Assembly: GCA_963663385.2 (NCBI GenBank)
Contig: CAXXXD010000001.1
Coordinates: 32,001 to 96,000, forward strand
DNA: 64,000 nucleotides
From: Oceanispirochaeta sp.
Lineage (GTDB): Bacteria > Spirochaetota > Spirochaetia > DSM-2461
Direction of reading: 5' to 3'
In this document: piece by piece, positions 1 to 64,000 of the stretch
Numbering within the stretch: position 1 is the first letter of the stretch
How the letters are laid out: the number at the start of each line of letters is the position of its first letter
Notes under the pieces: generated by a model
Databases searched by the model: none
What the model saw: the letters and a program-made list of their open reading frames with translations, nothing else
What the model was told of the DNA's origin: nothing
Translations under genes and position numbers: made by a program

Positions 1-1499
1 ATACAGTACAACAACCACTGTGTCCGGACCTTTTCCGTACCCCGTAAAGTAAAGCGATTCAGCTTTTTCATTCCGGCAATATGTCCGAATACAGGTTCTA
101 CCGTACTCATCCGTTTTGCATAAACTGATCGTCCATAGGGCGTATCAATTTTCTCCTTCATACCGGCCATGGGATTGCTCCCTTTTCCATCCGGCACTTC
201 CTTCAGTATGGCAACCTGACGGGCCTTTGTCGTTTCCTTTCTTATACATTTTGAACGAAGTTTACAGTCACGACAATTGCGTATATGCCCTTGATAGGAC
301 TTTCCGGTATACCGACCGTCATTGCTTCTGAAGTTGGGGGATTTCAGCCACATGGCATGACCGGCAGGGCAGATCAGTTGGTTGGTTGCCGTATCCATAT
401 AAAAGTCTTCCGGACTAAAATAGTGTTTTCCTTTTTCCGGTTTCCAGTTGGCGACTTTCTTTTTGTATCTGCCGGCATCCTGGAAGGCAACATGCCTTTT
501 CCTGAACTGATTGTCCGGGATATAGGCATCGATCTTCTTCTCGCAGATCATCTGCATGTTCTTTTTATTATGGAATCCTGTATCCGCTGTTATGGTGACA
601 TTGTTATAGATGTGGTCATCTATGTGAGATTCTTTGCAGCTCTTATCAATCCCCTCAAGTATCTCTGTTAGGTGTCCTGATTCGTTTACATCACCGTATG
701 TATCGGCAAATATAATTAATTGATGCTTGTCGTCTACTGCAGCAATGCCATTATATCCCTGTATAACGCCATGTCCGGTGGACATTTTAGCGCTTTCGTT
801 ATCAACTATATTGCTTTTAATGGGCTGATCCTGACTCCCGAAACGGTCATAATGGGTATCAAGCCATTTGTAGATTTTTTCTGTTTTTGCCTTTAGCTTT
901 TTGATGGCTTTCTTTTCTTTTTTACGCTGCTCTTTATCTTCCCAACTGGCATCCGTATTCTTGTGTTTTTCAATCAGATAGTTTACGGATTTCTCTATTT
1001 TCTTTGTTTTGGCAAATAGTTCCGCTTTGGTTCCGCTCCATTCCTTTGAACAGTTTGAGGAGATCTTGCAGCCGTCAATGGCAAACATGTTTTTGCCGAT
1101 CAGTCCCTGTGTGTAGCAAACAGAGAGTATCATGGTAAATAGGGTTTGGCACTCTTTATGACGGGAAGAGATAAAATCGGCAATGGTTGTAAAGTGGGGT
1201 CTGGAATCGGCGGCTAGCGCCATACAGACGATATTCTCCCGGCATAACTGTTCAATTTTTCTGCTGCTGTTTATGCCTTTTGAATAGGCGTAAAGGACTA
1301 TTTTTAAGAGGATGGCAGGGTCGTAGGCGGGAGCTCCGGTTTCATCATTTTCGTAGTGGTTTTCAAAAACTGACATATCAATTTGATTGTCTATCAGATG
1401 GCATAATGTATATTCGAATGTTCCTGGTAAAATCTGTTTTTTAAAGCTTACGGGGATCATCATTGTCTGGGTATAAGAATACTCTTTATATCTGGCCAT
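1..1499 (-). CDS. IS1182-family DDE transposase (3' end truncated by window edge; absent from ORF track)
   Basis: Hand translation from ATG 1499 with GGGAGG RBS: MARYKEYSYTQ...GAPAYDPAILLKIVLYAY...SSRKIE...FAIDGCKI...QGYN...ADTGF...CPAG...VEPVFGHI...RFTLRG; frame appears open to position 1. Confidence 0.9.
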   Translation of the reverse strand, partial: MARYKEYSYTQTMMIPVSFKKQILPGTFEYTLCHLIDNQIDMSVFENHYENDETGAPAYDPAILLKIVLYAYSKGINSSRKIEQLCRENIVCMALAADSRPHFTTIADFISSRHKECQTLFTMILSVCYTQGLIGKNMFAIDGCKISSNCSKEWSGTKAELFAKTKKIEKSVNYLIEKHKNTDASWEDKEQRKKEKKAIKKLKAKTEKIYKWLDTHYDRFGSQDQPIKSNIVDNESAKMSTGHGVIQGYNGIAAVDDKHQLIIFADTYGDVNESGHLTEILEGIDKSCKESHIDDHIYNNVTITADTGFHNKKNMQMICEKKIDAYIPDNQFRKRHVAFQDAGRYKKKVANWKPEKGKHYFSPEDFYMDTATNQLICPAGHAMWLKSPNFRSNDGRYTGKSYQGHIRNCRDCKLRSKCIRKETTKARQVAILKEVPDGKGSNPMAGMKEKIDTPYGRSVYAKRMSTVEPVFGHIAGMKKLNRFTLRGTEKVRTQWLLYC

Positions 1500-1578
1500 T
1501 ATTGAAAACCTCCCTTTTATAGAATTTTACCATGTTTTGGCTGAGAGCTGTAGAAAAGGTGACTTTTTCTACAGTCTC
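1..1578 (-). mobile_element. IS1182-family insertion sequence (left part; right end lies outside the window)
   Basis: Terminal sequence GAGACTGTAGAAAAAGTC (minus strand, 1578-1561) upstream of a transposase ORF; directly abuts the GTT of an attC site. Confidence 0.85.
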
Positions 1579-1692
1579 AACGCCCGCATCAGCTGCAATT
1601 TTGTCCCGCAGGGTTGGCGCAGATTTTGAAATGAGCGAAGCGACTTCAAAATCTGTGACAAAAAAATTGTCAGTTGCATGCGTTTGTTCTAC
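1579..1692 (-). other. Integron attC site (attC-1), R' box interrupted after GTT by the IS
   Basis: Minus strand: R'' GTAGAAC, 5-nt spacer, L'' CATGCAAC (extra G) ... L' GCTGATG, 5-nt spacer, GTT; central perfect 11-bp stem CAGATTTTGAA/TTCAAAATCTG; lies ~55 bp after the ATPase stop. Confidence 0.85.
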
Positions 1693-1746
1693 AGTGTCGA
1701 CCAGTTACCTTGTTATATTTGTAATAGCTTTAGGTCATTAATATCA

Positions 1747-3591
1747 CTATTCAATAAATCCACGTCTATCACCTTCTGTATTACCGCAAAAATATATGAA
1801 ATTAATTTTATTAATAATTTTCTGCTGAGGAGTTTTGTTATCAAAAACGATAATCTGCCTATCTTCGCTTGTATCTGATAGATAATCAAAAAATCGATCT
1901 TGAATATCTTCACTTATTTCATCATTAGTTTCTCGTAGAGCATTCTTCCCATGATAGGTTGTTAAAGGGGAATCTAAAACAATTAGAGGATTAAATGATA
2001 TTCCTTTTTCAACGACCCAATCTAGTATAGAGATTAACAACGCAGAGTATGATATTGCTCTGAATCCTTTTCCAAAACTCTTTCGAGTTTTTCCAGAAAT
2101 TGTGTAATCAAAAGTTCTATAACCAGTATCAAAGGTAATTGATTCCCAACCTGGATAACCAAATCCTTCTAAAATGGAAGATAATTTTGTACAAAAATCT
2201 TTTATATGAAGAAATTCTTCCGAATGTTCAGAGTCAGGCTTTGATTTCCCTTTTTCAATTTTCTCATTTAATTCAGCTTCTTTTTCAAATAAATAGTTTA
2301 TTCTTTCAGTAAGAATTGTAACCTTATTGGAAATAATTTGATTTTGTTCAAATCTTTCTAATTTTTCCTTAAATGGTATTATCTTTTCATTATTATGCTT
2401 TTTCTTTTTAACTGCCTCTATCTTACTTTCAGACAATACACTCAACTCTGAATTAATATCCAATACTTCTTTTTCTAAATTAACAATCGATTCACTAATA
2501 TCATTTTTTTTATTGGATATTTTTTTGTATTCTGCTTCAATAGATTCATTAAATACTTCTTCATCAAAATCAGAATCAAGTTCTGATGTAGTAATTTCAC
2601 TATCACAAATTGGACATGCTACAGTATTCAATTGAGAAATCAAGCTATTACCTTCTGACACAAATTGCATTCGTTCTAAATCTGAATTATAGTGCTCAAG
2701 TAATAACTTAAAACGATTGATTAGTTCTTTCTTGAATTCCTTTTTATTCTCATTTTCAAGAATGTCATCATTTATCTTCATTATTTCTTTATTGATATCG
2801 CTAGATACAGTCAAGATTCCATCTATGTCTAGTTTTGTTTTGTTGATAACTTGAGAATAATCGGTACCATCATCGAGAAGAGCTTTTTTAGCAGAAAGAG
2901 CCGTGATTTCCCTATTTGTTTCATCTCTCTCTGAAATGATGAACTCAATTTGACCTAATATATGAGTTTTCTTTTCCTTTTCAATTAAAGGGTTAATAAA
3001 ATTGCTATCATCCGTCCCGGATAATATATATCTAAATAGTGATTGATAAAAAGTTTGATCTGGATATTGACCAGTAGCATAAATAGGTGACTTTTCAGTG
3101 ATAATTCTATCCTCTGGGATAACAGTAAATTTCCTTAAGTCTCTAAAACTAATTTTCTTCTTCTCTGTTTTTTTCTTTTTAAATTCTTTGTTATACATAC
3201 CGCATGTTTTTAATAAGTAGACAGACAAATTATTTTCAGAAGAGGAAGAATGGTTTAACAGAAGCTTTTCTTCTTTTTTCGTATTATCATAGTTTTCAAA
3301 AGTACATTCTTTAATATAAACATCTGTATTTTTGATGTTTCTATATATGGTTAGTGGTTTTTCTTTATATGTGCTTATTTGTAGATAAAAATCTTCATAT
3401 CCAATCGCTTCAGGAATTTCTTTTGGATTTTCACTTCTTCCCAATAAGAAATCTATACACGAAAAAGCGTATGATTTCCCTGTATCTGAAACACCAGAAA
3501 TTAAATTAAATCCTTTTTTAAATTCTAATTGAGATTTTTTGTTTTGAGTTCCAATAACAACTAGTTTTTTTATATAGAATCCATCAAGCAT
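1747..3591 (-). CDS. lmuB: SMC/Rad50-like ABC ATPase of ABC-three-component (Lamassu) system
   Basis: Walker A GVSDTGKS, long coiled coil with CPIC zinc hook, signature-like SFGKG, Walker B LIVLDSP; 8-nt overlap with upstream gene. Confidence 0.85.
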   Translation of the reverse strand: MLDGFYIKKLVVIGTQNKKSQLEFKKGFNLISGVSDTGKSYAFSCIDFLLGRSENPKEIPEAIGYEDFYLQISTYKEKPLTIYRNIKNTDVYIKECTFENYDNTKKEEKLLLNHSSSSENNLSVYLLKTCGMYNKEFKKKKTEKKKISFRDLRKFTVIPEDRIITEKSPIYATGQYPDQTFYQSLFRYILSGTDDSNFINPLIEKEKKTHILGQIEFIISERDETNREITALSAKKALLDDGTDYSQVINKTKLDIDGILTVSSDINKEIMKINDDILENENKKEFKKELINRFKLLLEHYNSDLERMQFVSEGNSLISQLNTVACPICDSEITTSELDSDFDEEVFNESIEAEYKKISNKKNDISESIVNLEKEVLDINSELSVLSESKIEAVKKKKHNNEKIIPFKEKLERFEQNQIISNKVTILTERINYLFEKEAELNEKIEKGKSKPDSEHSEEFLHIKDFCTKLSSILEGFGYPGWESITFDTGYRTFDYTISGKTRKSFGKGFRAISYSALLISILDWVVEKGISFNPLIVLDSPLTTYHGKNALRETNDEISEDIQDRFFDYLSDTSEDRQIIVFDNKTPQQKIINKINFIYFCGNTEGDRRGFIE

Positions 3592-4099
3592 TTATTGTCA
3601 CTCCTCGGAATAGTGGCTCATTTACAAATTCATTTCCCCAGTTTTCAATATTTTTATTTATGTATTTATCTAAGTCTATCTCTGTATATAATTCGAATTT
3701 TGCTGTTATCCATCTTATTCTATCTTTCAACTTTTCTGTATATTCACTTCTAAAATGCTCAAGAAATGGACTGAGTAATTCTGTTTGAGTATAAAAGATT
3801 CCTTTTTTATTCATTTCAACCTGTAAGAGTTCTTTTGAAATCATTTTATTCAATCCAGCCCGAACTGCTTTTCTTTTTATTAACAATTGTGTAGAACGGT
3901 AGGGGGCTTCGGGATGCAGGTTTTTCGGGCCACCAATATCTTCTGTGAAAAGAATAAGATAATCAAAAGAAATTATTTGGTTTAAGGAAAGTGGCTTGTT
4001 AAACCCGTTTATTATAAATAAAGATCTTAACCCTAATTCCAGTGAATGATTAAATAATTGGTTATTTTTATAGTAAGAAAGCATTATTCTTTTACCCAC
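3584..4099 (-). CDS. lmuC: ABC-three-component middle component (LmuC-like); alternative start 4084 via TAATG overlap
   Basis: ~170 aa, FNxxLELGLRSL...FDYL motif typical of ABC-3C middle components; position between effector and ATPase. Confidence 0.75.
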   Translation of the reverse strand: MGKRIMLSYYKNNQLFNHSLELGLRSLFIINGFNKPLSLNQIISFDYLILFTEDIGGPKNLHPEAPYRSTQLLIKRKAVRAGLNKMISKELLQVEMNKKGIFYTQTELLSPFLEHFRSEYTEKLKDRIRWITAKFELYTEIDLDKYINKNIENWGNEFVNEPLFRGVTINA

Positions 4100-5166
4100 C
4101 TTATTTTTTTATCATTGACCAAATGATGACATATACCTTCTTTATCTTGCACTTTTATTTCATAAAAAAGTGGATTGTTATTGAATGAACCTCTTTTTGC
4201 TTCTTTTATTGCTTCTTTCAGTCTAATAAAACCATTCTCAAAATCTGATTCAACAATATCAATGATCAAGCTAAAGATTTCATCTTTTAATTCTTCAAAA
4301 GAATTACTATTATACGGTAGCTCATCTCTACTGAATTGATACAATGAATCCGCAATGTAAAAACTATCCCGTTGTCTTTGAAAATGATTAAGCAATTCTT
4401 GTTTATCAGAAATATCTTCTATACTGGAAATAAATCTATTAAGATAATCTGAATAAGCAGCAAATATTTCTCTAATATAAACCAACTCATTCTTTTCTAT
4501 ATCTTTATTTGCCTTTGGCAGTTCTTCTCTTGTTTTATTTAAGCCTCCACCAAACCATCTAGAAAAGAAAGGTGTCTGTCTAAATTGATCAATGAAAGTA
4601 TTTGGCTCAAGCCAGTCTATAATGGAAAAATTGAATGTATCGAAATATTTTAATATCTCACCTTCTAACTTTATATTTTCTTTCGTTGTAATTCCTTTTT
4701 CACATTTATCAGCCCAATTGTTTTTTAATTCCTGTTTCAATTTTTCAGGGTTTTCTATAAGTCCTAATAATTTTGGACCTATTCCCTTAGGTGAAACAAA
4801 ATAGTATTTTCTTGGAACTGAATAATCTTTATTAAAAGTATAGTAAATTAATTTACCGAGCTCGATATAAATTTCTGCGGGTGAAAGCATAGATGAATAG
4901 TGCTTACATTGATAAAGATCCCAAACTTGCTTCTCTTCATTGACTATTGCACATACATCCCGGCCTTTATCACCAGCTCCCCCAACACCATAGACTTTTA
5001 TATACTGTTTTGTCACATGATAATGTGCCCATTGTAGGACTAATTCCTCATATTGATCTTCGTCAAGAGCTTCAAGTATCTGATTTGGTTTCAATACAGG
5101 ACCTAATAGTATTTCACTGTTTGATAACCGAGAAATATTTTTTGGTTTTTCTAGTTCTGTAAACAT
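4084..5166 (-). CDS. lmuA: Lamassu/ABC-3C effector: N-terminal Mrr-like PD-(D/E)xK nuclease plus ABC-3C C-terminal domain
   Basis: YEEL...GGAGDKGRDV...YQCKHY nuclease motifs; C-terminal GICHHLVNDKKIRW; GAGGT RBS. Confidence 0.8.
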   Translation of the reverse strand: MFTELEKPKNISRLSNSEILLGPVLKPNQILEALDEDQYEELVLQWAHYHVTKQYIKVYGVGGAGDKGRDVCAIVNEEKQVWDLYQCKHYSSMLSPAEIYIELGKLIYYTFNKDYSVPRKYYFVSPKGIGPKLLGLIENPEKLKQELKNNWADKCEKGITTKENIKLEGEILKYFDTFNFSIIDWLEPNTFIDQFRQTPFFSRWFGGGLNKTREELPKANKDIEKNELVYIREIFAAYSDYLNRFISSIEDISDKQELLNHFQRQRDSFYIADSLYQFSRDELPYNSNSFEELKDEIFSLIIDIVESDFENGFIRLKEAIKEAKRGSFNNNPLFYEIKVQDKEGICHHLVNDKKIRWVKE

Positions 5167-5315
5167 TTAATGTTTCTACCTCATTTACATGACTATTTAT
5201 AATCGATTATTAAGCAACTCTCCCACTGGGATATTCTCTAAATTCATTCTTTCAAAGGACAACTTAAATTATGTAAAAATATATCACTTTTTCACAACAT
5301 AATTAATTTGCATCT

Positions 5316-5490
5316 GTAGAACGCCAAAATATGCTGCGGAGCGGCCTGGCCGAAGGACAGGTACAGGCGCTTTTCTTGCAGACTTATTTTAAACAGTAAT
5401 TTGTTTTTAAGAAAGAACTATTTATCAGCATTCTGTATCTCTGCAAGAAATGTGATCTGTAGCGACGACAGTATCATTTTCTTGTTATGT
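5316..5490 (-). other. Integron attC site (attC-2), 175 bp
   Basis: Minus strand: R'' ACATAAC, spacer AAGAA, L'' AATGATAC (extra G) ... L' GCATATT, spacer TTGGC, R' GTTCTAC; internal perfect 11-bp stem TTTCTTGCAGA/TCTGCAAGAAA. Confidence 0.82.
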
Positions 5491-5818
5491 CTACAGCATT
5501 TTGTAAATCACCGATGCCATATCAGGCAAGAATATCTTAATAAACGTAGGTGAAGGCGAATTCCCTTATTTTCACTTCTGCCAGCCGCAACCGGCGTCAA
5601 AGATTGATAATCAGTGTAGTGTGAGCATCAATCAACCCGTATCAAAACCCTAAAACCTACTAAATCATCTGGCAATTATGAAAGAACCAGAAGTACAAAA
5701 TGTGTTCGATATAACTTATTATCTCTTGAACAAGGTAATCCCAAAATCCATAGAATTACCCTGCACCCCCGCAGCATAACTGTCAATTCTAACAATTCCA
5801 CTGACACTCCCAGAGCAC

Positions 5819-6919
5819 TCATTCAACTAGTTCAAAATCCGGATTGAAACCCAAAGTCATAACCACCGACCCATTATATGAACAGGGAATCCCGGCTGAT
5901 GTATCACTCAAATCCAAAGTAATATCAGCATCATCATAGGAAATACCGGAAATAGTAATACCGGCACATTGAAGAATAATCGGATATGTTACTCCATCAT
6001 TGTAGTTATACCACGATTCACATACACTTGAGCCGGGATCTTCACAGATCCAACCCAACCTATTACTTCCAACAAAATCAACGGTATACACTTCACCTTC
6101 ATGGGTGGCACTCCAGGCCGTACCTGCTAGCTTATCAGGAAATCCCTCAACGTATTCCATTGTGTAACTATTCTCCAGATACTCCACAGTAACAGTACTG
6201 CCCGAACAGGAATAACTAAAACTTTTAACATCTCCCGAACGTTCCATAACATTGAGAGTATTCCCATCAATTCCAATAATTACACCATAGATATTTGCCG
6301 TATATAAAGCATCATGAAAATCTATTCTGGTCCGGCTATAGTGATTGCATCCAAAAAACCCAACCCCGTCTGTTATCCATAATGAGTTTTTCAATTCCAC
6401 CGGTGCCGACTGCACCCTGTGAAAAGTAAAGGAGACATCTGAGGGATCTTTCAATATCATGGTATTTTCATCCGGAAAAGATGCCGTAAAATCCATATCT
6501 GCAGTCGTATCCATTGTAACCGTCAGATCACCGTCAGCCGGCATAGGGATGGTAGCATCTACTTCATAAGCATCATCTTCGTAGTCGTACTTAATCTCTG
6601 AATCAGTAAATTCGATCTCCCAGTACACCCCTGAACCGTAATGGCACCAGTAGCTATCTGCATAATCAGAAAAACTTACCGAAGGCGTAACCACAACCGG
6701 ACTATCATCCTGCGTATTCGAATCATCACTGCTCTGATCCGAACTGGCATCAGTAGAATCACTCGTATTATTTTCATCCTGCGCCTGATCGGCAGAATCA
6801 TCCAGAACCTGCTCCGTACTATCCTCTTTATCTTTACTGCTCTTTGAAGCAAAAGGATTCTCACAGGAAACTAATAAAATCAGAAATAAACCCAGTAAAA
6901 TGGCAGTTGTACGCCTCAT
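5819..6919 (-). CDS. Hypothetical lipoprotein with Ser/Asp-rich linker
   Basis: Signal peptide with lipobox LVSC, low-complexity S/D/Q tract, beta-rich C-terminal part; AAAGGAG RBS. Confidence 0.75.
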   Translation of the reverse strand: MRRTTAILLGLFLILLVSCENPFASKSSKDKEDSTEQVLDDSADQAQDENNTSDSTDASSDQSSDDSNTQDDSPVVVTPSVSFSDYADSYWCHYGSGVYWEIEFTDSEIKYDYEDDAYEVDATIPMPADGDLTVTMDTTADMDFTASFPDENTMILKDPSDVSFTFHRVQSAPVELKNSLWITDGVGFFGCNHYSRTRIDFHDALYTANIYGVIIGIDGNTLNVMERSGDVKSFSYSCSGSTVTVEYLENSYTMEYVEGFPDKLAGTAWSATHEGEVYTVDFVGSNRLGWICEDPGSSVCESWYNYNDGVTYPIILQCAGITISGISYDDADITLDLSDTSAGIPCSYNGSVVMTLGFNPDFELVE

Positions 6920-7119
6920 GATGTAAAGCTCCTTTCAGTTGTGCTGTCCCACTGCCTCAATCGGGCAGAGTATTCTGCGCAACAAAAGTATACACCCAAT
7001 CAATGATTCATAAAGTCATAAAATTCCTTTTTTTGGTCATATGCTCCTATTTTGATACTAACTTTAGTTAGTATATGGAGGAATTCTGCTATCACCTGTT
7101 AAGCATTATTCAGAAATCC

Positions 7120-7509
7120 TTAACGAATAAACACCGCAGGAGAAACACCGTATTTTTCGGACAGCTTCCGGATATGCCCCAGATTCAGCTCCCTTTTCCC
7201 GTTTAAAATCTCGCTGATTACGGACTGGGTGGCCACATCGGCAAGATCAGCCTGCCTGTGATTATGGTTTTCCATCAGGTGCTTCAGCATATCAACAGGA
7301 GAAACCGGTTCTACCGGATAGTGTTCATCCTCATATTTTCCTATCATGCCGGTAATATAGTCAATAATCGGTTCCAGGTCCGACTCCCCCGCTTCCATTC
7401 GGTCTGTCAGGGCTTCCAGCTCTTCAATAGCCCTGTCATTTTCTTCATCTGTGGAGATTCTGAATTTCAAAAGGAAATCGCTTACAACTTTTTCAACACC
7501 CATACTCAT
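7120..7509 (-). CDS. higA: HigA-type antitoxin (HTH-XRE); start moved to ATG 7509
   Basis: PVDMLKHLME...QADLA...QSVISEILNGKRELNLGHIRKLSEKYGVSPAVF; AGAGG RBS next to higB stop. Confidence 0.88.
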   Translation of the reverse strand: MSMGVEKVVSDFLLKFRISTDEENDRAIEELEALTDRMEAGESDLEPIIDYITGMIGKYEDEHYPVEPVSPVDMLKHLMENHNHRQADLADVATQSVISEILNGKRELNLGHIRKLSEKYGVSPAVFIR

Positions 7510-7519
7510 AAACAACCTC

Positions 7520-7804
7520 TTAACAGTATTTTTTCGAATACTCTGCATGGGTCAGGAAATCTCTGATAAATACAGTCTTCCCCCATGTATACCTGACAAT
7601 CAGCCGATAGGCATTACCTTTTAAGTTGATACAGACAAGATCTGAACCCTTTATACTGTCGGCAGAGGGATAAACCTTCCGCAATTCTACAATGGAGGAG
7701 AAGGATGACCAGTAATGAACGGCTAACCATCCCCTCAATCCTTTTTCCGCTTCCGGGTATCGCCTGATGTAACTTTCTACAGTTTTCCTCTTTATGATTG
7801 TCAC
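7520..7804 (-). CDS. higB: HigB-type toxin (RelE superfamily mRNA interferase)
   Basis: W...ELRKVYPSAD...INLKGNAYRLIV...FIRDFLTHAEY; toxin-before-antitoxin order. Confidence 0.88.
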   Translation of the reverse strand: MTIIKRKTVESYIRRYPEAEKGLRGWLAVHYWSSFSSIVELRKVYPSADSIKGSDLVCINLKGNAYRLIVRYTWGKTVFIRDFLTHAEYSKKYC

Positions 7805-7809
7805 ATTTA

Positions 7810-7838
7810 ATTATCGCATATTGCGATACTCCTTTCAA
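7810..7838 (-). promoter_or_regulatory. higBA promoter with overlapping palindromic operator
   Basis: TTGAAA-N17-GATAAT, 5 nt before GTG start; TATCGCA-N3-TGCGATA palindrome at 7812-7828 overlapping spacer and -10. Confidence 0.7.
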
Positions 7839-8046
7839 GTGCTGTTTTCTGCAATGGATGAGACTCCTGGATCAATTATAGGAACTCCAACGTCCAAAAC
7901 AACATTGCTGCTTCAAGTTATCCTATAAATTCTCTATTCCGCTCAGTTATCATTGGAGAGACAGTTAGCCCTCCGGGAATTGACACACTCCCCCCGGACA
8001 GCTAACGTTACGATAGAAACACTCCCCCGGTAATAGGAGATAAAGA

Positions 8047-8760
8047 ATGACACCCAGTAAAAAAGCAGATGAAATGACCGTGAAGGAACTGGCTTCGTAT
8101 ATTGACCAGTCCGTGCTGAAACCGGAATTCACGGAAGAGGATATAAAAAAATACATACGGGAGGGCATCGACTACGGCTGCGCCACCGTGTGTATCAACC
8201 CCAGCGCCCTGGACCTGGCAGCCAAAATGACCGCCGGAACCGCTACGGGCATCTGCGTGGTCTGCGACTTTCCCTTCGGCCAGTCCACCACGGCTTCCCG
8301 TCTGGAGCAGGCGGAAGCCTATTGTAAACGGGGGGATGTGGCCGAACTGGATATCGTAGCCAACTACGGACACATAAGAAGCGGCCGGTGGGACCTGGTG
8401 GAGAACGATCTGAAAGCTGTCACCCAGGTATGCCACCGGTACGGAACAGCCGTAAAAGTCATACTGGAAACAGACGCCCTTACCATGGATCAGATTGCCA
8501 GGGGAACCGAAGCGGTCGCTGCCTCGGGGGCGGACTTCGTCAAATCCTCCACAGGCTTCTACACCGGCGGGGAAAGCGTCGGCGCCACAGTGGAGGTTGT
8601 AAAAGCCATGATGGCAGCCGCCGGCGGCCGGGTAAAGGTAAAAGGCTCCGGTGGCATCCGCACACGGGAACACTTTCTGAAGCTGATCGACATGGGCATA
8701 GACCGCATGGGTGTCGGCTACAGGTCGACACCGGTTGTGCTGGATATGCCGTCCGTATAA
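8047..8760 (+). CDS. deoC: Deoxyribose-phosphate aldolase
   Basis: IDQSVLKP, CVVCDFPFG, KVILET, ADFVKSSTGF, VKGSGGIRT motifs. Confidence 0.93.
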   Translation: MTPSKKADEMTVKELASYIDQSVLKPEFTEEDIKKYIREGIDYGCATVCINPSALDLAAKMTAGTATGICVVCDFPFGQSTTASRLEQAEAYCKRGDVAELDIVANYGHIRSGRWDLVENDLKAVTQVCHRYGTAVKVILETDALTMDQIARGTEAVAASGADFVKSSTGFYTGGESVGATVEVVKAMMAAAGGRVKVKGSGGIRTREHFLKLIDMGIDRMGVGYRSTPVVLDMPSV

Positions 8761-8770
8761 GCCCCCCCAT

Positions 8771-8801
8771 AGGCCCGCACCCGACGCGGGCCTGTCTCTT
8801 T
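8771..8801 (+). terminator. Probable intrinsic terminator after deoC
   Basis: AGGCCCGC-loop-GCGGGCCT followed by pyrimidine/T-rich tail. Confidence 0.55.
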
Positions 8802-8821
8802 ATTAAGGCGAGATTGTTCCT

Positions 8822-9700
8822 TCAGAGACGGGACCGGATAAAGGCGATAAAATCCTCCCGGAAGGGAGAAACCGACTCTTTTCCATAGACAAAATACATC
8901 TCCCTGACCAGAGCCCCCGTTGAAAAGGGACGGGTCTTTATGGTTCCCAGCTGTCTCTCCTTCTCTACGGCCCGGGAAGACAACACCGACCAGCCGAATC
9001 CCGATTCCACCAGGGATTTGATGGCGGAGAGGCTGCCTACCTCCAGAACAGGGGGCGGCAGTTCCAGATCCTTGTTTATCCTGTACTGTTCCCATCTGTA
9101 TCTGGTTCCCGACCCCTCTTCTCTCAGGATCAGACGGCAGTTTCCCAGCTCCCGGGGTGAGATCGGCTCTTTTTCATCCGGAATGGCCGAAGCAGGCCCG
9201 ATAAGGATCATTTCATCCTCCAAAAAGAGTTCGGAGCCGTAGGGTTCCCTCCTGAAGGGGCCTTCCACCAGAGCCAGGTCCAGCTCCCCCCGTTCCAGCT
9301 GAGCCAGAACAGATACGGTATTCTCTATTAGGAGGCTCAGTTCCAGATGGGGATTCTTCAGGCCGTACTCGGCCAGGAGAGGAGGGAGAATAAACTCGCC
9401 TATGGTAAGAGTCGCTCCCAGCCTATAGGTCCTGCGGCCGCCGCTGAGGGGAGCCAGCTCCCTTTCCGTACGGCGGGCAAGCCCCACGGCCTCCCGGGCG
9501 GCGCATTCCAGGATCCTGCCGGCGTCATTCAGAACAAGACGGCGCCCTGCATGGTTGAACAGGGGAATATTATACTCGGCCTCCAGAGCCTTTAGCTGCT
9601 GTGAAACGGCGGGCTGAGTCAGCCCGAGTTTATCCGAGGCCTTATGAAGGGTTCCTTCATCGATAACCGTCAGGAAGGTTCTGATTTTTAGGTCAATCAT
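8822..9700 (-). CDS. LysR-family transcriptional regulator (CysL/YeiE-like)
   Basis: HTH LTQPAVSQQLKALE; LGATLTIGEF, ILREEGSGTR; divergent from YeiH-type gene. Confidence 0.9.
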   Translation of the reverse strand: MIDLKIRTFLTVIDEGTLHKASDKLGLTQPAVSQQLKALEAEYNIPLFNHAGRRLVLNDAGRILECAAREAVGLARRTERELAPLSGGRRTYRLGATLTIGEFILPPLLAEYGLKNPHLELSLLIENTVSVLAQLERGELDLALVEGPFRREPYGSELFLEDEMILIGPASAIPDEKEPISPRELGNCRLILREEGSGTRYRWEQYRINKDLELPPPVLEVGSLSAIKSLVESGFGWSVLSSRAVEKERQLGTIKTRPFSTGALVREMYFVYGKESVSPFREDFIAFIRSRL

Positions 9701-9835
9701 GGTTCCAAGGATAGAAAAGGCAGGGATTAAAGTAAAGATATTTTTATATTTACATTAAAAAATATAAATATTATTTAATTATCAATTCTGATACTCTCTC
9801 TTCCATACCAGAACAACAGTTGGAGGAGAGGGATA

Positions 9836-10813
9836 ATGAAGAGCGTTTTACCGGGACTGGGACTATGTATTGTGATGGGACTGGCGGCCTTTGCAGGAGC
9901 GGAACAGGTCCCCCTGGGGAGCGTTACCCTGGTACTGCTGGCGGGTATTCTTATGAGGAATTTTATAATCCGGGACGGAAAAGCAGTCGAAATCCTGTCG
10001 CCGGGGATGAACTTCTGTGAAAAACGGATTCTAACCTATGCGATTGCCCTGATGGGGGTGAATCTGGATTACAGGATTCTGAAGGATCTGGGATTTGAAA
10101 CCCTGATCCTGATTCCCGCCGCCCTGGTATTTACGGTCGGGCTGGCCCTTGCCATGGGACGGCTTTTCAGACTGCCCGTCAAACTGAGCCTTCTTCTGGG
10201 AGTCGGAAATGCCGTCTGCGGGACTTCTGCGATTGCGGCAGCTCAGGGAACGATAAATGCCAAAGAGGAGCATGTGGGGCTTTCGGTTGCTGCGGTCAAC
10301 CTTTTCGGAACCCTGGGTATCTTTCTCCTGCCCTTCCTGGCCAATCTGTTCTTCCCCTCCGATCCTTCGCAGAAGGGAATTCTCATAGGCAATACGCTTC
10401 AGGCCATAGGGCAGGTCACAGCCGCAGGATTCTCCCTGGGGGATATTACGGGTCAGACAGCCACGGTGGTCAAGATGGGGCGGATACTCCTTATCGGACC
10501 GGTGGTTCTGATCTTAAGCTTCTGGAATCCCCCAGCCCGAAAGGAAAACAGAACCGCTCCCGGAATCCCCGGCTATATCATTTTCTTTCTTCTCCTCTCC
10601 CTTGTCGGATCAACGGGCCTGCTCCCCGGCGAACTGACCGGGGTTCTGAAATATGCATCGAAACTGCTGCTTGTAACGGCTATGGCCGCCATGGGGCTGA
10701 AGATCAGATTCCGGGACCTTATACAGAAAGGCGGGACCGCTCTTTGTGTGGGCACTCTTGTCGTAACGGGACAGCTGCTTTTTTCCATTCTGATAATCCG
10801 TTTATTCTGTTAG
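9836..10813 (+). CDS. YeiH / putative sulfate exporter family membrane protein
   Basis: GNAVCGTSAIAA, ATVVKMGRILL motifs, many TM segments. Confidence 0.85.
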   Translation: MKSVLPGLGLCIVMGLAAFAGAEQVPLGSVTLVLLAGILMRNFIIRDGKAVEILSPGMNFCEKRILTYAIALMGVNLDYRILKDLGFETLILIPAALVFTVGLALAMGRLFRLPVKLSLLLGVGNAVCGTSAIAAAQGTINAKEEHVGLSVAAVNLFGTLGIFLLPFLANLFFPSDPSQKGILIGNTLQAIGQVTAAGFSLGDITGQTATVVKMGRILLIGPVVLILSFWNPPARKENRTAPGIPGYIIFFLLLSLVGSTGLLPGELTGVLKYASKLLLVTAMAAMGLKIRFRDLIQKGGTALCVGTLVVTGQLLFSILIIRLFC

Positions 10814-10923
10814 CTTCTCCGGATCGTAAAGCCCCCGGAAACAGCTGTCTTAATCGTTCCGTACCGGGGAATTCCCATCTGAATATCTGGCGAATTTCCT
10901 TACGCCCCTTATACTTATAATAT

Positions 10924-12888
10924 ATGGGGAATCAATCCGGATTCAGAATATTATTCCTCCTGATACTCCTTATGCCTTTCCTTGGGGCATGCGGAGACGG
11001 TAAGGCGGCAGACAGGGGAGCCTCCCCCCCGGCTTCCGGAAAATCGGATTTGGCAAAAGTGCTCTATGTGGATTCCTACAGCAGGGAGTACCTCTGGTCG
11101 CAGAAAATCCGGGAGGGACTGTTCAACGCACTGGGATTCACAACGGATAAAGAAGGACTCCCCCTGGAGGGGACAGGGGCCGTACGGCTGAAAATCCTGG
11201 AGATGGAGACCAAGAGGAATACGTCCGAAGAGTTTCTGGTCCGGGCCGGTACAAAAGCACGGGATGAGATTGAATCGTGGAAGCCCGACCTTGTTATCTG
11301 CAGTGATGACAACGCGGCCAAATACCTGATAGCCCCTTATTATATCGGATCGGATATACCCTTTGTCTTCTGCGGTATAAATCATGACGCGGCCGAATAC
11401 GGATTCACCGCCGAAAATATCACGGGCATCCTGGAAATACATAACGCCGTCAGCCTTGTCGAAATCCTTAAAAACTACACCGAAGGGACCAGGATTGCCT
11501 ATCTGGCGGGAGACAACATCTCGGGGCGGAAAATCGGGTTTTCCGTTCAGGAACAGCTGGAAGAGGAGGTGAACCAGGTCTATGTGAACAGCTACAGGGA
11601 ATGGAAGGAACAGTACATTGACCTGCAGGATAAGGCTGACATGCTGCTGCTGGAAACGGTTCACTATTTTCCCGACTGGGACGGGAACCTGAAGGCTCTG
11701 GAACGGTTTGTAAGCGATAAGACGCGCATTCCTTCCGGATCATGGGACAATACCCTTAAAGCCGTAACCCTTGTAACCATGGAAAGGACAGGAGAGGAGC
11801 AGGGTGAATGGGCGGGGAACACAGCATTACGGATTCTGAATAACGAAATAAAGGTCAATGAGATTCCCATCGCCAGAGGGAATAGGACTGCGGTATACCT
11901 GAACATGAAGATGGCCCGGGACCTCGGGATCCTGTTTCCCCCGGAGTTGCTGGAGATTGCCCACCTGACAAATGAGCTGGATACCATGAGGAAGGTACTT
12001 TATGTCAATTCCTACCATGAAGGGTACGTCTGGAGCGATGATGAGGAAAAAGGCTTTTTCAAGGCGATGGACCGCAGTGATCTGCCGATAGACCTGAAGG
12101 TATTCAGGATGGATACCAAACGGAATGATTCGGAAGAGTTCATTCGCAGAAAAGCGCTGGAAGTAAAAGCCCTGATTGATACATGGCACCCGGAGGTGGT
12201 CGTCGGCAGTGATGACAATTTTCCCAAATACGTGATAGCCCCCTATTACAGGAATACGGAGACCCCATTTATTTTCTGCGGGGTTAACTGGGATGCCTCG
12301 GAATACGGACTCCCCTGTTCCAATGTTACGGGGATGGTTGAAATCGACCCAATAGATAAGGCGATTGACCTCCTCGCCACGTTCAGTCGGAGCCGGAAAA
12401 CGGGTTTTCTGGGACTTGATGTTTTTTATGTACGGAAGATTATGGAGATATCTGAAAAACAGCCGGGAGTGGACTATGATCTGGTTCTTCTCGTTAAGGA
12501 TTTCGAGAGCTGGAAGACCGCATACAAACGCATGCAGGAAGAGGTCGATATCCTTATAATCACCAGTCCCTACGGACTTAAGGGTTATAATGAAAAAGAG
12601 GCTGTTCAATTCATTCACAATAATGCAGAGATTCCCTCGGGGGTAACCGTTGACGGAGAAATACAGTATGCCCTTCTGGGAATATCGAAAATTGCGGAAG
12701 AACAGGGCTGGTGGGCAGGGAACACGGCTCTGGAAGTCCTTTCCGGCCGCTCTGTATCCGACATACCTGTTGCCACCAATACTCAGATTAAATATCAGCT
12801 GAATATGGACCTGGCCAACAGGATGGGCATCGTATTTTCCCAGAACCTCCTTGAAACATCAGAGATATGGAGAAGTGAGAACGAATGA
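10924..12888 (+). CDS. Lipoprotein with two tandem ABC-type substrate-binding domains
   Basis: Lipobox LGAC; duplicated halves KVLYVDSY.../KVLYVNSY..., PFVFCGIN/PFIFCGVN, EEQGEWAG/EEQGWWAG. Confidence 0.75.
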   Translation: MGNQSGFRILFLLILLMPFLGACGDGKAADRGASPPASGKSDLAKVLYVDSYSREYLWSQKIREGLFNALGFTTDKEGLPLEGTGAVRLKILEMETKRNTSEEFLVRAGTKARDEIESWKPDLVICSDDNAAKYLIAPYYIGSDIPFVFCGINHDAAEYGFTAENITGILEIHNAVSLVEILKNYTEGTRIAYLAGDNISGRKIGFSVQEQLEEEVNQVYVNSYREWKEQYIDLQDKADMLLLETVHYFPDWDGNLKALERFVSDKTRIPSGSWDNTLKAVTLVTMERTGEEQGEWAGNTALRILNNEIKVNEIPIARGNRTAVYLNMKMARDLGILFPPELLEIAHLTNELDTMRKVLYVNSYHEGYVWSDDEEKGFFKAMDRSDLPIDLKVFRMDTKRNDSEEFIRRKALEVKALIDTWHPEVVVGSDDNFPKYVIAPYYRNTETPFIFCGVNWDASEYGLPCSNVTGMVEIDPIDKAIDLLATFSRSRKTGFLGLDVFYVRKIMEISEKQPGVDYDLVLLVKDFESWKTAYKRMQEEVDILIITSPYGLKGYNEKEAVQFIHNNAEIPSGVTVDGEIQYALLGISKIAEEQGWWAGNTALEVLSGRSVSDIPVATNTQIKYQLNMDLANRMGIVFSQNLLETSEIWRSENE

Positions 12889-15182
12889 AACTGACCGATC
12901 GATTCACATTCAGGCTTCTATCTCTTGTTATCGGGACCTTTCTTATATCCATGGTGACCCTTTTTATAATGGCCGAGCAGCAGCTGAATAAAATTATCGA
13001 TAAAAGCCAGACCTCCATTTTCGAGGAAAAAATCGATATTATCCTGGGAGAACTGCACAGACAGGACAGAAGGCTGCAGAGTACCGGCCTGGTTGAGGCC
13101 TATGAAAGGGATTTTAAGGAGAGGACCCTAACCTGGTTCTCCGAAAGTTTCTATGAGGACAATGTGTCGGAGATCTATCCTTTTATCATAGACAGAAACC
13201 TGAGTATTATCCTTCACCCGAACCTGCCGCCCGGGGAGGGATTCGATGCTCCTCAGGGAATTGCAGACTCCGGATCCGGATCCTTCACAGCCGCATTCAA
13301 CAATGAAAAGAAGTGGTACATATACAAACTGTTTGAACCGTGGGAGTGGATTATAACCTACGCGATTCCGGTTAATGAAAAGTACAGGGATGTCATTGCC
13401 TTTCGAAGGATGCTGTTACTGCTGATGACTGGTCTGACTGCGGTTTCCGTATTGGCTCTTGTTATCCTGATGATGAACTTCACAAAGCCGATCCTCTTTT
13501 TAACAGAGACAGCCCACAATATTGCCAAAGGAGATCTGGAACAGCCCATCACCCTGGATTCAAGAGATGAAATCGGCAGTCTGGCCAGCAGTTTCAAAGA
13601 GATGCAGGCTTCTGTAAAACAGAAGATCGAGGACCTGAACCTTGAGATAATCGAACGGCAGAAGGTGGAAAAGGAATTGAACCTGGCCAGGAATCTGATA
13701 GCCGGGATCATCAATTCCATGCCCTCTGTCATGATTGCAGTAGACCCGAAAGGTCGGGTAACTCAATGGAACGGGAAAGCAGTCCGCCAGAGCGGAATAT
13801 CCTCTGCGGATGCCCTGGGCGTCCCTATCCTGGAAGTGCTTCCCGGACTGAAGCCGGAAATGCCCCTGATACACAAGGCTATGGAATCGGAAGAGCCCCA
13901 GTTTATCCTCCAGAAAGAGATGATTGGAGAATCCGGCACAACCTATAATGATATAACCATTTATCCTCTTACCGGACAGGGACTGGAGGGAGCTGTTATC
14001 CGTATTGATGATGTAACGGAAAAAAAGCTGTTTGAAGAGCAGTTATCCCAGTCCCGCAGAATGGATGCCATAGGTCAGCTGGCCGGCGGGGTAGCCCATG
14101 ATTTCAATAATATGCTGGCCGGAATTACCGGAGCCGCCTCCCTGCTTCAAAGCTCTGCCTGGATTGACGATCCGGATGACCGGAAATTTATACAGATTAT
14201 TCTGGATGCGGCTGATCGGGCTTCCGAATTAACAGAAAAGCTGCTGACCTTCAGCCGGAAACAGACAAAATCATTTACCGTATTCAGTCTGCATGAAGTA
14301 ATTAATTCCAGCCTTGAACTTCTGGAAAGAACAATTGATAAAAAAGTAAAAATCCAGTATAAACCGAATGCACAGAACGAACTTCTGAAAGGTCGCTTTT
14401 TTTCCATCCAGAATGCCCTGATGAATCTGATAATCAACGCCTCACACGCCATGCCGGAAGGGGGGAGTGTCCGTATCACAACGGAAAACACCATCCTTCA
14501 AGACGCAGACTGCCGACACAGCCCCTTTGACCTTGTCCCCGGGCAATATATCAAAGTAATCATTGCCGATAATGGCACCGGGATAGCGCCGGAGAATCTG
14601 GAGAGAATATTCGAACCTTTTTTCACCACCAAAAAACACGGACAGGGTTCCGGACTGGGGCTCGCTTCTGTTTACGGAATTATGCAGAACCACAGAGGAG
14701 CCGTTACGGTAGAGAGTGTTCTCAAAAAGGGGACGACTTTTCTGCTGTATTTCCCCTGTACCGATGAAGGCAGGCAACAGACAGAAGTCCGTGATGAACA
14801 GAAACTGACAGGACATGGAAAGATCCTGTTAATTGACGATGAAGCGGTTGTCAGAAATACTGTCGAAAGTCTTCTGAAACAGATGGGGTATGAGATTATC
14901 TGTGCGGAAGATGGCAAGAGGGGACTGGAAATCTATCAGGCGCAGTCTGATCAGATTGATCTGGTTATAAGCGATATGATAATGCCGGGGTTAAGCGGCA
15001 GGGATGTTTTTTACAGGATTAAAGAGATAAACCGATCCTGTCCGGTTATTATCTCCTCCGGTTATACAAAGGATGAAAACCTGGACCAGCTTACAAACGA
15101 CGGACTTGCCGGATTTCTGCAGAAACCGTTCCGGAGAGATGAGCTGAACAGGATAATTTCTGCTGTAATCAGACCGAAATAA
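12885..15182 (+). CDS. Hybrid sensor histidine kinase (HAMP-PAS-HisKA-HATPase-REC)
   Basis: GGVAHDFNN H-box, FEPFFTTK, GSGLGL, C-terminal receiver LLIDDE...SDMIMP...KPF; ATGA overlap with upstream gene. Confidence 0.92.
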   Translation: MKLTDRFTFRLLSLVIGTFLISMVTLFIMAEQQLNKIIDKSQTSIFEEKIDIILGELHRQDRRLQSTGLVEAYERDFKERTLTWFSESFYEDNVSEIYPFIIDRNLSIILHPNLPPGEGFDAPQGIADSGSGSFTAAFNNEKKWYIYKLFEPWEWIITYAIPVNEKYRDVIAFRRMLLLLMTGLTAVSVLALVILMMNFTKPILFLTETAHNIAKGDLEQPITLDSRDEIGSLASSFKEMQASVKQKIEDLNLEIIERQKVEKELNLARNLIAGIINSMPSVMIAVDPKGRVTQWNGKAVRQSGISSADALGVPILEVLPGLKPEMPLIHKAMESEEPQFILQKEMIGESGTTYNDITIYPLTGQGLEGAVIRIDDVTEKKLFEEQLSQSRRMDAIGQLAGGVAHDFNNMLAGITGAASLLQSSAWIDDPDDRKFIQIILDAADRASELTEKLLTFSRKQTKSFTVFSLHEVINSSLELLERTIDKKVKIQYKPNAQNELLKGRFFSIQNALMNLIINASHAMPEGGSVRITTENTILQDADCRHSPFDLVPGQYIKVIIADNGTGIAPENLERIFEPFFTTKKHGQGSGLGLASVYGIMQNHRGAVTVESVLKKGTTFLLYFPCTDEGRQQTEVRDEQKLTGHGKILLIDDEAVVRNTVESLLKQMGYEIICAEDGKRGLEIYQAQSDQIDLVISDMIMPGLSGRDVFYRIKEINRSCPVIISSGYTKDENLDQLTNDGLAGFLQKPFRRDELNRIISAVIRPK

Positions 15183-15367
15183 AAAAGGGATCCCAGCCTT
15201 TCCGGCTAATCCGGCAGAGCCTCATTATGCTCAAATAGCCCGGTTTTTCTGAGAGACCGGCAGGATAGAGCGTAATGAGGCGGTTGCCCACCGGATTTAC
15301 AACCGGTTCAGAGTCTCCTTGAACCGGAGGAGAAAAGATCAGGCTTGAAGCCTCCTGGCTCTGACAG

Positions 15368-16135
15368 TCAGTGCTGCAGAATCTGGGAGAGAAAAAGCTT
15401 GGTCCTGTCTTCTTTAGGGTTGTTGAAAATCTGATCGGGAGGCCCCTGCTCAACAATCCTCCCGTCATCAAAAAAGATGATTCTGTCGGCCACGGCCCTG
15501 GCAAAGGCTATTTCATGAGTAACCACCAGAAGGGTCATCTTCGAGTGGGCCAGCTCTATCATTACATCAAGAACCTCCTTGATCATTTCGGGATCCAGTG
15601 CCGAAGTCGGTTCATCAAACAGCATAATCTCCGGTTTCATCGCCAGAGACCGGGCGATTGCCACTCTCTGCTGCTGCCCTCCCGATAACTGGCCGGGATA
15701 CTTATGGGCCTGATCTTCAATCCCCACCCTCTTCAGAAGAGCCATGGCTGTGTCTCTGGCCTCCTCCTTAGGGACCTTCTTAACCCAGACCGGGGCCAGT
15801 GTTATGTTCTGTAAAACCGTAAAATGGGGAAAAAGATTGAAACTCTGAAAAACCATTCCCACCTCGGAGCGGATCGTATTAATGTTCTTAACATTATGGT
15901 TCATCTCGATATCATTAACAAAAAGCGTTCCTTTCTGGTGCTCTTCGAGATGATTGATCGTACGGATAAAAGTGGATTTACCCGATCCCGATGGTCCCAG
16001 GATAACCACAACCTCTCCTTTTCGAATTTCCACATCGATTCCTTTTAGAACATGGAAATCGCCATACCATTTCTGCAAGCCGCAGCTTTTTATTATTATT
16101 CCTTCATTCATATCATCAACTCTCTTATTTATCAT
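15368..16135 (-). CDS. aapP: Amino acid ABC transporter ATP-binding protein
   Basis: [28 protein letters not shown]. Confidence 0.88.
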
Positions 16136-17282
16136 GGTTCATTGAAGCTTCAATCTTCCGGCTCGTCCGGGAAATACTGAAGCAAAGGATGAAATATATC
16201 ATCGAAAGAAACAGGAGCACCTGCTGACTGTCGCTCATAAACTCCGGGTTGGCGGCGATAGCGGTTGAAATCCCCACCAGATCGAGGAGTCCGATAATGG
16301 AGATCAAACTCGTGTCCTTTACCATTCCGGTAAAACCGTTTACCAGGACGGGTATAATATTCTTGATGACCTGGGGCAGTATAATCAGCACCATGGACTG
16401 AAACCTGTTAAAGTTCATGGCATAGGCCGCCTCATACTGGGTTTTTGAAAGCCCCTGGAACCCGCCCCGGATATTTTCCGCCATATAGGCTGCATGAAAC
16501 AGTACGATTCCCGCCATGGCCCGCAGTAAAACTCCTACGGCAAGATTGGCCGGCAGGGCAAGAGGCAGAATCAGATAGCCCAGAAACAGCAGGGTGATAA
16601 GGGGCACTCCTCTGATTATCTCGATAACGCCGATGGAGAAGTACCTGATGACAAGCAGTTCCGACCGCCGTCCCAGGGCCAGGAATAATCCCAGAATAAA
16701 CGAGAGGATTATGGATGTTATGGAGATGATCATGGAAAGGAGAAGCCCTCCCCATAGATTTGTCGGGACAACAGGCAGAAATCCTTCAGGGCCGGTCAGC
16801 CCGCCTACGGCCAGGTACATATACGGTATAAAAAGAACCCATCCCACAGAGATGATAAGAAGGGATTTCCCGCGGGAGATAAACCGCCCCAGCAGGTAAC
16901 CGGCAGCCTGAAGAGCAGAGAGCCCCAGAAGGCAGAACCTTGCAGAAGGGGAAAACCCGAGCAAAGCCAGCAGGAGCGGTGCCAGGAGCAGAACCCTCGC
17001 TGCTCCTTTCAGGCCGTTCTTCAGCAGGCAGTATGAGACTCCCGCCAGAAAAGAGGCGACCATAAGGATGGACCAGACTCTCCAGAGCTGCTCAACAGGA
17101 TAGGCTCCTGTCAGAATAAGCTTGAGGTTTCTCGGAATGACATCCCAACTGACAGAAAAGAACCAGATGCCGAGAGACCGGATGACTTTTGACAGAAAGA
17201 AGATAAGAAAAAGGGTGATAACGCTGTTATACCATGTATTGAAAAGGTTCTCTTTAACCCGGATATAGAGTTTATTATTCAT
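16125..17282 (-). CDS. aapM: Amino acid ABC transporter permease
   Basis: [34 protein letters not shown]...QYEAA. Confidence 0.85.
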
Positions 17283-18470
17283 CTATTTTTCCTCTAACTG
17301 GACTTTACTGTTGTAGATATTCATGATCAGGGAAGTAATCAGGCTCAGGCCGAGATAGATAGCCATTACAACCAGTATGAGTTCAAGAGCCCGTCCTGTC
17401 TGATTGATCAGGGTTCCGATAACACTGAAGAGATCGGGAAACCCGATGGCCACACCCAGAGAGGTATTTTTTGCCACCCCGAGATAGATGGATGTCAGCG
17501 GCGGAATAATGATCCTCAGAGCCTGGGGCAGAACAACCTGCCGGACTGTCTGAAAGGAGTTCAACCCCAGACTGTGGGCGGCTTCGACCTGCCCCTTGTC
17601 CACCCCCTGTATCCCCGCCCGGACAGCCTCGGCAATATAAGCCGACGTATAAAGGATGAGGCCGGAGAAAAGGCTCCCCCACTCGGACGAGATGCTCAGC
17701 CCTCCGGAAACGTTAAATCCCCTTAAAACAGGGTAGTCCGGAACAAGGGGAGCCCCGGAGAGAATAATCCAGCCAAGAGCCGACAGGCCCAGCATCATTG
17801 TAAGAGACCAGAAAAAGACCATGGGTTTTCTGCCGGTTTTAATACCTCTCCGCCTCAGGAAAACCCCGAAAACAAAGGACAGGACAAAGGCGGCCGCCAG
17901 CATAAAAAGGAAGGTTTTCCAGCTCTCTGACGGGGTCAGCCACACAAGGGATAACCCTCTGTTGGAAAGGAAGAGGCTTCCTCCGGTAATTCCGTCGGGC
18001 GTTTGGAAACGTCCTAAAACCAGAGCCTCCTTTATATGGGGCATTTCCATAAAAACAGCCCTGTACCAGAAGAGCAGAAGAACCAGAAGGGGGATATTCC
18101 TGATCACTTCGATATAAACCAGAGCGATATTTTTCACCAGCCAGTTCTTTGAAAGGCGGCAAAGCCCTATAAAAAGCCCGAAAAAAGTAGAAAAGAAAAT
18201 CACGACCAGACTTATTGTTATCGTATTCAGCAGTCCGACAATGATTGCTCTGAAATTGGAACCGGAATTATCAAAAGGGATTATATGTTCACCGATATCG
18301 ATTCCTGCAGAAAGCGACAGGAACCGGAAACTCGGTAGCATCCCGCGAGTCGTCAGAGCGGAAATGGTATTCCCGTACATGGCAGTCATTAGAAGTATAA
18401 GAAAAAGTGCAAACAGAAACTGCCCTGTAACACGCCATACCCGGTCGTCGTTAAGTTTTGTGAATTGCAT
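17283..18470 (-). CDS. aapQ: Amino acid ABC transporter permease
   Basis: VGLLNTI, IRNIPLLV, AYIAEAVRAGIQGV.KGQ.EAA, KNTSLGVAIGFPDL. Confidence 0.85.
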   Translation of the reverse strand: MQFTKLNDDRVWRVTGQFLFALFLILLMTAMYGNTISALTTRGMLPSFRFLSLSAGIDIGEHIIPFDNSGSNFRAIIVGLLNTITISLVVIFFSTFFGLFIGLCRLSKNWLVKNIALVYIEVIRNIPLLVLLLFWYRAVFMEMPHIKEALVLGRFQTPDGITGGSLFLSNRGLSLVWLTPSESWKTFLFMLAAAFVLSFVFGVFLRRRGIKTGRKPMVFFWSLTMMLGLSALGWIILSGAPLVPDYPVLRGFNVSGGLSISSEWGSLFSGLILYTSAYIAEAVRAGIQGVDKGQVEAAHSLGLNSFQTVRQVVLPQALRIIIPPLTSIYLGVAKNTSLGVAIGFPDLFSVIGTLINQTGRALELILVVMAIYLGLSLITSLIMNIYNSKVQLEEK

Positions 18471-18481
18471 TGAAAGTCCTT

Positions 18482-18522
18482 AAAAAAGAAAACCGATAGA
18501 AACCAGGAATCTATCGGTTCTG
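18482..18522 (-). terminator. Stem-loop/terminator between aapJ and aapQ
   Basis: AACCGATAGA-loop-TCTATCGGTT followed by T-run on minus strand. Confidence 0.6.
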
Positions 18523-18533
18523 CTTGAATATTT

Positions 18534-19613
18534 TTATCTGAAGGGCGGGCTGTACAGAAGACCTCCTTCAGTCCACTGCTTATTAAAGCCTCTGGGAATG
18601 GAGAGTCCGGAATCCGGTCCGAAATGCCTGTTAAACAGTTCGCCGTAATTACCGGTTTTCCTGATCATATTACAGGCCCAGTCATTGGAAAGACCGAGCT
18701 TGACGCCCAGTTCGTTTCTTTTGCCCAGGAACGCCAGCTCTTCCGGTTTCTCTGTTGAGCTCATGATGCTGTCGATATTGGCGCTTGTGATCCCGTGCTC
18801 CTCAGCAAAGAATAAACCGTAGAGACTCCAGTTGATAATATCGCCCCACTGATCATCCCCATGACGGAAACCGATCGCCAGAGGCTCCTTGGAGATTGTC
18901 TCATCCAGTAGCGTATAAGCCGAGGGATCCGCTGTATTCCTCATTCTTGTCATTAACCCTGAACGGTCCCCGGTCCAGGCATCGGCACGGCCTTTTTCAA
19001 AAGCGCCCATCAGCTCATCCAGATTCTCAAAGAGCACCGGTTTATAGGTAAGATTTCTTGATGCCATGATATCGGAGAGATTCCCCTCTGAAGTAGATCC
19101 TGTCAGAACACAGATGGCAGCCCCTTCCAGATCGGCTATGGTTTTAATACCGCTGTCTTTTCTGACCATGAAAGTCTGTCCGTCATAGTAGTAAGGAGCG
19201 GAAAAATCCAGGGACAGATCAGTATCCCGGGTTAAGGTATGAGTTGCCGTTCTGACCAGAAGATCGATTTCTCCCGATTGAAGAGCCGCGAACCGTTCTT
19301 TGGATGTAAGAGGACGGAACTGTATTTTTTCCGGATCGCCGAGGACAGCGGCTGCAATGGAACGGCCCATATCTGCTTCAAAACCGAGGTAATTACCGTC
19401 GGGATCAAGGTAGGAGAACCCCGGATTCGATGCATTGACTCCGACAATCAGGTAGCCCCTGTCCAGAACTGTCTCCAGAGTAGCCCCCGTATCTTTTGTT
19501 TCAGATACCGGGATATCCGCAGCGGGAGCGGCAACTGACTCCTTCTGCCCGCAGGATATAAATAATATCGCTATTAATGAAATCATTAATACCAACAATT
19601 CTCTCTTCTTCAT
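18534..19613 (-). CDS. aapJ: General L-amino acid ABC transporter substrate-binding lipoprotein
   Basis: RFAALQSGEIDLL, YYDGQ, ISKEPL, GNYGE, GGLLYSPPFR C-terminus. Confidence 0.88.
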   Translation of the reverse strand: MKKRELLVLMISLIAILFISCGQKESVAAPAADIPVSETKDTGATLETVLDRGYLIVGVNASNPGFSYLDPDGNYLGFEADMGRSIAAAVLGDPEKIQFRPLTSKERFAALQSGEIDLLVRTATHTLTRDTDLSLDFSAPYYYDGQTFMVRKDSGIKTIADLEGAAICVLTGSTSEGNLSDIMASRNLTYKPVLFENLDELMGAFEKGRADAWTGDRSGLMTRMRNTADPSAYTLLDETISKEPLAIGFRHGDDQWGDIINWSLYGLFFAEEHGITSANIDSIMSSTEKPEELAFLGKRNELGVKLGLSNDWACNMIRKTGNYGELFNRHFGPDSGLSIPRGFNKQWTEGGLLYSPPFR

Positions 19614-19789
19614 AATATCTCCTTATAAATGATTTGCGCGCTGATCAATTCGCTTCAATAGGACCTGTTGTCAGAAATATTCCTGAAGATATGGTATCTG
19701 GTGTTTTTTTGAGCAGTCAAACAGAAAAGAATCGGGCCTGTTCGATAGTTACTTTAGTAATACATCAACCATGGGACCTGTGACTTAAG

Positions 19790-21379
19790 TCATGCCCTGT
19801 CACGGATTGAGAACAGCCTGTTTAATTTGTTCCTGCTGGAACAATCCGTTTTTTTATAGATATGAGATAAGTGATTTTTAACCGTACCCACTGAAATAAA
19901 ACACTTTTCGGCTATTTCAAGGTTATTATATCCGCTCAACACAGCTTCAAGGATTTCAATCTCCCTCTCCGTAAGACCGTACTCTTCATACTGTTCGGAA
20001 GATCCCGATACAGGCTTTTCCTCACGCAGGTCCTGCATAAGAAAATCGATTTTAGAAAAGCAGTAACAACAGAGGATAAAAAAATACGGGAAAAAAGTAA
20101 AAAAAACCAGAAACGGAGTAGACGACTGGGTATAGAACTGAGCATGAAAAAAAAGGTCCAGGACAGCCGTCAGAGAAACTTCATCCATAATGGAATAGCC
20201 GAGCATAAACAGCCTTATATTGATAAAAAGCAGAAAGAACAGTGCTGTTCCAAAGGAATGAAGGAGATAGAAAGGCTTTTTATTTTTTACATGATCTGCC
20301 AGCAGGAAGACGGTTAAAGCAAAACAGAGAATCTGATGAGTATCGAAAAGGAGATCAAAATGGGTAAAAACCCCGGCAGGAGAAACAAGGATAAACAGAG
20401 CCAGACAAAGGAAACTCCCCATAACCAGAGAAACGGGAAGGAGGAAACGCCTCTTCCTGTTATGTTCCAGGATGACAAGCATGACAAGGGGACCGATTGC
20501 ATAGGTAAAAATATATTTTAATTTCTGGGTAGTTTCCCAGGGGATTTCCGGAAAGAGACGCAGCAGAAGCAGAGAATCCGAGAGGGAGATGCGTACGGCC
20601 AGAACTGAGAACAGGAGAATGGAGAAGATCTCCTTATAATACTTTCTATATCTGATATCCAGAAAGAAGAGGAACACAACAATCAGAAGGGAGGAAAGGA
20701 TCCCCATACCGGAAAATATGATCTCCCTTGCATCAAACCCAGCTACCTCATCATCCCTGCCCAGGAGGATATCCTGTAGAGCCCCTCCTCTGTGGTGCGT
20801 ATAATTTGAAATATGAAAGATGAGTGTTACCTCTCCGGTTTCAGCAGAAAAAGGGACGGTCCGCGGCATCCCCTTCGGAATGGAAAGAGCGGCTTCAACA
20901 CCATTCATCCCGGAATTCAGGACCCGCTCCCCGTTGATCCAGAGGGTATAGGAGGAGTTGATAACAGGTACGAGGAGGGCATATTTTTCACGGGGGGACA
21001 GACCGGTGACTTTCAGACGGTATGTGGCAAAACCATAGGATGGCTTCCTCCGTTTTTCGTATCCCCGGGAGGCGATTCGATACCAGGCGGAAGGAAAGGA
21101 GATAAACTCCCTTCCCGGAGGAGGGGTATCCTGTGAGTCGTTGAAATCAGAAGGGAAGTAGAATCTCTTCCAGTAGAACTCCCACTCCCCTTTCAGCGAC
21201 AGTTTCCCGTTTTCCGCAAAAGCCATGGCCTGATAGTTGATTTCCCCTTTTTTGGCTATAGGGAAATCCCTTCTATTCAGGTTCAGCCTATAGCCGAAAT
21301 AAAACAGAGAGAAGATCAGTCCTACAAATACAATGATAAGCCTGGATCGTCTGTTATCTGTCTTATCGGGAAAAATCAT
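19790..21379 (-). CDS. Membrane-anchored regulator: 7TM-DISM-like extracellular and TM domains plus C-terminal LuxR HTH (start moved to 21379)
   Basis: LKGEWEFYW...GFATYRL...LWING domain, ~7 TM helices, LTEREIEIL...IAEKCFISVGTVKNHLSHIYKK; ATGA overlap with upstream stop. Confidence 0.8.
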   Translation of the reverse strand: MIFPDKTDNRRSRLIIVFVGLIFSLFYFGYRLNLNRRDFPIAKKGEINYQAMAFAENGKLSLKGEWEFYWKRFYFPSDFNDSQDTPPPGREFISFPSAWYRIASRGYEKRRKPSYGFATYRLKVTGLSPREKYALLVPVINSSYTLWINGERVLNSGMNGVEAALSIPKGMPRTVPFSAETGEVTLIFHISNYTHHRGGALQDILLGRDDEVAGFDAREIIFSGMGILSSLLIVVFLFFLDIRYRKYYKEIFSILLFSVLAVRISLSDSLLLLRLFPEIPWETTQKLKYIFTYAIGPLVMLVILEHNRKRRFLLPVSLVMGSFLCLALFILVSPAGVFTHFDLLFDTHQILCFALTVFLLADHVKNKKPFYLLHSFGTALFFLLFINIRLFMLGYSIMDEVSLTAVLDLFFHAQFYTQSSTPFLVFFTFFPYFFILCCYCFSKIDFLMQDLREEKPVSGSSEQYEEYGLTEREIEILEAVLSGYNNLEIAEKCFISVGTVKNHLSHIYKKTDCSSRNKLNRLFSIRDRA

Positions 21380-23133
21380 GTCCCAAGTATAGTCTCCAAT
21401 TCCCTTTTTGTATATTTCTTTAAATCTCTGCAAACCGATTTAACCGTACGGCTGTTCCATATAAGAGGAAATAACTCCGGAGAATCCCGGGAGACCATCA
21501 GATCTTTTTCCATTCTTCTGCAGAAGTTTACCGCTGCCGTCCGGTCCTGTCTCAGCCTTTCCACAAACTCCTCCTTCAGATATTCCAGGTTATGCAGCGC
21601 CGCCAGTTTGATAAACGCCTGTCTGTACCTCCGGAAAAACTCATGAAGATCATCAGGAGTCATAGCCAGAGTAGATCTGAGAATAAGGTGATCCATTTCC
21701 GGAAGATAGGGAGCCTCGTAACCGAACTGGGAACCGGGCCGGCAGATAACTCCCGTATCCTCCCGGCAGAGATTATAGTTCATCAGAAATACCATCAAAC
21801 CGGTACTGTCTGTAATCCCCGAAGGCAGATCCGCTCTCTGTATCCTTGTAAGGATATACCAGCCGGCATCGGGATCATTTATGCTCACATAGTCCCGTCC
21901 GATATACCTGTTGATGTCCCGTATATGAGATCGGGCTATCCCCAGCTGCCCTCTTATATAACTGCTGTTATGATCAATCCACTCCCGGGATGAGAAGGCA
22001 TAGGCTGCCACCACACCCGTTTCCGTCGAGACTTCCACCCCATCGGATCCTTCATGACCCAGAATCCCCCCCATCCGGTCAATCAGGCTCTCCCGGTCTC
22101 CGGGAAAGGTAATACCGCTGCAGGCAAAACCGATCCGGGCGGAAGCGTAACCGAGTGTTTTGGAAGGGGATACGATTGTAATGGTGCAGTCAAACAGGTT
22201 TCCGGAAGGAGTTCTGAAAGAAGCTATTGAGAAGATTTCCAGGCCCTCCTTCAGTATGCTCCCATTATAAACCTGATCAGCAATGACATAGACCGGATTC
22301 TCCCTGTTCTCCGCGTTATACTCCGTAACAGCCTCGGCTATACCGGCAATCTGTTCACGGGGCATGATATCTCCTGAAGGATTGGCTACAACGCTAAAGT
22401 AAACCGCTTTGATATCGCCTCGTGTCTCCAGTTCTTTTCGAATATGCTCCCGATCCATTCTTTCAACTACTTTCAGCCTGCTGTTATGAAAGGAAGGGGC
22501 TTTTACAAGACTCTGGTAGTGCCCCCGGGGAACCAGGATCGTTCCTCTGGATCTTTCTCTGAAGTCCCGCCCGTCTTTATCGACTCGGACATCCTTTGTC
22601 ATCAGAGCCGTCAGAAAGGTGTTGAAGAGGTTTTTAAATCCCGTTCCCATTACAACCTGATCCACCCGGGCGGGCAGTCCCATATTATTGAAATAGTTCT
22701 TCATCAGATACAGGCTCTCTTCCTGACCATGACAGAAATCGAGATACCCGGTGGATCCTATTCGCTGACAGGCCCGTTTTACAAGGAAGTCGTCAAAAGG
22801 CAGTGCCCTGTCCCGGGAGTTCTTCCAGATATCCCGGTAAGCTTCGTATAAATCGATAAAATATCCCTTTTCCGGACAGAACCGCTTGAGGTAACCGGCA
22901 AGAGGCTGAGCCTGTTCTTCTGCGAGGGAGGAGAGGTACCCCAGGAGGGATGTATGGTGAATCGTGTGATGAACATGAGCTGCCAGCGCCATTTCATGGG
23001 GAGAGAAAAAGTACTGCCCCCCCACATGGGCGTTAGCGGCAGTTTTGTTTCCTGTAATCCGGGAACTTTTATCAGACATTAAACGACCGATTTCATTATA
23101 ATGAACTACGGTCCCAGGAAGAATTTTACTCAT
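21376..23133 (-). CDS. PLP-dependent aminotransferase class I/II-fold enzyme with terminal extensions (start moved to 23133)
   Basis: ANPSG, ADQVY, SPSKTLGYASARIG (PLP lysine), PDAGWY, RPGSQFG. Confidence 0.8.
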   Translation of the reverse strand: MSKILPGTVVHYNEIGRLMSDKSSRITGNKTAANAHVGGQYFFSPHEMALAAHVHHTIHHTSLLGYLSSLAEEQAQPLAGYLKRFCPEKGYFIDLYEAYRDIWKNSRDRALPFDDFLVKRACQRIGSTGYLDFCHGQEESLYLMKNYFNNMGLPARVDQVVMGTGFKNLFNTFLTALMTKDVRVDKDGRDFRERSRGTILVPRGHYQSLVKAPSFHNSRLKVVERMDREHIRKELETRGDIKAVYFSVVANPSGDIMPREQIAGIAEAVTEYNAENRENPVYVIADQVYNGSILKEGLEIFSIASFRTPSGNLFDCTITIVSPSKTLGYASARIGFACSGITFPGDRESLIDRMGGILGHEGSDGVEVSTETGVVAAYAFSSREWIDHNSSYIRGQLGIARSHIRDINRYIGRDYVSINDPDAGWYILTRIQRADLPSGITDSTGLMVFLMNYNLCREDTGVICRPGSQFGYEAPYLPEMDHLILRSTLAMTPDDLHEFFRRYRQAFIKLAALHNLEYLKEEFVERLRQDRTAAVNFCRRMEKDLMVSRDSPELFPLIWNSRTVKSVCRDLKKYTKRELETILGT

Positions 23134-23292
23134 AAAGCCTATTTCCTTGATTGTGAGATTTTTCCTGGTTGGGTTAATCCTATAGAGGGCAGCGATTCCT
23201 GTCAATATTTTTCAAAATCCTCAAGAAAGATATTCCTCTTGTTTTAAAACCCTTAGACGAAACCGCATCCTTCTGATATTATTTTCAGCATT

Positions 23293-25803
<2,511 letters not shown>

Positions 25804-25834
25804 TTTCATTTCGCAGATAAGCGTTTAGATTATC

Positions 25835-25872
25835 AATCCCCGGAAACCACAAGGTTTCCGGGGATTTTTTTT
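25835..25872 (+). terminator. Intrinsic terminator after leuS
   Basis: AATCCCCGGAAACC-ACAA-GGTTTCCGGGGATT perfect 14-bp stem plus T-run. Confidence 0.85.
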
Positions 25873-25901
25873 GAATCCGATAAGTTCGTTCCGTCAGATG
25901 G

Positions 25902-26273
25902 TCACTCTTTCCAATAAGTGGCAGAAAAACTTAAATCCCCTGATTTACCGTTCAGAGTCAGCGTAAGGCCGTCGTATTTCAGGTTCATCATAAAAACCCG
26001 GTTCCGCCACTTTGCATTTGGATTATTACTGTTGGGAAGCAGCTCGAAAAAACCCGCGTACATATCTTCGGCGTCATCGTAGTAGGCAAATCCCTTCCAG
26101 CCGTTGGATGCCTCCACGGCAATGATACTGTCGGTCACAGCCCTTACTTCGATGGCACATTCCGCTTCGCCGGCGGTGGAGGCAGTCTGCATCCAGGTTC
26201 CGGAGCTGATTTCTCCGGCTATAAGAGCTGAAGCGCAAAGAATGAGAGTCAGGATAAACAATGCTTTTTTCAT
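25902..26273 (-). CDS. Hypothetical secreted protein
   Basis: Signal peptide MKKALFIL...LIA, GGAGGG RBS. Confidence 0.7.
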   Translation of the reverse strand: MKKALFILTLILCASALIAGEISSGTWMQTASTAGEAECAIEVRAVTDSIIAVEASNGWKGFAYYDDAEDMYAGFFELLPNSNNPNAKWRNRVFMMNLKYDGLTLTLNGKSGDLSFSATYWKE

Positions 26274-26479
26274 TTTTCCCTCCAGTTTTTATTCTATGAG
26301 AAATGATTAAAGAGAACAAATAATATTTCCGGAAAATCCTGCCACTCCGGCGAATCACGAAGAGAGACCGGCGCTGCTGTCTCATTTGAATCTACCGGAA
26401 TATAACTTCAAAATAACGGATTGGTTTAACACCTTTGATATTATATGCTATTTTGATGCTACCAGAGTGAGGGACGGAA

Positions 26480-27175
26480 ATGAGCAGACAAATACAACTG
26501 AATGAAAGCTGGCTGAATGTAATGGGAGATGAATTTGACAAACCCTATATGGCAGAACTCCGCCAGTTTCTGATAATGGAAAAACAGAACGGAAAAACCC
26601 TCTTCCCTCCGGGGAGTCAGATTTTCTACGCCCTGGACCGCACCCCTTTTGACAAGGTCAAGGTTGTTATACTGGGACAGGACCCCTACCATGGAGACGG
26701 TCAGGCCCATGGACTCTGTTTTTCCGTTCAGCCAGGTGTAGCGCCGCCCCCCAGTCTGATAAATATATATAAGGAGATGGAAACAGACCTTGGCCTGACG
26801 CCCCCTTCCCACGGCTGTCTCTCCAGCTGGGCCGATCAGGGGATTCTTCTCCTGAACTCTGTACTGACCGTTGAAGCCCATAGAGCGGGATCTCATCAGG
26901 GCAGAGGCTGGGAGGAGTTTACAGACAGGGTAATCCGGGAACTGGAAAGCAAAAGGGAGAATCTGATCTTCATTCTATGGGGCGGATACGCCAGGAAGAA
27001 GGGCAGCTTCATCAATCGGCAGAAACATCTGGTTATCGAGAGTCCCCACCCTTCCCCCCTGTCATCCTACAGAGGATTTTTTGGAAGCCGGCCTTTCAGC
27101 CGGACCAACGCCTACCTGGCGGAAACGGGTCAGTCCCCTATAAACTGGGAGCTTCCCTCTGTAGGAGTACTCTGA
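26480..27175 (+). CDS. ung: Uracil-DNA glycosylase family 1
   Basis: GQDPYHG, PPSLINIYKE, LLLNSVLTV, HPSPLS. Confidence 0.96.
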   Translation: MSRQIQLNESWLNVMGDEFDKPYMAELRQFLIMEKQNGKTLFPPGSQIFYALDRTPFDKVKVVILGQDPYHGDGQAHGLCFSVQPGVAPPPSLINIYKEMETDLGLTPPSHGCLSSWADQGILLLNSVLTVEAHRAGSHQGRGWEEFTDRVIRELESKRENLIFILWGGYARKKGSFINRQKHLVIESPHPSPLSSYRGFFGSRPFSRTNAYLAETGQSPINWELPSVGVL

Positions 27176-27915
27176 TAAACAACGGAAAAAAACTCTCCCT
27201 GATGATCCACTTCCACAACAAGCACCTCTCCCGCATGCCGCATTCCCCTGTTTAAAAAGCGGTGGGTCCCTTCAGAAAGGAAAACCCTGTCCGTATTGCC
27301 GCCGCTGCTCTCCACAGGGTCCTGTAATGCATAGGGATAAAGGAGATGACGCCCCGGATAACTGGGAAGATCCACCTCAAACAGGTAGTTTTCTCTTATA
27401 TACCAGCTGCGCAGCTCCTCTTTTATCAGCTGCCGTCCCAGAAGAGCCCAGTCTATATCCCATGGATCGGAGAACTCCTTCTCCCGGATTTCCCTGAGCA
27501 GCTTTTCCATATTTATACAGTTAAGGTCAACCCCGGAAGCGGCGGCTTTCATCAGAAAGAAAACCCCGGCTCCGTCCTGCCAGGACAGGTTAATCCGATG
27601 AGCCCCCCCCGGTTCATATATTCCCCCCGCAGGATAATGGAAAAAACAGTCCGAAATAACAGGAGGATAGAGAAGGCAGAGGAGGGGGGATTCCTTATTA
27701 ACCTCTATGCTGCAAATGGAGGAGGGTTCAAAAGAGAGATCCTCCCGTACAATTTCTCCGCGCCCGTCCCGGACTTCCAGCCGCCATGGACCCTGATCGT
27801 CCTTCAGGTAAGCCAGATTCCCCGGCAGGACCGGCAGTTTCAGTTCAACCAGCTCTTCCGTTCCCAGGCGGCAGGAGGAGAGAATCGTACAGATGGTCAG
27901 TAGAATAAGGATCAT
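27130..27915 (-). CDS. Hypothetical lipoprotein
   Basis: Lipobox LSSC; convergent 46-nt overlap with ung. Confidence 0.6.
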   Translation of the reverse strand: MILILLTICTILSSCRLGTEELVELKLPVLPGNLAYLKDDQGPWRLEVRDGRGEIVREDLSFEPSSICSIEVNKESPLLCLLYPPVISDCFFHYPAGGIYEPGGAHRINLSWQDGAGVFFLMKAAASGVDLNCINMEKLLREIREKEFSDPWDIDWALLGRQLIKEELRSWYIRENYLFEVDLPSYPGRHLLYPYALQDPVESSGGNTDRVFLSEGTHRFLNRGMRHAGEVLVVEVDHQGEFFSVVYQSTPTEGSSQFIGD

Positions 27916-27947
27916 ACTTCCCTAACGGAAGAATGATCGGAAGTGAT

Positions 27948-28487
27948 TCAAGACTGGGCTTTTTTTTCTCTCAGCTGCTGACGGTAGATATCCCGGATAC
28001 GGATAAGAATGTCCCTGTTTTTCCGGCTGACGAAATCCGGATAGGTCCACTCCAGAGGATGGAAATCCCTGTTCTTAAACTGGAGAGTCAGTTCCCCGTA
28101 TATACCGCATCTCATGGGGACTCTGTGAACATTGTTTTTCGTAGTCGCCAGTATGAATTTACTTAAGGAAAGGATTCCCGGATCCAGATTAACTTTTCTG
28201 TTTCGCCCCTCTGCAAAACCGGCTTCTATATCGTTGGTGCACAGCTTGATATCGGCCAGAGCCTCCGGTTCAATAAGCTCCGCAAAGGAGAAAAAACACC
28301 TGTAGACAGGGGTGCCCATTTCCGGATTATAGTAATCGGTAAAGTCGAAAATAAAAGGTTCCGTCTCAAGGTCGATCGCCCCCCAACGGGATTTCAGCGC
28401 ATCTTTTACGGAATCCATCAGTTCGAGACGTGAAATCAGTACCCCAATGACCAGTTTTTCCTTCTCGAAACGGTTAACAACGCCCAT
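27948..28487 (-). CDS. DUF4416 family protein (start moved to 28487)
   Basis: FTDYY.PEMG, LADIKL.TN.IE, VNLDPG, LATTKN..HR, WTYPD. Confidence 0.85.
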   Translation of the reverse strand: MGVVNRFEKEKLVIGVLISRLELMDSVKDALKSRWGAIDLETEPFIFDFTDYYNPEMGTPVYRCFFSFAELIEPEALADIKLCTNDIEAGFAEGRNRKVNLDPGILSLSKFILATTKNNVHRVPMRCGIYGELTLQFKNRDFHPLEWTYPDFVSRKNRDILIRIRDIYRQQLREKKAQS

Positions 28488-28558
28488 ATCAGAACCTTCT
28501 TCTTCAAATTGATAATCTTTGGTTGTTACTTTACCCATATTCGATGATAATAACCAGT

Positions 28559-29977
28559 ATGAGTCAAGATGAAATGTATCAGGCACAGCTGGACGAGGCC
28601 CTTACCAGGAGAGCCATGGTATTGGCAAAAGAGGATATCCCCGCATTAAAAGAGGCCTGCCGGACTTATCAGGCAGCCTATACCGGATTATATAAAGTTT
28701 TTCTCGAGAAATCCCTGATTCAGGAAGATCAGTATAACTACGAACAGAAAATCTCCAATCTGAAACCGCCCCCCTCTGATCCTTTTCCCGAGTCAGATCT
28801 TTTTAATCAGATGAATCTGCGCTTGAGCGGATTCATGGCCCAACTGGATTTTCTGAATAACTTTTTCTTTCTCAGTCCCGAATCCCTTGACCTCAAAACT
28901 ATAAAAAATATTCTGGGATTGATTGATTACTTCCACTGGCATGATCTGTCTGCCACATCCTCTCATGTCATGACCCGGAGCATAACCGGATACCTGGAAA
29001 GGATAAGACAGACAAACGATGCAATGGCTGTCAATATCATTGCAAACTCCATGAAGGTACTGAAGGAACAGCAGAAAACCATAAAGGTAATGCTGAAGAA
29101 GATTTCCGTTTATGCCAAACAGAATTATAAACTTATGGCCAGGATAAATGTCATTTCGGATGTAACCCTGGATCCGAACAGGGTACAGACTGACCATAGC
29201 GGCACACTGCAGGCTATTAAATTTGAATTTCCCGTAAAATGGCAGGGCGCCCCCTTCTACAAAGAACTGATAGAAGAGATCCTGCTGGAAGACTTCGGCC
29301 CTCAGAAAGAAACTCTGCGGCAGGAAAATCTGAAATCCCTGGAAGTAACCCAGAAGATTGTCAAAAAAAAGAAAAAGAATCTTAATAATGATTTAAAGAA
29401 AGAACTGATGAATGTTATGGCAGAGATGGCAAAAGCCTATATCCCTCTGGAAACCATAATAACACGAATGGATGATAACAGCCGTCTGATGGATGAAAAC
29501 CCCAAATCATTCTCTCAGAAGCTTTCCCGCTGGTTCACCCGGGTCATGTTAAAGAAAATTGAGGTCTTTTATGACATACAGGTCAGTGAGCTGGGACAGG
29601 GAAAGAAAAAAGAGCGGCTGAATTTCACAAGCTACATCAACTGGCTCAGAATGAAAGCCTCTTTTTACAAGTCCCTGAATAATCCCAACAGTTCGAGCTA
29701 TATAAGAGCATCAGAATCCTCCATGGAGGATCTGGAGGAATTCCTTGCAAAAAACCAGCAGGAGATGAAGCGGATCCTAAACCGCGTAAGCACCCTGGAA
29801 ATGTTTTTTAAAGAAGCAGCGGAAGGAGACGTCAAAAAGAAGGTAAAAGGGTACAAGGCGGAACTGTCCCAGCTTAAAGGAATCATTTCCAAAGTAATTA
29901 CCGGCTTGAAGGAGTACCAGGTTCGTCAGGAAGAGATGGAACAGCTGAAGAACCTGGGTATTGATCCTAACGCCTGA
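28559..29977 (+). CDS. Hypothetical cytoplasmic helical protein
   Basis: Long ORF with host-like composition; ATG 28559 sits just after a -35/-10 pair; no recognisable motif. Confidence 0.75.
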   Translation: MSQDEMYQAQLDEALTRRAMVLAKEDIPALKEACRTYQAAYTGLYKVFLEKSLIQEDQYNYEQKISNLKPPPSDPFPESDLFNQMNLRLSGFMAQLDFLNNFFFLSPESLDLKTIKNILGLIDYFHWHDLSATSSHVMTRSITGYLERIRQTNDAMAVNIIANSMKVLKEQQKTIKVMLKKISVYAKQNYKLMARINVISDVTLDPNRVQTDHSGTLQAIKFEFPVKWQGAPFYKELIEEILLEDFGPQKETLRQENLKSLEVTQKIVKKKKKNLNNDLKKELMNVMAEMAKAYIPLETIITRMDDNSRLMDENPKSFSQKLSRWFTRVMLKKIEVFYDIQVSELGQGKKKERLNFTSYINWLRMKASFYKSLNNPNSSSYIRASESSMEDLEEFLAKNQQEMKRILNRVSTLEMFFKEAAEGDVKKKVKGYKAELSQLKGIISKVITGLKEYQVRQEEMEQLKNLGIDPNA

Positions 29978-29978
29978 A

Positions 29979-31886
29979 TTACCTGGATGAGTACAGCCCC
30001 ATAATCCGGAAGTCTTCCGTCAGCTCCCTGATTTTCTCAACAGCCTTGTCAAAGACATCCCTCTTCTCCGGCAGTTCCAGATCGACATAGAACATATAGG
30101 ACCAGGGACGGCCGTGAATGGGACGGGATTCCAGCTTTTTCATATTCAGGCCGTATTCTGAAAATACGGAGAGACAGCGGGAAAGGGCTCCTGCTTCATC
30201 GGGTGTGGAAAACACGATGGAGGCCTTGTCGCACTCCTCAATATTTCCGGCCATATCATCTCTGGCGATAATGGCAAAACGGGTATAGTTGTGAGGATTG
30301 GTTTCCAGACCTTCTGCCAGGATATCCAGTCCGTAAACCTTGGCGGCATCAACGCCGGCAATTGCGGCAATACTGTTTTCCTTCTGTTCCGCCACGAATG
30401 AGGCAGCACCGGCCGTATCAAAATAACTGACCGCTTCGATTCCGTTTTTCTCGAGAAACTCCGAACATTGCGAGAGCGCCTGCGGATGAGAGTACACTTT
30501 TTTAATGTCTTTAAGGGACGCACCCTTCCTGGCCAGAAGATTATGGCGTATGCGGACCTTGATTTCCCCTATAATACGCAGATCCGGATAGAGGTAGAGG
30601 AGGTCGTAGTTTTCAAGGATAGACCCGGCAACGGAGTTTTCCAGGGGGACAATACCCCAATCGGACGTCCCGTTAAGGACCTCCTTGAAAATATCCTTGA
30701 AACGGGGAACAGCGACAGCATCCACATCGCTGCCTTCAAAATACGTTTTGGCGGCCAGTTCACTGTAAGCCCCTTTAGTACCCTGGAATACAGCCCGGGG
30801 AGTCCCGGCCTTGGCAGAAACACTTGAAGCTTTGGCTGCAGAAGCCAGAGCCTTATGCCGGGGATCGGGTATACGGGTAATCTCTTTCCCCACGACGGGA
30901 GAGAGGGCTTCCAAATCACACATAAGTTTTTCAAACTGCTCGGGATAGAGAGACTGCGGTCCATCGGAGGTAGCTTTATCCGGATCGGGGTGTACTTCGA
31001 TTATCAGCCCGTTAGCTCCGGCAGCCACGCCGGCCAATGCCATGGGGAGGACTTTATTTCTTAAACCTGTTCCGTGGGAAGGGTCAACAATAACGGGCAG
31101 ATGACTGAGTTTCTGGACAACAGGGATGGCTGATAAGTCCAGGGTATTCCTGGTCATGGTTTCAAAGGTCCGTATGCCCCGTTCACAGAGGATAACCTTA
31201 TCCGTACCGGCGGAAAGGAGGTATTCCGCCGCCATCAGCCACTCTTCGATGGTAGAGGAAAGGCCCCGCTTCAGTATAACAGGCATATCCATGGAACCGA
31301 CTTTTTTCAGCAGTTCAAAGTTCTGCATATTCCGTGCGCCAATCTGAAAAACATCAATATAGTCTTTCATCATATCCGCATCGGCAGGAGAGACAATTTC
31401 TGTTGCAACGGGCAACCCGGTTTTTTCACCGGCCTCTTTAAGGTACCTGCAGCCCTCTTCGCCCAGACCCTGAAAGGAATAGGGAGATGTTCGCGGCTTG
31501 AAAGCCCCTCCCCGGAGCATAACAGCACCGGCTTTCTGGACAGCTACGGCAGAAGCCAGAATCTGTTCCCGGGATTCAACGGCACAGGGACCGGCAATAA
31601 CACTGACACGGGGACCGCCGAACTTGACGGGCCCCACATTAAACACGGTGTCTTCTTTCTTCAGTTCCCTGGATGCCAGCTTATAGGGTTTGGAAATAGG
31701 GATAACCTGGGCAACACCCGGAAGCAGTTCCACCTGTCTGAAATCCAGTGAAACGCTGCCTACCGCGCCCAGAACTGTTTCTTTTTCTCCTATGATCTCA
31801 CGAACGGTAAGTCCCTTGGATTGGAGAAAACCGACAATATGCTCTTTCTGATGAGCATTAACCGTATTATGCAGAACAATAATCAT
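29979..31886 (-). CDS. aroF: Bifunctional DAHP synthase (type I-beta) / prephenate dehydratase-ACT fusion
   Basis: [38 protein letters not shown]; then [34 protein letters not shown]. Confidence 0.92.
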
Positions 31887-31895
31887 TCTGCCAGC

Positions 31896-32579
31896 TTAGT
31901 TTATTTTCTCCGTTTGTTCCATAAGGAGGGTTACATTCTTAACGGATTTCATCTCCGGAAATTGAATTTCGGAAGGAAGAATTTCCTCCGGAATAATCCC
32001 CTGAGCCAGTTCATCCCTGTAGGAAAGAACCCTATCCACATATTTAAGGGTCATCATGGGGGTCCGGCTGGATTTCACACGGTTTGGGCCGGCATTATAC
32101 ATGGCCAGAGCTGTAACCTCATTCACACCCGTATCCAGACAGTAACGCAGGTAGGCGACACCCAGGGGGACATTGATTTCCGGATCAAAGAACTGACTCT
32201 CCGTAAGCTCGGGGAAGGATCTGGAATTCAACTGAAAGACACCACGGTCAATAGAGTTGCTGTTATGATTGACGGCTTTTATATCGAATCGGCTCTCTGT
32301 AAAGGCAAGAGCAAAGGCAAGAGCCGGATCAACATTATTCAACTCGGATTCCCTTATAATAAGCTCCGCCAGATTCCGGTCTCCCGTAATCAGGCTGTAA
32401 TATTCCAGCCTGTCCTTATCTTCTGCAGAAGGATTTCTATATACGATTTCCTTCAGAAGTGATTCATATGTATCCCGCTCAACCAGTTCAGGAGCAGCGG
32501 CTGTAGCAGCAGGTTGCGCCAGGCAGCCTGAAAACAGAAAGCTCAGGAAGCCAAGGGCTGTTAATTGTAATAATTTCAT
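31896..32579 (-). CDS. Lytic transglycosylase (SLT domain) lipoprotein
   Basis: Lipobox FSGC; TESRF, DRGVFQLN, ALAMYNAG. Confidence 0.85.
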   Translation of the reverse strand: MKLLQLTALGFLSFLFSGCLAQPAATAAAPELVERDTYESLLKEIVYRNPSAEDKDRLEYYSLITGDRNLAELIIRESELNNVDPALAFALAFTESRFDIKAVNHNSNSIDRGVFQLNSRSFPELTESQFFDPEINVPLGVAYLRYCLDTGVNEVTALAMYNAGPNRVKSSRTPMMTLKYVDRVLSYRDELAQGIIPEEILPSEIQFPEMKSVKNVTLLMEQTEKIN

Positions 32580-32703
32580 CAGTTCCCAACAAATAAATTC
32601 ATAAATATTCTCCGACAGATCATCCGGAAATATCCGTCCTTACTCAAGACAGCAAACAGGCGATTTATGAATTTTTCTGATAAAACACTGGTTTTCTCCG
32701 GTT

Positions 32704-33681
32704 TTGAGTGATATTAATAATGACACAATGAAAGAATCCGTCGATAACCATTCCCCTCTGTCAGATAGAATCTCTCCCCTTGCCTTCGGAGCCTGGGGAA
32801 TCGGCGGAGAGTACTGGGGCCCCCAGGAGCATAAGGATTCGGTCAGAGCTGTCCATAAGGCTCTGGCCCTGGGAGTGAACCATTTTGATACGGCTCCGGT
32901 TTACGGGAAAGGCCGGTCGGAGCAGCTGATCGGACAGCAGCTGAAGAAGATCCGCAAAGACTGTTTCATCGCCAGCAAGGCATTCTATACAACTCCCGAA
33001 AAAATGGAAAAGAGTCTGAAAACAAGCCTGAACAGACTGCTGACGGACTACCTGGACATCTTCTATATTCACTGGCCCCTGGGCGGAGCGGACATGAGAC
33101 CGGGAATGGAGATGCTGGAAAAGATGCGGCGGCAGGGCAGGATAAGAGCCATCGGAGTCAGCAATTTCACAATTGAGCAGATTAAAATGGTCCGGGAAGC
33201 CGGAGATGTGGATATTTATCAGGGAGGATACAGTGTTTTATGGCCCCTGGCGGAAAAGGAGATCATCCCCTATTGCCGGGAAGAGAGGATCCCTTTCATC
33301 CCCTACGGGATACTGGCTCAGGGGCTGCTGACGGATACGGGACTGGAAAAACTCAATCATCCCCCGGAAGGATTCCGGCATAACATGCTCCTCTTTCAAA
33401 GGGGTGTTAAAGACGCCGTACAGTCCCAGCTCATCAGCATTCAGGAAAGCTGCCGTAAACAGGGATGGTCTGTAGAACACGCGGTAACCCTGTATACACA
33501 GGAGCGGACACAATCGCCCAGCCTTCTGCTGGGCACCCGGACCAGGGAACAGGCGGAAAAGAATTTCCGTCTGCCCGGTTCCCCCCTTCCTGACGAAATC
33601 AGATGCCGGCTGGACAGGAGCCGCAGTGAAATTGATAAATATTTACCGAAGGCGGACAATATGTTCGGCCATAAAAGTTGA
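32704..33681 (+). CDS. Aldo/keto reductase (start may be ATG 32728)
   Basis: FDTAPVYGKGRSE, SLNRLLTDYLDIFYIHWP, IGVSNF. Confidence 0.9.
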   Translation: MSDINNDTMKESVDNHSPLSDRISPLAFGAWGIGGEYWGPQEHKDSVRAVHKALALGVNHFDTAPVYGKGRSEQLIGQQLKKIRKDCFIASKAFYTTPEKMEKSLKTSLNRLLTDYLDIFYIHWPLGGADMRPGMEMLEKMRRQGRIRAIGVSNFTIEQIKMVREAGDVDIYQGGYSVLWPLAEKEIIPYCREERIPFIPYGILAQGLLTDTGLEKLNHPPEGFRHNMLLFQRGVKDAVQSQLISIQESCRKQGWSVEHAVTLYTQERTQSPSLLLGTRTREQAEKNFRLPGSPLPDEIRCRLDRSRSEIDKYLPKADNMFGHKS

Positions 33682-33723
33682 AGTTCCCGAAATAACATGG
33701 GATAATAACCAAGAGGTATCAGG

Positions 33724-34077
33724 ATGGGAAGAACACTGCTCTATGCGGAAGATGAATTTACAAACAGAAAGATTGTCGAAATGGTCTGCCGTAAAATGAA
33801 TATAAACTGCATTCTTGCAGAAGACGGACTCCAGGCGCTGGAACTCTTCAGGCAGGAAACGCCCGACCTGGTGATCCTGGATCAGTATATGCCCGGCTAC
33901 AACGGAGATATTGTTGCGGAAAAAATCCGGAAGGATAATAAGGAGATTCCCCTTATTGCCATAACAAGTGATGATGATGCTGTAACCAGACTGGAAAATT
34001 CCGGTTTTAATCGTGTACTGGTAAAACCGGTCAAAAACAGGGATTATGAATCCCTGTTAAATACGTACCTGGAGTAA
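33724..34077 (+). CDS. Single-domain response regulator
   Basis: YAEDE, LDQYMP, KPV receiver motifs. Confidence 0.85.
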   Translation: MGRTLLYAEDEFTNRKIVEMVCRKMNINCILAEDGLQALELFRQETPDLVILDQYMPGYNGDIVAEKIRKDNKEIPLIAITSDDDAVTRLENSGFNRVLVKPVKNRDYESLLNTYLE

Positions 34078-34080
34078 TAC

Positions 34081-35631
34081 ATGGGTTTCCTGAAAAAAGC
34101 AGGATTGATTCTGATCCTGTTCCCCCTTCTTTCGGCTGTCGTATCTGCTGAAGAGACTGCGCCCTTTACCGTTAACTTTTCCCCTACCCGTTTTTCACTG
34201 AATCCCCAGTATGGGTTTACAACAGCAGAAGCACAGATATACACCGCCCTCTATGAAGGTCTGGTCAGCTATCACCCGGCCAACCTCCTGCCTCAGCCGG
34301 GGATTGCCGAATCCTGGGAGATTGATGAAGACGGCACCCTTTATACTTTTCACCTCAGAGAAGATCTGAAATGGAGCAACGGCGATACCCTGACCGCATC
34401 CCAGCTCCGCCGGTCCTGGATTAAGCTGCTCTCACCGGAAGTTTCTGCGGATTATGCATCCCTTCTGGATGATATCCCCGGTGCGAAGGAGTACCGGCAC
34501 GGTTCGGGAAAAGCGGAGGATGTGGCCATTGAAGCCCCCGACGACAGAACGTTCATTGTCCATCTTAAACAGAAAGTTCCCTACTTTCTTCAGATTCTCT
34601 GCCACTACAGCTTTGTCCCCATACACCCCAGTCTTCTGGATCAGGAAAACTGGTGGGAACTGAAGGATATTCCCGTAAACGGTCCTTTTGCCTTTTCCGG
34701 GGAAACAAGCAGGAAACAGATAAAACTGACCGGGAATGAACAGTACTGGGACAGAGATATCCTGAAAATAAGCTCTTTGAATCTGCAGTTCAGCGAAGAC
34801 AGGGAAGAACTTATGGATCAGTTCCGTCTCTATCAGGTGGATTGGGTTGTTTCCGGATGGGATGGAGCTTCACTGGATCCTCAGAGACTTGAAATCAATC
34901 CTCTGTTTGCCACATCCTACTACTTTTTTAACAATAAACAGAAACCATGGGATGACTGGCGTGTCAGAAAAGGTCTGGCTCTACTCCTGCCATGGGATAA
35001 AATCCGATCCCAGGAATTCCTGCCCACAACACGTCTGATACCGGCCATTCCCGGATACCCGGATTTGAAGGGGATTGAAAAGGCCTCCGTTCAGGAAGGA
35101 CTCGATCTTCTGGAGGAGGCAGGTTATCCGGAGGGAGCCGGTCTGCCGGAAATCCGGATCAGGGTACCCTATGCGGACAGCATGGCCCTGAATCTGATCA
35201 AAACAAGTCTGGAGGAACTGCTGAAAACCACTGTTGTTCTGGATGAGATTTCCTCCTTTTCCGAGTACTACAAGTCCCTGAGAAACGACGATTACGCCCT
35301 GGGACAGATCACCTGGATTGGGGATTATGCAGATCCCATGACCTTCCTGCAGATGTGGGAGGAAAACAGCAGCCTGAATGATGCGGGTTTTTACAATAAA
35401 GAATATGATACGCTGCTGGATGAAGCGGACGATGACAACCGCCTGGAGAAGATGGCCGAAGCGGAAGGGATCCTGCTGGACACCGCCCAGGTTCTACCCA
35501 TGAGCCACTCACCGGCCCTGAACCTTATAGACCTGCGTTTTATCGAAGGCTGGTATCATAATGTTCTGGATATCCATCCTTTCAAGTACATCAGGTTCCG
35601 GAACAGCTTCGAAATCCCCGGTACTATCTGA
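34081..35631 (+). CDS. oppA: Orphan peptide ABC transporter substrate-binding protein
   Basis: LYEGLV, PGIAESW, YTFHLR..LKWSNG, WIGDYADPMTFL. Confidence 0.85.
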   Translation: MGFLKKAGLILILFPLLSAVVSAEETAPFTVNFSPTRFSLNPQYGFTTAEAQIYTALYEGLVSYHPANLLPQPGIAESWEIDEDGTLYTFHLREDLKWSNGDTLTASQLRRSWIKLLSPEVSADYASLLDDIPGAKEYRHGSGKAEDVAIEAPDDRTFIVHLKQKVPYFLQILCHYSFVPIHPSLLDQENWWELKDIPVNGPFAFSGETSRKQIKLTGNEQYWDRDILKISSLNLQFSEDREELMDQFRLYQVDWVVSGWDGASLDPQRLEINPLFATSYYFFNNKQKPWDDWRVRKGLALLLPWDKIRSQEFLPTTRLIPAIPGYPDLKGIEKASVQEGLDLLEEAGYPEGAGLPEIRIRVPYADSMALNLIKTSLEELLKTTVVLDEISSFSEYYKSLRNDDYALGQITWIGDYADPMTFLQMWEENSSLNDAGFYNKEYDTLLDEADDDNRLEKMAEAEGILLDTAQVLPMSHSPALNLIDLRFIEGWYHNVLDIHPFKYIRFRNSFEIPGTI

Positions 35632-36037
35632 ACTCAAATACCTGAACCTTAACCAGCGCCACCGTTACAATCCCCGGTACACTCTTGAACTTCTCGTACC
35701 GGTGGAGGTGGTAATTCACAAGTTCCACAATCTCTTCTTTCAAAAGCTCCTCATTCACGGATGAAAAATCTACCGCCTTTTTCTGACAGAACAGATTTCT
35801 GAGAGCATCAATGAGAACGGGCTTCAGCTCGGCCAGACTGTACTGGGTCTTCTTGTCTCCCCAGGCATAGGCCAGTTCTACTTTCAAAATGAAGAAGAGA
35901 GGGTTCTCATCGCTGGTTGTACCGGATATTTCCGGTATGTTCTTGTAGTAGGAAACTTCTGCCAGCTCTTTGGAACAGGAGGGAAATAGTAGCAGGAGAG
36001 GCAGCAGCAGAAGTATAATCTTTTTTTTTCCGGACAT
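35624..36037 (-). CDS. FliL-like protein (lipoprotein signal)
   Basis: VELAY...LIDALRNLF..K...LKEEI...VN pattern of FliL; lipobox FPSC. Confidence 0.6.
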   Translation of the reverse strand: MSGKKKIILLLLPLLLLFPSCSKELAEVSYYKNIPEISGTTSDENPLFFILKVELAYAWGDKKTQYSLAELKPVLIDALRNLFCQKKAVDFSSVNEELLKEEIVELVNYHLHRYEKFKSVPGIVTVALVKVQVFEFR

Positions 36038-36110
36038 ATTTCTAGTGTCGGCAGGAAAGAGTCGCCGGTCAAGCTCTTGTCAAAAAGGGCGTTACGATTT
36101 ACTCTATCCC

Positions 36111-36623
36111 ATGGAAAAAATCTACATAAGCTATAATCAAATTCACAATACAATGAAGGACCTATCCAAACAGGTTAAAGACTCCTCGTTTGATCCTGAT
36201 CTGATGGTTGCTATCGGTACAGGCGGCTTTATTCCAGCCAGAATGGCAAAGACCTTCCTTAATATACCAATCCTGACCGTCGGGATTGCCTACTATGATC
36301 TGGACGACAACCCCACAGACAAACCGGCTATTACCCAGTGGGTGGATCAGCCGGATAAACAGCTCAGGGGAAAAAGAATTCTTCTGGTTGACGAAGTAGA
36401 TGACACCCGGGCGACCATAGGATTCTGCCTGGACGAACTGATGAAGCATGAACCGGCGGAAATCGCCCTGATGGTTATCCACAACAAGGAAAAAGAGAAA
36501 AAACACGAAGTCCCCGAATGGATCAACCACTATTTTATCGGTAAAAACTTCCAGGACCAGTGGATCTGCTACCCCTGGGATGCGGAGGATACGGACTATC
36601 AGGAGAAGATGGCTAACAGCTGA
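36111..36623 (+). CDS. Purine phosphoribosyltransferase (start moved to 36111)
   Basis: AIGTGGFIPA, PRPP loop LLVDEVDDTRAT, WICYPW. Confidence 0.88.
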   Translation: MEKIYISYNQIHNTMKDLSKQVKDSSFDPDLMVAIGTGGFIPARMAKTFLNIPILTVGIAYYDLDDNPTDKPAITQWVDQPDKQLRGKRILLVDEVDDTRATIGFCLDELMKHEPAEIALMVIHNKEKEKKHEVPEWINHYFIGKNFQDQWICYPWDAEDTDYQEKMANS

Positions 36624-36632
36624 GCCTCTCGA

Positions 36633-36845
36633 ACCTCCCCCGCCCCCTCCTCAGGAGGGGAGTAAGTTCTGTTTTTCTCCTTCGTAAGATTGCTTATTAG
36701 ATCAGAAAGGGACTAAGCAATGAAGTGAAACAGAATGACCAAGAGCTGAAGTAGTCATGTTTTCTCCTCAGGACCATTATCTATCTCTACAAAGGTAAAA
36801 AGCAAGACGATTTCCCCTTCCACGAGGAGGGGGCCAGGGGGAGGT
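36633..36845. repeat. REP/MITE-like element with ~30-bp imperfect terminal inverted repeats
   Basis: 5' ACCTCCCCCGCCCCCTCCTCAGGAGGGGAG versus reverse complement of 3' end ACCTCCCCCTGGCCCCCTCCTCGTGGAAGGGGAA; between convergent stops. Confidence 0.7.
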
Positions 36846-39800
36846 CTACATGGACTTCTTCAAATCCTGTCTCTTACCGGCAGCTGCCGGGTACTTCAGA
36901 TAAGGAACTATGGCATCGTTCTTCAACCCGCCTGTTCCATCATAGGTAATGGAGAGAACGGGTACCCCCGTTACTTCTCTGATTCTTTTACTCATGGCCT
37001 CCGTCACAAGTCCGGCACAGCAGAATCCCGGATTCAATTGGATAAAGAGGGAGAGGTCCGGATACTGTCTGCTGATATACCATGTCTTCAACAGATTGTC
37101 CTGAGATTCGCCCTCATGATCCACCCGGACGGAAAATTTTTCCAGAATCGCTTCGGGGTTTTCATCAAACTGGGCCACTGGCTCTTCCAGAACTTTTTCA
37201 AAATGCCTGTAATACCACTTTTCCATGGTGCCCAGAGCCCCCATCAGGGGCTTCAGCGTCAGAAGTTTTCCGAACTTCATCTCTCTGGTCCAGCGGTGAA
37301 AGTAATTCTCCACGGTCATACGGGTATACTCGTGATAGGGCATGGTGACAACTTCCCCGCCGTTCTTCTCAATGTAGTGAATCACATCCTGGTTCATCAC
37401 GGGATTATCCCTTACATACACATCACCAAACAGAGTGACCTTGGGCCTTCTCTGGTCCCGGTTATAGGGTATCCATTCAAAAAGCTGCATAATTTCCTGA
37501 ATGGCCTGAACTTTGTTACCCTTTCCGGCAAACACTTCTCCCAGCAAGGCAAGAGACTGCGCCACGGCTCTATCCGTTTGTCCGGGATTGTACTCATAAG
37601 GCCTTATCCGGCAGGCGATCCGTCTGATCAGACCGGAAAACATATAGGCCAGGTAGGCGTTGGCCGTTACAAGAGGAGACAGATCAATATAGGTCATCTG
37701 CCCCAGATAGACTTTTGCCTTTTCCAGCCCTCCGCCATAGGCTTTGAACAATTCCTGAACCTGATGGGGAAACATCTTTATATTGCAGGAGAATTCCGCA
37801 CTGGGGATCCAGAGGTTCGTATCCTCCGGTTTGAGTTTGTACTTTTCCAGGGTAGCAGCAAAACCGTTTACAAGGGCATTCATGGGAATACACTGGCCAT
37901 TGTTCCATTTCAGGCTCTGCCGGATGGTTTCCTCCGTCTCTTCCATAACCCAGGTTTTGTAGCCCTGATTATTCAGAACAGAAGCGATCAGGGGAACCGC
38001 ATAATCATCCCAGTTGGGTATAACAAGGTTTTTATGCCTGGAAAGCTCTCTCAGATAGGAAGGATTTATCCCGTCATAATTCCGGTCGAATCGTCCCTCT
38101 TCCCGGGAGAGATGATTCCCGAAGGAACGGGCTGCCGCTTCAATACGGGTTTCGTACCCGACGGAAGAATCGTGTTCATCCAGCTCCAGAATCAGATAAG
38201 GCTTTTCGTGCCGGTCCAGGATTTTCTTTACATACTCTGTAATAAACGAATCGGGGCCGCATTTGAAGGATGTAACCAGGACGGGGTATAGACCGGGTGT
38301 CCGGGCCGTAATCTCAGCAGCCTCCAGGATCTTCGCCCCATAGACCCAGGGTACGTCCTTCAGCAGAGGGGCTATGGCCTTAAGAGAATCCTGATCATAG
38401 TCCAGCATATCCTGATAGAAAACCCTGATTCCCAGGGAACCGAATATCCCGGGGATCCCCTTATTCATCTCGGGGGGCAGTACCGAATAAGGCCGTCCCA
38501 GCAGGACAACATCAACCCTGTCATCAGCCGTTTTATTCTCTTTATAGAGAGACCTGTACGAAAGATCGCGCATTTTTCGGAATTCCTCGGCCTTGTCCAG
38601 GGCAGAGGAGATCTGCAGAACCGACCGCTTCAATCCGGGAACATCCTGCAGGGCATGGTAGAGCTCACTGATCAGTTGAAAGGAGGAGTAACGAGTGGAA
38701 GCGAGAGGCGCAATCACCTTTTCTTCTCCCCCGATCTGTTTAATAAGAGATGAAGCGAACTGGGTGAAGTAACAGAACTTCCGCAGCTCTCCGTTCTTTC
38801 CGCGCTTCCTTTCCAGGTATACCGGCATAAAAAGGTAGTCGCACTTTTTCAGCAGAGAGACCGCATGACCGTGCAGAGCCGAAATGGGGGCACAGAATTC
38901 AGCCCCCGTATAGGGTTTTCCAGTCTTAATGGGGTGAGTCATACCCCGGCTGCTTATAACAGGGATTCCCAGCTCCCGGAAGAAGATCTCCCAGTATATC
39001 CGGTCCTCAGTCAGGTAGAGGCCGTCGGGGATCCCGATAAGAGGAGCTTCTGCCGGAAATTGATGAGCCTCCCCGTTTCCGGCCGATAACTCCCGGTCAA
39101 CCCGGGCTCTCTCCTTCAGAAGATCCCAGCCGCTGCTGTTTTTGCTGACATAACTTTCCGTTTCATAATCCCGGCCGCAAAGGAAACCGAAAGCAACGCT
39201 GCGCCCGTCCAGATCGGCAATAGTTAACTTGCAGTGATTCCCGCAGAGCTTGCAGACTTCCCGTCTGAGGGGCACCTCTTTCTTATAGAATTCCACTCCG
39301 ATAAAGTTATCCCTCCGGACCTGATTATCCGCCAGAGTCAGGGCAGCCCCCAGGGCTCCCGTGAGATGACAGTAGGGAGACACCAGGATAGGTTTCTGCA
39401 GCTTCTGTTCAAAAGCCGCTACCAGAGAACGGTTACGGGCTGTGGCCCCCTGGAAAAAGACTCTGTTTCCGATGTTATTTTCAACAGCCACCTTTCTCAG
39501 ATAGTTCTCCCGCACCGCATGAAGAGCCGCCGCAAGGACTTCGGAGACACTGCAGCCTTCGGAAAGGAGATGATTGATATCCCTCTCCATAAATACGGTG
39601 CAACGGTCGCTGACACCGGGGGCCTCAACCCCGTCCGCCAGATTCGCATAATCCCGGATACTTACCCCCATACGGGCGGCCTGTTCTTCCAGAAAACTGC
39701 CTGTACCGGCGGCGCAGACATTATTCATTACAGAAAGGGTTACCCTGCCGTTTTTCAAAGTGGTGAACTTGGCATCCTGCCCTCCGATCTCCAATATGGT

Positions 39801-41099
39801 ATCCACGTGGGGGTCCAGTTCACAGGCGGCTCTGGCATGGGCGCTGATTTCATCCAGAACCACATCGGCATGAATCAGGTTTCCGATAAACTTCCGCCCC
39901 GATCCTGTGGTCGCGCTGCCCAGAACCAGCAGTCGGGTATTTTCTTTCCCGGCAGCAATGGAAACAGCTTCCAGCAGGGCCTGGACCGCTTCCAGAGGCC
40001 TTCCGGCAGTCCTGGTGTAGAAACCGCCCAGAACCTTCCCTTCCGTATCACATACCACCGCCTTGGTGCTGGTAGACCCGATGTCGATACCCATATAGCA
40101 GTCCAGCACTTCCGGCCAGGATTCGAAGAGTTCCACCTCCACAAAGGGCTGGCCGGGCCGTCCCTGAATAGGCTGGTCCCAGCTCAGATAGGATGAAAAA
40201 TCGGGGTAGTCGGATAGTCTAAGAGTCAGGGGAGGATAGAAACAGCTCCTGTCCACCTCTTCCGCTTTATAGAGGGACTCCCCGTCAGAACAGAGGGACA
40301 GCTCTTCATCTGTAACGGACCCCTCCCTTTTCTCATCCAGAAGAGAGAGGGCGGCTCCGATAGCCCCCTGCCAGGGGCCGTCGGGATCGATCAGCAGCTC
40401 GGACCCGATCATGGAAGAAATATGCCGGTAGACAGCTTCATTCAGGGAAACCCCGCCTGTAAACAGAACAGGCCCTTCCAGGTCATCATCCTTAAAAAGG
40501 GTATCAACCAGATTGGCAGCCAGTCCCTGGCAGAGCCCCTCACTGATACCGGGCAGGGAGTATCCCTCCTGCTGAGCATGTATCAGATCCGTCTTGGCAA
40601 ACACGGCGCATCGGGTTGCTACCAGGGGCACGGGATCCCTGTTCTCCAGGGCCGTCCGGCTCAGCTCTGCACTGTTCCCCATATTGAGCCGTCCCGCCTG
40701 CTGATCCAGAAAACTGCCCGTACCGGCAGCGCAGGATGTATTGGTCCGGATGCTTTGATAGTTTCCTTCCCTGTCGAAGCGGATAAGGGAGAACTGCTCT
40801 CCCCCTACCAGAAGGATCGCTCCGGTATGGGGATAACGTTCCTTTACCGAACGGATACAGGCCATCCTGGAATCGTAGCTGCGGTCGTAGATGAGACGGG
40901 TTATATTACGGCCGGTAGCCGCGCAGCCCCTGACCCTGCTCCAGTCCATGCGGGACGATACAGTTACAAGCGCCTCCCGTACATTCCCTTCGTGAGGAAC
41001 ACATTCCCTCTGCAGAATTCTTCCCCCTGAGTCTATCTCGACTGCTGCGAGAGAGACGGATCCGATATCGATTCCCAGTACGGTACTGTTTTCACTCAT
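36846..41099 (-). CDS. CoA-substrate-specific enzyme activase (two BadF/BadG/BcrA/BcrD ATPase domains plus DUF2229-type domains)
   Basis: GIDIGS twice, CAAGTGSFL twice, RCAVF/RCTVF, EIGGQDAK, SFKCGPD, LELDEH. Confidence 0.9.
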   Translation of the reverse strand: MSENSTVLGIDIGSVSLAAVEIDSGGRILQRECVPHEGNVREALVTVSSRMDWSRVRGCAATGRNITRLIYDRSYDSRMACIRSVKERYPHTGAILLVGGEQFSLIRFDREGNYQSIRTNTSCAAGTGSFLDQQAGRLNMGNSAELSRTALENRDPVPLVATRCAVFAKTDLIHAQQEGYSLPGISEGLCQGLAANLVDTLFKDDDLEGPVLFTGGVSLNEAVYRHISSMIGSELLIDPDGPWQGAIGAALSLLDEKREGSVTDEELSLCSDGESLYKAEEVDRSCFYPPLTLRLSDYPDFSSYLSWDQPIQGRPGQPFVEVELFESWPEVLDCYMGIDIGSTSTKAVVCDTEGKVLGGFYTRTAGRPLEAVQALLEAVSIAAGKENTRLLVLGSATTGSGRKFIGNLIHADVVLDEISAHARAACELDPHVDTILEIGGQDAKFTTLKNGRVTLSVMNNVCAAGTGSFLEEQAARMGVSIRDYANLADGVEAPGVSDRCTVFMERDINHLLSEGCSVSEVLAAALHAVRENYLRKVAVENNIGNRVFFQGATARNRSLVAAFEQKLQKPILVSPYCHLTGALGAALTLADNQVRRDNFIGVEFYKKEVPLRREVCKLCGNHCKLTIADLDGRSVAFGFLCGRDYETESYVSKNSSGWDLLKERARVDRELSAGNGEAHQFPAEAPLIGIPDGLYLTEDRIYWEIFFRELGIPVISSRGMTHPIKTGKPYTGAEFCAPISALHGHAVSLLKKCDYLFMPVYLERKRGKNGELRKFCYFTQFASSLIKQIGGEEKVIAPLASTRYSSFQLISELYHALQDVPGLKRSVLQISSALDKAEEFRKMRDLSYRSLYKENKTADDRVDVVLLGRPYSVLPPEMNKGIPGIFGSLGIRVFYQDMLDYDQDSLKAIAPLLKDVPWVYGAKILEAAEITARTPGLYPVLVTSFKCGPDSFITEYVKKILDRHEKPYLILELDEHDSSVGYETRIEAAARSFGNHLSREEGRFDRNYDGINPSYLRELSRHKNLVIPNWDDYAVPLIASVLNNQGYKTWVMEETEETIRQSLKWNNGQCIPMNALVNGFAATLEKYKLKPEDTNLWIPSAEFSCNIKMFPHQVQELFKAYGGGLEKAKVYLGQMTYIDLSPLVTANAYLAYMFSGLIRRIACRIRPYEYNPGQTDRAVAQSLALLGEVFAGKGNKVQAIQEIMQLFEWIPYNRDQRRPKVTLFGDVYVRDNPVMNQDVIHYIEKNGGEVVTMPYHEYTRMTVENYFHRWTREMKFGKLLTLKPLMGALGTMEKWYYRHFEKVLEEPVAQFDENPEAILEKFSVRVDHEGESQDNLLKTWYISRQYPDLSLFIQLNPGFCCAGLVTEAMSKRIREVTGVPVLSITYDGTGGLKNDAIVPYLKYPAAAGKRQDLKKSM

Positions 41100-41117
41100 G
41101 GGTTCTGTCTCCCTCTT

Positions 41118-41591
41118 TCAGATTTTATCCCGGACAACACTCCAGAAATCATCTACCCCTTTTTTCCACCCTGTTAAAACGGTCTTTTTAAATGCATCTA
41201 TCCCTCCGGCCATAAGGGAAGGGAACTGCTGCAGCTGATCCAGAGTTGCCTGAAGCTGTACTTCAAGATGGGGGATAGCCAGAATCTGATCGGGAGAAGC
41301 GGATACAGCGGTTAAAAGGTCTTCATAATGGGCGCGGGAAGCCCAGAGCTGACCGGCCTCTTCCGCCTTCAGAAAGATTTTCCGTTCCCAACCGGATTTC
41401 TCCTGTTTCAGCCTCTTGATAATATCATTCAGCCCTTTGTCTTCGCTGATTCTCTGCTGGAACTCTTCCTTTCTGCAGATTGCCTCGGATACGGCATCCT
41501 GAAAGATACGGGACATATTAAAACCGGAACGCCACTCGTCTATCTTCTGATACAGGGCATCCGGTACGGTCAGGGTTATTTTCCTTGCCAT
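41118..41591 (-). CDS. Hypothetical protein with RHH-like N-terminus, probable regulator (start moved to 41591)
   Basis: RKITLTVPD beta-strand followed by two helices (NMSRIFQDAV); GGAGG RBS. Confidence 0.6.
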   Translation of the reverse strand: MARKITLTVPDALYQKIDEWRSGFNMSRIFQDAVSEAICRKEEFQQRISEDKGLNDIIKRLKQEKSGWERKIFLKAEEAGQLWASRAHYEDLLTAVSASPDQILAIPHLEVQLQATLDQLQQFPSLMAGGIDAFKKTVLTGWKKGVDDFWSVVRDKI

Positions 41592-41603
41592 GATTTGCCT
41601 CCG

Positions 41604-41660
41604 GCACGTGTCTTTAAATACTATACGTATTATTTTAAAAGCACGTGTCTTAATTGGCAA
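41604..41660 (-). promoter_or_regulatory. Promoter with repeated operator-like boxes
   Basis: TTGCCA-N17-TAAAAT; GCACGTGTCTT at 41604-41614 and 41641-41651 with ATACGTAT between. Confidence 0.65.
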
Positions 41661-41692
41661 GTTTTTTCTGAACGCAATTCTTTTTGAATTTT

Positions 41693-41725
41693 AAAAAAGG
41701 GCCTCCCGAAAGAAGCCCTCAAAGG
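41693..41725 (-). terminator. Intrinsic terminator after amidohydrolase (copy 1 of 33-bp direct repeat)
   Basis: AGGGCTTC-loop-GAGGCCCT plus T6 on minus strand. Confidence 0.7.
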
Positions 41726-41743
41726 AAAAACCGGAAAAATGTC

Positions 41744-43090
41744 TTATACATCCATATTTTTAACTTCAATCCTGTTCATATTTTTCTGCATCAGAGAGAG
41801 ATAGGATTCCCTGGTCATTGGGGGAATAAATCCGTCCAATATCCCCTCAGCTTTCCCGGCTCCATCAGCCAGCAGATCTATTACTGTCATTGCCATGGCT
41901 TTGGCGGGTAGAAGATACGCCGTCTCCTTATCGGTAAGGTGAAAATCTCTGGTATGAATGGCCCCTTTCACCCCCCCCATCATTGGATGAAGACTCGGCA
42001 TAATCTGGGAAACATCACCGAAATCAAAGGATCCGGTAAAATCACCTCCTTCGAGGATATTATCACCGCAGCCCAGCTTTTTTAAATTCTCCCTGAAGAT
42101 AGAGTCCATCCGGGGATAATTCAGAATGGGCAGATATCCTGAAATATCTTCGATTTCGATATCTGCCCCTACCGCAAAGGCGCCTGCTTTCAGCGCACGG
42201 TTTACTTTATCATTCGAATCAACCATCCCTTCTATGGTTCTGGCCCTTACATAAGCTTCCATTCTGACATCTGCAGGTATGACATTTACAATATCACCGC
42301 CTTTGGTGATAATCGGATGAACCCTGACCCTGTCGGAGTCTTTAAACGTCTCCCTCTGAACCTGAATATTCATCATAGCCAAAGTAGCGGCATTTAAAGC
42401 ATTGACACCTAATTCCGGAGCAGAACCGGCATGGGATTCTTTCCCTGTAAATCTGACTTTTTTACCAATGAATCCATTACTGACAGGCCCGATCAGGGCC
42501 TTATTGTCTCCCATATCGAGTGCATGAAACATAATACTCATATCAACATCATCAAAATAGCCTCTATGGATTAATTCCTGCTTCCCCCCGAAGTAGGAGA
42601 TTTGACCTTTTTTTCTTAAGCTTTCACGGTATTCCAGTTCAACAAACTCTTCCGCCGGAACAGCCATAACAGAAATTCTGCCATGAAGACTGGAAAGAAC
42701 TCCGGACTGAACCAGACCATAGACCGCACCAAGAAGACCGGCCAACTGGATATTATGCCCACAGGCATGGACATGTCCGGAACTGTTGGCAGAGGCATGA
42801 TCCTTTACGACAATGGCATCCAGCTCCCCCATCAACGCTATACAGGGGCCCGATGAATTCCTGTTCAGAAAAGACCGGCAGCCGGTTACGGCAATATTAT
42901 GTTCCACTTCAAGTCCCAGAGATTCCAGGAAGTCTGCCACAATTTCGGTTGTCTTCACTTCCCGATACCCCAGCTCAGGAGTATCGAAAATCTGATCACC
43001 GATCCTGTATATAGCGTCCCTTCCGCTTTCAATCGCCTCAATGGTTCTTTGTTTAAGCTCATCCACCGGCATATACCCCTCCTCAATCAC
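41744..43090 (-). CDS. M20-family amidohydrolase
   Basis: PELGYRE, GELDA, HACGHN, AVPAEE, SHAGSAP, GSFDFGDVS. Confidence 0.9.
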   Translation of the reverse strand: MIEEGYMPVDELKQRTIEAIESGRDAIYRIGDQIFDTPELGYREVKTTEIVADFLESLGLEVEHNIAVTGCRSFLNRNSSGPCIALMGELDAIVVKDHASANSSGHVHACGHNIQLAGLLGAVYGLVQSGVLSSLHGRISVMAVPAEEFVELEYRESLRKKGQISYFGGKQELIHRGYFDDVDMSIMFHALDMGDNKALIGPVSNGFIGKKVRFTGKESHAGSAPELGVNALNAATLAMMNIQVQRETFKDSDRVRVHPIITKGGDIVNVIPADVRMEAYVRARTIEGMVDSNDKVNRALKAGAFAVGADIEIEDISGYLPILNYPRMDSIFRENLKKLGCGDNILEGGDFTGSFDFGDVSQIMPSLHPMMGGVKGAIHTRDFHLTDKETAYLLPAKAMAMTVIDLLADGAGKAEGILDGFIPPMTRESYLSLMQKNMNRIEVKNMDV

Positions 43091-43093
43091 CTG

Positions 43094-43549
43094 TCAGATA
43101 GTCCCCTGCAGTGTCAGCAGGATCTGGGCTATAATAGCAGAACCAAAGAATGTACTGGTAAATACGATCAGGGAAACGAGCACCAGTTTCCAGGATATTT
43201 TCTTTAATATGCCAATTTTATTGCCCACAGAAATACCGGCAAAAGCCAGAATAGGTGTGGTTGTGGCAAGAAAACCGACTTTATTGGTGTACTCAAGCAG
43301 TACGGCAGATGTGGGAAGCATGGGCAATGTCAGGATAAACGCAATAAGAGTAGCCCAGGCAAAGGCAGGAAACTTCAAGGGAACCAGATCTTTCAGTACC
43401 AGAGCCGACATGGCTATCATAACAATAAGAACCATTCCCGGAAGGGCAGCTACAGTAGAAGCGCCGGAGCTTACAAACTGACCGATGAGAACCAGCATCC
43501 CTACAATCAACATCAGTTTTAATTGATCAAGTGTTTTAGCGAAATCCAT
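43094..43549 (-). CDS. Small membrane protein, partner of DUF3100 transporter
   Basis: 4-5 TM helices, FLATTTPILAFAGISVG motif. Confidence 0.75.
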   Translation of the reverse strand: MDFAKTLDQLKLMLIVGMLVLIGQFVSSGASTVAALPGMVLIVMIAMSALVLKDLVPLKFPAFAWATLIAFILTLPMLPTSAVLLEYTNKVGFLATTTPILAFAGISVGNKIGILKKISWKLVLVSLIVFTSTFFGSAIIAQILLTLQGTI

Positions 43550-43550
43550 A

Positions 43551-44420
43551 TCAGGCTCCCTCCCCTTCTTCTACCAGAACAGCTGTCTTCTTTTCAAATT
43601 TAGGTGCAAGTTTTTTGTAGTACCAGTTGGTAAAAGGCAATGCAATGAAAATAACCGAATAAATTCCGGTAATACCCGTAAGCATATTACTGGTCGCAGC
43701 ATAGGCGAGGACCGTGTCCTTCATACCAGCGGAAACGGTCTCCGCCAGCGCGGCAGAACCGGCAGCCATCATACTGCCGCTTCCTACACCGCAGGCCATA
43801 GCCAGAGCATAGGGATGCAGACCTGTATTAACAGCCAGAGACCCCAGAAATCCAAAGAAGATCGTACCAAACACAGTCCCGACCATATATGTTCCCAAAA
43901 CACCGTTACCTTCGGCAGAACTCATTCCGTAGCGCTCGCCGATAACTCCCAGGGTAGGTTCACGGCAGATACTGACCGTACCGCCGACAGCCTCTCTCCT
44001 CAGACCTAAAACGAGAGCCAGTGGGAGCGCAATAAGCGGAGTGAACAGATTCCCCAGCTCCTGGAGAATCAACGCAGGGCCGGCTTCCAGAACTTTTACT
44101 ATATTGGGGCCGACCAGGGTTCCGTATTTTACCCCTAATGGAAGCAGAGCAATCATTACTCCGACTCCCGCCAACTCAATGGTCTCATTGTTGACGACTT
44201 TCTTCAGAACTTTAATTCTCTTTCCCAGGATGTCCGGTGTTATAAGTATTCCCATGATAACAGCAAACAGCATGGGCAGGAGAACCACAGTTCCGGGGCC
44301 CAGAGGAATTTTGATAATACCAATCAGCTCAGCCAGTACTACCAGAACCAGAATAACCGGAAGAAGGGAAAGAAAGATTCCACTCCGACCGTTCCATGAC
44401 AAGAGATCTTTTTCTGTCAT
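43551..44420 (-). CDS. DUF3100 membrane protein (start moved to 44420)
   Basis: GPALILQELGNL, REAVG.TVSICREP, ALAMACGVGSGSMM; AAGGAG RBS. Confidence 0.85.
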   Translation of the reverse strand: MTEKDLLSWNGRSGIFLSLLPVILVLVVLAELIGIIKIPLGPGTVVLLPMLFAVIMGILITPDILGKRIKVLKKVVNNETIELAGVGVMIALLPLGVKYGTLVGPNIVKVLEAGPALILQELGNLFTPLIALPLALVLGLRREAVGGTVSICREPTLGVIGERYGMSSAEGNGVLGTYMVGTVFGTIFFGFLGSLAVNTGLHPYALAMACGVGSGSMMAAGSAALAETVSAGMKDTVLAYAATSNMLTGITGIYSVIFIALPFTNWYYKKLAPKFEKKTAVLVEEGEGA

Positions 44421-44508
44421 TCGACACTCCTTTATGGCCTTGTCATTAAATAGACCATTATTAGTTATCTCATAATACGCAGTATGCAATTGATCTGTAA
44501 AGGAATAT

Positions 44509-45825
44509 TTAAAATATTTTTAGACGGATCAGATTTTTTGGCCTTCCTCGACTGCTGCTGCTCTCTTTGGCCGTAACCTCGCCCAAACCGCTGTCAAGGG
44601 CTTTTTTCAGAACTCTCCTGGCTGTTCGCTCCCCTATATTCAGAGCATAAGACAGCTCGGTACTGTCAAAAGTATCCTTACCGGATTTATCCATATAAGC
44701 TTTTATCTTTGTCAGATAGGCCGCATTGATCCCGGATCTCTCCGACTGTTCGAGTATTACCGGATCATCCACACGGATTAGATATTCCAGTTCCCGGGAT
44801 TCAGCTATGGGTCCTTTTATCTGGTCATCATCAACAATATAGGCAGAACTGAACTCCAGCTCCTGAGCATTGGCAAGTGCCTTTCGGGCGGATTTTTCCG
44901 CTTCGTATGCGGTACTTCCAAATCCGATTCCCGAATAGAATTGAAGACGGGCTGAATCACTCCAGCGAATCAGTTCATGAAAAAGCCTGCGATTTTCCTC
45001 CCGCTCTATTTCTCCACGGGTGCTGTGTATGATCATCTCTTCCCTGCCATATGCGAAAAGAGACCCCTGAACACCTCTCACATAGGGCATCAATTCCAGA
45101 TAGAAACGCCCCCTCTTCTCCAGATCATCATATTTACACAGAGAGTTATGAGTCAGACCTCTTACTCTTATAATCTGAAGAGCGATTCCCGCAGAACGGA
45201 TACTCCTGGAACGAATCCTGTAAATCAGTTTATCCAGCTGCTGCCTGATCTGAATCAGACTGGGATAAAGCCGGAGGACAGGAAGGCCTTCCCCGGAAAG
45301 CTGTGTGTACACAGAACCGAAGCCTGTCAGGATAATATCTATTTTCCCATCATTAAAAAGACTGCGGTGTCTGTCAGTATAGGAAGATTCAGGATGCTCA
45401 AGGGAAAAAGGCATGGTAAAGATTTCATCAAATTCAATATTGAATTCTTCCATTACTTCCCTGATTACCTGATCGGGAACAACATCCACGCTGATCCGTC
45501 CGGAGGGAAGATTTTTCTGTGTCATCTCCCATATGGCACTCATCAGGCTGTATCCGCTCCTTGGAATAAACTCATAGGGTTTCGTCATGTTCCGGTTCTT
45601 GCGGATTTCTTCCATCACCCCTACTCCGGTAAAGAAAAAACCGTCATTTTCTGAATTGCAAAGATCAAAGATATCTACGGTTTCTACGACTTTTTCTCTT
45701 ATATACGGCGTAATTGTGACTTCGGGATACTGCTGCTCGGTTGCTTTCAATATCTTTTCAACGGAATCCCGAGGTCCGATGATCCCTATTCGTAATTTAG
45801 CGGTTGTGCTTCCATTGGATGTCAT
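44509..45825 (-). CDS. Transcriptional regulator with degenerate GGDEF-like domain and C-terminal HTH (start moved to 45825)
   Basis: IGIIGP.DSV, GIGFGSTAYEAE..A..AL, C-terminal ELSYALNIGERTARRVL...RGRP. Confidence 0.75.
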   Translation of the reverse strand: MTSNGSTTAKLRIGIIGPRDSVEKILKATEQQYPEVTITPYIREKVVETVDIFDLCNSENDGFFFTGVGVMEEIRKNRNMTKPYEFIPRSGYSLMSAIWEMTQKNLPSGRISVDVVPDQVIREVMEEFNIEFDEIFTMPFSLEHPESSYTDRHRSLFNDGKIDIILTGFGSVYTQLSGEGLPVLRLYPSLIQIRQQLDKLIYRIRSRSIRSAGIALQIIRVRGLTHNSLCKYDDLEKRGRFYLELMPYVRGVQGSLFAYGREEMIIHSTRGEIEREENRRLFHELIRWSDSARLQFYSGIGFGSTAYEAEKSARKALANAQELEFSSAYIVDDDQIKGPIAESRELEYLIRVDDPVILEQSERSGINAAYLTKIKAYMDKSGKDTFDSTELSYALNIGERTARRVLKKALDSGLGEVTAKESSSSRGRPKNLIRLKIF

Positions 45826-45864
45826 GTTTTTAAAGTATAAGAGTAAATGGAATTTTACAAGCGC

Positions 45865-45897
45865 AAAAAAGGGCTTCCCGAAAGAAGCCCTCAAAGG
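45865..45897 (-). terminator. Intrinsic terminator after sugar-binding protein (copy 2 of 33-bp direct repeat)
   Basis: AGGGCTTC-loop-GAAGCCCT plus T6 on minus strand. Confidence 0.75.
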
Positions 45898-45922
45898 TGT
45901 CACTAGATAAAAGTTTTATCGA

Positions 45923-47020
45923 TCAGTCGTAAAGAAGACCCTTGATATCGTCGTTATCCATATTGTCTTTATTGTAGAACTTGGCGCCTGTATCCACGTC
46001 GGATACGGATTTTCCTTCGTAAGCCTGGAAAGCCAGTTCAACAGCCTTGTAACCGATTGAATAGGGATCCTGGGTAATGGAACCGAGGAAGTATTCGCTT
46101 CTTACAGCATTTTTCTGTCCTTCACCGGCATCGAAACCAAGAACAACGAGTCCTTTGTATTTGGAAGCCAGGTCGGCACCGTCATTGGTTGCGGCAAGCA
46201 GTCCCTTGACAGTAGCTTCGTTGGAACAGAAGATACCGAGGATATTTACATCTTCAACCTTGTTCAGAACAGCTGCGGCAGAAGCCATGGCGTCCGTATT
46301 GGCGGCAGAAGCGGGAACAACCATTTCGATCATTACTTTGTCACCGCTTGTAGGATTCTTGGCATCAACGTATGCGGGGTTACCCATTACTTTGATGTCA
46401 GCTTCGCTGAGAGCAGTTTCTTTAACAATCAGGTCTACCATTGTGTCTCTGAAACCTTTACCACGGCTAAGCAGAGATTCACCGGAAGCATCCTGGTTCA
46501 TTACTACAATAGTTACGGGGTTAGCTGCTGTTGCAGCTTCGATGTCAGCTTTTATAACTTTGAACATCTCTTTGGCAGCCATACCGGCAGCGTTGAAATT
46601 GTCTGTAGAAGCGTTGGCATAGATAGATCCGGCAGGTGCGTTGGGAACACCGGAGTCAAAACCGATTACGGGGATTCCACCATCTTTACATTCCTGAAGC
46701 TGATCCATTACAGAGTTTGTATCCAGAGCGGCCAGTGCGATGGCAACAGGGTTTTTAGCCATAGCATTGTTCAGCATTTCTACCTGAATCTGAACATCAC
46801 TTTCTGAGGGCGGTCCCTCGAAGGTTACATCCAGGCCGTATTTCTCGGCGGCGTCCATGGAGCCGAGTTTAACCTGCTGCCAGAAGTCATGCTGTTCACC
46901 CTTAGATACAACTGCGATGTAAGGCTTCCCTCCATCATCACTCTGTCCATTGGCAAAGGCACTGAAACTCATGGCTAAAAGCACGATCAGTACGATTGCA
47001 ATTTTCTTAGATAATTTCAT
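45923..47020 (-). CDS. Sugar ABC transporter substrate-binding protein
   Basis: Signal ...FANGQ, VSKGEQHDFWQQV, GFDSG, TQDPYSIGYKAVE. Confidence 0.9.
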   Translation of the reverse strand: MKLSKKIAIVLIVLLAMSFSAFANGQSDDGGKPYIAVVSKGEQHDFWQQVKLGSMDAAEKYGLDVTFEGPPSESDVQIQVEMLNNAMAKNPVAIALAALDTNSVMDQLQECKDGGIPVIGFDSGVPNAPAGSIYANASTDNFNAAGMAAKEMFKVIKADIEAATAANPVTIVVMNQDASGESLLSRGKGFRDTMVDLIVKETALSEADIKVMGNPAYVDAKNPTSGDKVMIEMVVPASAANTDAMASAAAVLNKVEDVNILGIFCSNEATVKGLLAATNDGADLASKYKGLVVLGFDAGEGQKNAVRSEYFLGSITQDPYSIGYKAVELAFQAYEGKSVSDVDTGAKFYNKDNMDNDDIKGLLYD

Positions 47021-47107
47021 AAAATCCTCCTGTATTTTAACCCGGCTTACCCTTGGGGATCCGGGGTCATACCATTGTTATTTCCGGAATCGGACTCTGC
47101 CGGGGAT

Positions 47108-48331
47108 CTAGTCCTGCTGAGCCTTCATTTCCAGCTCGAACTGTTTTTCCGCTTCCCTCTCTTCTGCCAGCAGACGGGCTTTTTCCGCTTTTTCTTCAGC
47201 TTTCATTTTGACAAAAGTGGCTTTCATTTCCTGTTTCAGTCTGGAAGCTTCTTCGGTCTTTCCCTCTTTCTTCAGGGCATTGATATTTCGTACCGTATTC
47301 TCTTTGTAGAGATCCGAAGGTGAAAGGATTCGTACTTCCGAAGCCTTCTTGTTCCGGTAGATATCCAGCAGTACCGCACCGATTACAACAATCCCCGTAA
47401 AGAAAGTCTGGTAGTGGGCCTGAAGGTCCATGGAAGGCAGACCGGTTCTCAGCACACTCATGATATAGACACCGATCATGGTTCCGAAAATGGTTCCGAT
47501 ACCGCCTGACAGGGATGTTCCCCCGATTACGGCACCCGCGATGGCATACAACTCAAATCCCTGTCCGCGGGCGGGCATAACCGTTGTATATACGGCAGCA
47601 AAGGCGATTCCACCGAAACCGGACATCACACCACTCACCACATAGGCCATCATTTCCCATTTCTTGACGTTTACACCGGACAGCCTGGCGGCTTCCTTGT
47701 TGGAGCCTACTGCAAAGATATATCGTCCCATCTTTGTTTTGGTCAGAATAATAAAGCAGATAAAAGCCGTGCCGAACAGAACAATGGCACCCGTAGGAAT
47801 GGATTGTTTCCCCTCTGTTATGTATTTGAAAATATCCTTGAACCAACCGTCGGGATTGGATCTGGTAGGGAATGTGGCACTCCTTACATTGGATACGATT
47901 GAACCGACTCCCATGGAAATCATCATGGTTCCCAGAGTGGCGATAAAGGGGGGCAGTTCCAGACGGGAAACCATAATCCCGTTAAAAAACCCGAAGGCAA
48001 TGGCTACGGCCATAATAAGGACCAGAGAGAGCCACATCGGCCATTCCCAGCTCTTGTAGGCTGTACCGCCGATAATGGCTGCACACATCATAACCGTACC
48101 GCAGGAGAGGTCTATCCCCCCTGTGATAATAACAAAGGTAACACCGATAGCAATGAATCCGATGTAGTAGGATGAATCCAGGATATTTACCAGAGTGGTA
48201 TAGGAAAAAAAGTTTCTTCCGAATATCCCGAAAAAAATGTAGAGGATGACCAGTGCGGCCGGCGCCAGAAACTTCTGAAGCCCGACTTCCCGGATCTTCT
48301 CTCCCAAGCTTTTTTGATTAATGTTTTCCAT
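47108..48331 (-). CDS. Sugar ABC transporter permease
   Basis: [36 protein letters not shown]. Confidence 0.9.
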
Positions 48332-48337
48332 ATCTTC

Positions 48338-49837
48338 CTAATCCCTCTTTGTCGCGTATTTCATGATCTCTTCCTGATTGGCATCCTTGATGTCCAGCTC
48401 ACCGGTAATACGGCCTTCACACATAACCATAACCCTGTCGCTCATACGAAGAACTTCCGTCAGTTCCGAAGAGATCATAATGATGGATTTTCCTTCTTTA
48501 ACCAGTTCGTTCATAAGAGTGTAGATTTCACTCTTTGCTCCAACGTCGATTCCCCTTGTAGGCTCGTCAAAAATCAGGATTTCGCTGTTTTTGATCAGCC
48601 ATTTGGCAATAACGACTTTCTGCTGATTTCCTCCTGAAAGGTTTTTCAGCAGCTGATGAACAGTCGGCGTTTTAATTTTAAGAGTATCCACATACTCTTT
48701 GGTAATGTCATCGATCTTCTTCCTATGGATAAACAGTCCTTTTTCAAAATCGTCATATGACGCCAGAATGGAGTTTTCCGTTACACTTAATCCGGTAGCC
48801 AGTCCGAAACGCTTCCGGTCTTCCGACAGATACCCGATTCCGTAATGAACAGCATCCATGGGAGAAGAGATACGAACCGGTTTACCGTGAATCTCCACAG
48901 TTCCCGTTTCAACTTTATCAGCACCGAACAGGGCACGGGCCGTTTCAGTCCGTCCCGCTCCCATCAGACCGGCAAATCCCAGGATTTCTCCTCTGCGCAG
49001 CTCAAAGGAAACATCCTTAACCATACGGCCGGCATTGAGATTTTTTACCCTGAGTACAACTTCGGCATCTTCTGGAACATTGCTCTTCTGTTTGGGATCT
49101 TCGTAAATAACCCGGCCAACCATCATATTGATGATATCATCCTTGGTCAGGTCTTTGGTGTCGCCCATACCGGCATTCTCACCATCCCGCATAACCGTAA
49201 CCCTGTCGGTGATCATTCCTATCTCATCCATACGGTGGGAAATGTAGATCATTCCCACTCCCTTGGCAGCCAGGTCACGCATAATGGTAAAAAGTTCATT
49301 GATCTCGGTTTCGGTTAACGCTGCAGTCGGCTCGTCCAGAATCAGTATCTTCAGATTGTGGGAGACCGCCTTGGCAATTTCCACCATCTGCTGCTTTCCG
49401 ACTGTCAGATTCCCCAGAGTTTCCCTGGGATCAATATTCATGTTCAGGCGTTTAAAAAGCTCTTCCGCTCTCTTATTCTGAAGTTTCTTATCCAGAAAGA
49501 GGCCTTTTGCTTTGGTAGATTCTCTACCGATGAAGATATTTTCTGCTACGGTAAGATGGTCCATCATATTCAGTTCCTGATGGATGATTCCGATTCCCCG
49601 TCTTAGAGCCTCCTTGGGGCCGCGGGGATTGTACAGTTTACCAAGATAGTGGATCTCTCCTGTGTCCTTGGGGAATATACCGGTGAGAGCTTTCATCAGG
49701 GTCGATTTTCCGGCTCCGTTTTCACCGACTAGCGCGTGAATCTCTCCTGCGCGTAATTCGAAGTCAACCCCTTTCAGGGCATGTACTCCGGTAAAACGTT
49801 TATCGATTTTTTGCATCGAGAGTATTGTTTCTCTCAA
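48338..49837 (-). CDS. Sugar ABC transporter ATP-binding protein (RbsA/MglA type)
   Basis: GENGAGKST, LDEPT, LSGGNQQK, DEPTRGIDVGAK. Confidence 0.93.
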   Translation of the reverse strand: MRETILSMQKIDKRFTGVHALKGVDFELRAGEIHALVGENGAGKSTLMKALTGIFPKDTGEIHYLGKLYNPRGPKEALRRGIGIIHQELNMMDHLTVAENIFIGRESTKAKGLFLDKKLQNKRAEELFKRLNMNIDPRETLGNLTVGKQQMVEIAKAVSHNLKILILDEPTAALTETEINELFTIMRDLAAKGVGMIYISHRMDEIGMITDRVTVMRDGENAGMGDTKDLTKDDIINMMVGRVIYEDPKQKSNVPEDAEVVLRVKNLNAGRMVKDVSFELRRGEILGFAGLMGAGRTETARALFGADKVETGTVEIHGKPVRISSPMDAVHYGIGYLSEDRKRFGLATGLSVTENSILASYDDFEKGLFIHRKKIDDITKEYVDTLKIKTPTVHQLLKNLSGGNQQKVVIAKWLIKNSEILIFDEPTRGIDVGAKSEIYTLMNELVKEGKSIIMISSELTEVLRMSDRVMVMCEGRITGELDIKDANQEEIMKYATKRD

Positions 49838-50039
49838 AATCTCACACTCCTTAAAAGGATTTTCCTTTGGGGGATGAAAAAATTATCCCCCCGAATTCGG
49901 AATCGCGAAATTGAGGATTTTACGGAGAATGTTTAAAAATATCCTATTCCCGGTTTATCTTCGAATATTTGAATAAATTCAAGAGATCTGTAAAAGAATA
50001 TGAGAGAGGGTTCCACCGTTACACCTCCCTCTGCAGACA

Positions 50040-51029
50040 TCATCTCTCTTCGGAAAAAGGAAAGAGCAGTTCCTGGTACTCCCGTTCAAACATATTTTCT
50101 TTTGTAATCAGAACAGAACCGGTATCCTGAAAAGAGAGAAGGGTCTTGCCATTCAGGTATTCAGAAGCGGCCTTTACCGAAAGGTAGCCCATATTATAAG
50201 GTCTTTGTACAACCGTTGCCTTGATCACCCCGGCTTCCAGATAACTGAGTTCCTCTATGGCGTTATCAAAACCGACAAGGGCGACACGGTCTTTGGCTCC
50301 GGCGTCTTCAATAGCCGAGGCGACTCCCAGAGTGGCCACCTCGTTCAGGGCGACAATTCCGCCCAGCTCATCATTCTTTAAAAGTTTTTTTGTGATCTCA
50401 TAAGCCTTATTCCTGTCGACTTCGCAGGACCAGGATCCCAGAACAGCTTCACCTTCCAGAGCGCTTCGCACACCCAGTTCCCGGTCAATAGCTGTAGCCG
50501 TTTCCTTTATATGGGTAACAATAGCTATCTCCTTTCCCTCTGAAAACTGAATAAGCCGCTTCATTTCCCGTCCGGCCTTATGGCCGGCTATAACATTGTC
50601 TGTCGCTATGAAAGAAACGGGCAGATCCGAATCCACACCGGAATCAATTGTGATAATCGGTATGCCCGCAGCAGCAGCTTTCTCAACGGATTCAACCAGC
50701 TGGGAGTAGTCTGTGGCAGCCAGAATGATCAGAGGCGGATTTTTTGCAATAATGCTGTCCAGAATATGGACCTGCCGCATAATCTCTCTTTCATAGCGGG
50801 GTCCTGAGATCTCCACCTCCAGTCCAAACTCCTTGGCCGCTTCCTGAATTCCCTGATCCACAACAGTCCAGAAATCCATAGTAGGACCGATAGTCGATTT
50901 CAGAACGATTTCAATCGGAGCGTCCGGAGCAATTGGATCTGTTCCGGAAGAGTTGTACAGAAAGGAGAGAGCCATAAAAAGGATCAGCGCCGCCATTAAA
51001 CTGAGCAGCAGCAGGTACCAGTTCTTCAT
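50040..51029 (-). CDS. Periplasmic sugar-binding sensor protein associated with two-component system
   Basis: FWTVV..G...AA, TIDSG, ATDN, GFD, QRPYNMGY; co-transcribed with kinase. Confidence 0.82.
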   Translation of the reverse strand: MKNWYLLLLSLMAALILFMALSFLYNSSGTDPIAPDAPIEIVLKSTIGPTMDFWTVVDQGIQEAAKEFGLEVEISGPRYEREIMRQVHILDSIIAKNPPLIILAATDYSQLVESVEKAAAAGIPIITIDSGVDSDLPVSFIATDNVIAGHKAGREMKRLIQFSEGKEIAIVTHIKETATAIDRELGVRSALEGEAVLGSWSCEVDRNKAYEITKKLLKNDELGGIVALNEVATLGVASAIEDAGAKDRVALVGFDNAIEELSYLEAGVIKATVVQRPYNMGYLSVKAASEYLNGKTLLSFQDTGSVLITKENMFEREYQELLFPFSEER

Positions 51030-52813
51030 ATCAGAGCCTCCTGGGAAGAAACAGGCATCCGTACCTGAATAGTCGTACCCTCTCCGGGGATACTGGAACA
51101 GACAAGGCCGTATTCCGGCCCGAAATAGAGTTTAATCCTTTCGTGAACATTCCGGACTCCCATACCCTGCCGGGACAGTCGCGGGCGTTTCTCAAGCGGG
51201 GTTTCCAGGCCCTGAATCATCTCCTCCAACTGTTCCTTGTTCATACCGGACCCGTTATCTGTCACTTCAAGGATAACCAGATCATCCTCCAGGTAGCCGG
51301 AGATGGTAATTTTACCCTCGTAATCCACCTCTTTAATCCCGTGATAGATGGCATTTTCCACAAGAGGCTGAAGGGTAATCTTCAATGTAATCATATCGTA
51401 CAGATCGGGGTCGATCTTCATTTCGTAGGTGAATTTATCCTTATACCGCATTTCCTGGATGGTCAGATAGGAACGCACATGTTCCATCTCGTCCCGGATA
51501 GGAATCAGCTCCCGTCCCTTGCTGATACTGATCCGAAAGAGTTTGGACAGGGCCGATGTCATCTGCACGACCTTTTCGCTCTGGCCCATCTCGCCCATCC
51601 AGATAATGGAATCCAGGGTATTATAGAGAAAGTGCGGATTAATTTGTGCCTGCAGGGCTTTCAAATCACTCTTCCGTTTTAATTCCTGCTCCTGCATATT
51701 GGCTTCCATCAGCTCCCTGATACGGGTAACCATTATGTCATATTCACGGGCCAGCTCCCGGATTTCATCGGTAGCCTTGATCGATCCGACAAGGCGGAAC
51801 TCCCCCGTATCGACACTCTGCATTATTTCCTGCAGCCTGCGGACCGGTTTTGTGATACCAGAGGAGATCCTGTTTGTGGCTAACCCGACAATAAGGAATA
51901 GAATCAGACCTATTAAGGCATAGATAATCTGCATATATTTCCAGTCAGTCACTATATCGCTGTCATGGGTAACACTGACGACATGCCAACCCGTGAGATC
52001 CGATGTTTCCACCATATAGTAGCGGTCTCCGTTTTGATAGAAGGTTACTTCCGGATCATCAATCATGTTCAGGATCCCCGCGATAGGTTCTTCTTTAATG
52101 TTGCTGTAAACCAGCTGCTGGGTGGGATGAAAAACATAATTGCCCTGATCATCAAGGATAAAGTTATACCCCTTCCTTCCAATAACCAGAGACTGGCAGA
52201 GTTCCTTTATCCGGTTGAATTTAAGGTCAACGAGAAGGATTCCCATTATTTTACGGTCTACGGAGGAAAGGATGGCCCGGCTGAGAGACACAACCCAGGA
52301 ATAGCGGTCCTGAATCAGATTCTGGACATAGGAAGAGGAGACTACAGTCGAATCAAACGCCTCCTCTGCCCCCAAGTACCAGTCCTTTTCCATAACAGAG
52401 GTCCAGGGGTTTATTCTGGCTTCGGGATCACTGGGGATAATGACACCGTTATAACCGATGACCAGGATATCCGAAATATCCTCTCTGGCCCTTATATAAT
52501 TGGAGAGGCGGGCCTGTATCAGAGAGACATAAGGGCCGGCATCAGAGGGGGGGACATCTGCCAGAACCGCCTGAATATCCGAATCTTCCGCTACGGCAAG
52601 GGAGATCTGCTCCATTCCCTCTATATAGGAATTCATCTGAAATACCAACTGCTCCAGCATGGACCGGTTACTGTCCAGAGTCGAACTGCGCACTGTATTT
52701 ATGGTGAAATGGAATGAGACAAGCTGCATAATGAAAATAGCCGCAAAGATCATCAGCGTAAAGATGGTGTAAATACGGGAGTCCAGGGTACCAAAACGGA
52801 GGGATTTTTTCAT
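51026..52813 (-). CDS. YesM-type sensor histidine kinase (dCache-HAMP)
   Basis: LQAQINPHFLYNTL, LQPLVENAIYHG, DNGSG. Confidence 0.92.
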   Translation of the reverse strand: MKKSLRFGTLDSRIYTIFTLMIFAAIFIMQLVSFHFTINTVRSSTLDSNRSMLEQLVFQMNSYIEGMEQISLAVAEDSDIQAVLADVPPSDAGPYVSLIQARLSNYIRAREDISDILVIGYNGVIIPSDPEARINPWTSVMEKDWYLGAEEAFDSTVVSSSYVQNLIQDRYSWVVSLSRAILSSVDRKIMGILLVDLKFNRIKELCQSLVIGRKGYNFILDDQGNYVFHPTQQLVYSNIKEEPIAGILNMIDDPEVTFYQNGDRYYMVETSDLTGWHVVSVTHDSDIVTDWKYMQIIYALIGLILFLIVGLATNRISSGITKPVRRLQEIMQSVDTGEFRLVGSIKATDEIRELAREYDIMVTRIRELMEANMQEQELKRKSDLKALQAQINPHFLYNTLDSIIWMGEMGQSEKVVQMTSALSKLFRISISKGRELIPIRDEMEHVRSYLTIQEMRYKDKFTYEMKIDPDLYDMITLKITLQPLVENAIYHGIKEVDYEGKITISGYLEDDLVILEVTDNGSGMNKEQLEEMIQGLETPLEKRPRLSRQGMGVRNVHERIKLYFGPEYGLVCSSIPGEGTTIQVRMPVSSQEALI

Positions 52814-54372
52814 TCTTTCCGGCTCCTCCGGTACTCCATGGCGGTCATTCCCGTCTGTTTTTTGAAAATAATGGTAAAATACCTTGGATCCGCATAACCC
52901 ACCTGCTCCGCCACTTCGTACCCTTTAAGATCCGTACTGAGGAGAAGTTTTTTTGCTTCGTCCACACGGCAGGCTGTCAGATACTCCACAAAAGTCTGCC
53001 CCGTTCCCTCCTTAAAGAGCAGACTGAACTGACTGGTTGAGAGGTAGAGCTCGTCACAGATGTCCTGCAGGGAGAACCGGTTTTCGCGGAACCTTTTATT
53101 AATAATGGCTTTGGCCCGGTCAATACGGGAAAGGAGCATATCGTTTCGCCGCTTGTGAATCTGAGTGTCGATTTTCTCAATAAACTCCCGAAAAAATTCC
53201 TCGGCTTTATCCAGGGATGAAAAGGATTCAGGTGAGACCGGAACCGGATCCTGATCATCCCGGAACAGTTCCATTTCGTGGGCAAATCCGCTCAGCATAT
53301 AGTAGAATTTCATAAATCCGACATTCAGCTGATCTTCTGTCAGATAGTGGGAGGTCAGGTACTCCCGGAGTTCCTTCAAGGCATTCTGCCCTGCTGTTAT
53401 CCCCCCCTCTTTCAGAAGATCAATCACATTATTGCATTGAGAAGTGAACTCTGCCGTGGACAGATTCTCCCGGCTGGTTATGTCTTTCAGGGAGAGAATG
53501 TGATCCAGTCCCAGGATACGGGAGTACTCCCCCGCCTTGGACGCGCTGTCATAGGAAAGGGATATTTTTTCCTTTCCGTCCACAATATCTCCGCAGCCCA
53601 CTGAAACATGACTTTTTCCCAAACCGGAAATAAAGCGGAAAGCAGCTTCGGCAAGAGCCAGGGACCTTCTGTCAAGCTCGTCCTCGTCTGTATCCTGCAG
53701 CAGCAGGACCAGATCTTCATTCCTGTCAAAAAATATTTCATCCCCCGGCCTGACCTTTTCCTGAAGGGCTTCGGAGAGGGAAAACTGATCCAGATCGTTC
53801 CAGTCCGCAGGGAAACTGATCAGTACGACCCTGTAATAGGCGGAAAGATCTATCAGCCCGAAATAGTCCTTGCGGGTATCCAGAGACTCGACGTTACTCC
53901 CCGATACAAGCCGGCATAAAAACCGTTCCTTTAATAGGGGAAAACTCTGTTCGAGTTTTGCCAATAGGATTTCATGAGCCTTCCTGTCCGCACGCCTGAC
54001 ATCCAGCTCCTCTTTTATGGTGCTGATCACCCTGGAGAGTTCAATCTGTGTAATCGGTTTAAGAAGGAATTCCCTGACCTGGTTCCGGACGGCCTCCTGG
54101 GCGTATTCAAAATCGTCATAGCCTGTAAGGAGTATTACCGTAATATCCGGAAAACGCTCCCCCAGTATACGGCTCAGTTCCAGGCCGTCCATCCGGGGCA
54201 TATTGATATCCGAAAGGACCACATCTACCGGGTTATGTTCAATATACTCCAGAGCCTGCTGCCCGTGTTCAAATACACCGGCCAGAAAAAAACCGTTCTC
54301 CTCCCAGGGAACGCAGCTGGAAATACCCTCCCGGATGATCGCTTCGTCATCCACCAGTATCATTCTATACAT
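52810..54372 (-). CDS. YesN-type response regulator with AraC HTH
   Basis: LVDDE, SDINMPRMDG, LLKP; C-terminal VAEQVGYADPRYF..FKK.TG. Confidence 0.92.
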   Translation of the reverse strand: MYRMILVDDEAIIREGISSCVPWEENGFFLAGVFEHGQQALEYIEHNPVDVVLSDINMPRMDGLELSRILGERFPDITVILLTGYDDFEYAQEAVRNQVREFLLKPITQIELSRVISTIKEELDVRRADRKAHEILLAKLEQSFPLLKERFLCRLVSGSNVESLDTRKDYFGLIDLSAYYRVVLISFPADWNDLDQFSLSEALQEKVRPGDEIFFDRNEDLVLLLQDTDEDELDRRSLALAEAAFRFISGLGKSHVSVGCGDIVDGKEKISLSYDSASKAGEYSRILGLDHILSLKDITSRENLSTAEFTSQCNNVIDLLKEGGITAGQNALKELREYLTSHYLTEDQLNVGFMKFYYMLSGFAHEMELFRDDQDPVPVSPESFSSLDKAEEFFREFIEKIDTQIHKRRNDMLLSRIDRAKAIINKRFRENRFSLQDICDELYLSTSQFSLLFKEGTGQTFVEYLTACRVDEAKKLLLSTDLKGYEVAEQVGYADPRYFTIIFKKQTGMTAMEYRRSRKE

Positions 54373-54455
54373 GGATTTTCCTTTTTTTAAAACTGTGCTA
54401 TGACAGTATAATCCACTTTAGGAATACGTAAACAGATTTCTTTTAAACCCTTGAA

Positions 54456-55202
54456 TTACAGATTGGAGAGTTCATCCCGGGAAACTTTCGCCTTAAGATC
54501 CGGATCGGCGGAGCGGATAATTTCCGGAAGGTCCCCGATTGCCCCGAGTTTGTCATCCCGGATAATTAAAGCCCCCCCTATGCCGTCAATAGATGCAAGC
54601 CGGTTCAGAACTTCCTCGATGTCGGCATCCGGTGTTACAAGATTCCCCCCCAGGGTGGCAGCTGCGTCTGCCAGGGAGGCGTCATTGGAGAAGATGGTCA
54701 CAACATCCGCATCCCCCAGGCTCAGGGAGTGGCCCATCCGCCCCGAGGAAGAACAGACCGCCAGGGGCATCATATCCGATGAAATTTTCAGGGCCAGAGG
54801 GCCGAACCGGTGGTTGGGGCCTGTAAAGAGTCCCAGGATAACCGGTTCCCGGCAGTCCAGAAAGAGATCCCCCCCGTTCTCGACAATACTTTCCGGAGAT
54901 CCGCAGCGCCGGGACTCTTCCGCCGCCAGCTGGGCCATGGTACCGGCAACGGCAGCCATCGGCCCCAGACCGCTGGCCAGGGAGGCCCTGTGCATACGCC
55001 GGACGGATTCGGGGGCGTTATCCAGATCCTGTACAGAAAGATTCAGAGGAACAAGGGATGTGGAAAAATCCGGACAGCCGCGGATAAAAGCTTCCAGATT
55101 ATGACGGTCCTCCAGAATACGATTGGTAACGCATTCCCAGGCGGAGGTATGGATATGAAAATGGGCGTCCTTGTAGTGGAATTCCCGGATATTCCGCTTC
55201 AT
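54456..55202 (-). CDS. UPF0280 / ApbE-like protein (COG2122)
   Basis: GPMAAVAG, VENGGD, CSSSG.MGHSLSLGDAD, ADAAAT..GN. Confidence 0.88.
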   Translation of the reverse strand: MKRNIREFHYKDAHFHIHTSAWECVTNRILEDRHNLEAFIRGCPDFSTSLVPLNLSVQDLDNAPESVRRMHRASLASGLGPMAAVAGTMAQLAAEESRRCGSPESIVENGGDLFLDCREPVILGLFTGPNHRFGPLALKISSDMMPLAVCSSSGRMGHSLSLGDADVVTIFSNDASLADAAATLGGNLVTPDADIEEVLNRLASIDGIGGALIIRDDKLGAIGDLPEIIRSADPDLKAKVSRDELSNL

Positions 55203-55248
55203 ACATTATCCTGCCGGCAAATAAAAGGCTGACTATCCGGCTTATTAA

Positions 55249-55677
55249 TTAAAACAGAGAGGAAACCGCACTGTAGGGACAGACCTTTATACAGCTGAGG
55301 CACTCTATACACTCTTCCGATTTAAACACAATTTCCATAGTACTGCGGTCAGGGATGGAAAGGGCATTGGTGGGACAGTGGGGAACACAGCTGCCGCACT
55401 GGGCACAGCGGTCCTTATCCCATTGAACTCCCGTATGGGTAGTATTGATACGGATGTCAAACTCTTTTATAAATTCAATACCCTTTGCAATATTCTCTTC
55501 CGTCCCGGTAACGTCCAGCATCAGAAAACCTTCCTCATCCGGGGTAACCTTGGCTCGGAAGATATTTATAATCAGATCATAATCCTTGACCAGGTGGTAG
55601 ACAATGGGCTTTTCCGCTTCGCATTTGGGAAAGTACAGCATCAGTTTCTTGGTAATTCTTCCGTTTCCGCTGCTCAT
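55249..55677 (-). CDS. NIL-domain 2x[4Fe-4S] ferredoxin (MA1822-like)
   Basis: PIVYHLVKDYDL.INI..A.V NIL domain; CxxCxxCxxxCP twice. Confidence 0.88.
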   Translation of the reverse strand: MSSGNGRITKKLMLYFPKCEAEKPIVYHLVKDYDLIINIFRAKVTPDEEGFLMLDVTGTEENIAKGIEFIKEFDIRINTTHTGVQWDKDRCAQCGSCVPHCPTNALSIPDRSTMEIVFKSEECIECLSCIKVCPYSAVSSLF

Positions 55678-56858
55678 GCATTACCCTCCTTCATGGGTTT
55701 CATCCCCTGCTCGACAGGCAGGGCGGCAATGGGAGAGGAAAGCAGGAATTTCCCGTCCCGGATCTCTTCCTTCAGAATAGCCGCTATTTTCCGGGCCCCC
55801 GCATAAGAGGAGAGTCCTCCCGTTTCAACCTTCTTTCCATTCAATTCGATCTGACCGGACTTTAAATCCTCATAGTTCACGGTACCCACCACATTACCGT
55901 TCCGTTCGGGGTAATCCTTTGAATAATCAATAACCTGGGCCATAATGTCCCGATCCCGGATGGTCGTCTGCAGGAGCATCTGTTCATCCAGGATGGGGAT
56001 GGGGATGCCCACTCCCAGTGAAAGGGATACGCCGTACCCCTTGAAGCTCACTCCCCTTACAAATTCGGATCGCATCTTTTTCATATCCCCCGTCAGGGCC
56101 AGAGTTCCCGCTCCTTCCGAGGGGACCCCCATAACACCCCGTTCGCATGTCGGACAGTGCTGGGTCCCTTCCGAATAGACATGCCCCTGAGCTCCGGCCA
56201 GCCAGACCCGGGTTCCCACACCGATGGTCCTGTAGAAAGGATCATTCAGAAGGGGAGAGAGCTGCCCGGCACTGGAGTAGCCGCAGTTTTTCATATTAGC
56301 CTTGAGATACCCCAGATAGGTATGAATGGGTTTATCTGAAGTATTAATAGCTACATTATAGTTCTGATAACAGTTGCGGGGGTTTACCATAACCGCCTGA
56401 TTCAAATCGTCAATGGTAAAAGTGGTTCTAAGTTCTTTCCGGGGGTACTCATCCGTTCCGTAGGAAAGGGCGAACAGCTGAACTTCTTCACCGGCGACCA
56501 GTTTTTCAATAACATGCCCGCCGCCGAACCTGAATTCCCCGGGGTAGTCCGTATTGGCCGGATCATTTGCCCGCAGCTGGGTGGCTCCCATATACAGGTC
56601 AACCGCGGCGATCCCGGAATAGGCCAGTACATCATCCAGCCAGGCCTCGGTTATCCGCATCTTCGGCTTGCTGTGTCCGAAGTTCAGGAAACAGCCGGAG
56701 GAACACATGGGACCGAATGTGGCGGTTGTCACGACATCCACCTCTCTGGCAGCCTGTTCCACCCCTTTTTTATCTACATAATCAATAACTTCCTCAGCCG
56801 TCAGAACAACGGCCTTTCCGGAGCTGATTTTTTCATTAATCTGTTCAACCGTCTTCAT
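55674..56858 (-). CDS. DUF39 homocysteine biosynthesis protein (aspartate-semialdehyde sulfurtransferase, MA1821-like, no CBS domain)
   Basis: VDVVTTATFGPMCSSG, GGGHVIE, NPRNCYQNY, SSAGQLSPLLNDP, GVGIPIP. Confidence 0.9.
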   Translation of the reverse strand: MKTVEQINEKISSGKAVVLTAEEVIDYVDKKGVEQAAREVDVVTTATFGPMCSSGCFLNFGHSKPKMRITEAWLDDVLAYSGIAAVDLYMGATQLRANDPANTDYPGEFRFGGGHVIEKLVAGEEVQLFALSYGTDEYPRKELRTTFTIDDLNQAVMVNPRNCYQNYNVAINTSDKPIHTYLGYLKANMKNCGYSSAGQLSPLLNDPFYRTIGVGTRVWLAGAQGHVYSEGTQHCPTCERGVMGVPSEGAGTLALTGDMKKMRSEFVRGVSFKGYGVSLSLGVGIPIPILDEQMLLQTTIRDRDIMAQVIDYSKDYPERNGNVVGTVNYEDLKSGQIELNGKKVETGGLSSYAGARKIAAILKEEIRDGKFLLSSPIAALPVEQGMKPMKEGNA

Positions 56859-56950
56859 GGTTATTCAGGATATCGGATTCAACAGAAAAAATCGAGCGGA
56901 ATTCGTTGCTTTAGATGCAATTTATCGGAGGGGTAAAACCAGAGAGTTGC

Positions 56951-57054
56951 TTCTCCCAGCCCCACTCAATCTCCCCAAAGGGGAGACGACAATTCAGTTC
57001 CCCTCCTTTGGAGGGGTCAGGGGAGGCCGGGGGAGATCGAGAGGGGTCAGGGAA
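56951..57054. repeat. GC-rich nested palindromic REP-like element
   Basis: Hairpins TCTCCCC-AAA-GGGGAGA and CCCCTCC-TTT-GGAGGGG inside outer arms CCCCACTCAATCTCCCC/GGGGAGATCGAGAGGGG. Confidence 0.65.
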
Positions 57055-57805
57055 CTGTATAACCCTCCAGAGGCAGATCTTCCGTCCGGATCAGTCCGGC
57101 TTCAAGCTGCCTGATAATCCCCATGGCATCGCTCAGGGACCGGATAACAACATCCGCCAGCATCTCACCCAGCAGGGTATGTTTTCCGCAGAAGTGTATT
57201 TCCGGACCGTATCCGGAAAAAATCAGGATGGAATCCGTTCCGGTCCCGCTGGCCCTGCGGCCGGAAACGGGGCTTATCACATCAAAGTCCAGAAGGGTCC
57301 AGGCCCGGGATTCCGCAGCCAGCATCAAAGCTTCCGCCATAGCGGATTCACTTAAGGACGCATTGGTTCCCACAACCATATTGATTGTCCCCGAACCGGC
57401 CTGATGAGCTTCCAGTTCCAGGCAGTCCGCCGGATCTCCCGCCGCCCGGGCGTTTGTTGTTCCCACAGTCATACCGCAGAAAGCATACAGTTCGGATTCC
57501 TGCCTCAGACGCCAGCGGAAACTTTTCATGGAGGCGGAGGTCATCATCCCTGCCAGGGGCTTCCCCAGCCCCAGTTCGCACGCTTTTTCTTCAAGCGTTA
57601 TTTCCGGTGGTTCAAATCCGCCGTATTCATCTGCCGTATTGTGATCCACCAGCAGATTCAACAGGGATTTATGCTTACAGCGCCCTCCGCCGTACAGGGC
57701 GGAAGAGAGGGTTTCGACCGGCTCCTCCCATTCCAGGCAGACACAGCTTTTGTCATGAATCACCTTCATATTGAGAGATCCCATACTGATATTAAAGCTA
57801 CTCAC
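57047..57805 (-). CDS. cbiZ: Adenosylcobinamide amidohydrolase (start moved to GTG 57805)
   Basis: LSSA..GGG, GMMTSASM, TVGTTNA, GTIN, ASGTGTDS, GKHT.LGE. Confidence 0.85.
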   Translation of the reverse strand: MSSFNISMGSLNMKVIHDKSCVCLEWEEPVETLSSALYGGGRCKHKSLLNLLVDHNTADEYGGFEPPEITLEEKACELGLGKPLAGMMTSASMKSFRWRLRQESELYAFCGMTVGTTNARAAGDPADCLELEAHQAGSGTINMVVGTNASLSESAMAEALMLAAESRAWTLLDFDVISPVSGRRASGTGTDSILIFSGYGPEIHFCGKHTLLGEMLADVVIRSLSDAMGIIRQLEAGLIRTEDLPLEGYTVP

Positions 57806-58610
57806 TGACAGACCTTCCCGTTTTTTTTCTGCCGGGGCCCAGAATGGGCAGCCCCTCCGGCCAGGGGGGAGTATAGTAGGCCATTTCCGTACCATAAACC
57901 TGACGGACCCGATCGGGGGTCAGTATGTCCTTAACCCTGCCGGCTCCCGCACAAATCCCGTCTTTCATCATAATCACCTTATCCCCATGCAGAAGGGCCT
58001 GGTTCACATCATGCAGAATGGCAATTACCGTTTTACCCCGGCTTGCCTGTTCCCGCAGCAACCGGAGAAGGGTTTCCTGATGGCAGAGATCCAGATGATT
58101 GGCCGGTTCATCCAGCAGAAGAACCTGCGGGTCCTGCAGAAGAACCCGGGCCAGGAGCACCCTCTGATACTCACCGCCGCTCAAACTGTCAACTGGTCTG
58201 TGACGGAACTCCGTAAGATCCGACTCCGCCAGAATATCATCCAGCCTCCTATGGCTGTCTTTCCCTTTCCTTCCGTAAAAACCTTCATGCCTGTAAGCTC
58301 CCATCCGGACAACATCTTCCACAGAAAATCCAAAGGGGGTTTCATTCAGCTGCGGCACAAGCCCCACAAGGGAAGCCCGCTCCCTGTCGTTTACGGAGGA
58401 GATCTTCCGGCCATGGATACGGATCGATCCTTTCTCAGCCTTAAGCCGTCCCCGGATAAGAGAGAACAGGGTGGACTTCCCCGAACCGTTAGGCCCCAGA
58501 ATGGCCGTAAACTCGCCCTTATTCATTGCCAGATCCTTAAGCGAGATCCGGAATCCTCCGGGATAGGAAAAACTCAGATTTTCAAGTTCGACACTCTTCT
58601 GACCATCCAT
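57798..58610 (-). CDS. btuD: Cobalamin ABC transporter ATP-binding protein
   Basis: GPNGSGKST, LSGGEYQR, LLLDEP.NHLD, LHDVN; in B12-riboswitch operon. Confidence 0.82.
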   Translation of the reverse strand: MDGQKSVELENLSFSYPGGFRISLKDLAMNKGEFTAILGPNGSGKSTLFSLIRGRLKAEKGSIRIHGRKISSVNDRERASLVGLVPQLNETPFGFSVEDVVRMGAYRHEGFYGRKGKDSHRRLDDILAESDLTEFRHRPVDSLSGGEYQRVLLARVLLQDPQVLLLDEPANHLDLCHQETLLRLLREQASRGKTVIAILHDVNQALLHGDKVIMMKDGICAGAGRVKDILTPDRVRQVYGTEMAYYTPPWPEGLPILGPGRKKTGRSVSE

Positions 58611-59638
58611 CAGGGAAGCCTCCTGGATTTAACATACTGCTTCAGCAGATAGAGAAAGAAAGGCCCCCCCATCAGGGCGGTAATAACACCCACCGGGATC
58701 TCTGTGGGAGCCATAAGGCTCCGGGCCACCAGATCGGATAGGATCATCAGGATCGCACCGGCCGGTAGGGAGAGGCTCATAACCCGGCGGTTTTCCGAAC
58801 CCGCCACAAAACGGACCATATGGGGGACCAGAAGTCCTGTAAACCCGATGATCCCGGAAAAAGAAACGATAGCCGATGTAATGATACAGGCGATTACCAA
58901 TAGGAGAAGCCCCTCTTTTTCCGGGTTGATCCCCAGAGAGTGGGCTTCTTCGCTTCCCATGGCCAGCAGATTAAGCTCCCGGCTCTTAAACAGCAGATAG
59001 CTGACTGTCGGGAAAAGAACGATTATAAGGATTGTTATCCTGAGCCAGTCCGCGCTGCCGAAACTGCCCATCATCCAGAAGATGATCCGCTCCGCCCGGT
59101 CCCGGTGGAGCATCATCAGAAAGGAGACCCCTGCCTGGGCGATATTACTGAAGGCTATCCCCGCCAGCAGAAGGCTCCCTACATTCCCCCGGGAGCGACC
59201 GGCCACAGCCATGATAAACACCATGGTCACCAGACCTCCCGCAAAAGCAGATACGGTTACTCCCAGAACCGGAAAGAACAGCACCGGCAGATTAAGCAGA
59301 AAGAACAGGGCGGCCCCGAAGGAGGCTCCCGATGAGATCCCCAGCAGATAGGGTTCCGCCATGGGGTTCCGGAAAATCCCCTGAAAAACCACACCCGATA
59401 CGGCCAGTCCCGCTCCGGCCAGACCGGCATAGATGACACGGGGAAGGCGGATCTTCATCAGGATGGTGCGGTGGGAATCACTCAGGCCGGATTCCCCCAG
59501 ACTGCCTATAAAGCGGAGAATATCCCGCGGGGCTATGGAGACGGCTCCAATGGAAGCGGCCAGGGGAATCAGCGCAGCCAGGATCAGCAGGAGAAGAGGC
59601 ATAATCCATGTGCGGTTCGACGGATTACTGCTATTCAC
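58610..59638 (-). CDS. btuC: Cobalamin ABC transporter permease (FecCD family; start moved to GTG 59638)
   Basis: IRLPR, FRNPMAEPYLLGISSGA, GIIGFTGLLVPH, EIPVGVITA..GGPFF. Confidence 0.85.
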   Translation of the reverse strand: MNSSNPSNRTWIMPLLLLILAALIPLAASIGAVSIAPRDILRFIGSLGESGLSDSHRTILMKIRLPRVIYAGLAGAGLAVSGVVFQGIFRNPMAEPYLLGISSGASFGAALFFLLNLPVLFFPVLGVTVSAFAGGLVTMVFIMAVAGRSRGNVGSLLLAGIAFSNIAQAGVSFLMMLHRDRAERIIFWMMGSFGSADWLRITILIIVLFPTVSYLLFKSRELNLLAMGSEEAHSLGINPEKEGLLLLVIACIITSAIVSFSGIIGFTGLLVPHMVRFVAGSENRRVMSLSLPAGAILMILSDLVARSLMAPTEIPVGVITALMGGPFFLYLLKQYVKSRRLP

Positions 59639-60605
59639 GGATACCTTCGAACAGGAGAGCCAGGGTTTCAAGTCCATCAATCAGACGGGGCCCCTGACGG
59701 ACAAGCATATTTTCATCCAGCTCATAGATCCGCCCCTCCTGCACGGCCCGCAGATCTTTATAAAGGGAAAGAGAGGTAAAGGATTCTTTCTTTCCCAGAC
59801 CCAGAAAGATAATATCAGGATCCCGTTCAACCAGTATTTCTTTTGAAAAGGACCAGCCCTCTTCGGTTGCGATATTCTCGCCCCCGGCCATGGCAATCAT
59901 ACTGTCTATAAAAGTCCCGGCCCCGGCGGTCCAGTCTCCCCCGTCTCCGAAACCAAGGGCATAATAGACGGCAGGCCTGTTATCCCGGCCTTGCACAGAC
60001 AAAAGGACCCTGTCCTTTCTCTCCATCACATCAGTCATCAGAGCCTCGGCCCTGCTTTCGGCATTCAGCAGCACACCGCAGCCCAGGATAACATCCCCCA
60101 GACCGCTGAAATCCTCAGGGCCATAGAGAAGAGCCACGGGGATTCCCATTTTTTCCAGAGTTTGAACGGTTTCCTCCGACACATGAGTCGATGCCAGGAC
60201 AAGGTCCGGTTCCATGTTGATAATCGTTTCGATATTGGGTTCCATCAGCGTTCCGACCGAGGGGACAGAAAGGGCCGCCGGGGGAAAATTGCAGAAATCG
60301 GTCCGGCCGATCAGCAGGTCTCCCCGGTTCAGGGCATAGACGGTTTCGGTCAGATTCGGCCCCAGGGAAACAACCTTTTCCGGGTAGGCAGACAGTATAA
60401 TCTCCCGTCCTTTGGAATCCTTCAAGACAATGGAACCACTAGGTTTTCCAGAAGAAGAAAGATCTGTCGTCCCATCCGGTCCATCCTCAAAAACTTTGAC
60501 TGGTGGACTATCATTCCCGGATTTTTCCGGTTGTCCGGATGAAAAAGCAAATCCATTAAGGGAAAAGATCAGGAGTATGATTAAAAATCGAAAACGGCCT
60601 GTCAT
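59631..60605 (-). CDS. btuF: Cobalamin ABC transporter substrate-binding protein
   Basis: VVSLGPNLTETVYAL, GRTDFCNFP, AGGENI, RQGPR; directly behind B12 riboswitch. Confidence 0.85.
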   Translation of the reverse strand: MTGRFRFLIILLIFSLNGFAFSSGQPEKSGNDSPPVKVFEDGPDGTTDLSSSGKPSGSIVLKDSKGREIILSAYPEKVVSLGPNLTETVYALNRGDLLIGRTDFCNFPPAALSVPSVGTLMEPNIETIINMEPDLVLASTHVSEETVQTLEKMGIPVALLYGPEDFSGLGDVILGCGVLLNAESRAEALMTDVMERKDRVLLSVQGRDNRPAVYYALGFGDGGDWTAGAGTFIDSMIAMAGGENIATEEGWSFSKEILVERDPDIIFLGLGKKESFTSLSLYKDLRAVQEGRIYELDENMLVRQGPRLIDGLETLALLFEGIRE

Positions 60606-60642
60606 AAGTATATACCTCGTATACTGAATTCAGATAATTTTT

Positions 60643-60795
60643 CATAACAGGCAGGTTTTCTGGCTTACAGATCAGCAGCTGATTCCCCCTTCCCGGTTTC
60701 CCAGTGGCGAAAGGCATAAATACCCCGGAAACAGCTTCCCTGATTACAGCGGCGGGACCGCAGAGGCATCTCACCTCACTTCCCTATCCTGTATG
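60643..60795 (-). promoter_or_regulatory. Cobalamin riboswitch (btuFCD-cbiZ)
   Basis: AGGGAA..GAGGTGAGATGCCTC..CCCGCCGCTGTAA..GCCACTGGGAAACCGGGAAGG..AAGCCAGAAAACCTGCC. Confidence 0.92.
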
Positions 60796-60963
60796 ATGGA
60801 TTCTATGAAAATAAAGGGATACACTCTTTCCTGTCAATATTGTAATTCCATCATTCCCGAAAGATATAGTCATGCCCCAGGCTGAGTAATAATTTACAAA
60901 ATATCACCAAATAATTCATAGATAATCCCTTGAAGAGAGGCTTACAATACGAAATTACTTAAA

Positions 60964-61098
60964 CAATATTTCAGAGGAAGTCAGGTGAGAAACCTGCACG
61001 GACCCGCCACTGTAAGGGCGTGACGCTTTCCGCATAACCACTGGAACAATCCGGGAAGGGCGGAGGAGTAGACCCCGAGTCAGGAAACTCTGGTATTG
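60964..61098 (+). promoter_or_regulatory. Cobalamin riboswitch (lipoprotein-btuB operon)
   Basis: GAGGAA..CAGGTGAGAAACCTG..CCCGCCACTGTAA..CCACTGG..CCGGGAAGG..GAGTCAGGAAACTCTG. Confidence 0.92.
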
Positions 61099-61192
61099 AA
61101 AAATTATTCAGGCTTCGCGGATTAAGCCGGGATATGCGTGCCCTCAAAGAGTACTGCCTGTCCTGTCTGCTTCCGGCCTAAAGGAAGAAAAA

Positions 61193-61684
61193 ATGAAAGA
61201 ATTGAAAAAGTGGATTGTTCTGCTTGCCGCCCTGTTCGTACTTTCAGGAATGATGTCCTGTGAGATGTTTGAATCAGATGATGAAGAAACCATCGAAGTT
61301 AAGGGAGAGTGGGATACGGGTTATGGTTCAATTATCATAACAGATTCAACTATCTCATGGTATGGGACAGATGGAACTCTCAGCTATGCGTACGATATTG
61401 AAAGCTTCAGCAATGACTCCTGGAACGGATCAGAAACAGGAGAAGGTGATTACGGTTATATGGTTATCAAATATACAACTGCACCAACCTGGAATGACAG
61501 CGTTAACGGATTATATAACATTTTTCGATGGCAGAACCTTAATAGTTCAGGATCACCAGCAAGCTTCGAGTATGGAGAAGCTTATCTGGATGGAACCTAC
61601 CATGAAAGTGCAAGCGAGTCAAAAAATACAGCAACATCATCTAATGGCTATTATTGGTTTTCCTCTGCTACAAAAGTTGATTAA
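61193..61684 (+). CDS. Hypothetical lipoprotein, first gene under B12 riboswitch
   Basis: Lipobox MMSC, aromatic/Ser-rich beta protein, AAGGAAG RBS. Confidence 0.78.
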   Translation: MKELKKWIVLLAALFVLSGMMSCEMFESDDEETIEVKGEWDTGYGSIIITDSTISWYGTDGTLSYAYDIESFSNDSWNGSETGEGDYGYMVIKYTTAPTWNDSVNGLYNIFRWQNLNSSGSPASFEYGEAYLDGTYHESASESKNTATSSNGYYWFSSATKVD

Positions 61685-62641
61685 ATGATTGAAAAATCCA
61701 TTAAAACAGCCCTGCTCGTCCTGACGACAGGGCTGTTTTTTTTAATAAGCAGCTGTTCAAACGATTCGTCTCCGGCATCGCCCTATAGTCCTGATACCCC
61801 GGACACCTCTGAGGATAATGATAAAACATGGGAAGAGGTCTTATCGGAGGATCCCTCCTACCCTCCCAATGTGTACCTTACAGAATTTGTCGAATGGTCC
61901 CCGGGACAGGTTGGCAGCTCACGGATGGGAACCGAATATACCGATGCAGAGGGTTATCCTCTGGAATCAGGTACGGTGAATGCCTTTGGTCCCCCTGAAG
62001 GCGGAGGATCCTATACCGGGGGCGATGGATTAACCTGCCCCATCGGGATAGACGGTTGGGCCGTGTGGAAGTTCAACCCGGACTATATCATTGTAAACGG
62101 AGAAGGGGCCGATTTTACCACCTTTACAAAGACCTGGGCCTGGAGCAGCAAGGCCGACGGTCTGTGCTGCGAACTGGCACGCGTGGAAGTGTCCGAAGAC
62201 GGTACGGTATGGTACGAAATGGATTCCGCCCTGATCCGATATGACGAAAACCCCATCCCTGCAGAAAGCAACGGCAGCTACATCTATACCAATGTGCAGG
62301 GACTGCACGGCAATGCTCCCACCTGGGCCAATTTCCGCAGGGATATGCCGGCGGAAGAGCTGCAGACAGTCGACGGGGTTTTAAAGTGGGTGGAAACGGA
62401 AGAGACCGTCAGCCGTTACTTTACGGCTGGAGACACAAATCTGGGAGGGATTTCCTTTGATCTGTCCGATTTTCACCTGAAAGGGGATCCCGCAGAAAGC
62501 TGGCCTGCCGATGGGAAAATGAGATATCTTAAGATAATAGACGACAGCTCCATCCTGGACGGACAGGACTATGCCAGAGAGTGGGCTTTGGGGGCCAATC
62601 TGATGGCTGCCATGGGGCTCCATACCGCTCCGGCCGAGTGA
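61685..62641 (+). CDS. Surface lipoprotein, possibly BtuH-like B12-binding domain
   Basis: Lipobox ISSC; WSPGQ, AFGPP.GGG, I.NG.G.DF, VEVSEDG..WYE, FDLSD, RYLKIID motifs. Confidence 0.65.
   Translation: MIEKSIKTALLVLTTGLFFLISSCSNDSSPASPYSPDTPDTSEDNDKTWEEVLSEDPSYPPNVYLTEFVEWSPGQVGSSRMGTEYTDAEGYPLESGTVNAFGPPEGGGSYTGGDGLTCPIGIDGWAVWKFNPDYIIVNGEGADFTTFTKTWAWSSKADGLCCELARVEVSEDGTVWYEMDSALIRYDENPIPAESNGSYIYTNVQGLHGNAPTWANFRRDMPAEELQTVDGVLKWVETEETVSRYFTAGDTNLGGISFDLSDFHLKGDPAESWPADGKMRYLKIIDDSSILDGQDYAREWALGANLMAAMGLHTAPAE
61703..61743 (+). terminator. Intrinsic-terminator-like hairpin inside 5' end of the second lipoprotein gene
   Basis: AAAACAGCCCTG/CAGGGCTGTTTT 12-bp perfect stem with inner TCGTC/GACGA stem and long T-run. 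Confidence 0.65.
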
Positions 62642-62645
62642 TAAT

Positions 62646-64000
62646 ATGAAATATGTAAAAAGAACAATACTTTCCATTCTGATCCTGCCCGCTCTCCTTA
62701 TTTCGGAGGATCTGAATATGCAGGACCTGGACACAATTTATATTACAGAGGATCGGCCTGAAACAGAAACCGGCGCCGGTCAGAAAACCGTTATTGAAAA
62801 AGAGACATGGGAGAGGAAGGGCGCACGGACTGTCGCGGAAGCAGTACACCTGACCCCCGGGGTAACGGTCAGCCGCTCCGGCACGACCCTGGACAACTCA
62901 ACCGTCAGCATCCGGGGCGCCGGTGGAGAACAGGTGCTTGTCATGATTAATGGGATCCCTCTCAATAACGGAAAAGGGGACCCGGTCAATCTCAGCACCC
63001 TCTCTTTAAACAATATTACAGAAATTGAGATTATCCGGGGCGGCAACAGCGCCGTTTACGGTGAGGGGGCCTTCGGAGGTGTTATCAATCTGATACAGAC
63101 CGAAGAACCCGTTTACTACTCCGAAGGAGATATTTACGCTTCTGCCGGATCCTTCCAGACCTATACCGGGGGCGGATCCTTCAAACTACCCCTCAGCTTA
63201 TCGGGAAACCTGACGGCAGACCTGGCCGGAGAGTATCGCCGGACAGAAGGGGAGTTCGATTACGAATCCCGGGACGGCAGTCTCAGCCGGAGAAACAGTC
63301 AGGGCTGGGCCGATAATATCAGCAGCGGGCTGGACTGGAATGCGGGAGGTCTGGACCGGCATAAGGCATCCTTCGATTTCAAATGGTATGAGGGAGAGAG
63401 GGGAATCCCGGGACTGATGGAATTCCTCACCCCCGATGCCCGGCTGGCAGACTCCCGCCTGAGCCTCTCTACCCGGTACCGCTTCAAAGGCTACGCCGGA
63501 CAGACTCTGGATGCGGAGTACTCTCTGATCCGGCAGACCTCCTGTTTTTCCAGCGAGGAAGAATCCGTAGATGACAAACATGAAAACCTGTCCCATAGAG
63601 GCCGTCTTGACCTCAGCTATAAAAAAGAAACGGGGAGCTGGTCATTTACCCCTTTACTGGGAGGGGTCTGTTCCTATGACAGTATGACCTCCACCAGCCT
63701 GATGAGCAGCAACGGAACAACCCTTCCGGGAGAAGCGAATCAGACAGGAGGTTCCCTGTATGGGCGACTGGAATTCTCCGGTAAAAATATAACTATTACC
63801 CCGGCGGGCCGCTGGGATTTCAGCCGGACCGAATATGCGGGCTGGGATGACAGTGAGGACGACAAGGCGTCCTGGTCTTTAACTACCGTTTACAGCCTTC
63901 CGTCGTTTAAGGATAAAATCAGTCTGAAAGGGAATACGGGAACCGCTTATCACAGCCCTGGCTTTGACGACCTCTTCTGGAGCGGCGGTTCCTTTGCAGA
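62646..64000 (+). CDS. btuB: TonB-dependent receptor, BtuB-like (3' end truncated by window edge; absent from ORF track)
   Basis: Hand translation from ATG 62646: ...TPGVTV...VSIRG...QVLVMINGIPLN...IEIIRGGNSAVYGEGAFGGVINLI plug domain; B12 riboswitch upstream. Confidence 0.85.
   Translation, partial: MKYVKRTILSILILPALLISEDLNMQDLDTIYITEDRPETETGAGQKTVIEKETWERKGARTVAEAVHLTPGVTVSRSGTTLDNSTVSIRGAGGEQVLVMINGIPLNNGKGDPVNLSTLSLNNITEIEIIRGGNSAVYGEGAFGGVINLIQTEEPVYYSEGDIYASAGSFQTYTGGGSFKLPLSLSGNLTADLAGEYRRTEGEFDYESRDGSLSRRNSQGWADNISSGLDWNAGGLDRHKASFDFKWYEGERGIPGLMEFLTPDARLADSRLSLSTRYRFKGYAGQTLDAEYSLIRQTSCFSSEEESVDDKHENLSHRGRLDLSYKKETGSWSFTPLLGGVCSYDSMTSTSLMSSNGTTLPGEANQTGGSLYGRLEFSGKNITITPAGRWDFSRTEYAGWDDSEDDKASWSLTTVYSLPSFKDKISLKGNTGTAYHSPGFDDLFWSGGSFA

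Follow-up and report, generated by a model that had tools for sequence, protein, structure and literature searches.

Positions 1581–5321 of the 64,000-nucleotide stretch of Oceanispirochaeta sp. DNA analyzed here (the window) very probably constitute, on the minus strand, a true integron gene cassette. This is the best explanation for a unit of 3,741 bp that comprises a complete type II Lamassu (ABC-3C) operon, lmuA-lmuC-lmuB, together with its own 114-nt attC. Each end of the unit falls, exactly to the base, on the G|TT crossover point of an attC site (TT at 5321–5320; G at 1581). The features concerned are as follows.

1–1578 (part within the window), minus strand: IS1182-family insertion sequence, 1791 bp as a whole element (C1:31788–33578), with a transposase ORF at 3–1499 (Pfam DDE_Tnp_1_6 and DUF772).
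1581–1694, minus strand: attC of the Lamassu cassette, 114 nt; R'' box CTGTAGAAC at 1694→1686, then the L''/L' stem; R' G at 1581 and TT at 1580–1579, after which the insertion sequence follows.
1747–3591, minus strand: lmuB, SMC/Rad50-like ATPase of 614 aa.
3584–4099, minus strand: lmuC, ABC-3C middle component MC2, 171 aa from the GTG at 4099.
4084–5166, minus strand: lmuA, 360 aa, with an N-terminal PD-(D/E)xK-type nuclease and a C-terminal CTD6.
5167–5321, minus strand: AT-rich leader of 155 bp, opening with the crossover-point TT (5321–5320); it contains GAGGT as ribosome-binding site and a single weak match to a promoter.
5322–5491, minus strand: long attC of the preceding cassette, 170 nt; R'' box GACATAAC at 5491→5484; R' G at 5322.
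5322–5714, minus strand: ORF-less cassette "A", 393 bp including the long attC; first of the array; no minus-strand ORF of at least 40 aa lies wholly within it; copies found by blastn.
5715–5741, minus strand: attI-like site, ...ACCTTGTTCAAGAGATAATAAG|TT, at the head of the array.

A first-pass annotation, made from the letters alone, had proposed a three-gene Lamassu/ABC-3C system. Profile searches confirmed this assignment, with matches to the PADLOC models for LmuA (PDLC03852, 1.9e-102), LmuC (PDLC03871, 3.9e-41) and LmuB (PDLC03863, 8e-133) and to the Pfam families CTD6 (6.2e-38, LmuA) and MC2 (PF20288, 5e-43, LmuC). The components have the usual length: the relatives nearest to LmuB measure 597–624 aa, and the LmuA relatives among the matches listed are mostly 357–378 aa. 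In a large protein collection the nearest relative of LmuB was 36% identical, and that of LmuA, from a 3.2-kb contig, was 64% identical. Walker A (GVSDTGKS) and Walker B-like (LIVLD) motifs could be read from the LmuB sequence, which matched the solved chain 9hqu_A weakly (E 0.021). The N-terminal 226 residues of LmuA matched no Pfam family at E 10 or better, and the protein gave no PDB sequence match at E 1 or better; residues D66, G68, D70, Q86 and K88 were invariant among 36 aligned LmuA sequences. The predicted fold of LmuA (AF2 pLDDT 91) had solved LmuA nucleases and Cap4 as its best Foldseek matches, with MspJI also among the fold matches, at TM-scores of only 0.26–0.30 though the probability was ∼1.

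The genes overlap, as had been noted earlier, by 1–16 nt between lmuA and lmuC and by 8 nt between the start of lmuB and the end of lmuC, so that an internal attC would have no space. Translation of lmuC probably starts at the ATG at 4084 rather than at the GTG at 4099; this ATG overlaps the lmuA stop codon (TAATG) and is preceded by an AAGGTGG ribosome-binding site. By analogy with solved homologues, an LmuB dimer and LmuC would keep LmuA inactive. On meeting the DNA ends of replicating phage, the complex would be expected to release LmuA, which could then oligomerize and cut DNA, and the infection would be aborted.

The two flanking sites are members of attC families with representatives in four of the genome's arrays. 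A covariance model built from ten attCs of the same genome, rather than IntegronFinder's curated model, scored the site at 1573–1693(−), a training member, at 112.5 bits and that at 5314–5491(−), from outside the training set, at 39.5 bits (E 1.9e-8). With filters off, this genome-built model found no third attC inside the cassette, the only extra being a partial match within the 1573–1693 site; the first-pass annotation had likewise noticed no attC between the genes. In total, the model returned 21 sites, of which 19 were on the array strand in eight loci and two were in the window. Searches with nhmmer gave seven hits in three arrays with E-values no higher than 3.6e-28, weaker hits adding a fourth array, and Rfam holds no family for these attCs, a scan of window positions 1–9000 giving just five chance-level hits (E 1.3 or worse). 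The Lamassu attC itself (nhmmer E 2.7e-33; DNA fold z −5.4) has a covarying stem, and 22 of the 31 predicted stem pairs stay paired through two-sided changes in an alignment of ten sites. AAC and GTT were invariant in every aligned row except those with an intron-cut R'' box. The Lamassu attC is 94% identical to C2:1678502–1678609, in the array linked to IntI, and copies of the long attC in C2, C3 and C4 are 98–99.7% identical. The upstream attC has five further copies in which likeness to the window stops at the GTT (5320–5322).

The repeat boxes read on the plus strand as GTTCTACAG at 1686–1694 and CTGTAGAAC at 5314–5322 and are exact reverse complements, which the first-pass annotation had taken as the signature of a once-circular cassette. 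This interpretation was strengthened by comparison across the genome. The first bases of the Lamassu cassette are complementary to its own R'' box at six of six variable positions, and such complete pairing was found in 8 of 12 distinct cassettes (the Lamassu one included) versus none of 132 non-own pairs. Covariation of this kind between 5' end and R'' box is what a formerly circular unit would be expected to show. At the other end, position 1581 stood as the end coordinate, but the GTTGAGA that had been read as the downstream R' box proved to be GTT plus the end of an inserted insertion sequence. This element, of which a full copy scored 281.8 bits against NF033551 (cut-off 270), interrupts the Lamassu attC at its G|TT and is flanked by a GTT duplication. 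A composite element with the two 9-mers as its IS terminal repeats was also considered but was rejected because the 9-mers have the wrong orientation and no IS sequence is present at 5322.

The GC content of the cargo (1695–5321) is 29.2%, even at 28–30% in each of lmuA, lmuC and lmuB, compared with 49.7% at window positions 8000–20000, which upholds the earlier remark that the genes are AT-rich relative to their flanks. Values for the cassette's own attC and the upstream attC are 46.5 and 40.6%, respectively. The composition suggests that the cargo is foreign and the attC host-like. LmuB was not found in any of 37 related genomes (E 1e-5 or better), and DNA-level matches in these relatives, found in 12 of the 37, covered the attC part only. 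In a sister species, a type I restriction gene is followed by the same type of attC. That the host is a spirochaete was corroborated by three copies of the flagellar sheath protein FlaA, which was found in none of 14 control genomes. A search for further copies of 1581–5321, as the annotation had suggested, found none in related genomes, species genomes, the large protein collection or metagenome contigs: of 337 pattern hits that species genomes gave in the search for close LmuB relatives, none was confirmed, and an exact 35-nt leader pattern had no match in metagenome contigs. With no second copy found, movement as one unit is putative.

The leader has the length of ∼155 bp and the AT-richness (26.5% GC) first ascribed to it, and the promoter of its own that was first suggested for it is putative. 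Its one promoter-like match, TTGTGA-18-CATAAT at 5297→5268, agrees with the consensus at 9 of 12 positions, and the scan gave 24 matches versus 26.9 expected from shuffled sequence, with no excess in the scanned region.

The Lamassu cassette is the second in its array, after the attI-like site and the ORF-less cassette. The attI-like sequence recurs at C2:1687455–1687481, where it abuts the first cassette beside intI, and at C4:1177605–1177638. No integrase is encoded on the contig of the window. The single integron integrase gene of the genome, intI, lies on another contig (C2:1687729–1688955) and abuts one array; its product scored 381 bits against TIGR02249 (cut-off 265) and is full length, with no stops. 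The Lamassu array would be classed as an attC cluster without integrase. A genus-wide search with the right flank of the array found no syntenic attI locus, and the 366-aa ORF at 5819–6919 had no Pfam or NCBIfam match. In the arrays of the genome, six multi-gene cassettes are each directly preceded by an ORF-less cassette; in four of the six the genes form defence systems, named or candidate, and in the other two the ORFs are unnamed or partly named. Eight group IIC-attC introns are located at R'' boxes.

Two other origins of the unit were weighed against the cassette reading. It is very unlikely that the operon was brought in by some different process, for example IS-mediated transposition or homologous recombination, and only happens to sit between two attCs. 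An insertion sequence does adjoin the operon, its end and the cassette R boxes have CTGTAGAA in common, and the R'' region is identical at 15 of 20 positions to "GTT + IS end". However, at both attCs the boundary is base-exact at the G|TT, the R'/R'' covariation rule holds for 8 of 12 cassettes and for none of the 132 mismatched pairs, the two 9-mers point outward from the operon, the reverse of IS terminal repeats, and position 5322 is without a second IS end. That two or three single-gene cassettes fused and lost their internal attCs is more improbable still. Fused cassettes are known from mobile integrons, but here the gene overlaps, the uniform GC content over three genes and the lack of any attC remnant with filters off argue against such an event, as does the gene order A-C-B, which matches the name "LmuACB" that solved type II systems bear in their PDB titles.

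The arrangement of sites suggests that the Lamassu cassette is excisable. IntI would have to act in trans on this array, recombining the two G|TT points into a circle whose attC would have a perfectly paired R''/R' stem and whose predicted junction reads ...GGGCG|TTCTACAG... The insertion sequence that replaces the bases after the GTT in the 3' attC may weaken recombination. The alternative is that the unit, although it arrived in cassette form, can no longer leave, being too long, cut by an insertion sequence in its 3' attC and without a nearby integrase, and that its behaviour is now that of any chromosomal defence island; this is the less probable reading, though one to be taken seriously. 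Consistent with fixation, the crossover point is occupied by the insertion sequence, intI is on a different contig, and the arrays are full of IS1182, IS66 and IS21 elements and carry eight group II introns. Large cassettes are also reported to recombine poorly, size correlating negatively with recovery in the data cited from a 2026 preprint (10.64898/2026.03.17.712381). Against fixation, the attC is intact over its entire R''-L''-L' part, as are both G|TT points, and IntI is full length and stop-free; moreover, the IntegronFinder authors argue that cassettes of integrase-less clusters can be mobilized in trans (PMC4889954).

The genome holds further large defence cassettes: a second, unrelated three-gene Lamassu cassette of ∼4.6 kb beside intI, and a two-gene Hachiman cassette of 3.1 kb in a fourth array. 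These two and the Lamassu operon of the window are AT-rich, probably foreign operons, each with a host-type attC of ∼45% GC, and the attCs of the two unrelated three-gene Lamassu systems are 94% identical.

Studies of 2024–2025 presented integrons anew as repositories of anti-phage genes and argued that cassette size restricts them to small one- or two-gene systems. Here, a full-size three-gene SMC-type system occupies a single cassette, in a genome that also contains the other large units described above. Should these units still be mobile, integrons would be able to carry complex defence systems from place to place, and the 4-kb clustering default of IntegronFinder, set at twice the ∼2 kb of the "largest known cassettes" (PMC4889954), would be near real cassette sizes. 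Foreign cargo joined to an attC of resident type also offers a natural case for the study of cassette origin. Speculatively, the arrays could be a source of new cassettes, and of large ones in particular, with introns or another local process joining whole operons to resident attCs and the ORF-less cassette serving as promoter or landing pad, but this scenario is rather unlikely.

Integron-borne defence cassettes are already known, and the Lamassu cassette is larger and more complex than those previously described. According to a preprint survey of complete RefSeq genomes (Darracq et al., 10.1101/2024.07.02.601686), cassette systems are streamlined and their size "never exceeds 2 components", which makes the three-gene Lamassu cassette a new, oversized member. 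The sedentary chromosomal integrons of that study likewise have defence systems within cassettes and a defence-rich chromosomal array, but as described there the systems have at most two components and the host is Vibrio, whereas here three components of ordinary length are found in a spirochaete. A Lamassu-type system in an integron cassette is also represented by brc128 (Kieffer et al., 10.1101/2024.07.02.601719), which is described as having two ORFs, being type 1-like with the Walker B missing, and belonging to mobile integrons; the Oceanispirochaeta cassette by contrast carries three genes of a type II system, its middle component being MC2, and its array is chromosomal. The solved type II Lamassu LmuACB and DdmABC complexes (9hr5, 9hqx, 9nxx and 9uxl) contain the same trio of nuclease effector, middle component and SMC-like ATPase, although the Oceanispirochaeta sequences are distant from them (LmuB E 0.021 to 9hqu_A; LmuA with no PDB sequence match). 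Finally, the chromosomal integrons of Treponema are also from spirochaetes, with up to three genes reported between two attCs (PMC3607928). The attCs of T. denticola are given there as 63–68 nt, in comparison with 100–179 nt here, and the present genome differs further in that intI is divergent from the cassettes and four arrays accompany one integrase.

On the minus strand, the order of features runs from higB through an HTH gene, a 366-aa ORF, an attI-like site and the ORF-less cassette A to the Lamassu cassette, an IS and further cassettes; higB and the HTH gene separate the array from the core genome. C1 to C4 denote the four contigs of the genome, the window being C1:32001-96000.

Features of the array region (window coordinates unless a contig is named)
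7804-7520, minus, higB (94 aa; Pfam HigB_toxin, 1.3e-17)
7548-7120, minus, HTH antitoxin-like gene (142 aa; PADLOC PD-Lambda-2_B, 7.7e-22)
6919-5819, minus, 366-aa ORF (unmatched in Pfam, NCBIfam and PADLOC)
5314-5491, minus, upstream attC (GC 40.6%)
1695-5321, cargo of the Lamassu cassette (GC 29.2%)
5167-5321, leader (GC 26.5%)
4084-5166, minus, lmuA (360 aa; PADLOC LmuA PDLC03852, 1.9e-102; Pfam CTD6, 6.2e-38)
3584-4099, minus, lmuC (Pfam MC2, 5e-43; PADLOC LmuC, 3.9e-41)
1747-3591, minus, lmuB (614 aa; PADLOC LmuB PDLC03863, 8e-133)
1573-1693, minus, downstream attC, belonging to the Lamassu cassette (GC 46.5%)
C1:26773-31787, further cassettes of the same array, outside the window
8000-20000, comparison stretch (GC 49.7%)

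Judged by its sequence, the operon is a complete type II Lamassu/ABC-3C system. The first-pass annotation had proposed a whole three-gene Lamassu/ABC-3C system; LmuA, LmuC and LmuB profiles were all matched. The three ORFs overlap one another: the lmuA stop and the likely lmuC ATG share TAATG, preceded by an AAGGTGG site, and lmuB starts 8 nt ahead of the lmuC stop. Motifs GVSDTGKS and LIVLD can be read in LmuB, which also gave a Pfam AAA_23 match under the cut-off. The N-terminal 226 residues of LmuA had no Pfam match at E 10 or better, and comparison of the full protein with PDB sequences gave nothing at E 1 or better. Across 36 aligned relatives (39-64% identity to the window's protein), D66, G68, D70, Q86 and K88 are invariant. 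For the AlphaFold2 model of LmuA (pLDDT 91.1), the nearest Foldseek matches were the solved Lamassu LmuA nucleases 9nxx and 9hr5, followed by Cap4 and MspJI, with a probability of about 1 but TM-scores of only 0.26-0.30.

Rfam has no family for attC sites of this kind, and the sites were therefore derived from the genome's own repeats. Elsewhere in the genome the downstream site's 3′ half is repeated; an nhmmer profile from seven copies regained the same seven at E 3.6e-28 or better, with weaker copies falling within the same four regions. When 10 short-type sites were aligned, AAC and GTT were invariant in every row without an intron-cut R″ box, and RNAalifold predicted a single long hairpin; of its 31 pairs, 22 are maintained via two-sided changes. 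The ten aligned sites, supplemented by the AAC/GTT pairs, served to build a covariance model, which identified two sites at E below 1 in the 64-kb window with filters off. The score of the downstream site (112.5 bits) is high by construction, since this site is a training member; the upstream site, outside the training set, scored 39.5 bits (E 1.9e-8). Between the two, the unfiltered search found no third attC save a partial self-match, in keeping with the earlier remark that no attC had been noticed among the three genes. At eight other loci the model yielded 19 array-strand sites at E 8.3e-6 or better and additionally three weak matches, reverse or partial. One of these arrays adjoins a full-length integron integrase (C2:1687729-1688955; TIGR02249, 381 bits against a cut-off of 265), which identifies the repeats as attCs belonging to a genuine integron.

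The upstream site is part of the long attC (about 170 nt) of cassette A, five other copies of which (one on C2, three on C3, one on C4) share 98-99.7% identity with the window. This similarity ceases at 5317-5320, at GTT; beyond this boundary the other copies read GTTATAC or GTTATGT, whereas the window reads GTTCTACAG. The downstream site terminates in GCGGGCGTT and is then interrupted by the IS. With boundaries at GTT, the proposed packaging of the whole system as one cassette between two attC sites is borne out. The downstream R′ box had been read as GTTGAGA, of which GTT stands and the remainder is the IS end.

Pairing of R′ with R″ was assessed at six variable positions in 12 distinct cassettes with both ends readable. 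Own pairs matched at 6/6 positions in eight cassettes, 5/6 in two, 4/6 in one and 2/6 in one, compared with 0/132 non-own pairs at 6/6 and 15/132 at 5/6. The Lamassu cassette matched at 6/6, upholding the suggestion that its first bases pair with its own R″, and one compensated pair distinguishes it from its nearest neighbour, C2:1675171.

Repeated elements of the arrays
attI-like sites: window 5715-5741; C2:1687455-1687481; C4:1177605-1177638
Cassette A, C1, C2 and C4: window 5322-5714; C2:1685065-1687455; C4:1188327-1188723
Cassette A, C3: 727912-728313; 730634-733024; 740154-742794
IS1182-family element: C1:31788-33578 (window 1-1578); C3:287670-289460; C3:734553-738490; C4:1180654-1182443; C4:1191853-1193642
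Group II intron: C2 (six copies); C3:732853; C4:1180556

The 27 nt ahead of the first G|TT (5715-5741) are the sequence that adjoins the intI-side first cassette on C2, and they are found again at C4:1177605-1177638. No integrase was found on C1; the genome has one intI versus three attI-like sites, and the C1 and C4 arrays begin with an attI-like core without a nearby integrase. Cassette A is ORF-less, measures 393 bp and carries an attC of unusual length (170 nt); the genome has at least six copies of the cassette and, in addition, one 84-86% variant. Immediately ahead of each of six multi-gene cassettes lies a copy, namely ahead of two Lamassu, Hachiman, PDC-M11 and two with unnamed or partly named ORFs. 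Cassette A may act as a promoter or landing pad, but no strong promoter match was found.

Another three-gene Lamassu occupies the second position in the intI-linked array (locus L011, C2:1680625-1685072; GC 26.7%; about 4.58 kb without its resident group II intron), in the order LmuC (230 aa, 1.3e-68), LmuB (655 aa, 8.7e-135) and LmuA (556 aa, 9.2e-42). Its own R′/R″ match is 6/6, its attC is split by the intron, and it has no leader because its R′ box already contains the ATG of lmuC (GTT|ATG). The two LmuBs are unrelated by BLASTP (E 0.021), yet the attCs are 94% identical. The Hachiman pair (HamA, 5.6e-144; HamB, 3.9e-135) likewise forms a single cassette, as does PDC-M11A/B. The intron (1,989 bp, eight copies; ends 5′ GTACG and CCCGAT 3′) encodes an RT/maturase (TIGR04416, 401 bits), and its RNA matches Rfam RF02001, RF01998 and RF00029. 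At least six of the eight copies separate G from TT in the bottom-strand R″ box of an attC and lie opposite to the cassette genes, an insertion described for group IIC-attC introns in the consulted part of PMC3001079.

A 1,791-bp IS1182-family element (NF033551, 281.8 bits; cut-off 270) is inserted at G|TT of the Lamassu attC with GTT duplication. All five full copies have one orientation relative to the flank, with GTT on both sides, and four lie exactly at attC R′ crossover points. The transposase-proximal end forms a hairpin, CTGTAGAAAA-N7-TTTTCTACAG, each arm of which matches the R″/R′ boxes of the Lamassu cassette at 8/9 positions. The Lamassu R″ region is identical to GTT plus the IS end at 15/20 positions, compared with 5-10/20 for 13 other attCs. 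The titles and abstracts found on IS1182, attC and integrons did not address this association.

The genome (5.31 Mb, four contigs) has a GC content of about 46-47%. The host had first been annotated as a spirochaete, and one marker bears this out: FlaA, the sheath protein of periplasmic flagella (three copies, best 254.6 bits; 0/14 control genomes). Two divergent cobalamin riboswitches lie back to back at window 60633-61110 (RF00174, 79-80 bits). A search at E 1e-5 or better found no relative of either LmuB in any of the family's 37 other genomes, of which 22 are at least 90% complete, and at the DNA level the Lamassu cassette was matched by its attC part only, in 12 of the 37. The cargo is therefore specific to the species or strain, and the attC type typical of the lineage. 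In sister genome G005 (locus L018, contig C107) a 94%-identical attC comes after cargo encoding a type I restriction enzyme's C-terminal portion (2.3e-189), and in G010 (locus L019, contig C1) a 91%-identical attC follows an unnamed 358-aa ORF.

By analogy with homologues (the part of PMC12663957 consulted, and titles of solved PDB structures), LmuA would be held in check by LmuB and LmuC until DNA ends of replicating phage are sensed; freed LmuA would then oligomerise and degrade DNA. The C2-borne IntI could excise the Lamassu unit in trans. Transcription may begin in the leader or read through from upstream; of the promoter earlier proposed for the leader, one 9/12 match stands, but matches in the promoter scan were not above chance. 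The first-pass observation is confirmed and its interpretation supported, with mobility, expression and protection standing as predictions.

Integron cassettes are already established as carriers of defence systems (two 2024 preprints, consulted in part: Darracq et al., 10.1101/2024.07.02.601686; Kieffer et al., 10.1101/2024.07.02.601719); a later preprint (10.64898/2026.03.17.712381) cites their versions in Science, 2025, together with a 2025 paper in Nature Microbiology. According to section 5 of the Darracq preprint, the number of components in cassette systems "never exceeds 2 components" and long loci are absent, whereas the window cassette has three genes; a three-gene case may figure elsewhere in that survey. 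As described in the part of the Kieffer preprint covered, brc128 of mobile integrons is a two-ORF, type 1-like Lamassu, in contrast to the three-gene type II system here. Three genes between two attC sites were reported earlier in Treponema (PMC3607928, in part), and the authors of IntegronFinder took the largest known cassette as about 2 kb (PMC4889954, in part). A three-gene Lamassu cassette is not described in the portion of the integron, Lamassu and cassette literature covered. The unit is a new, oversized example among known integron defence cassettes, and its pairing of a lineage-typical attC with species- or strain-specific cargo is what sedentary chromosomal integrons usually show; the homogeneity of attC sites is discussed in PMC4889954.
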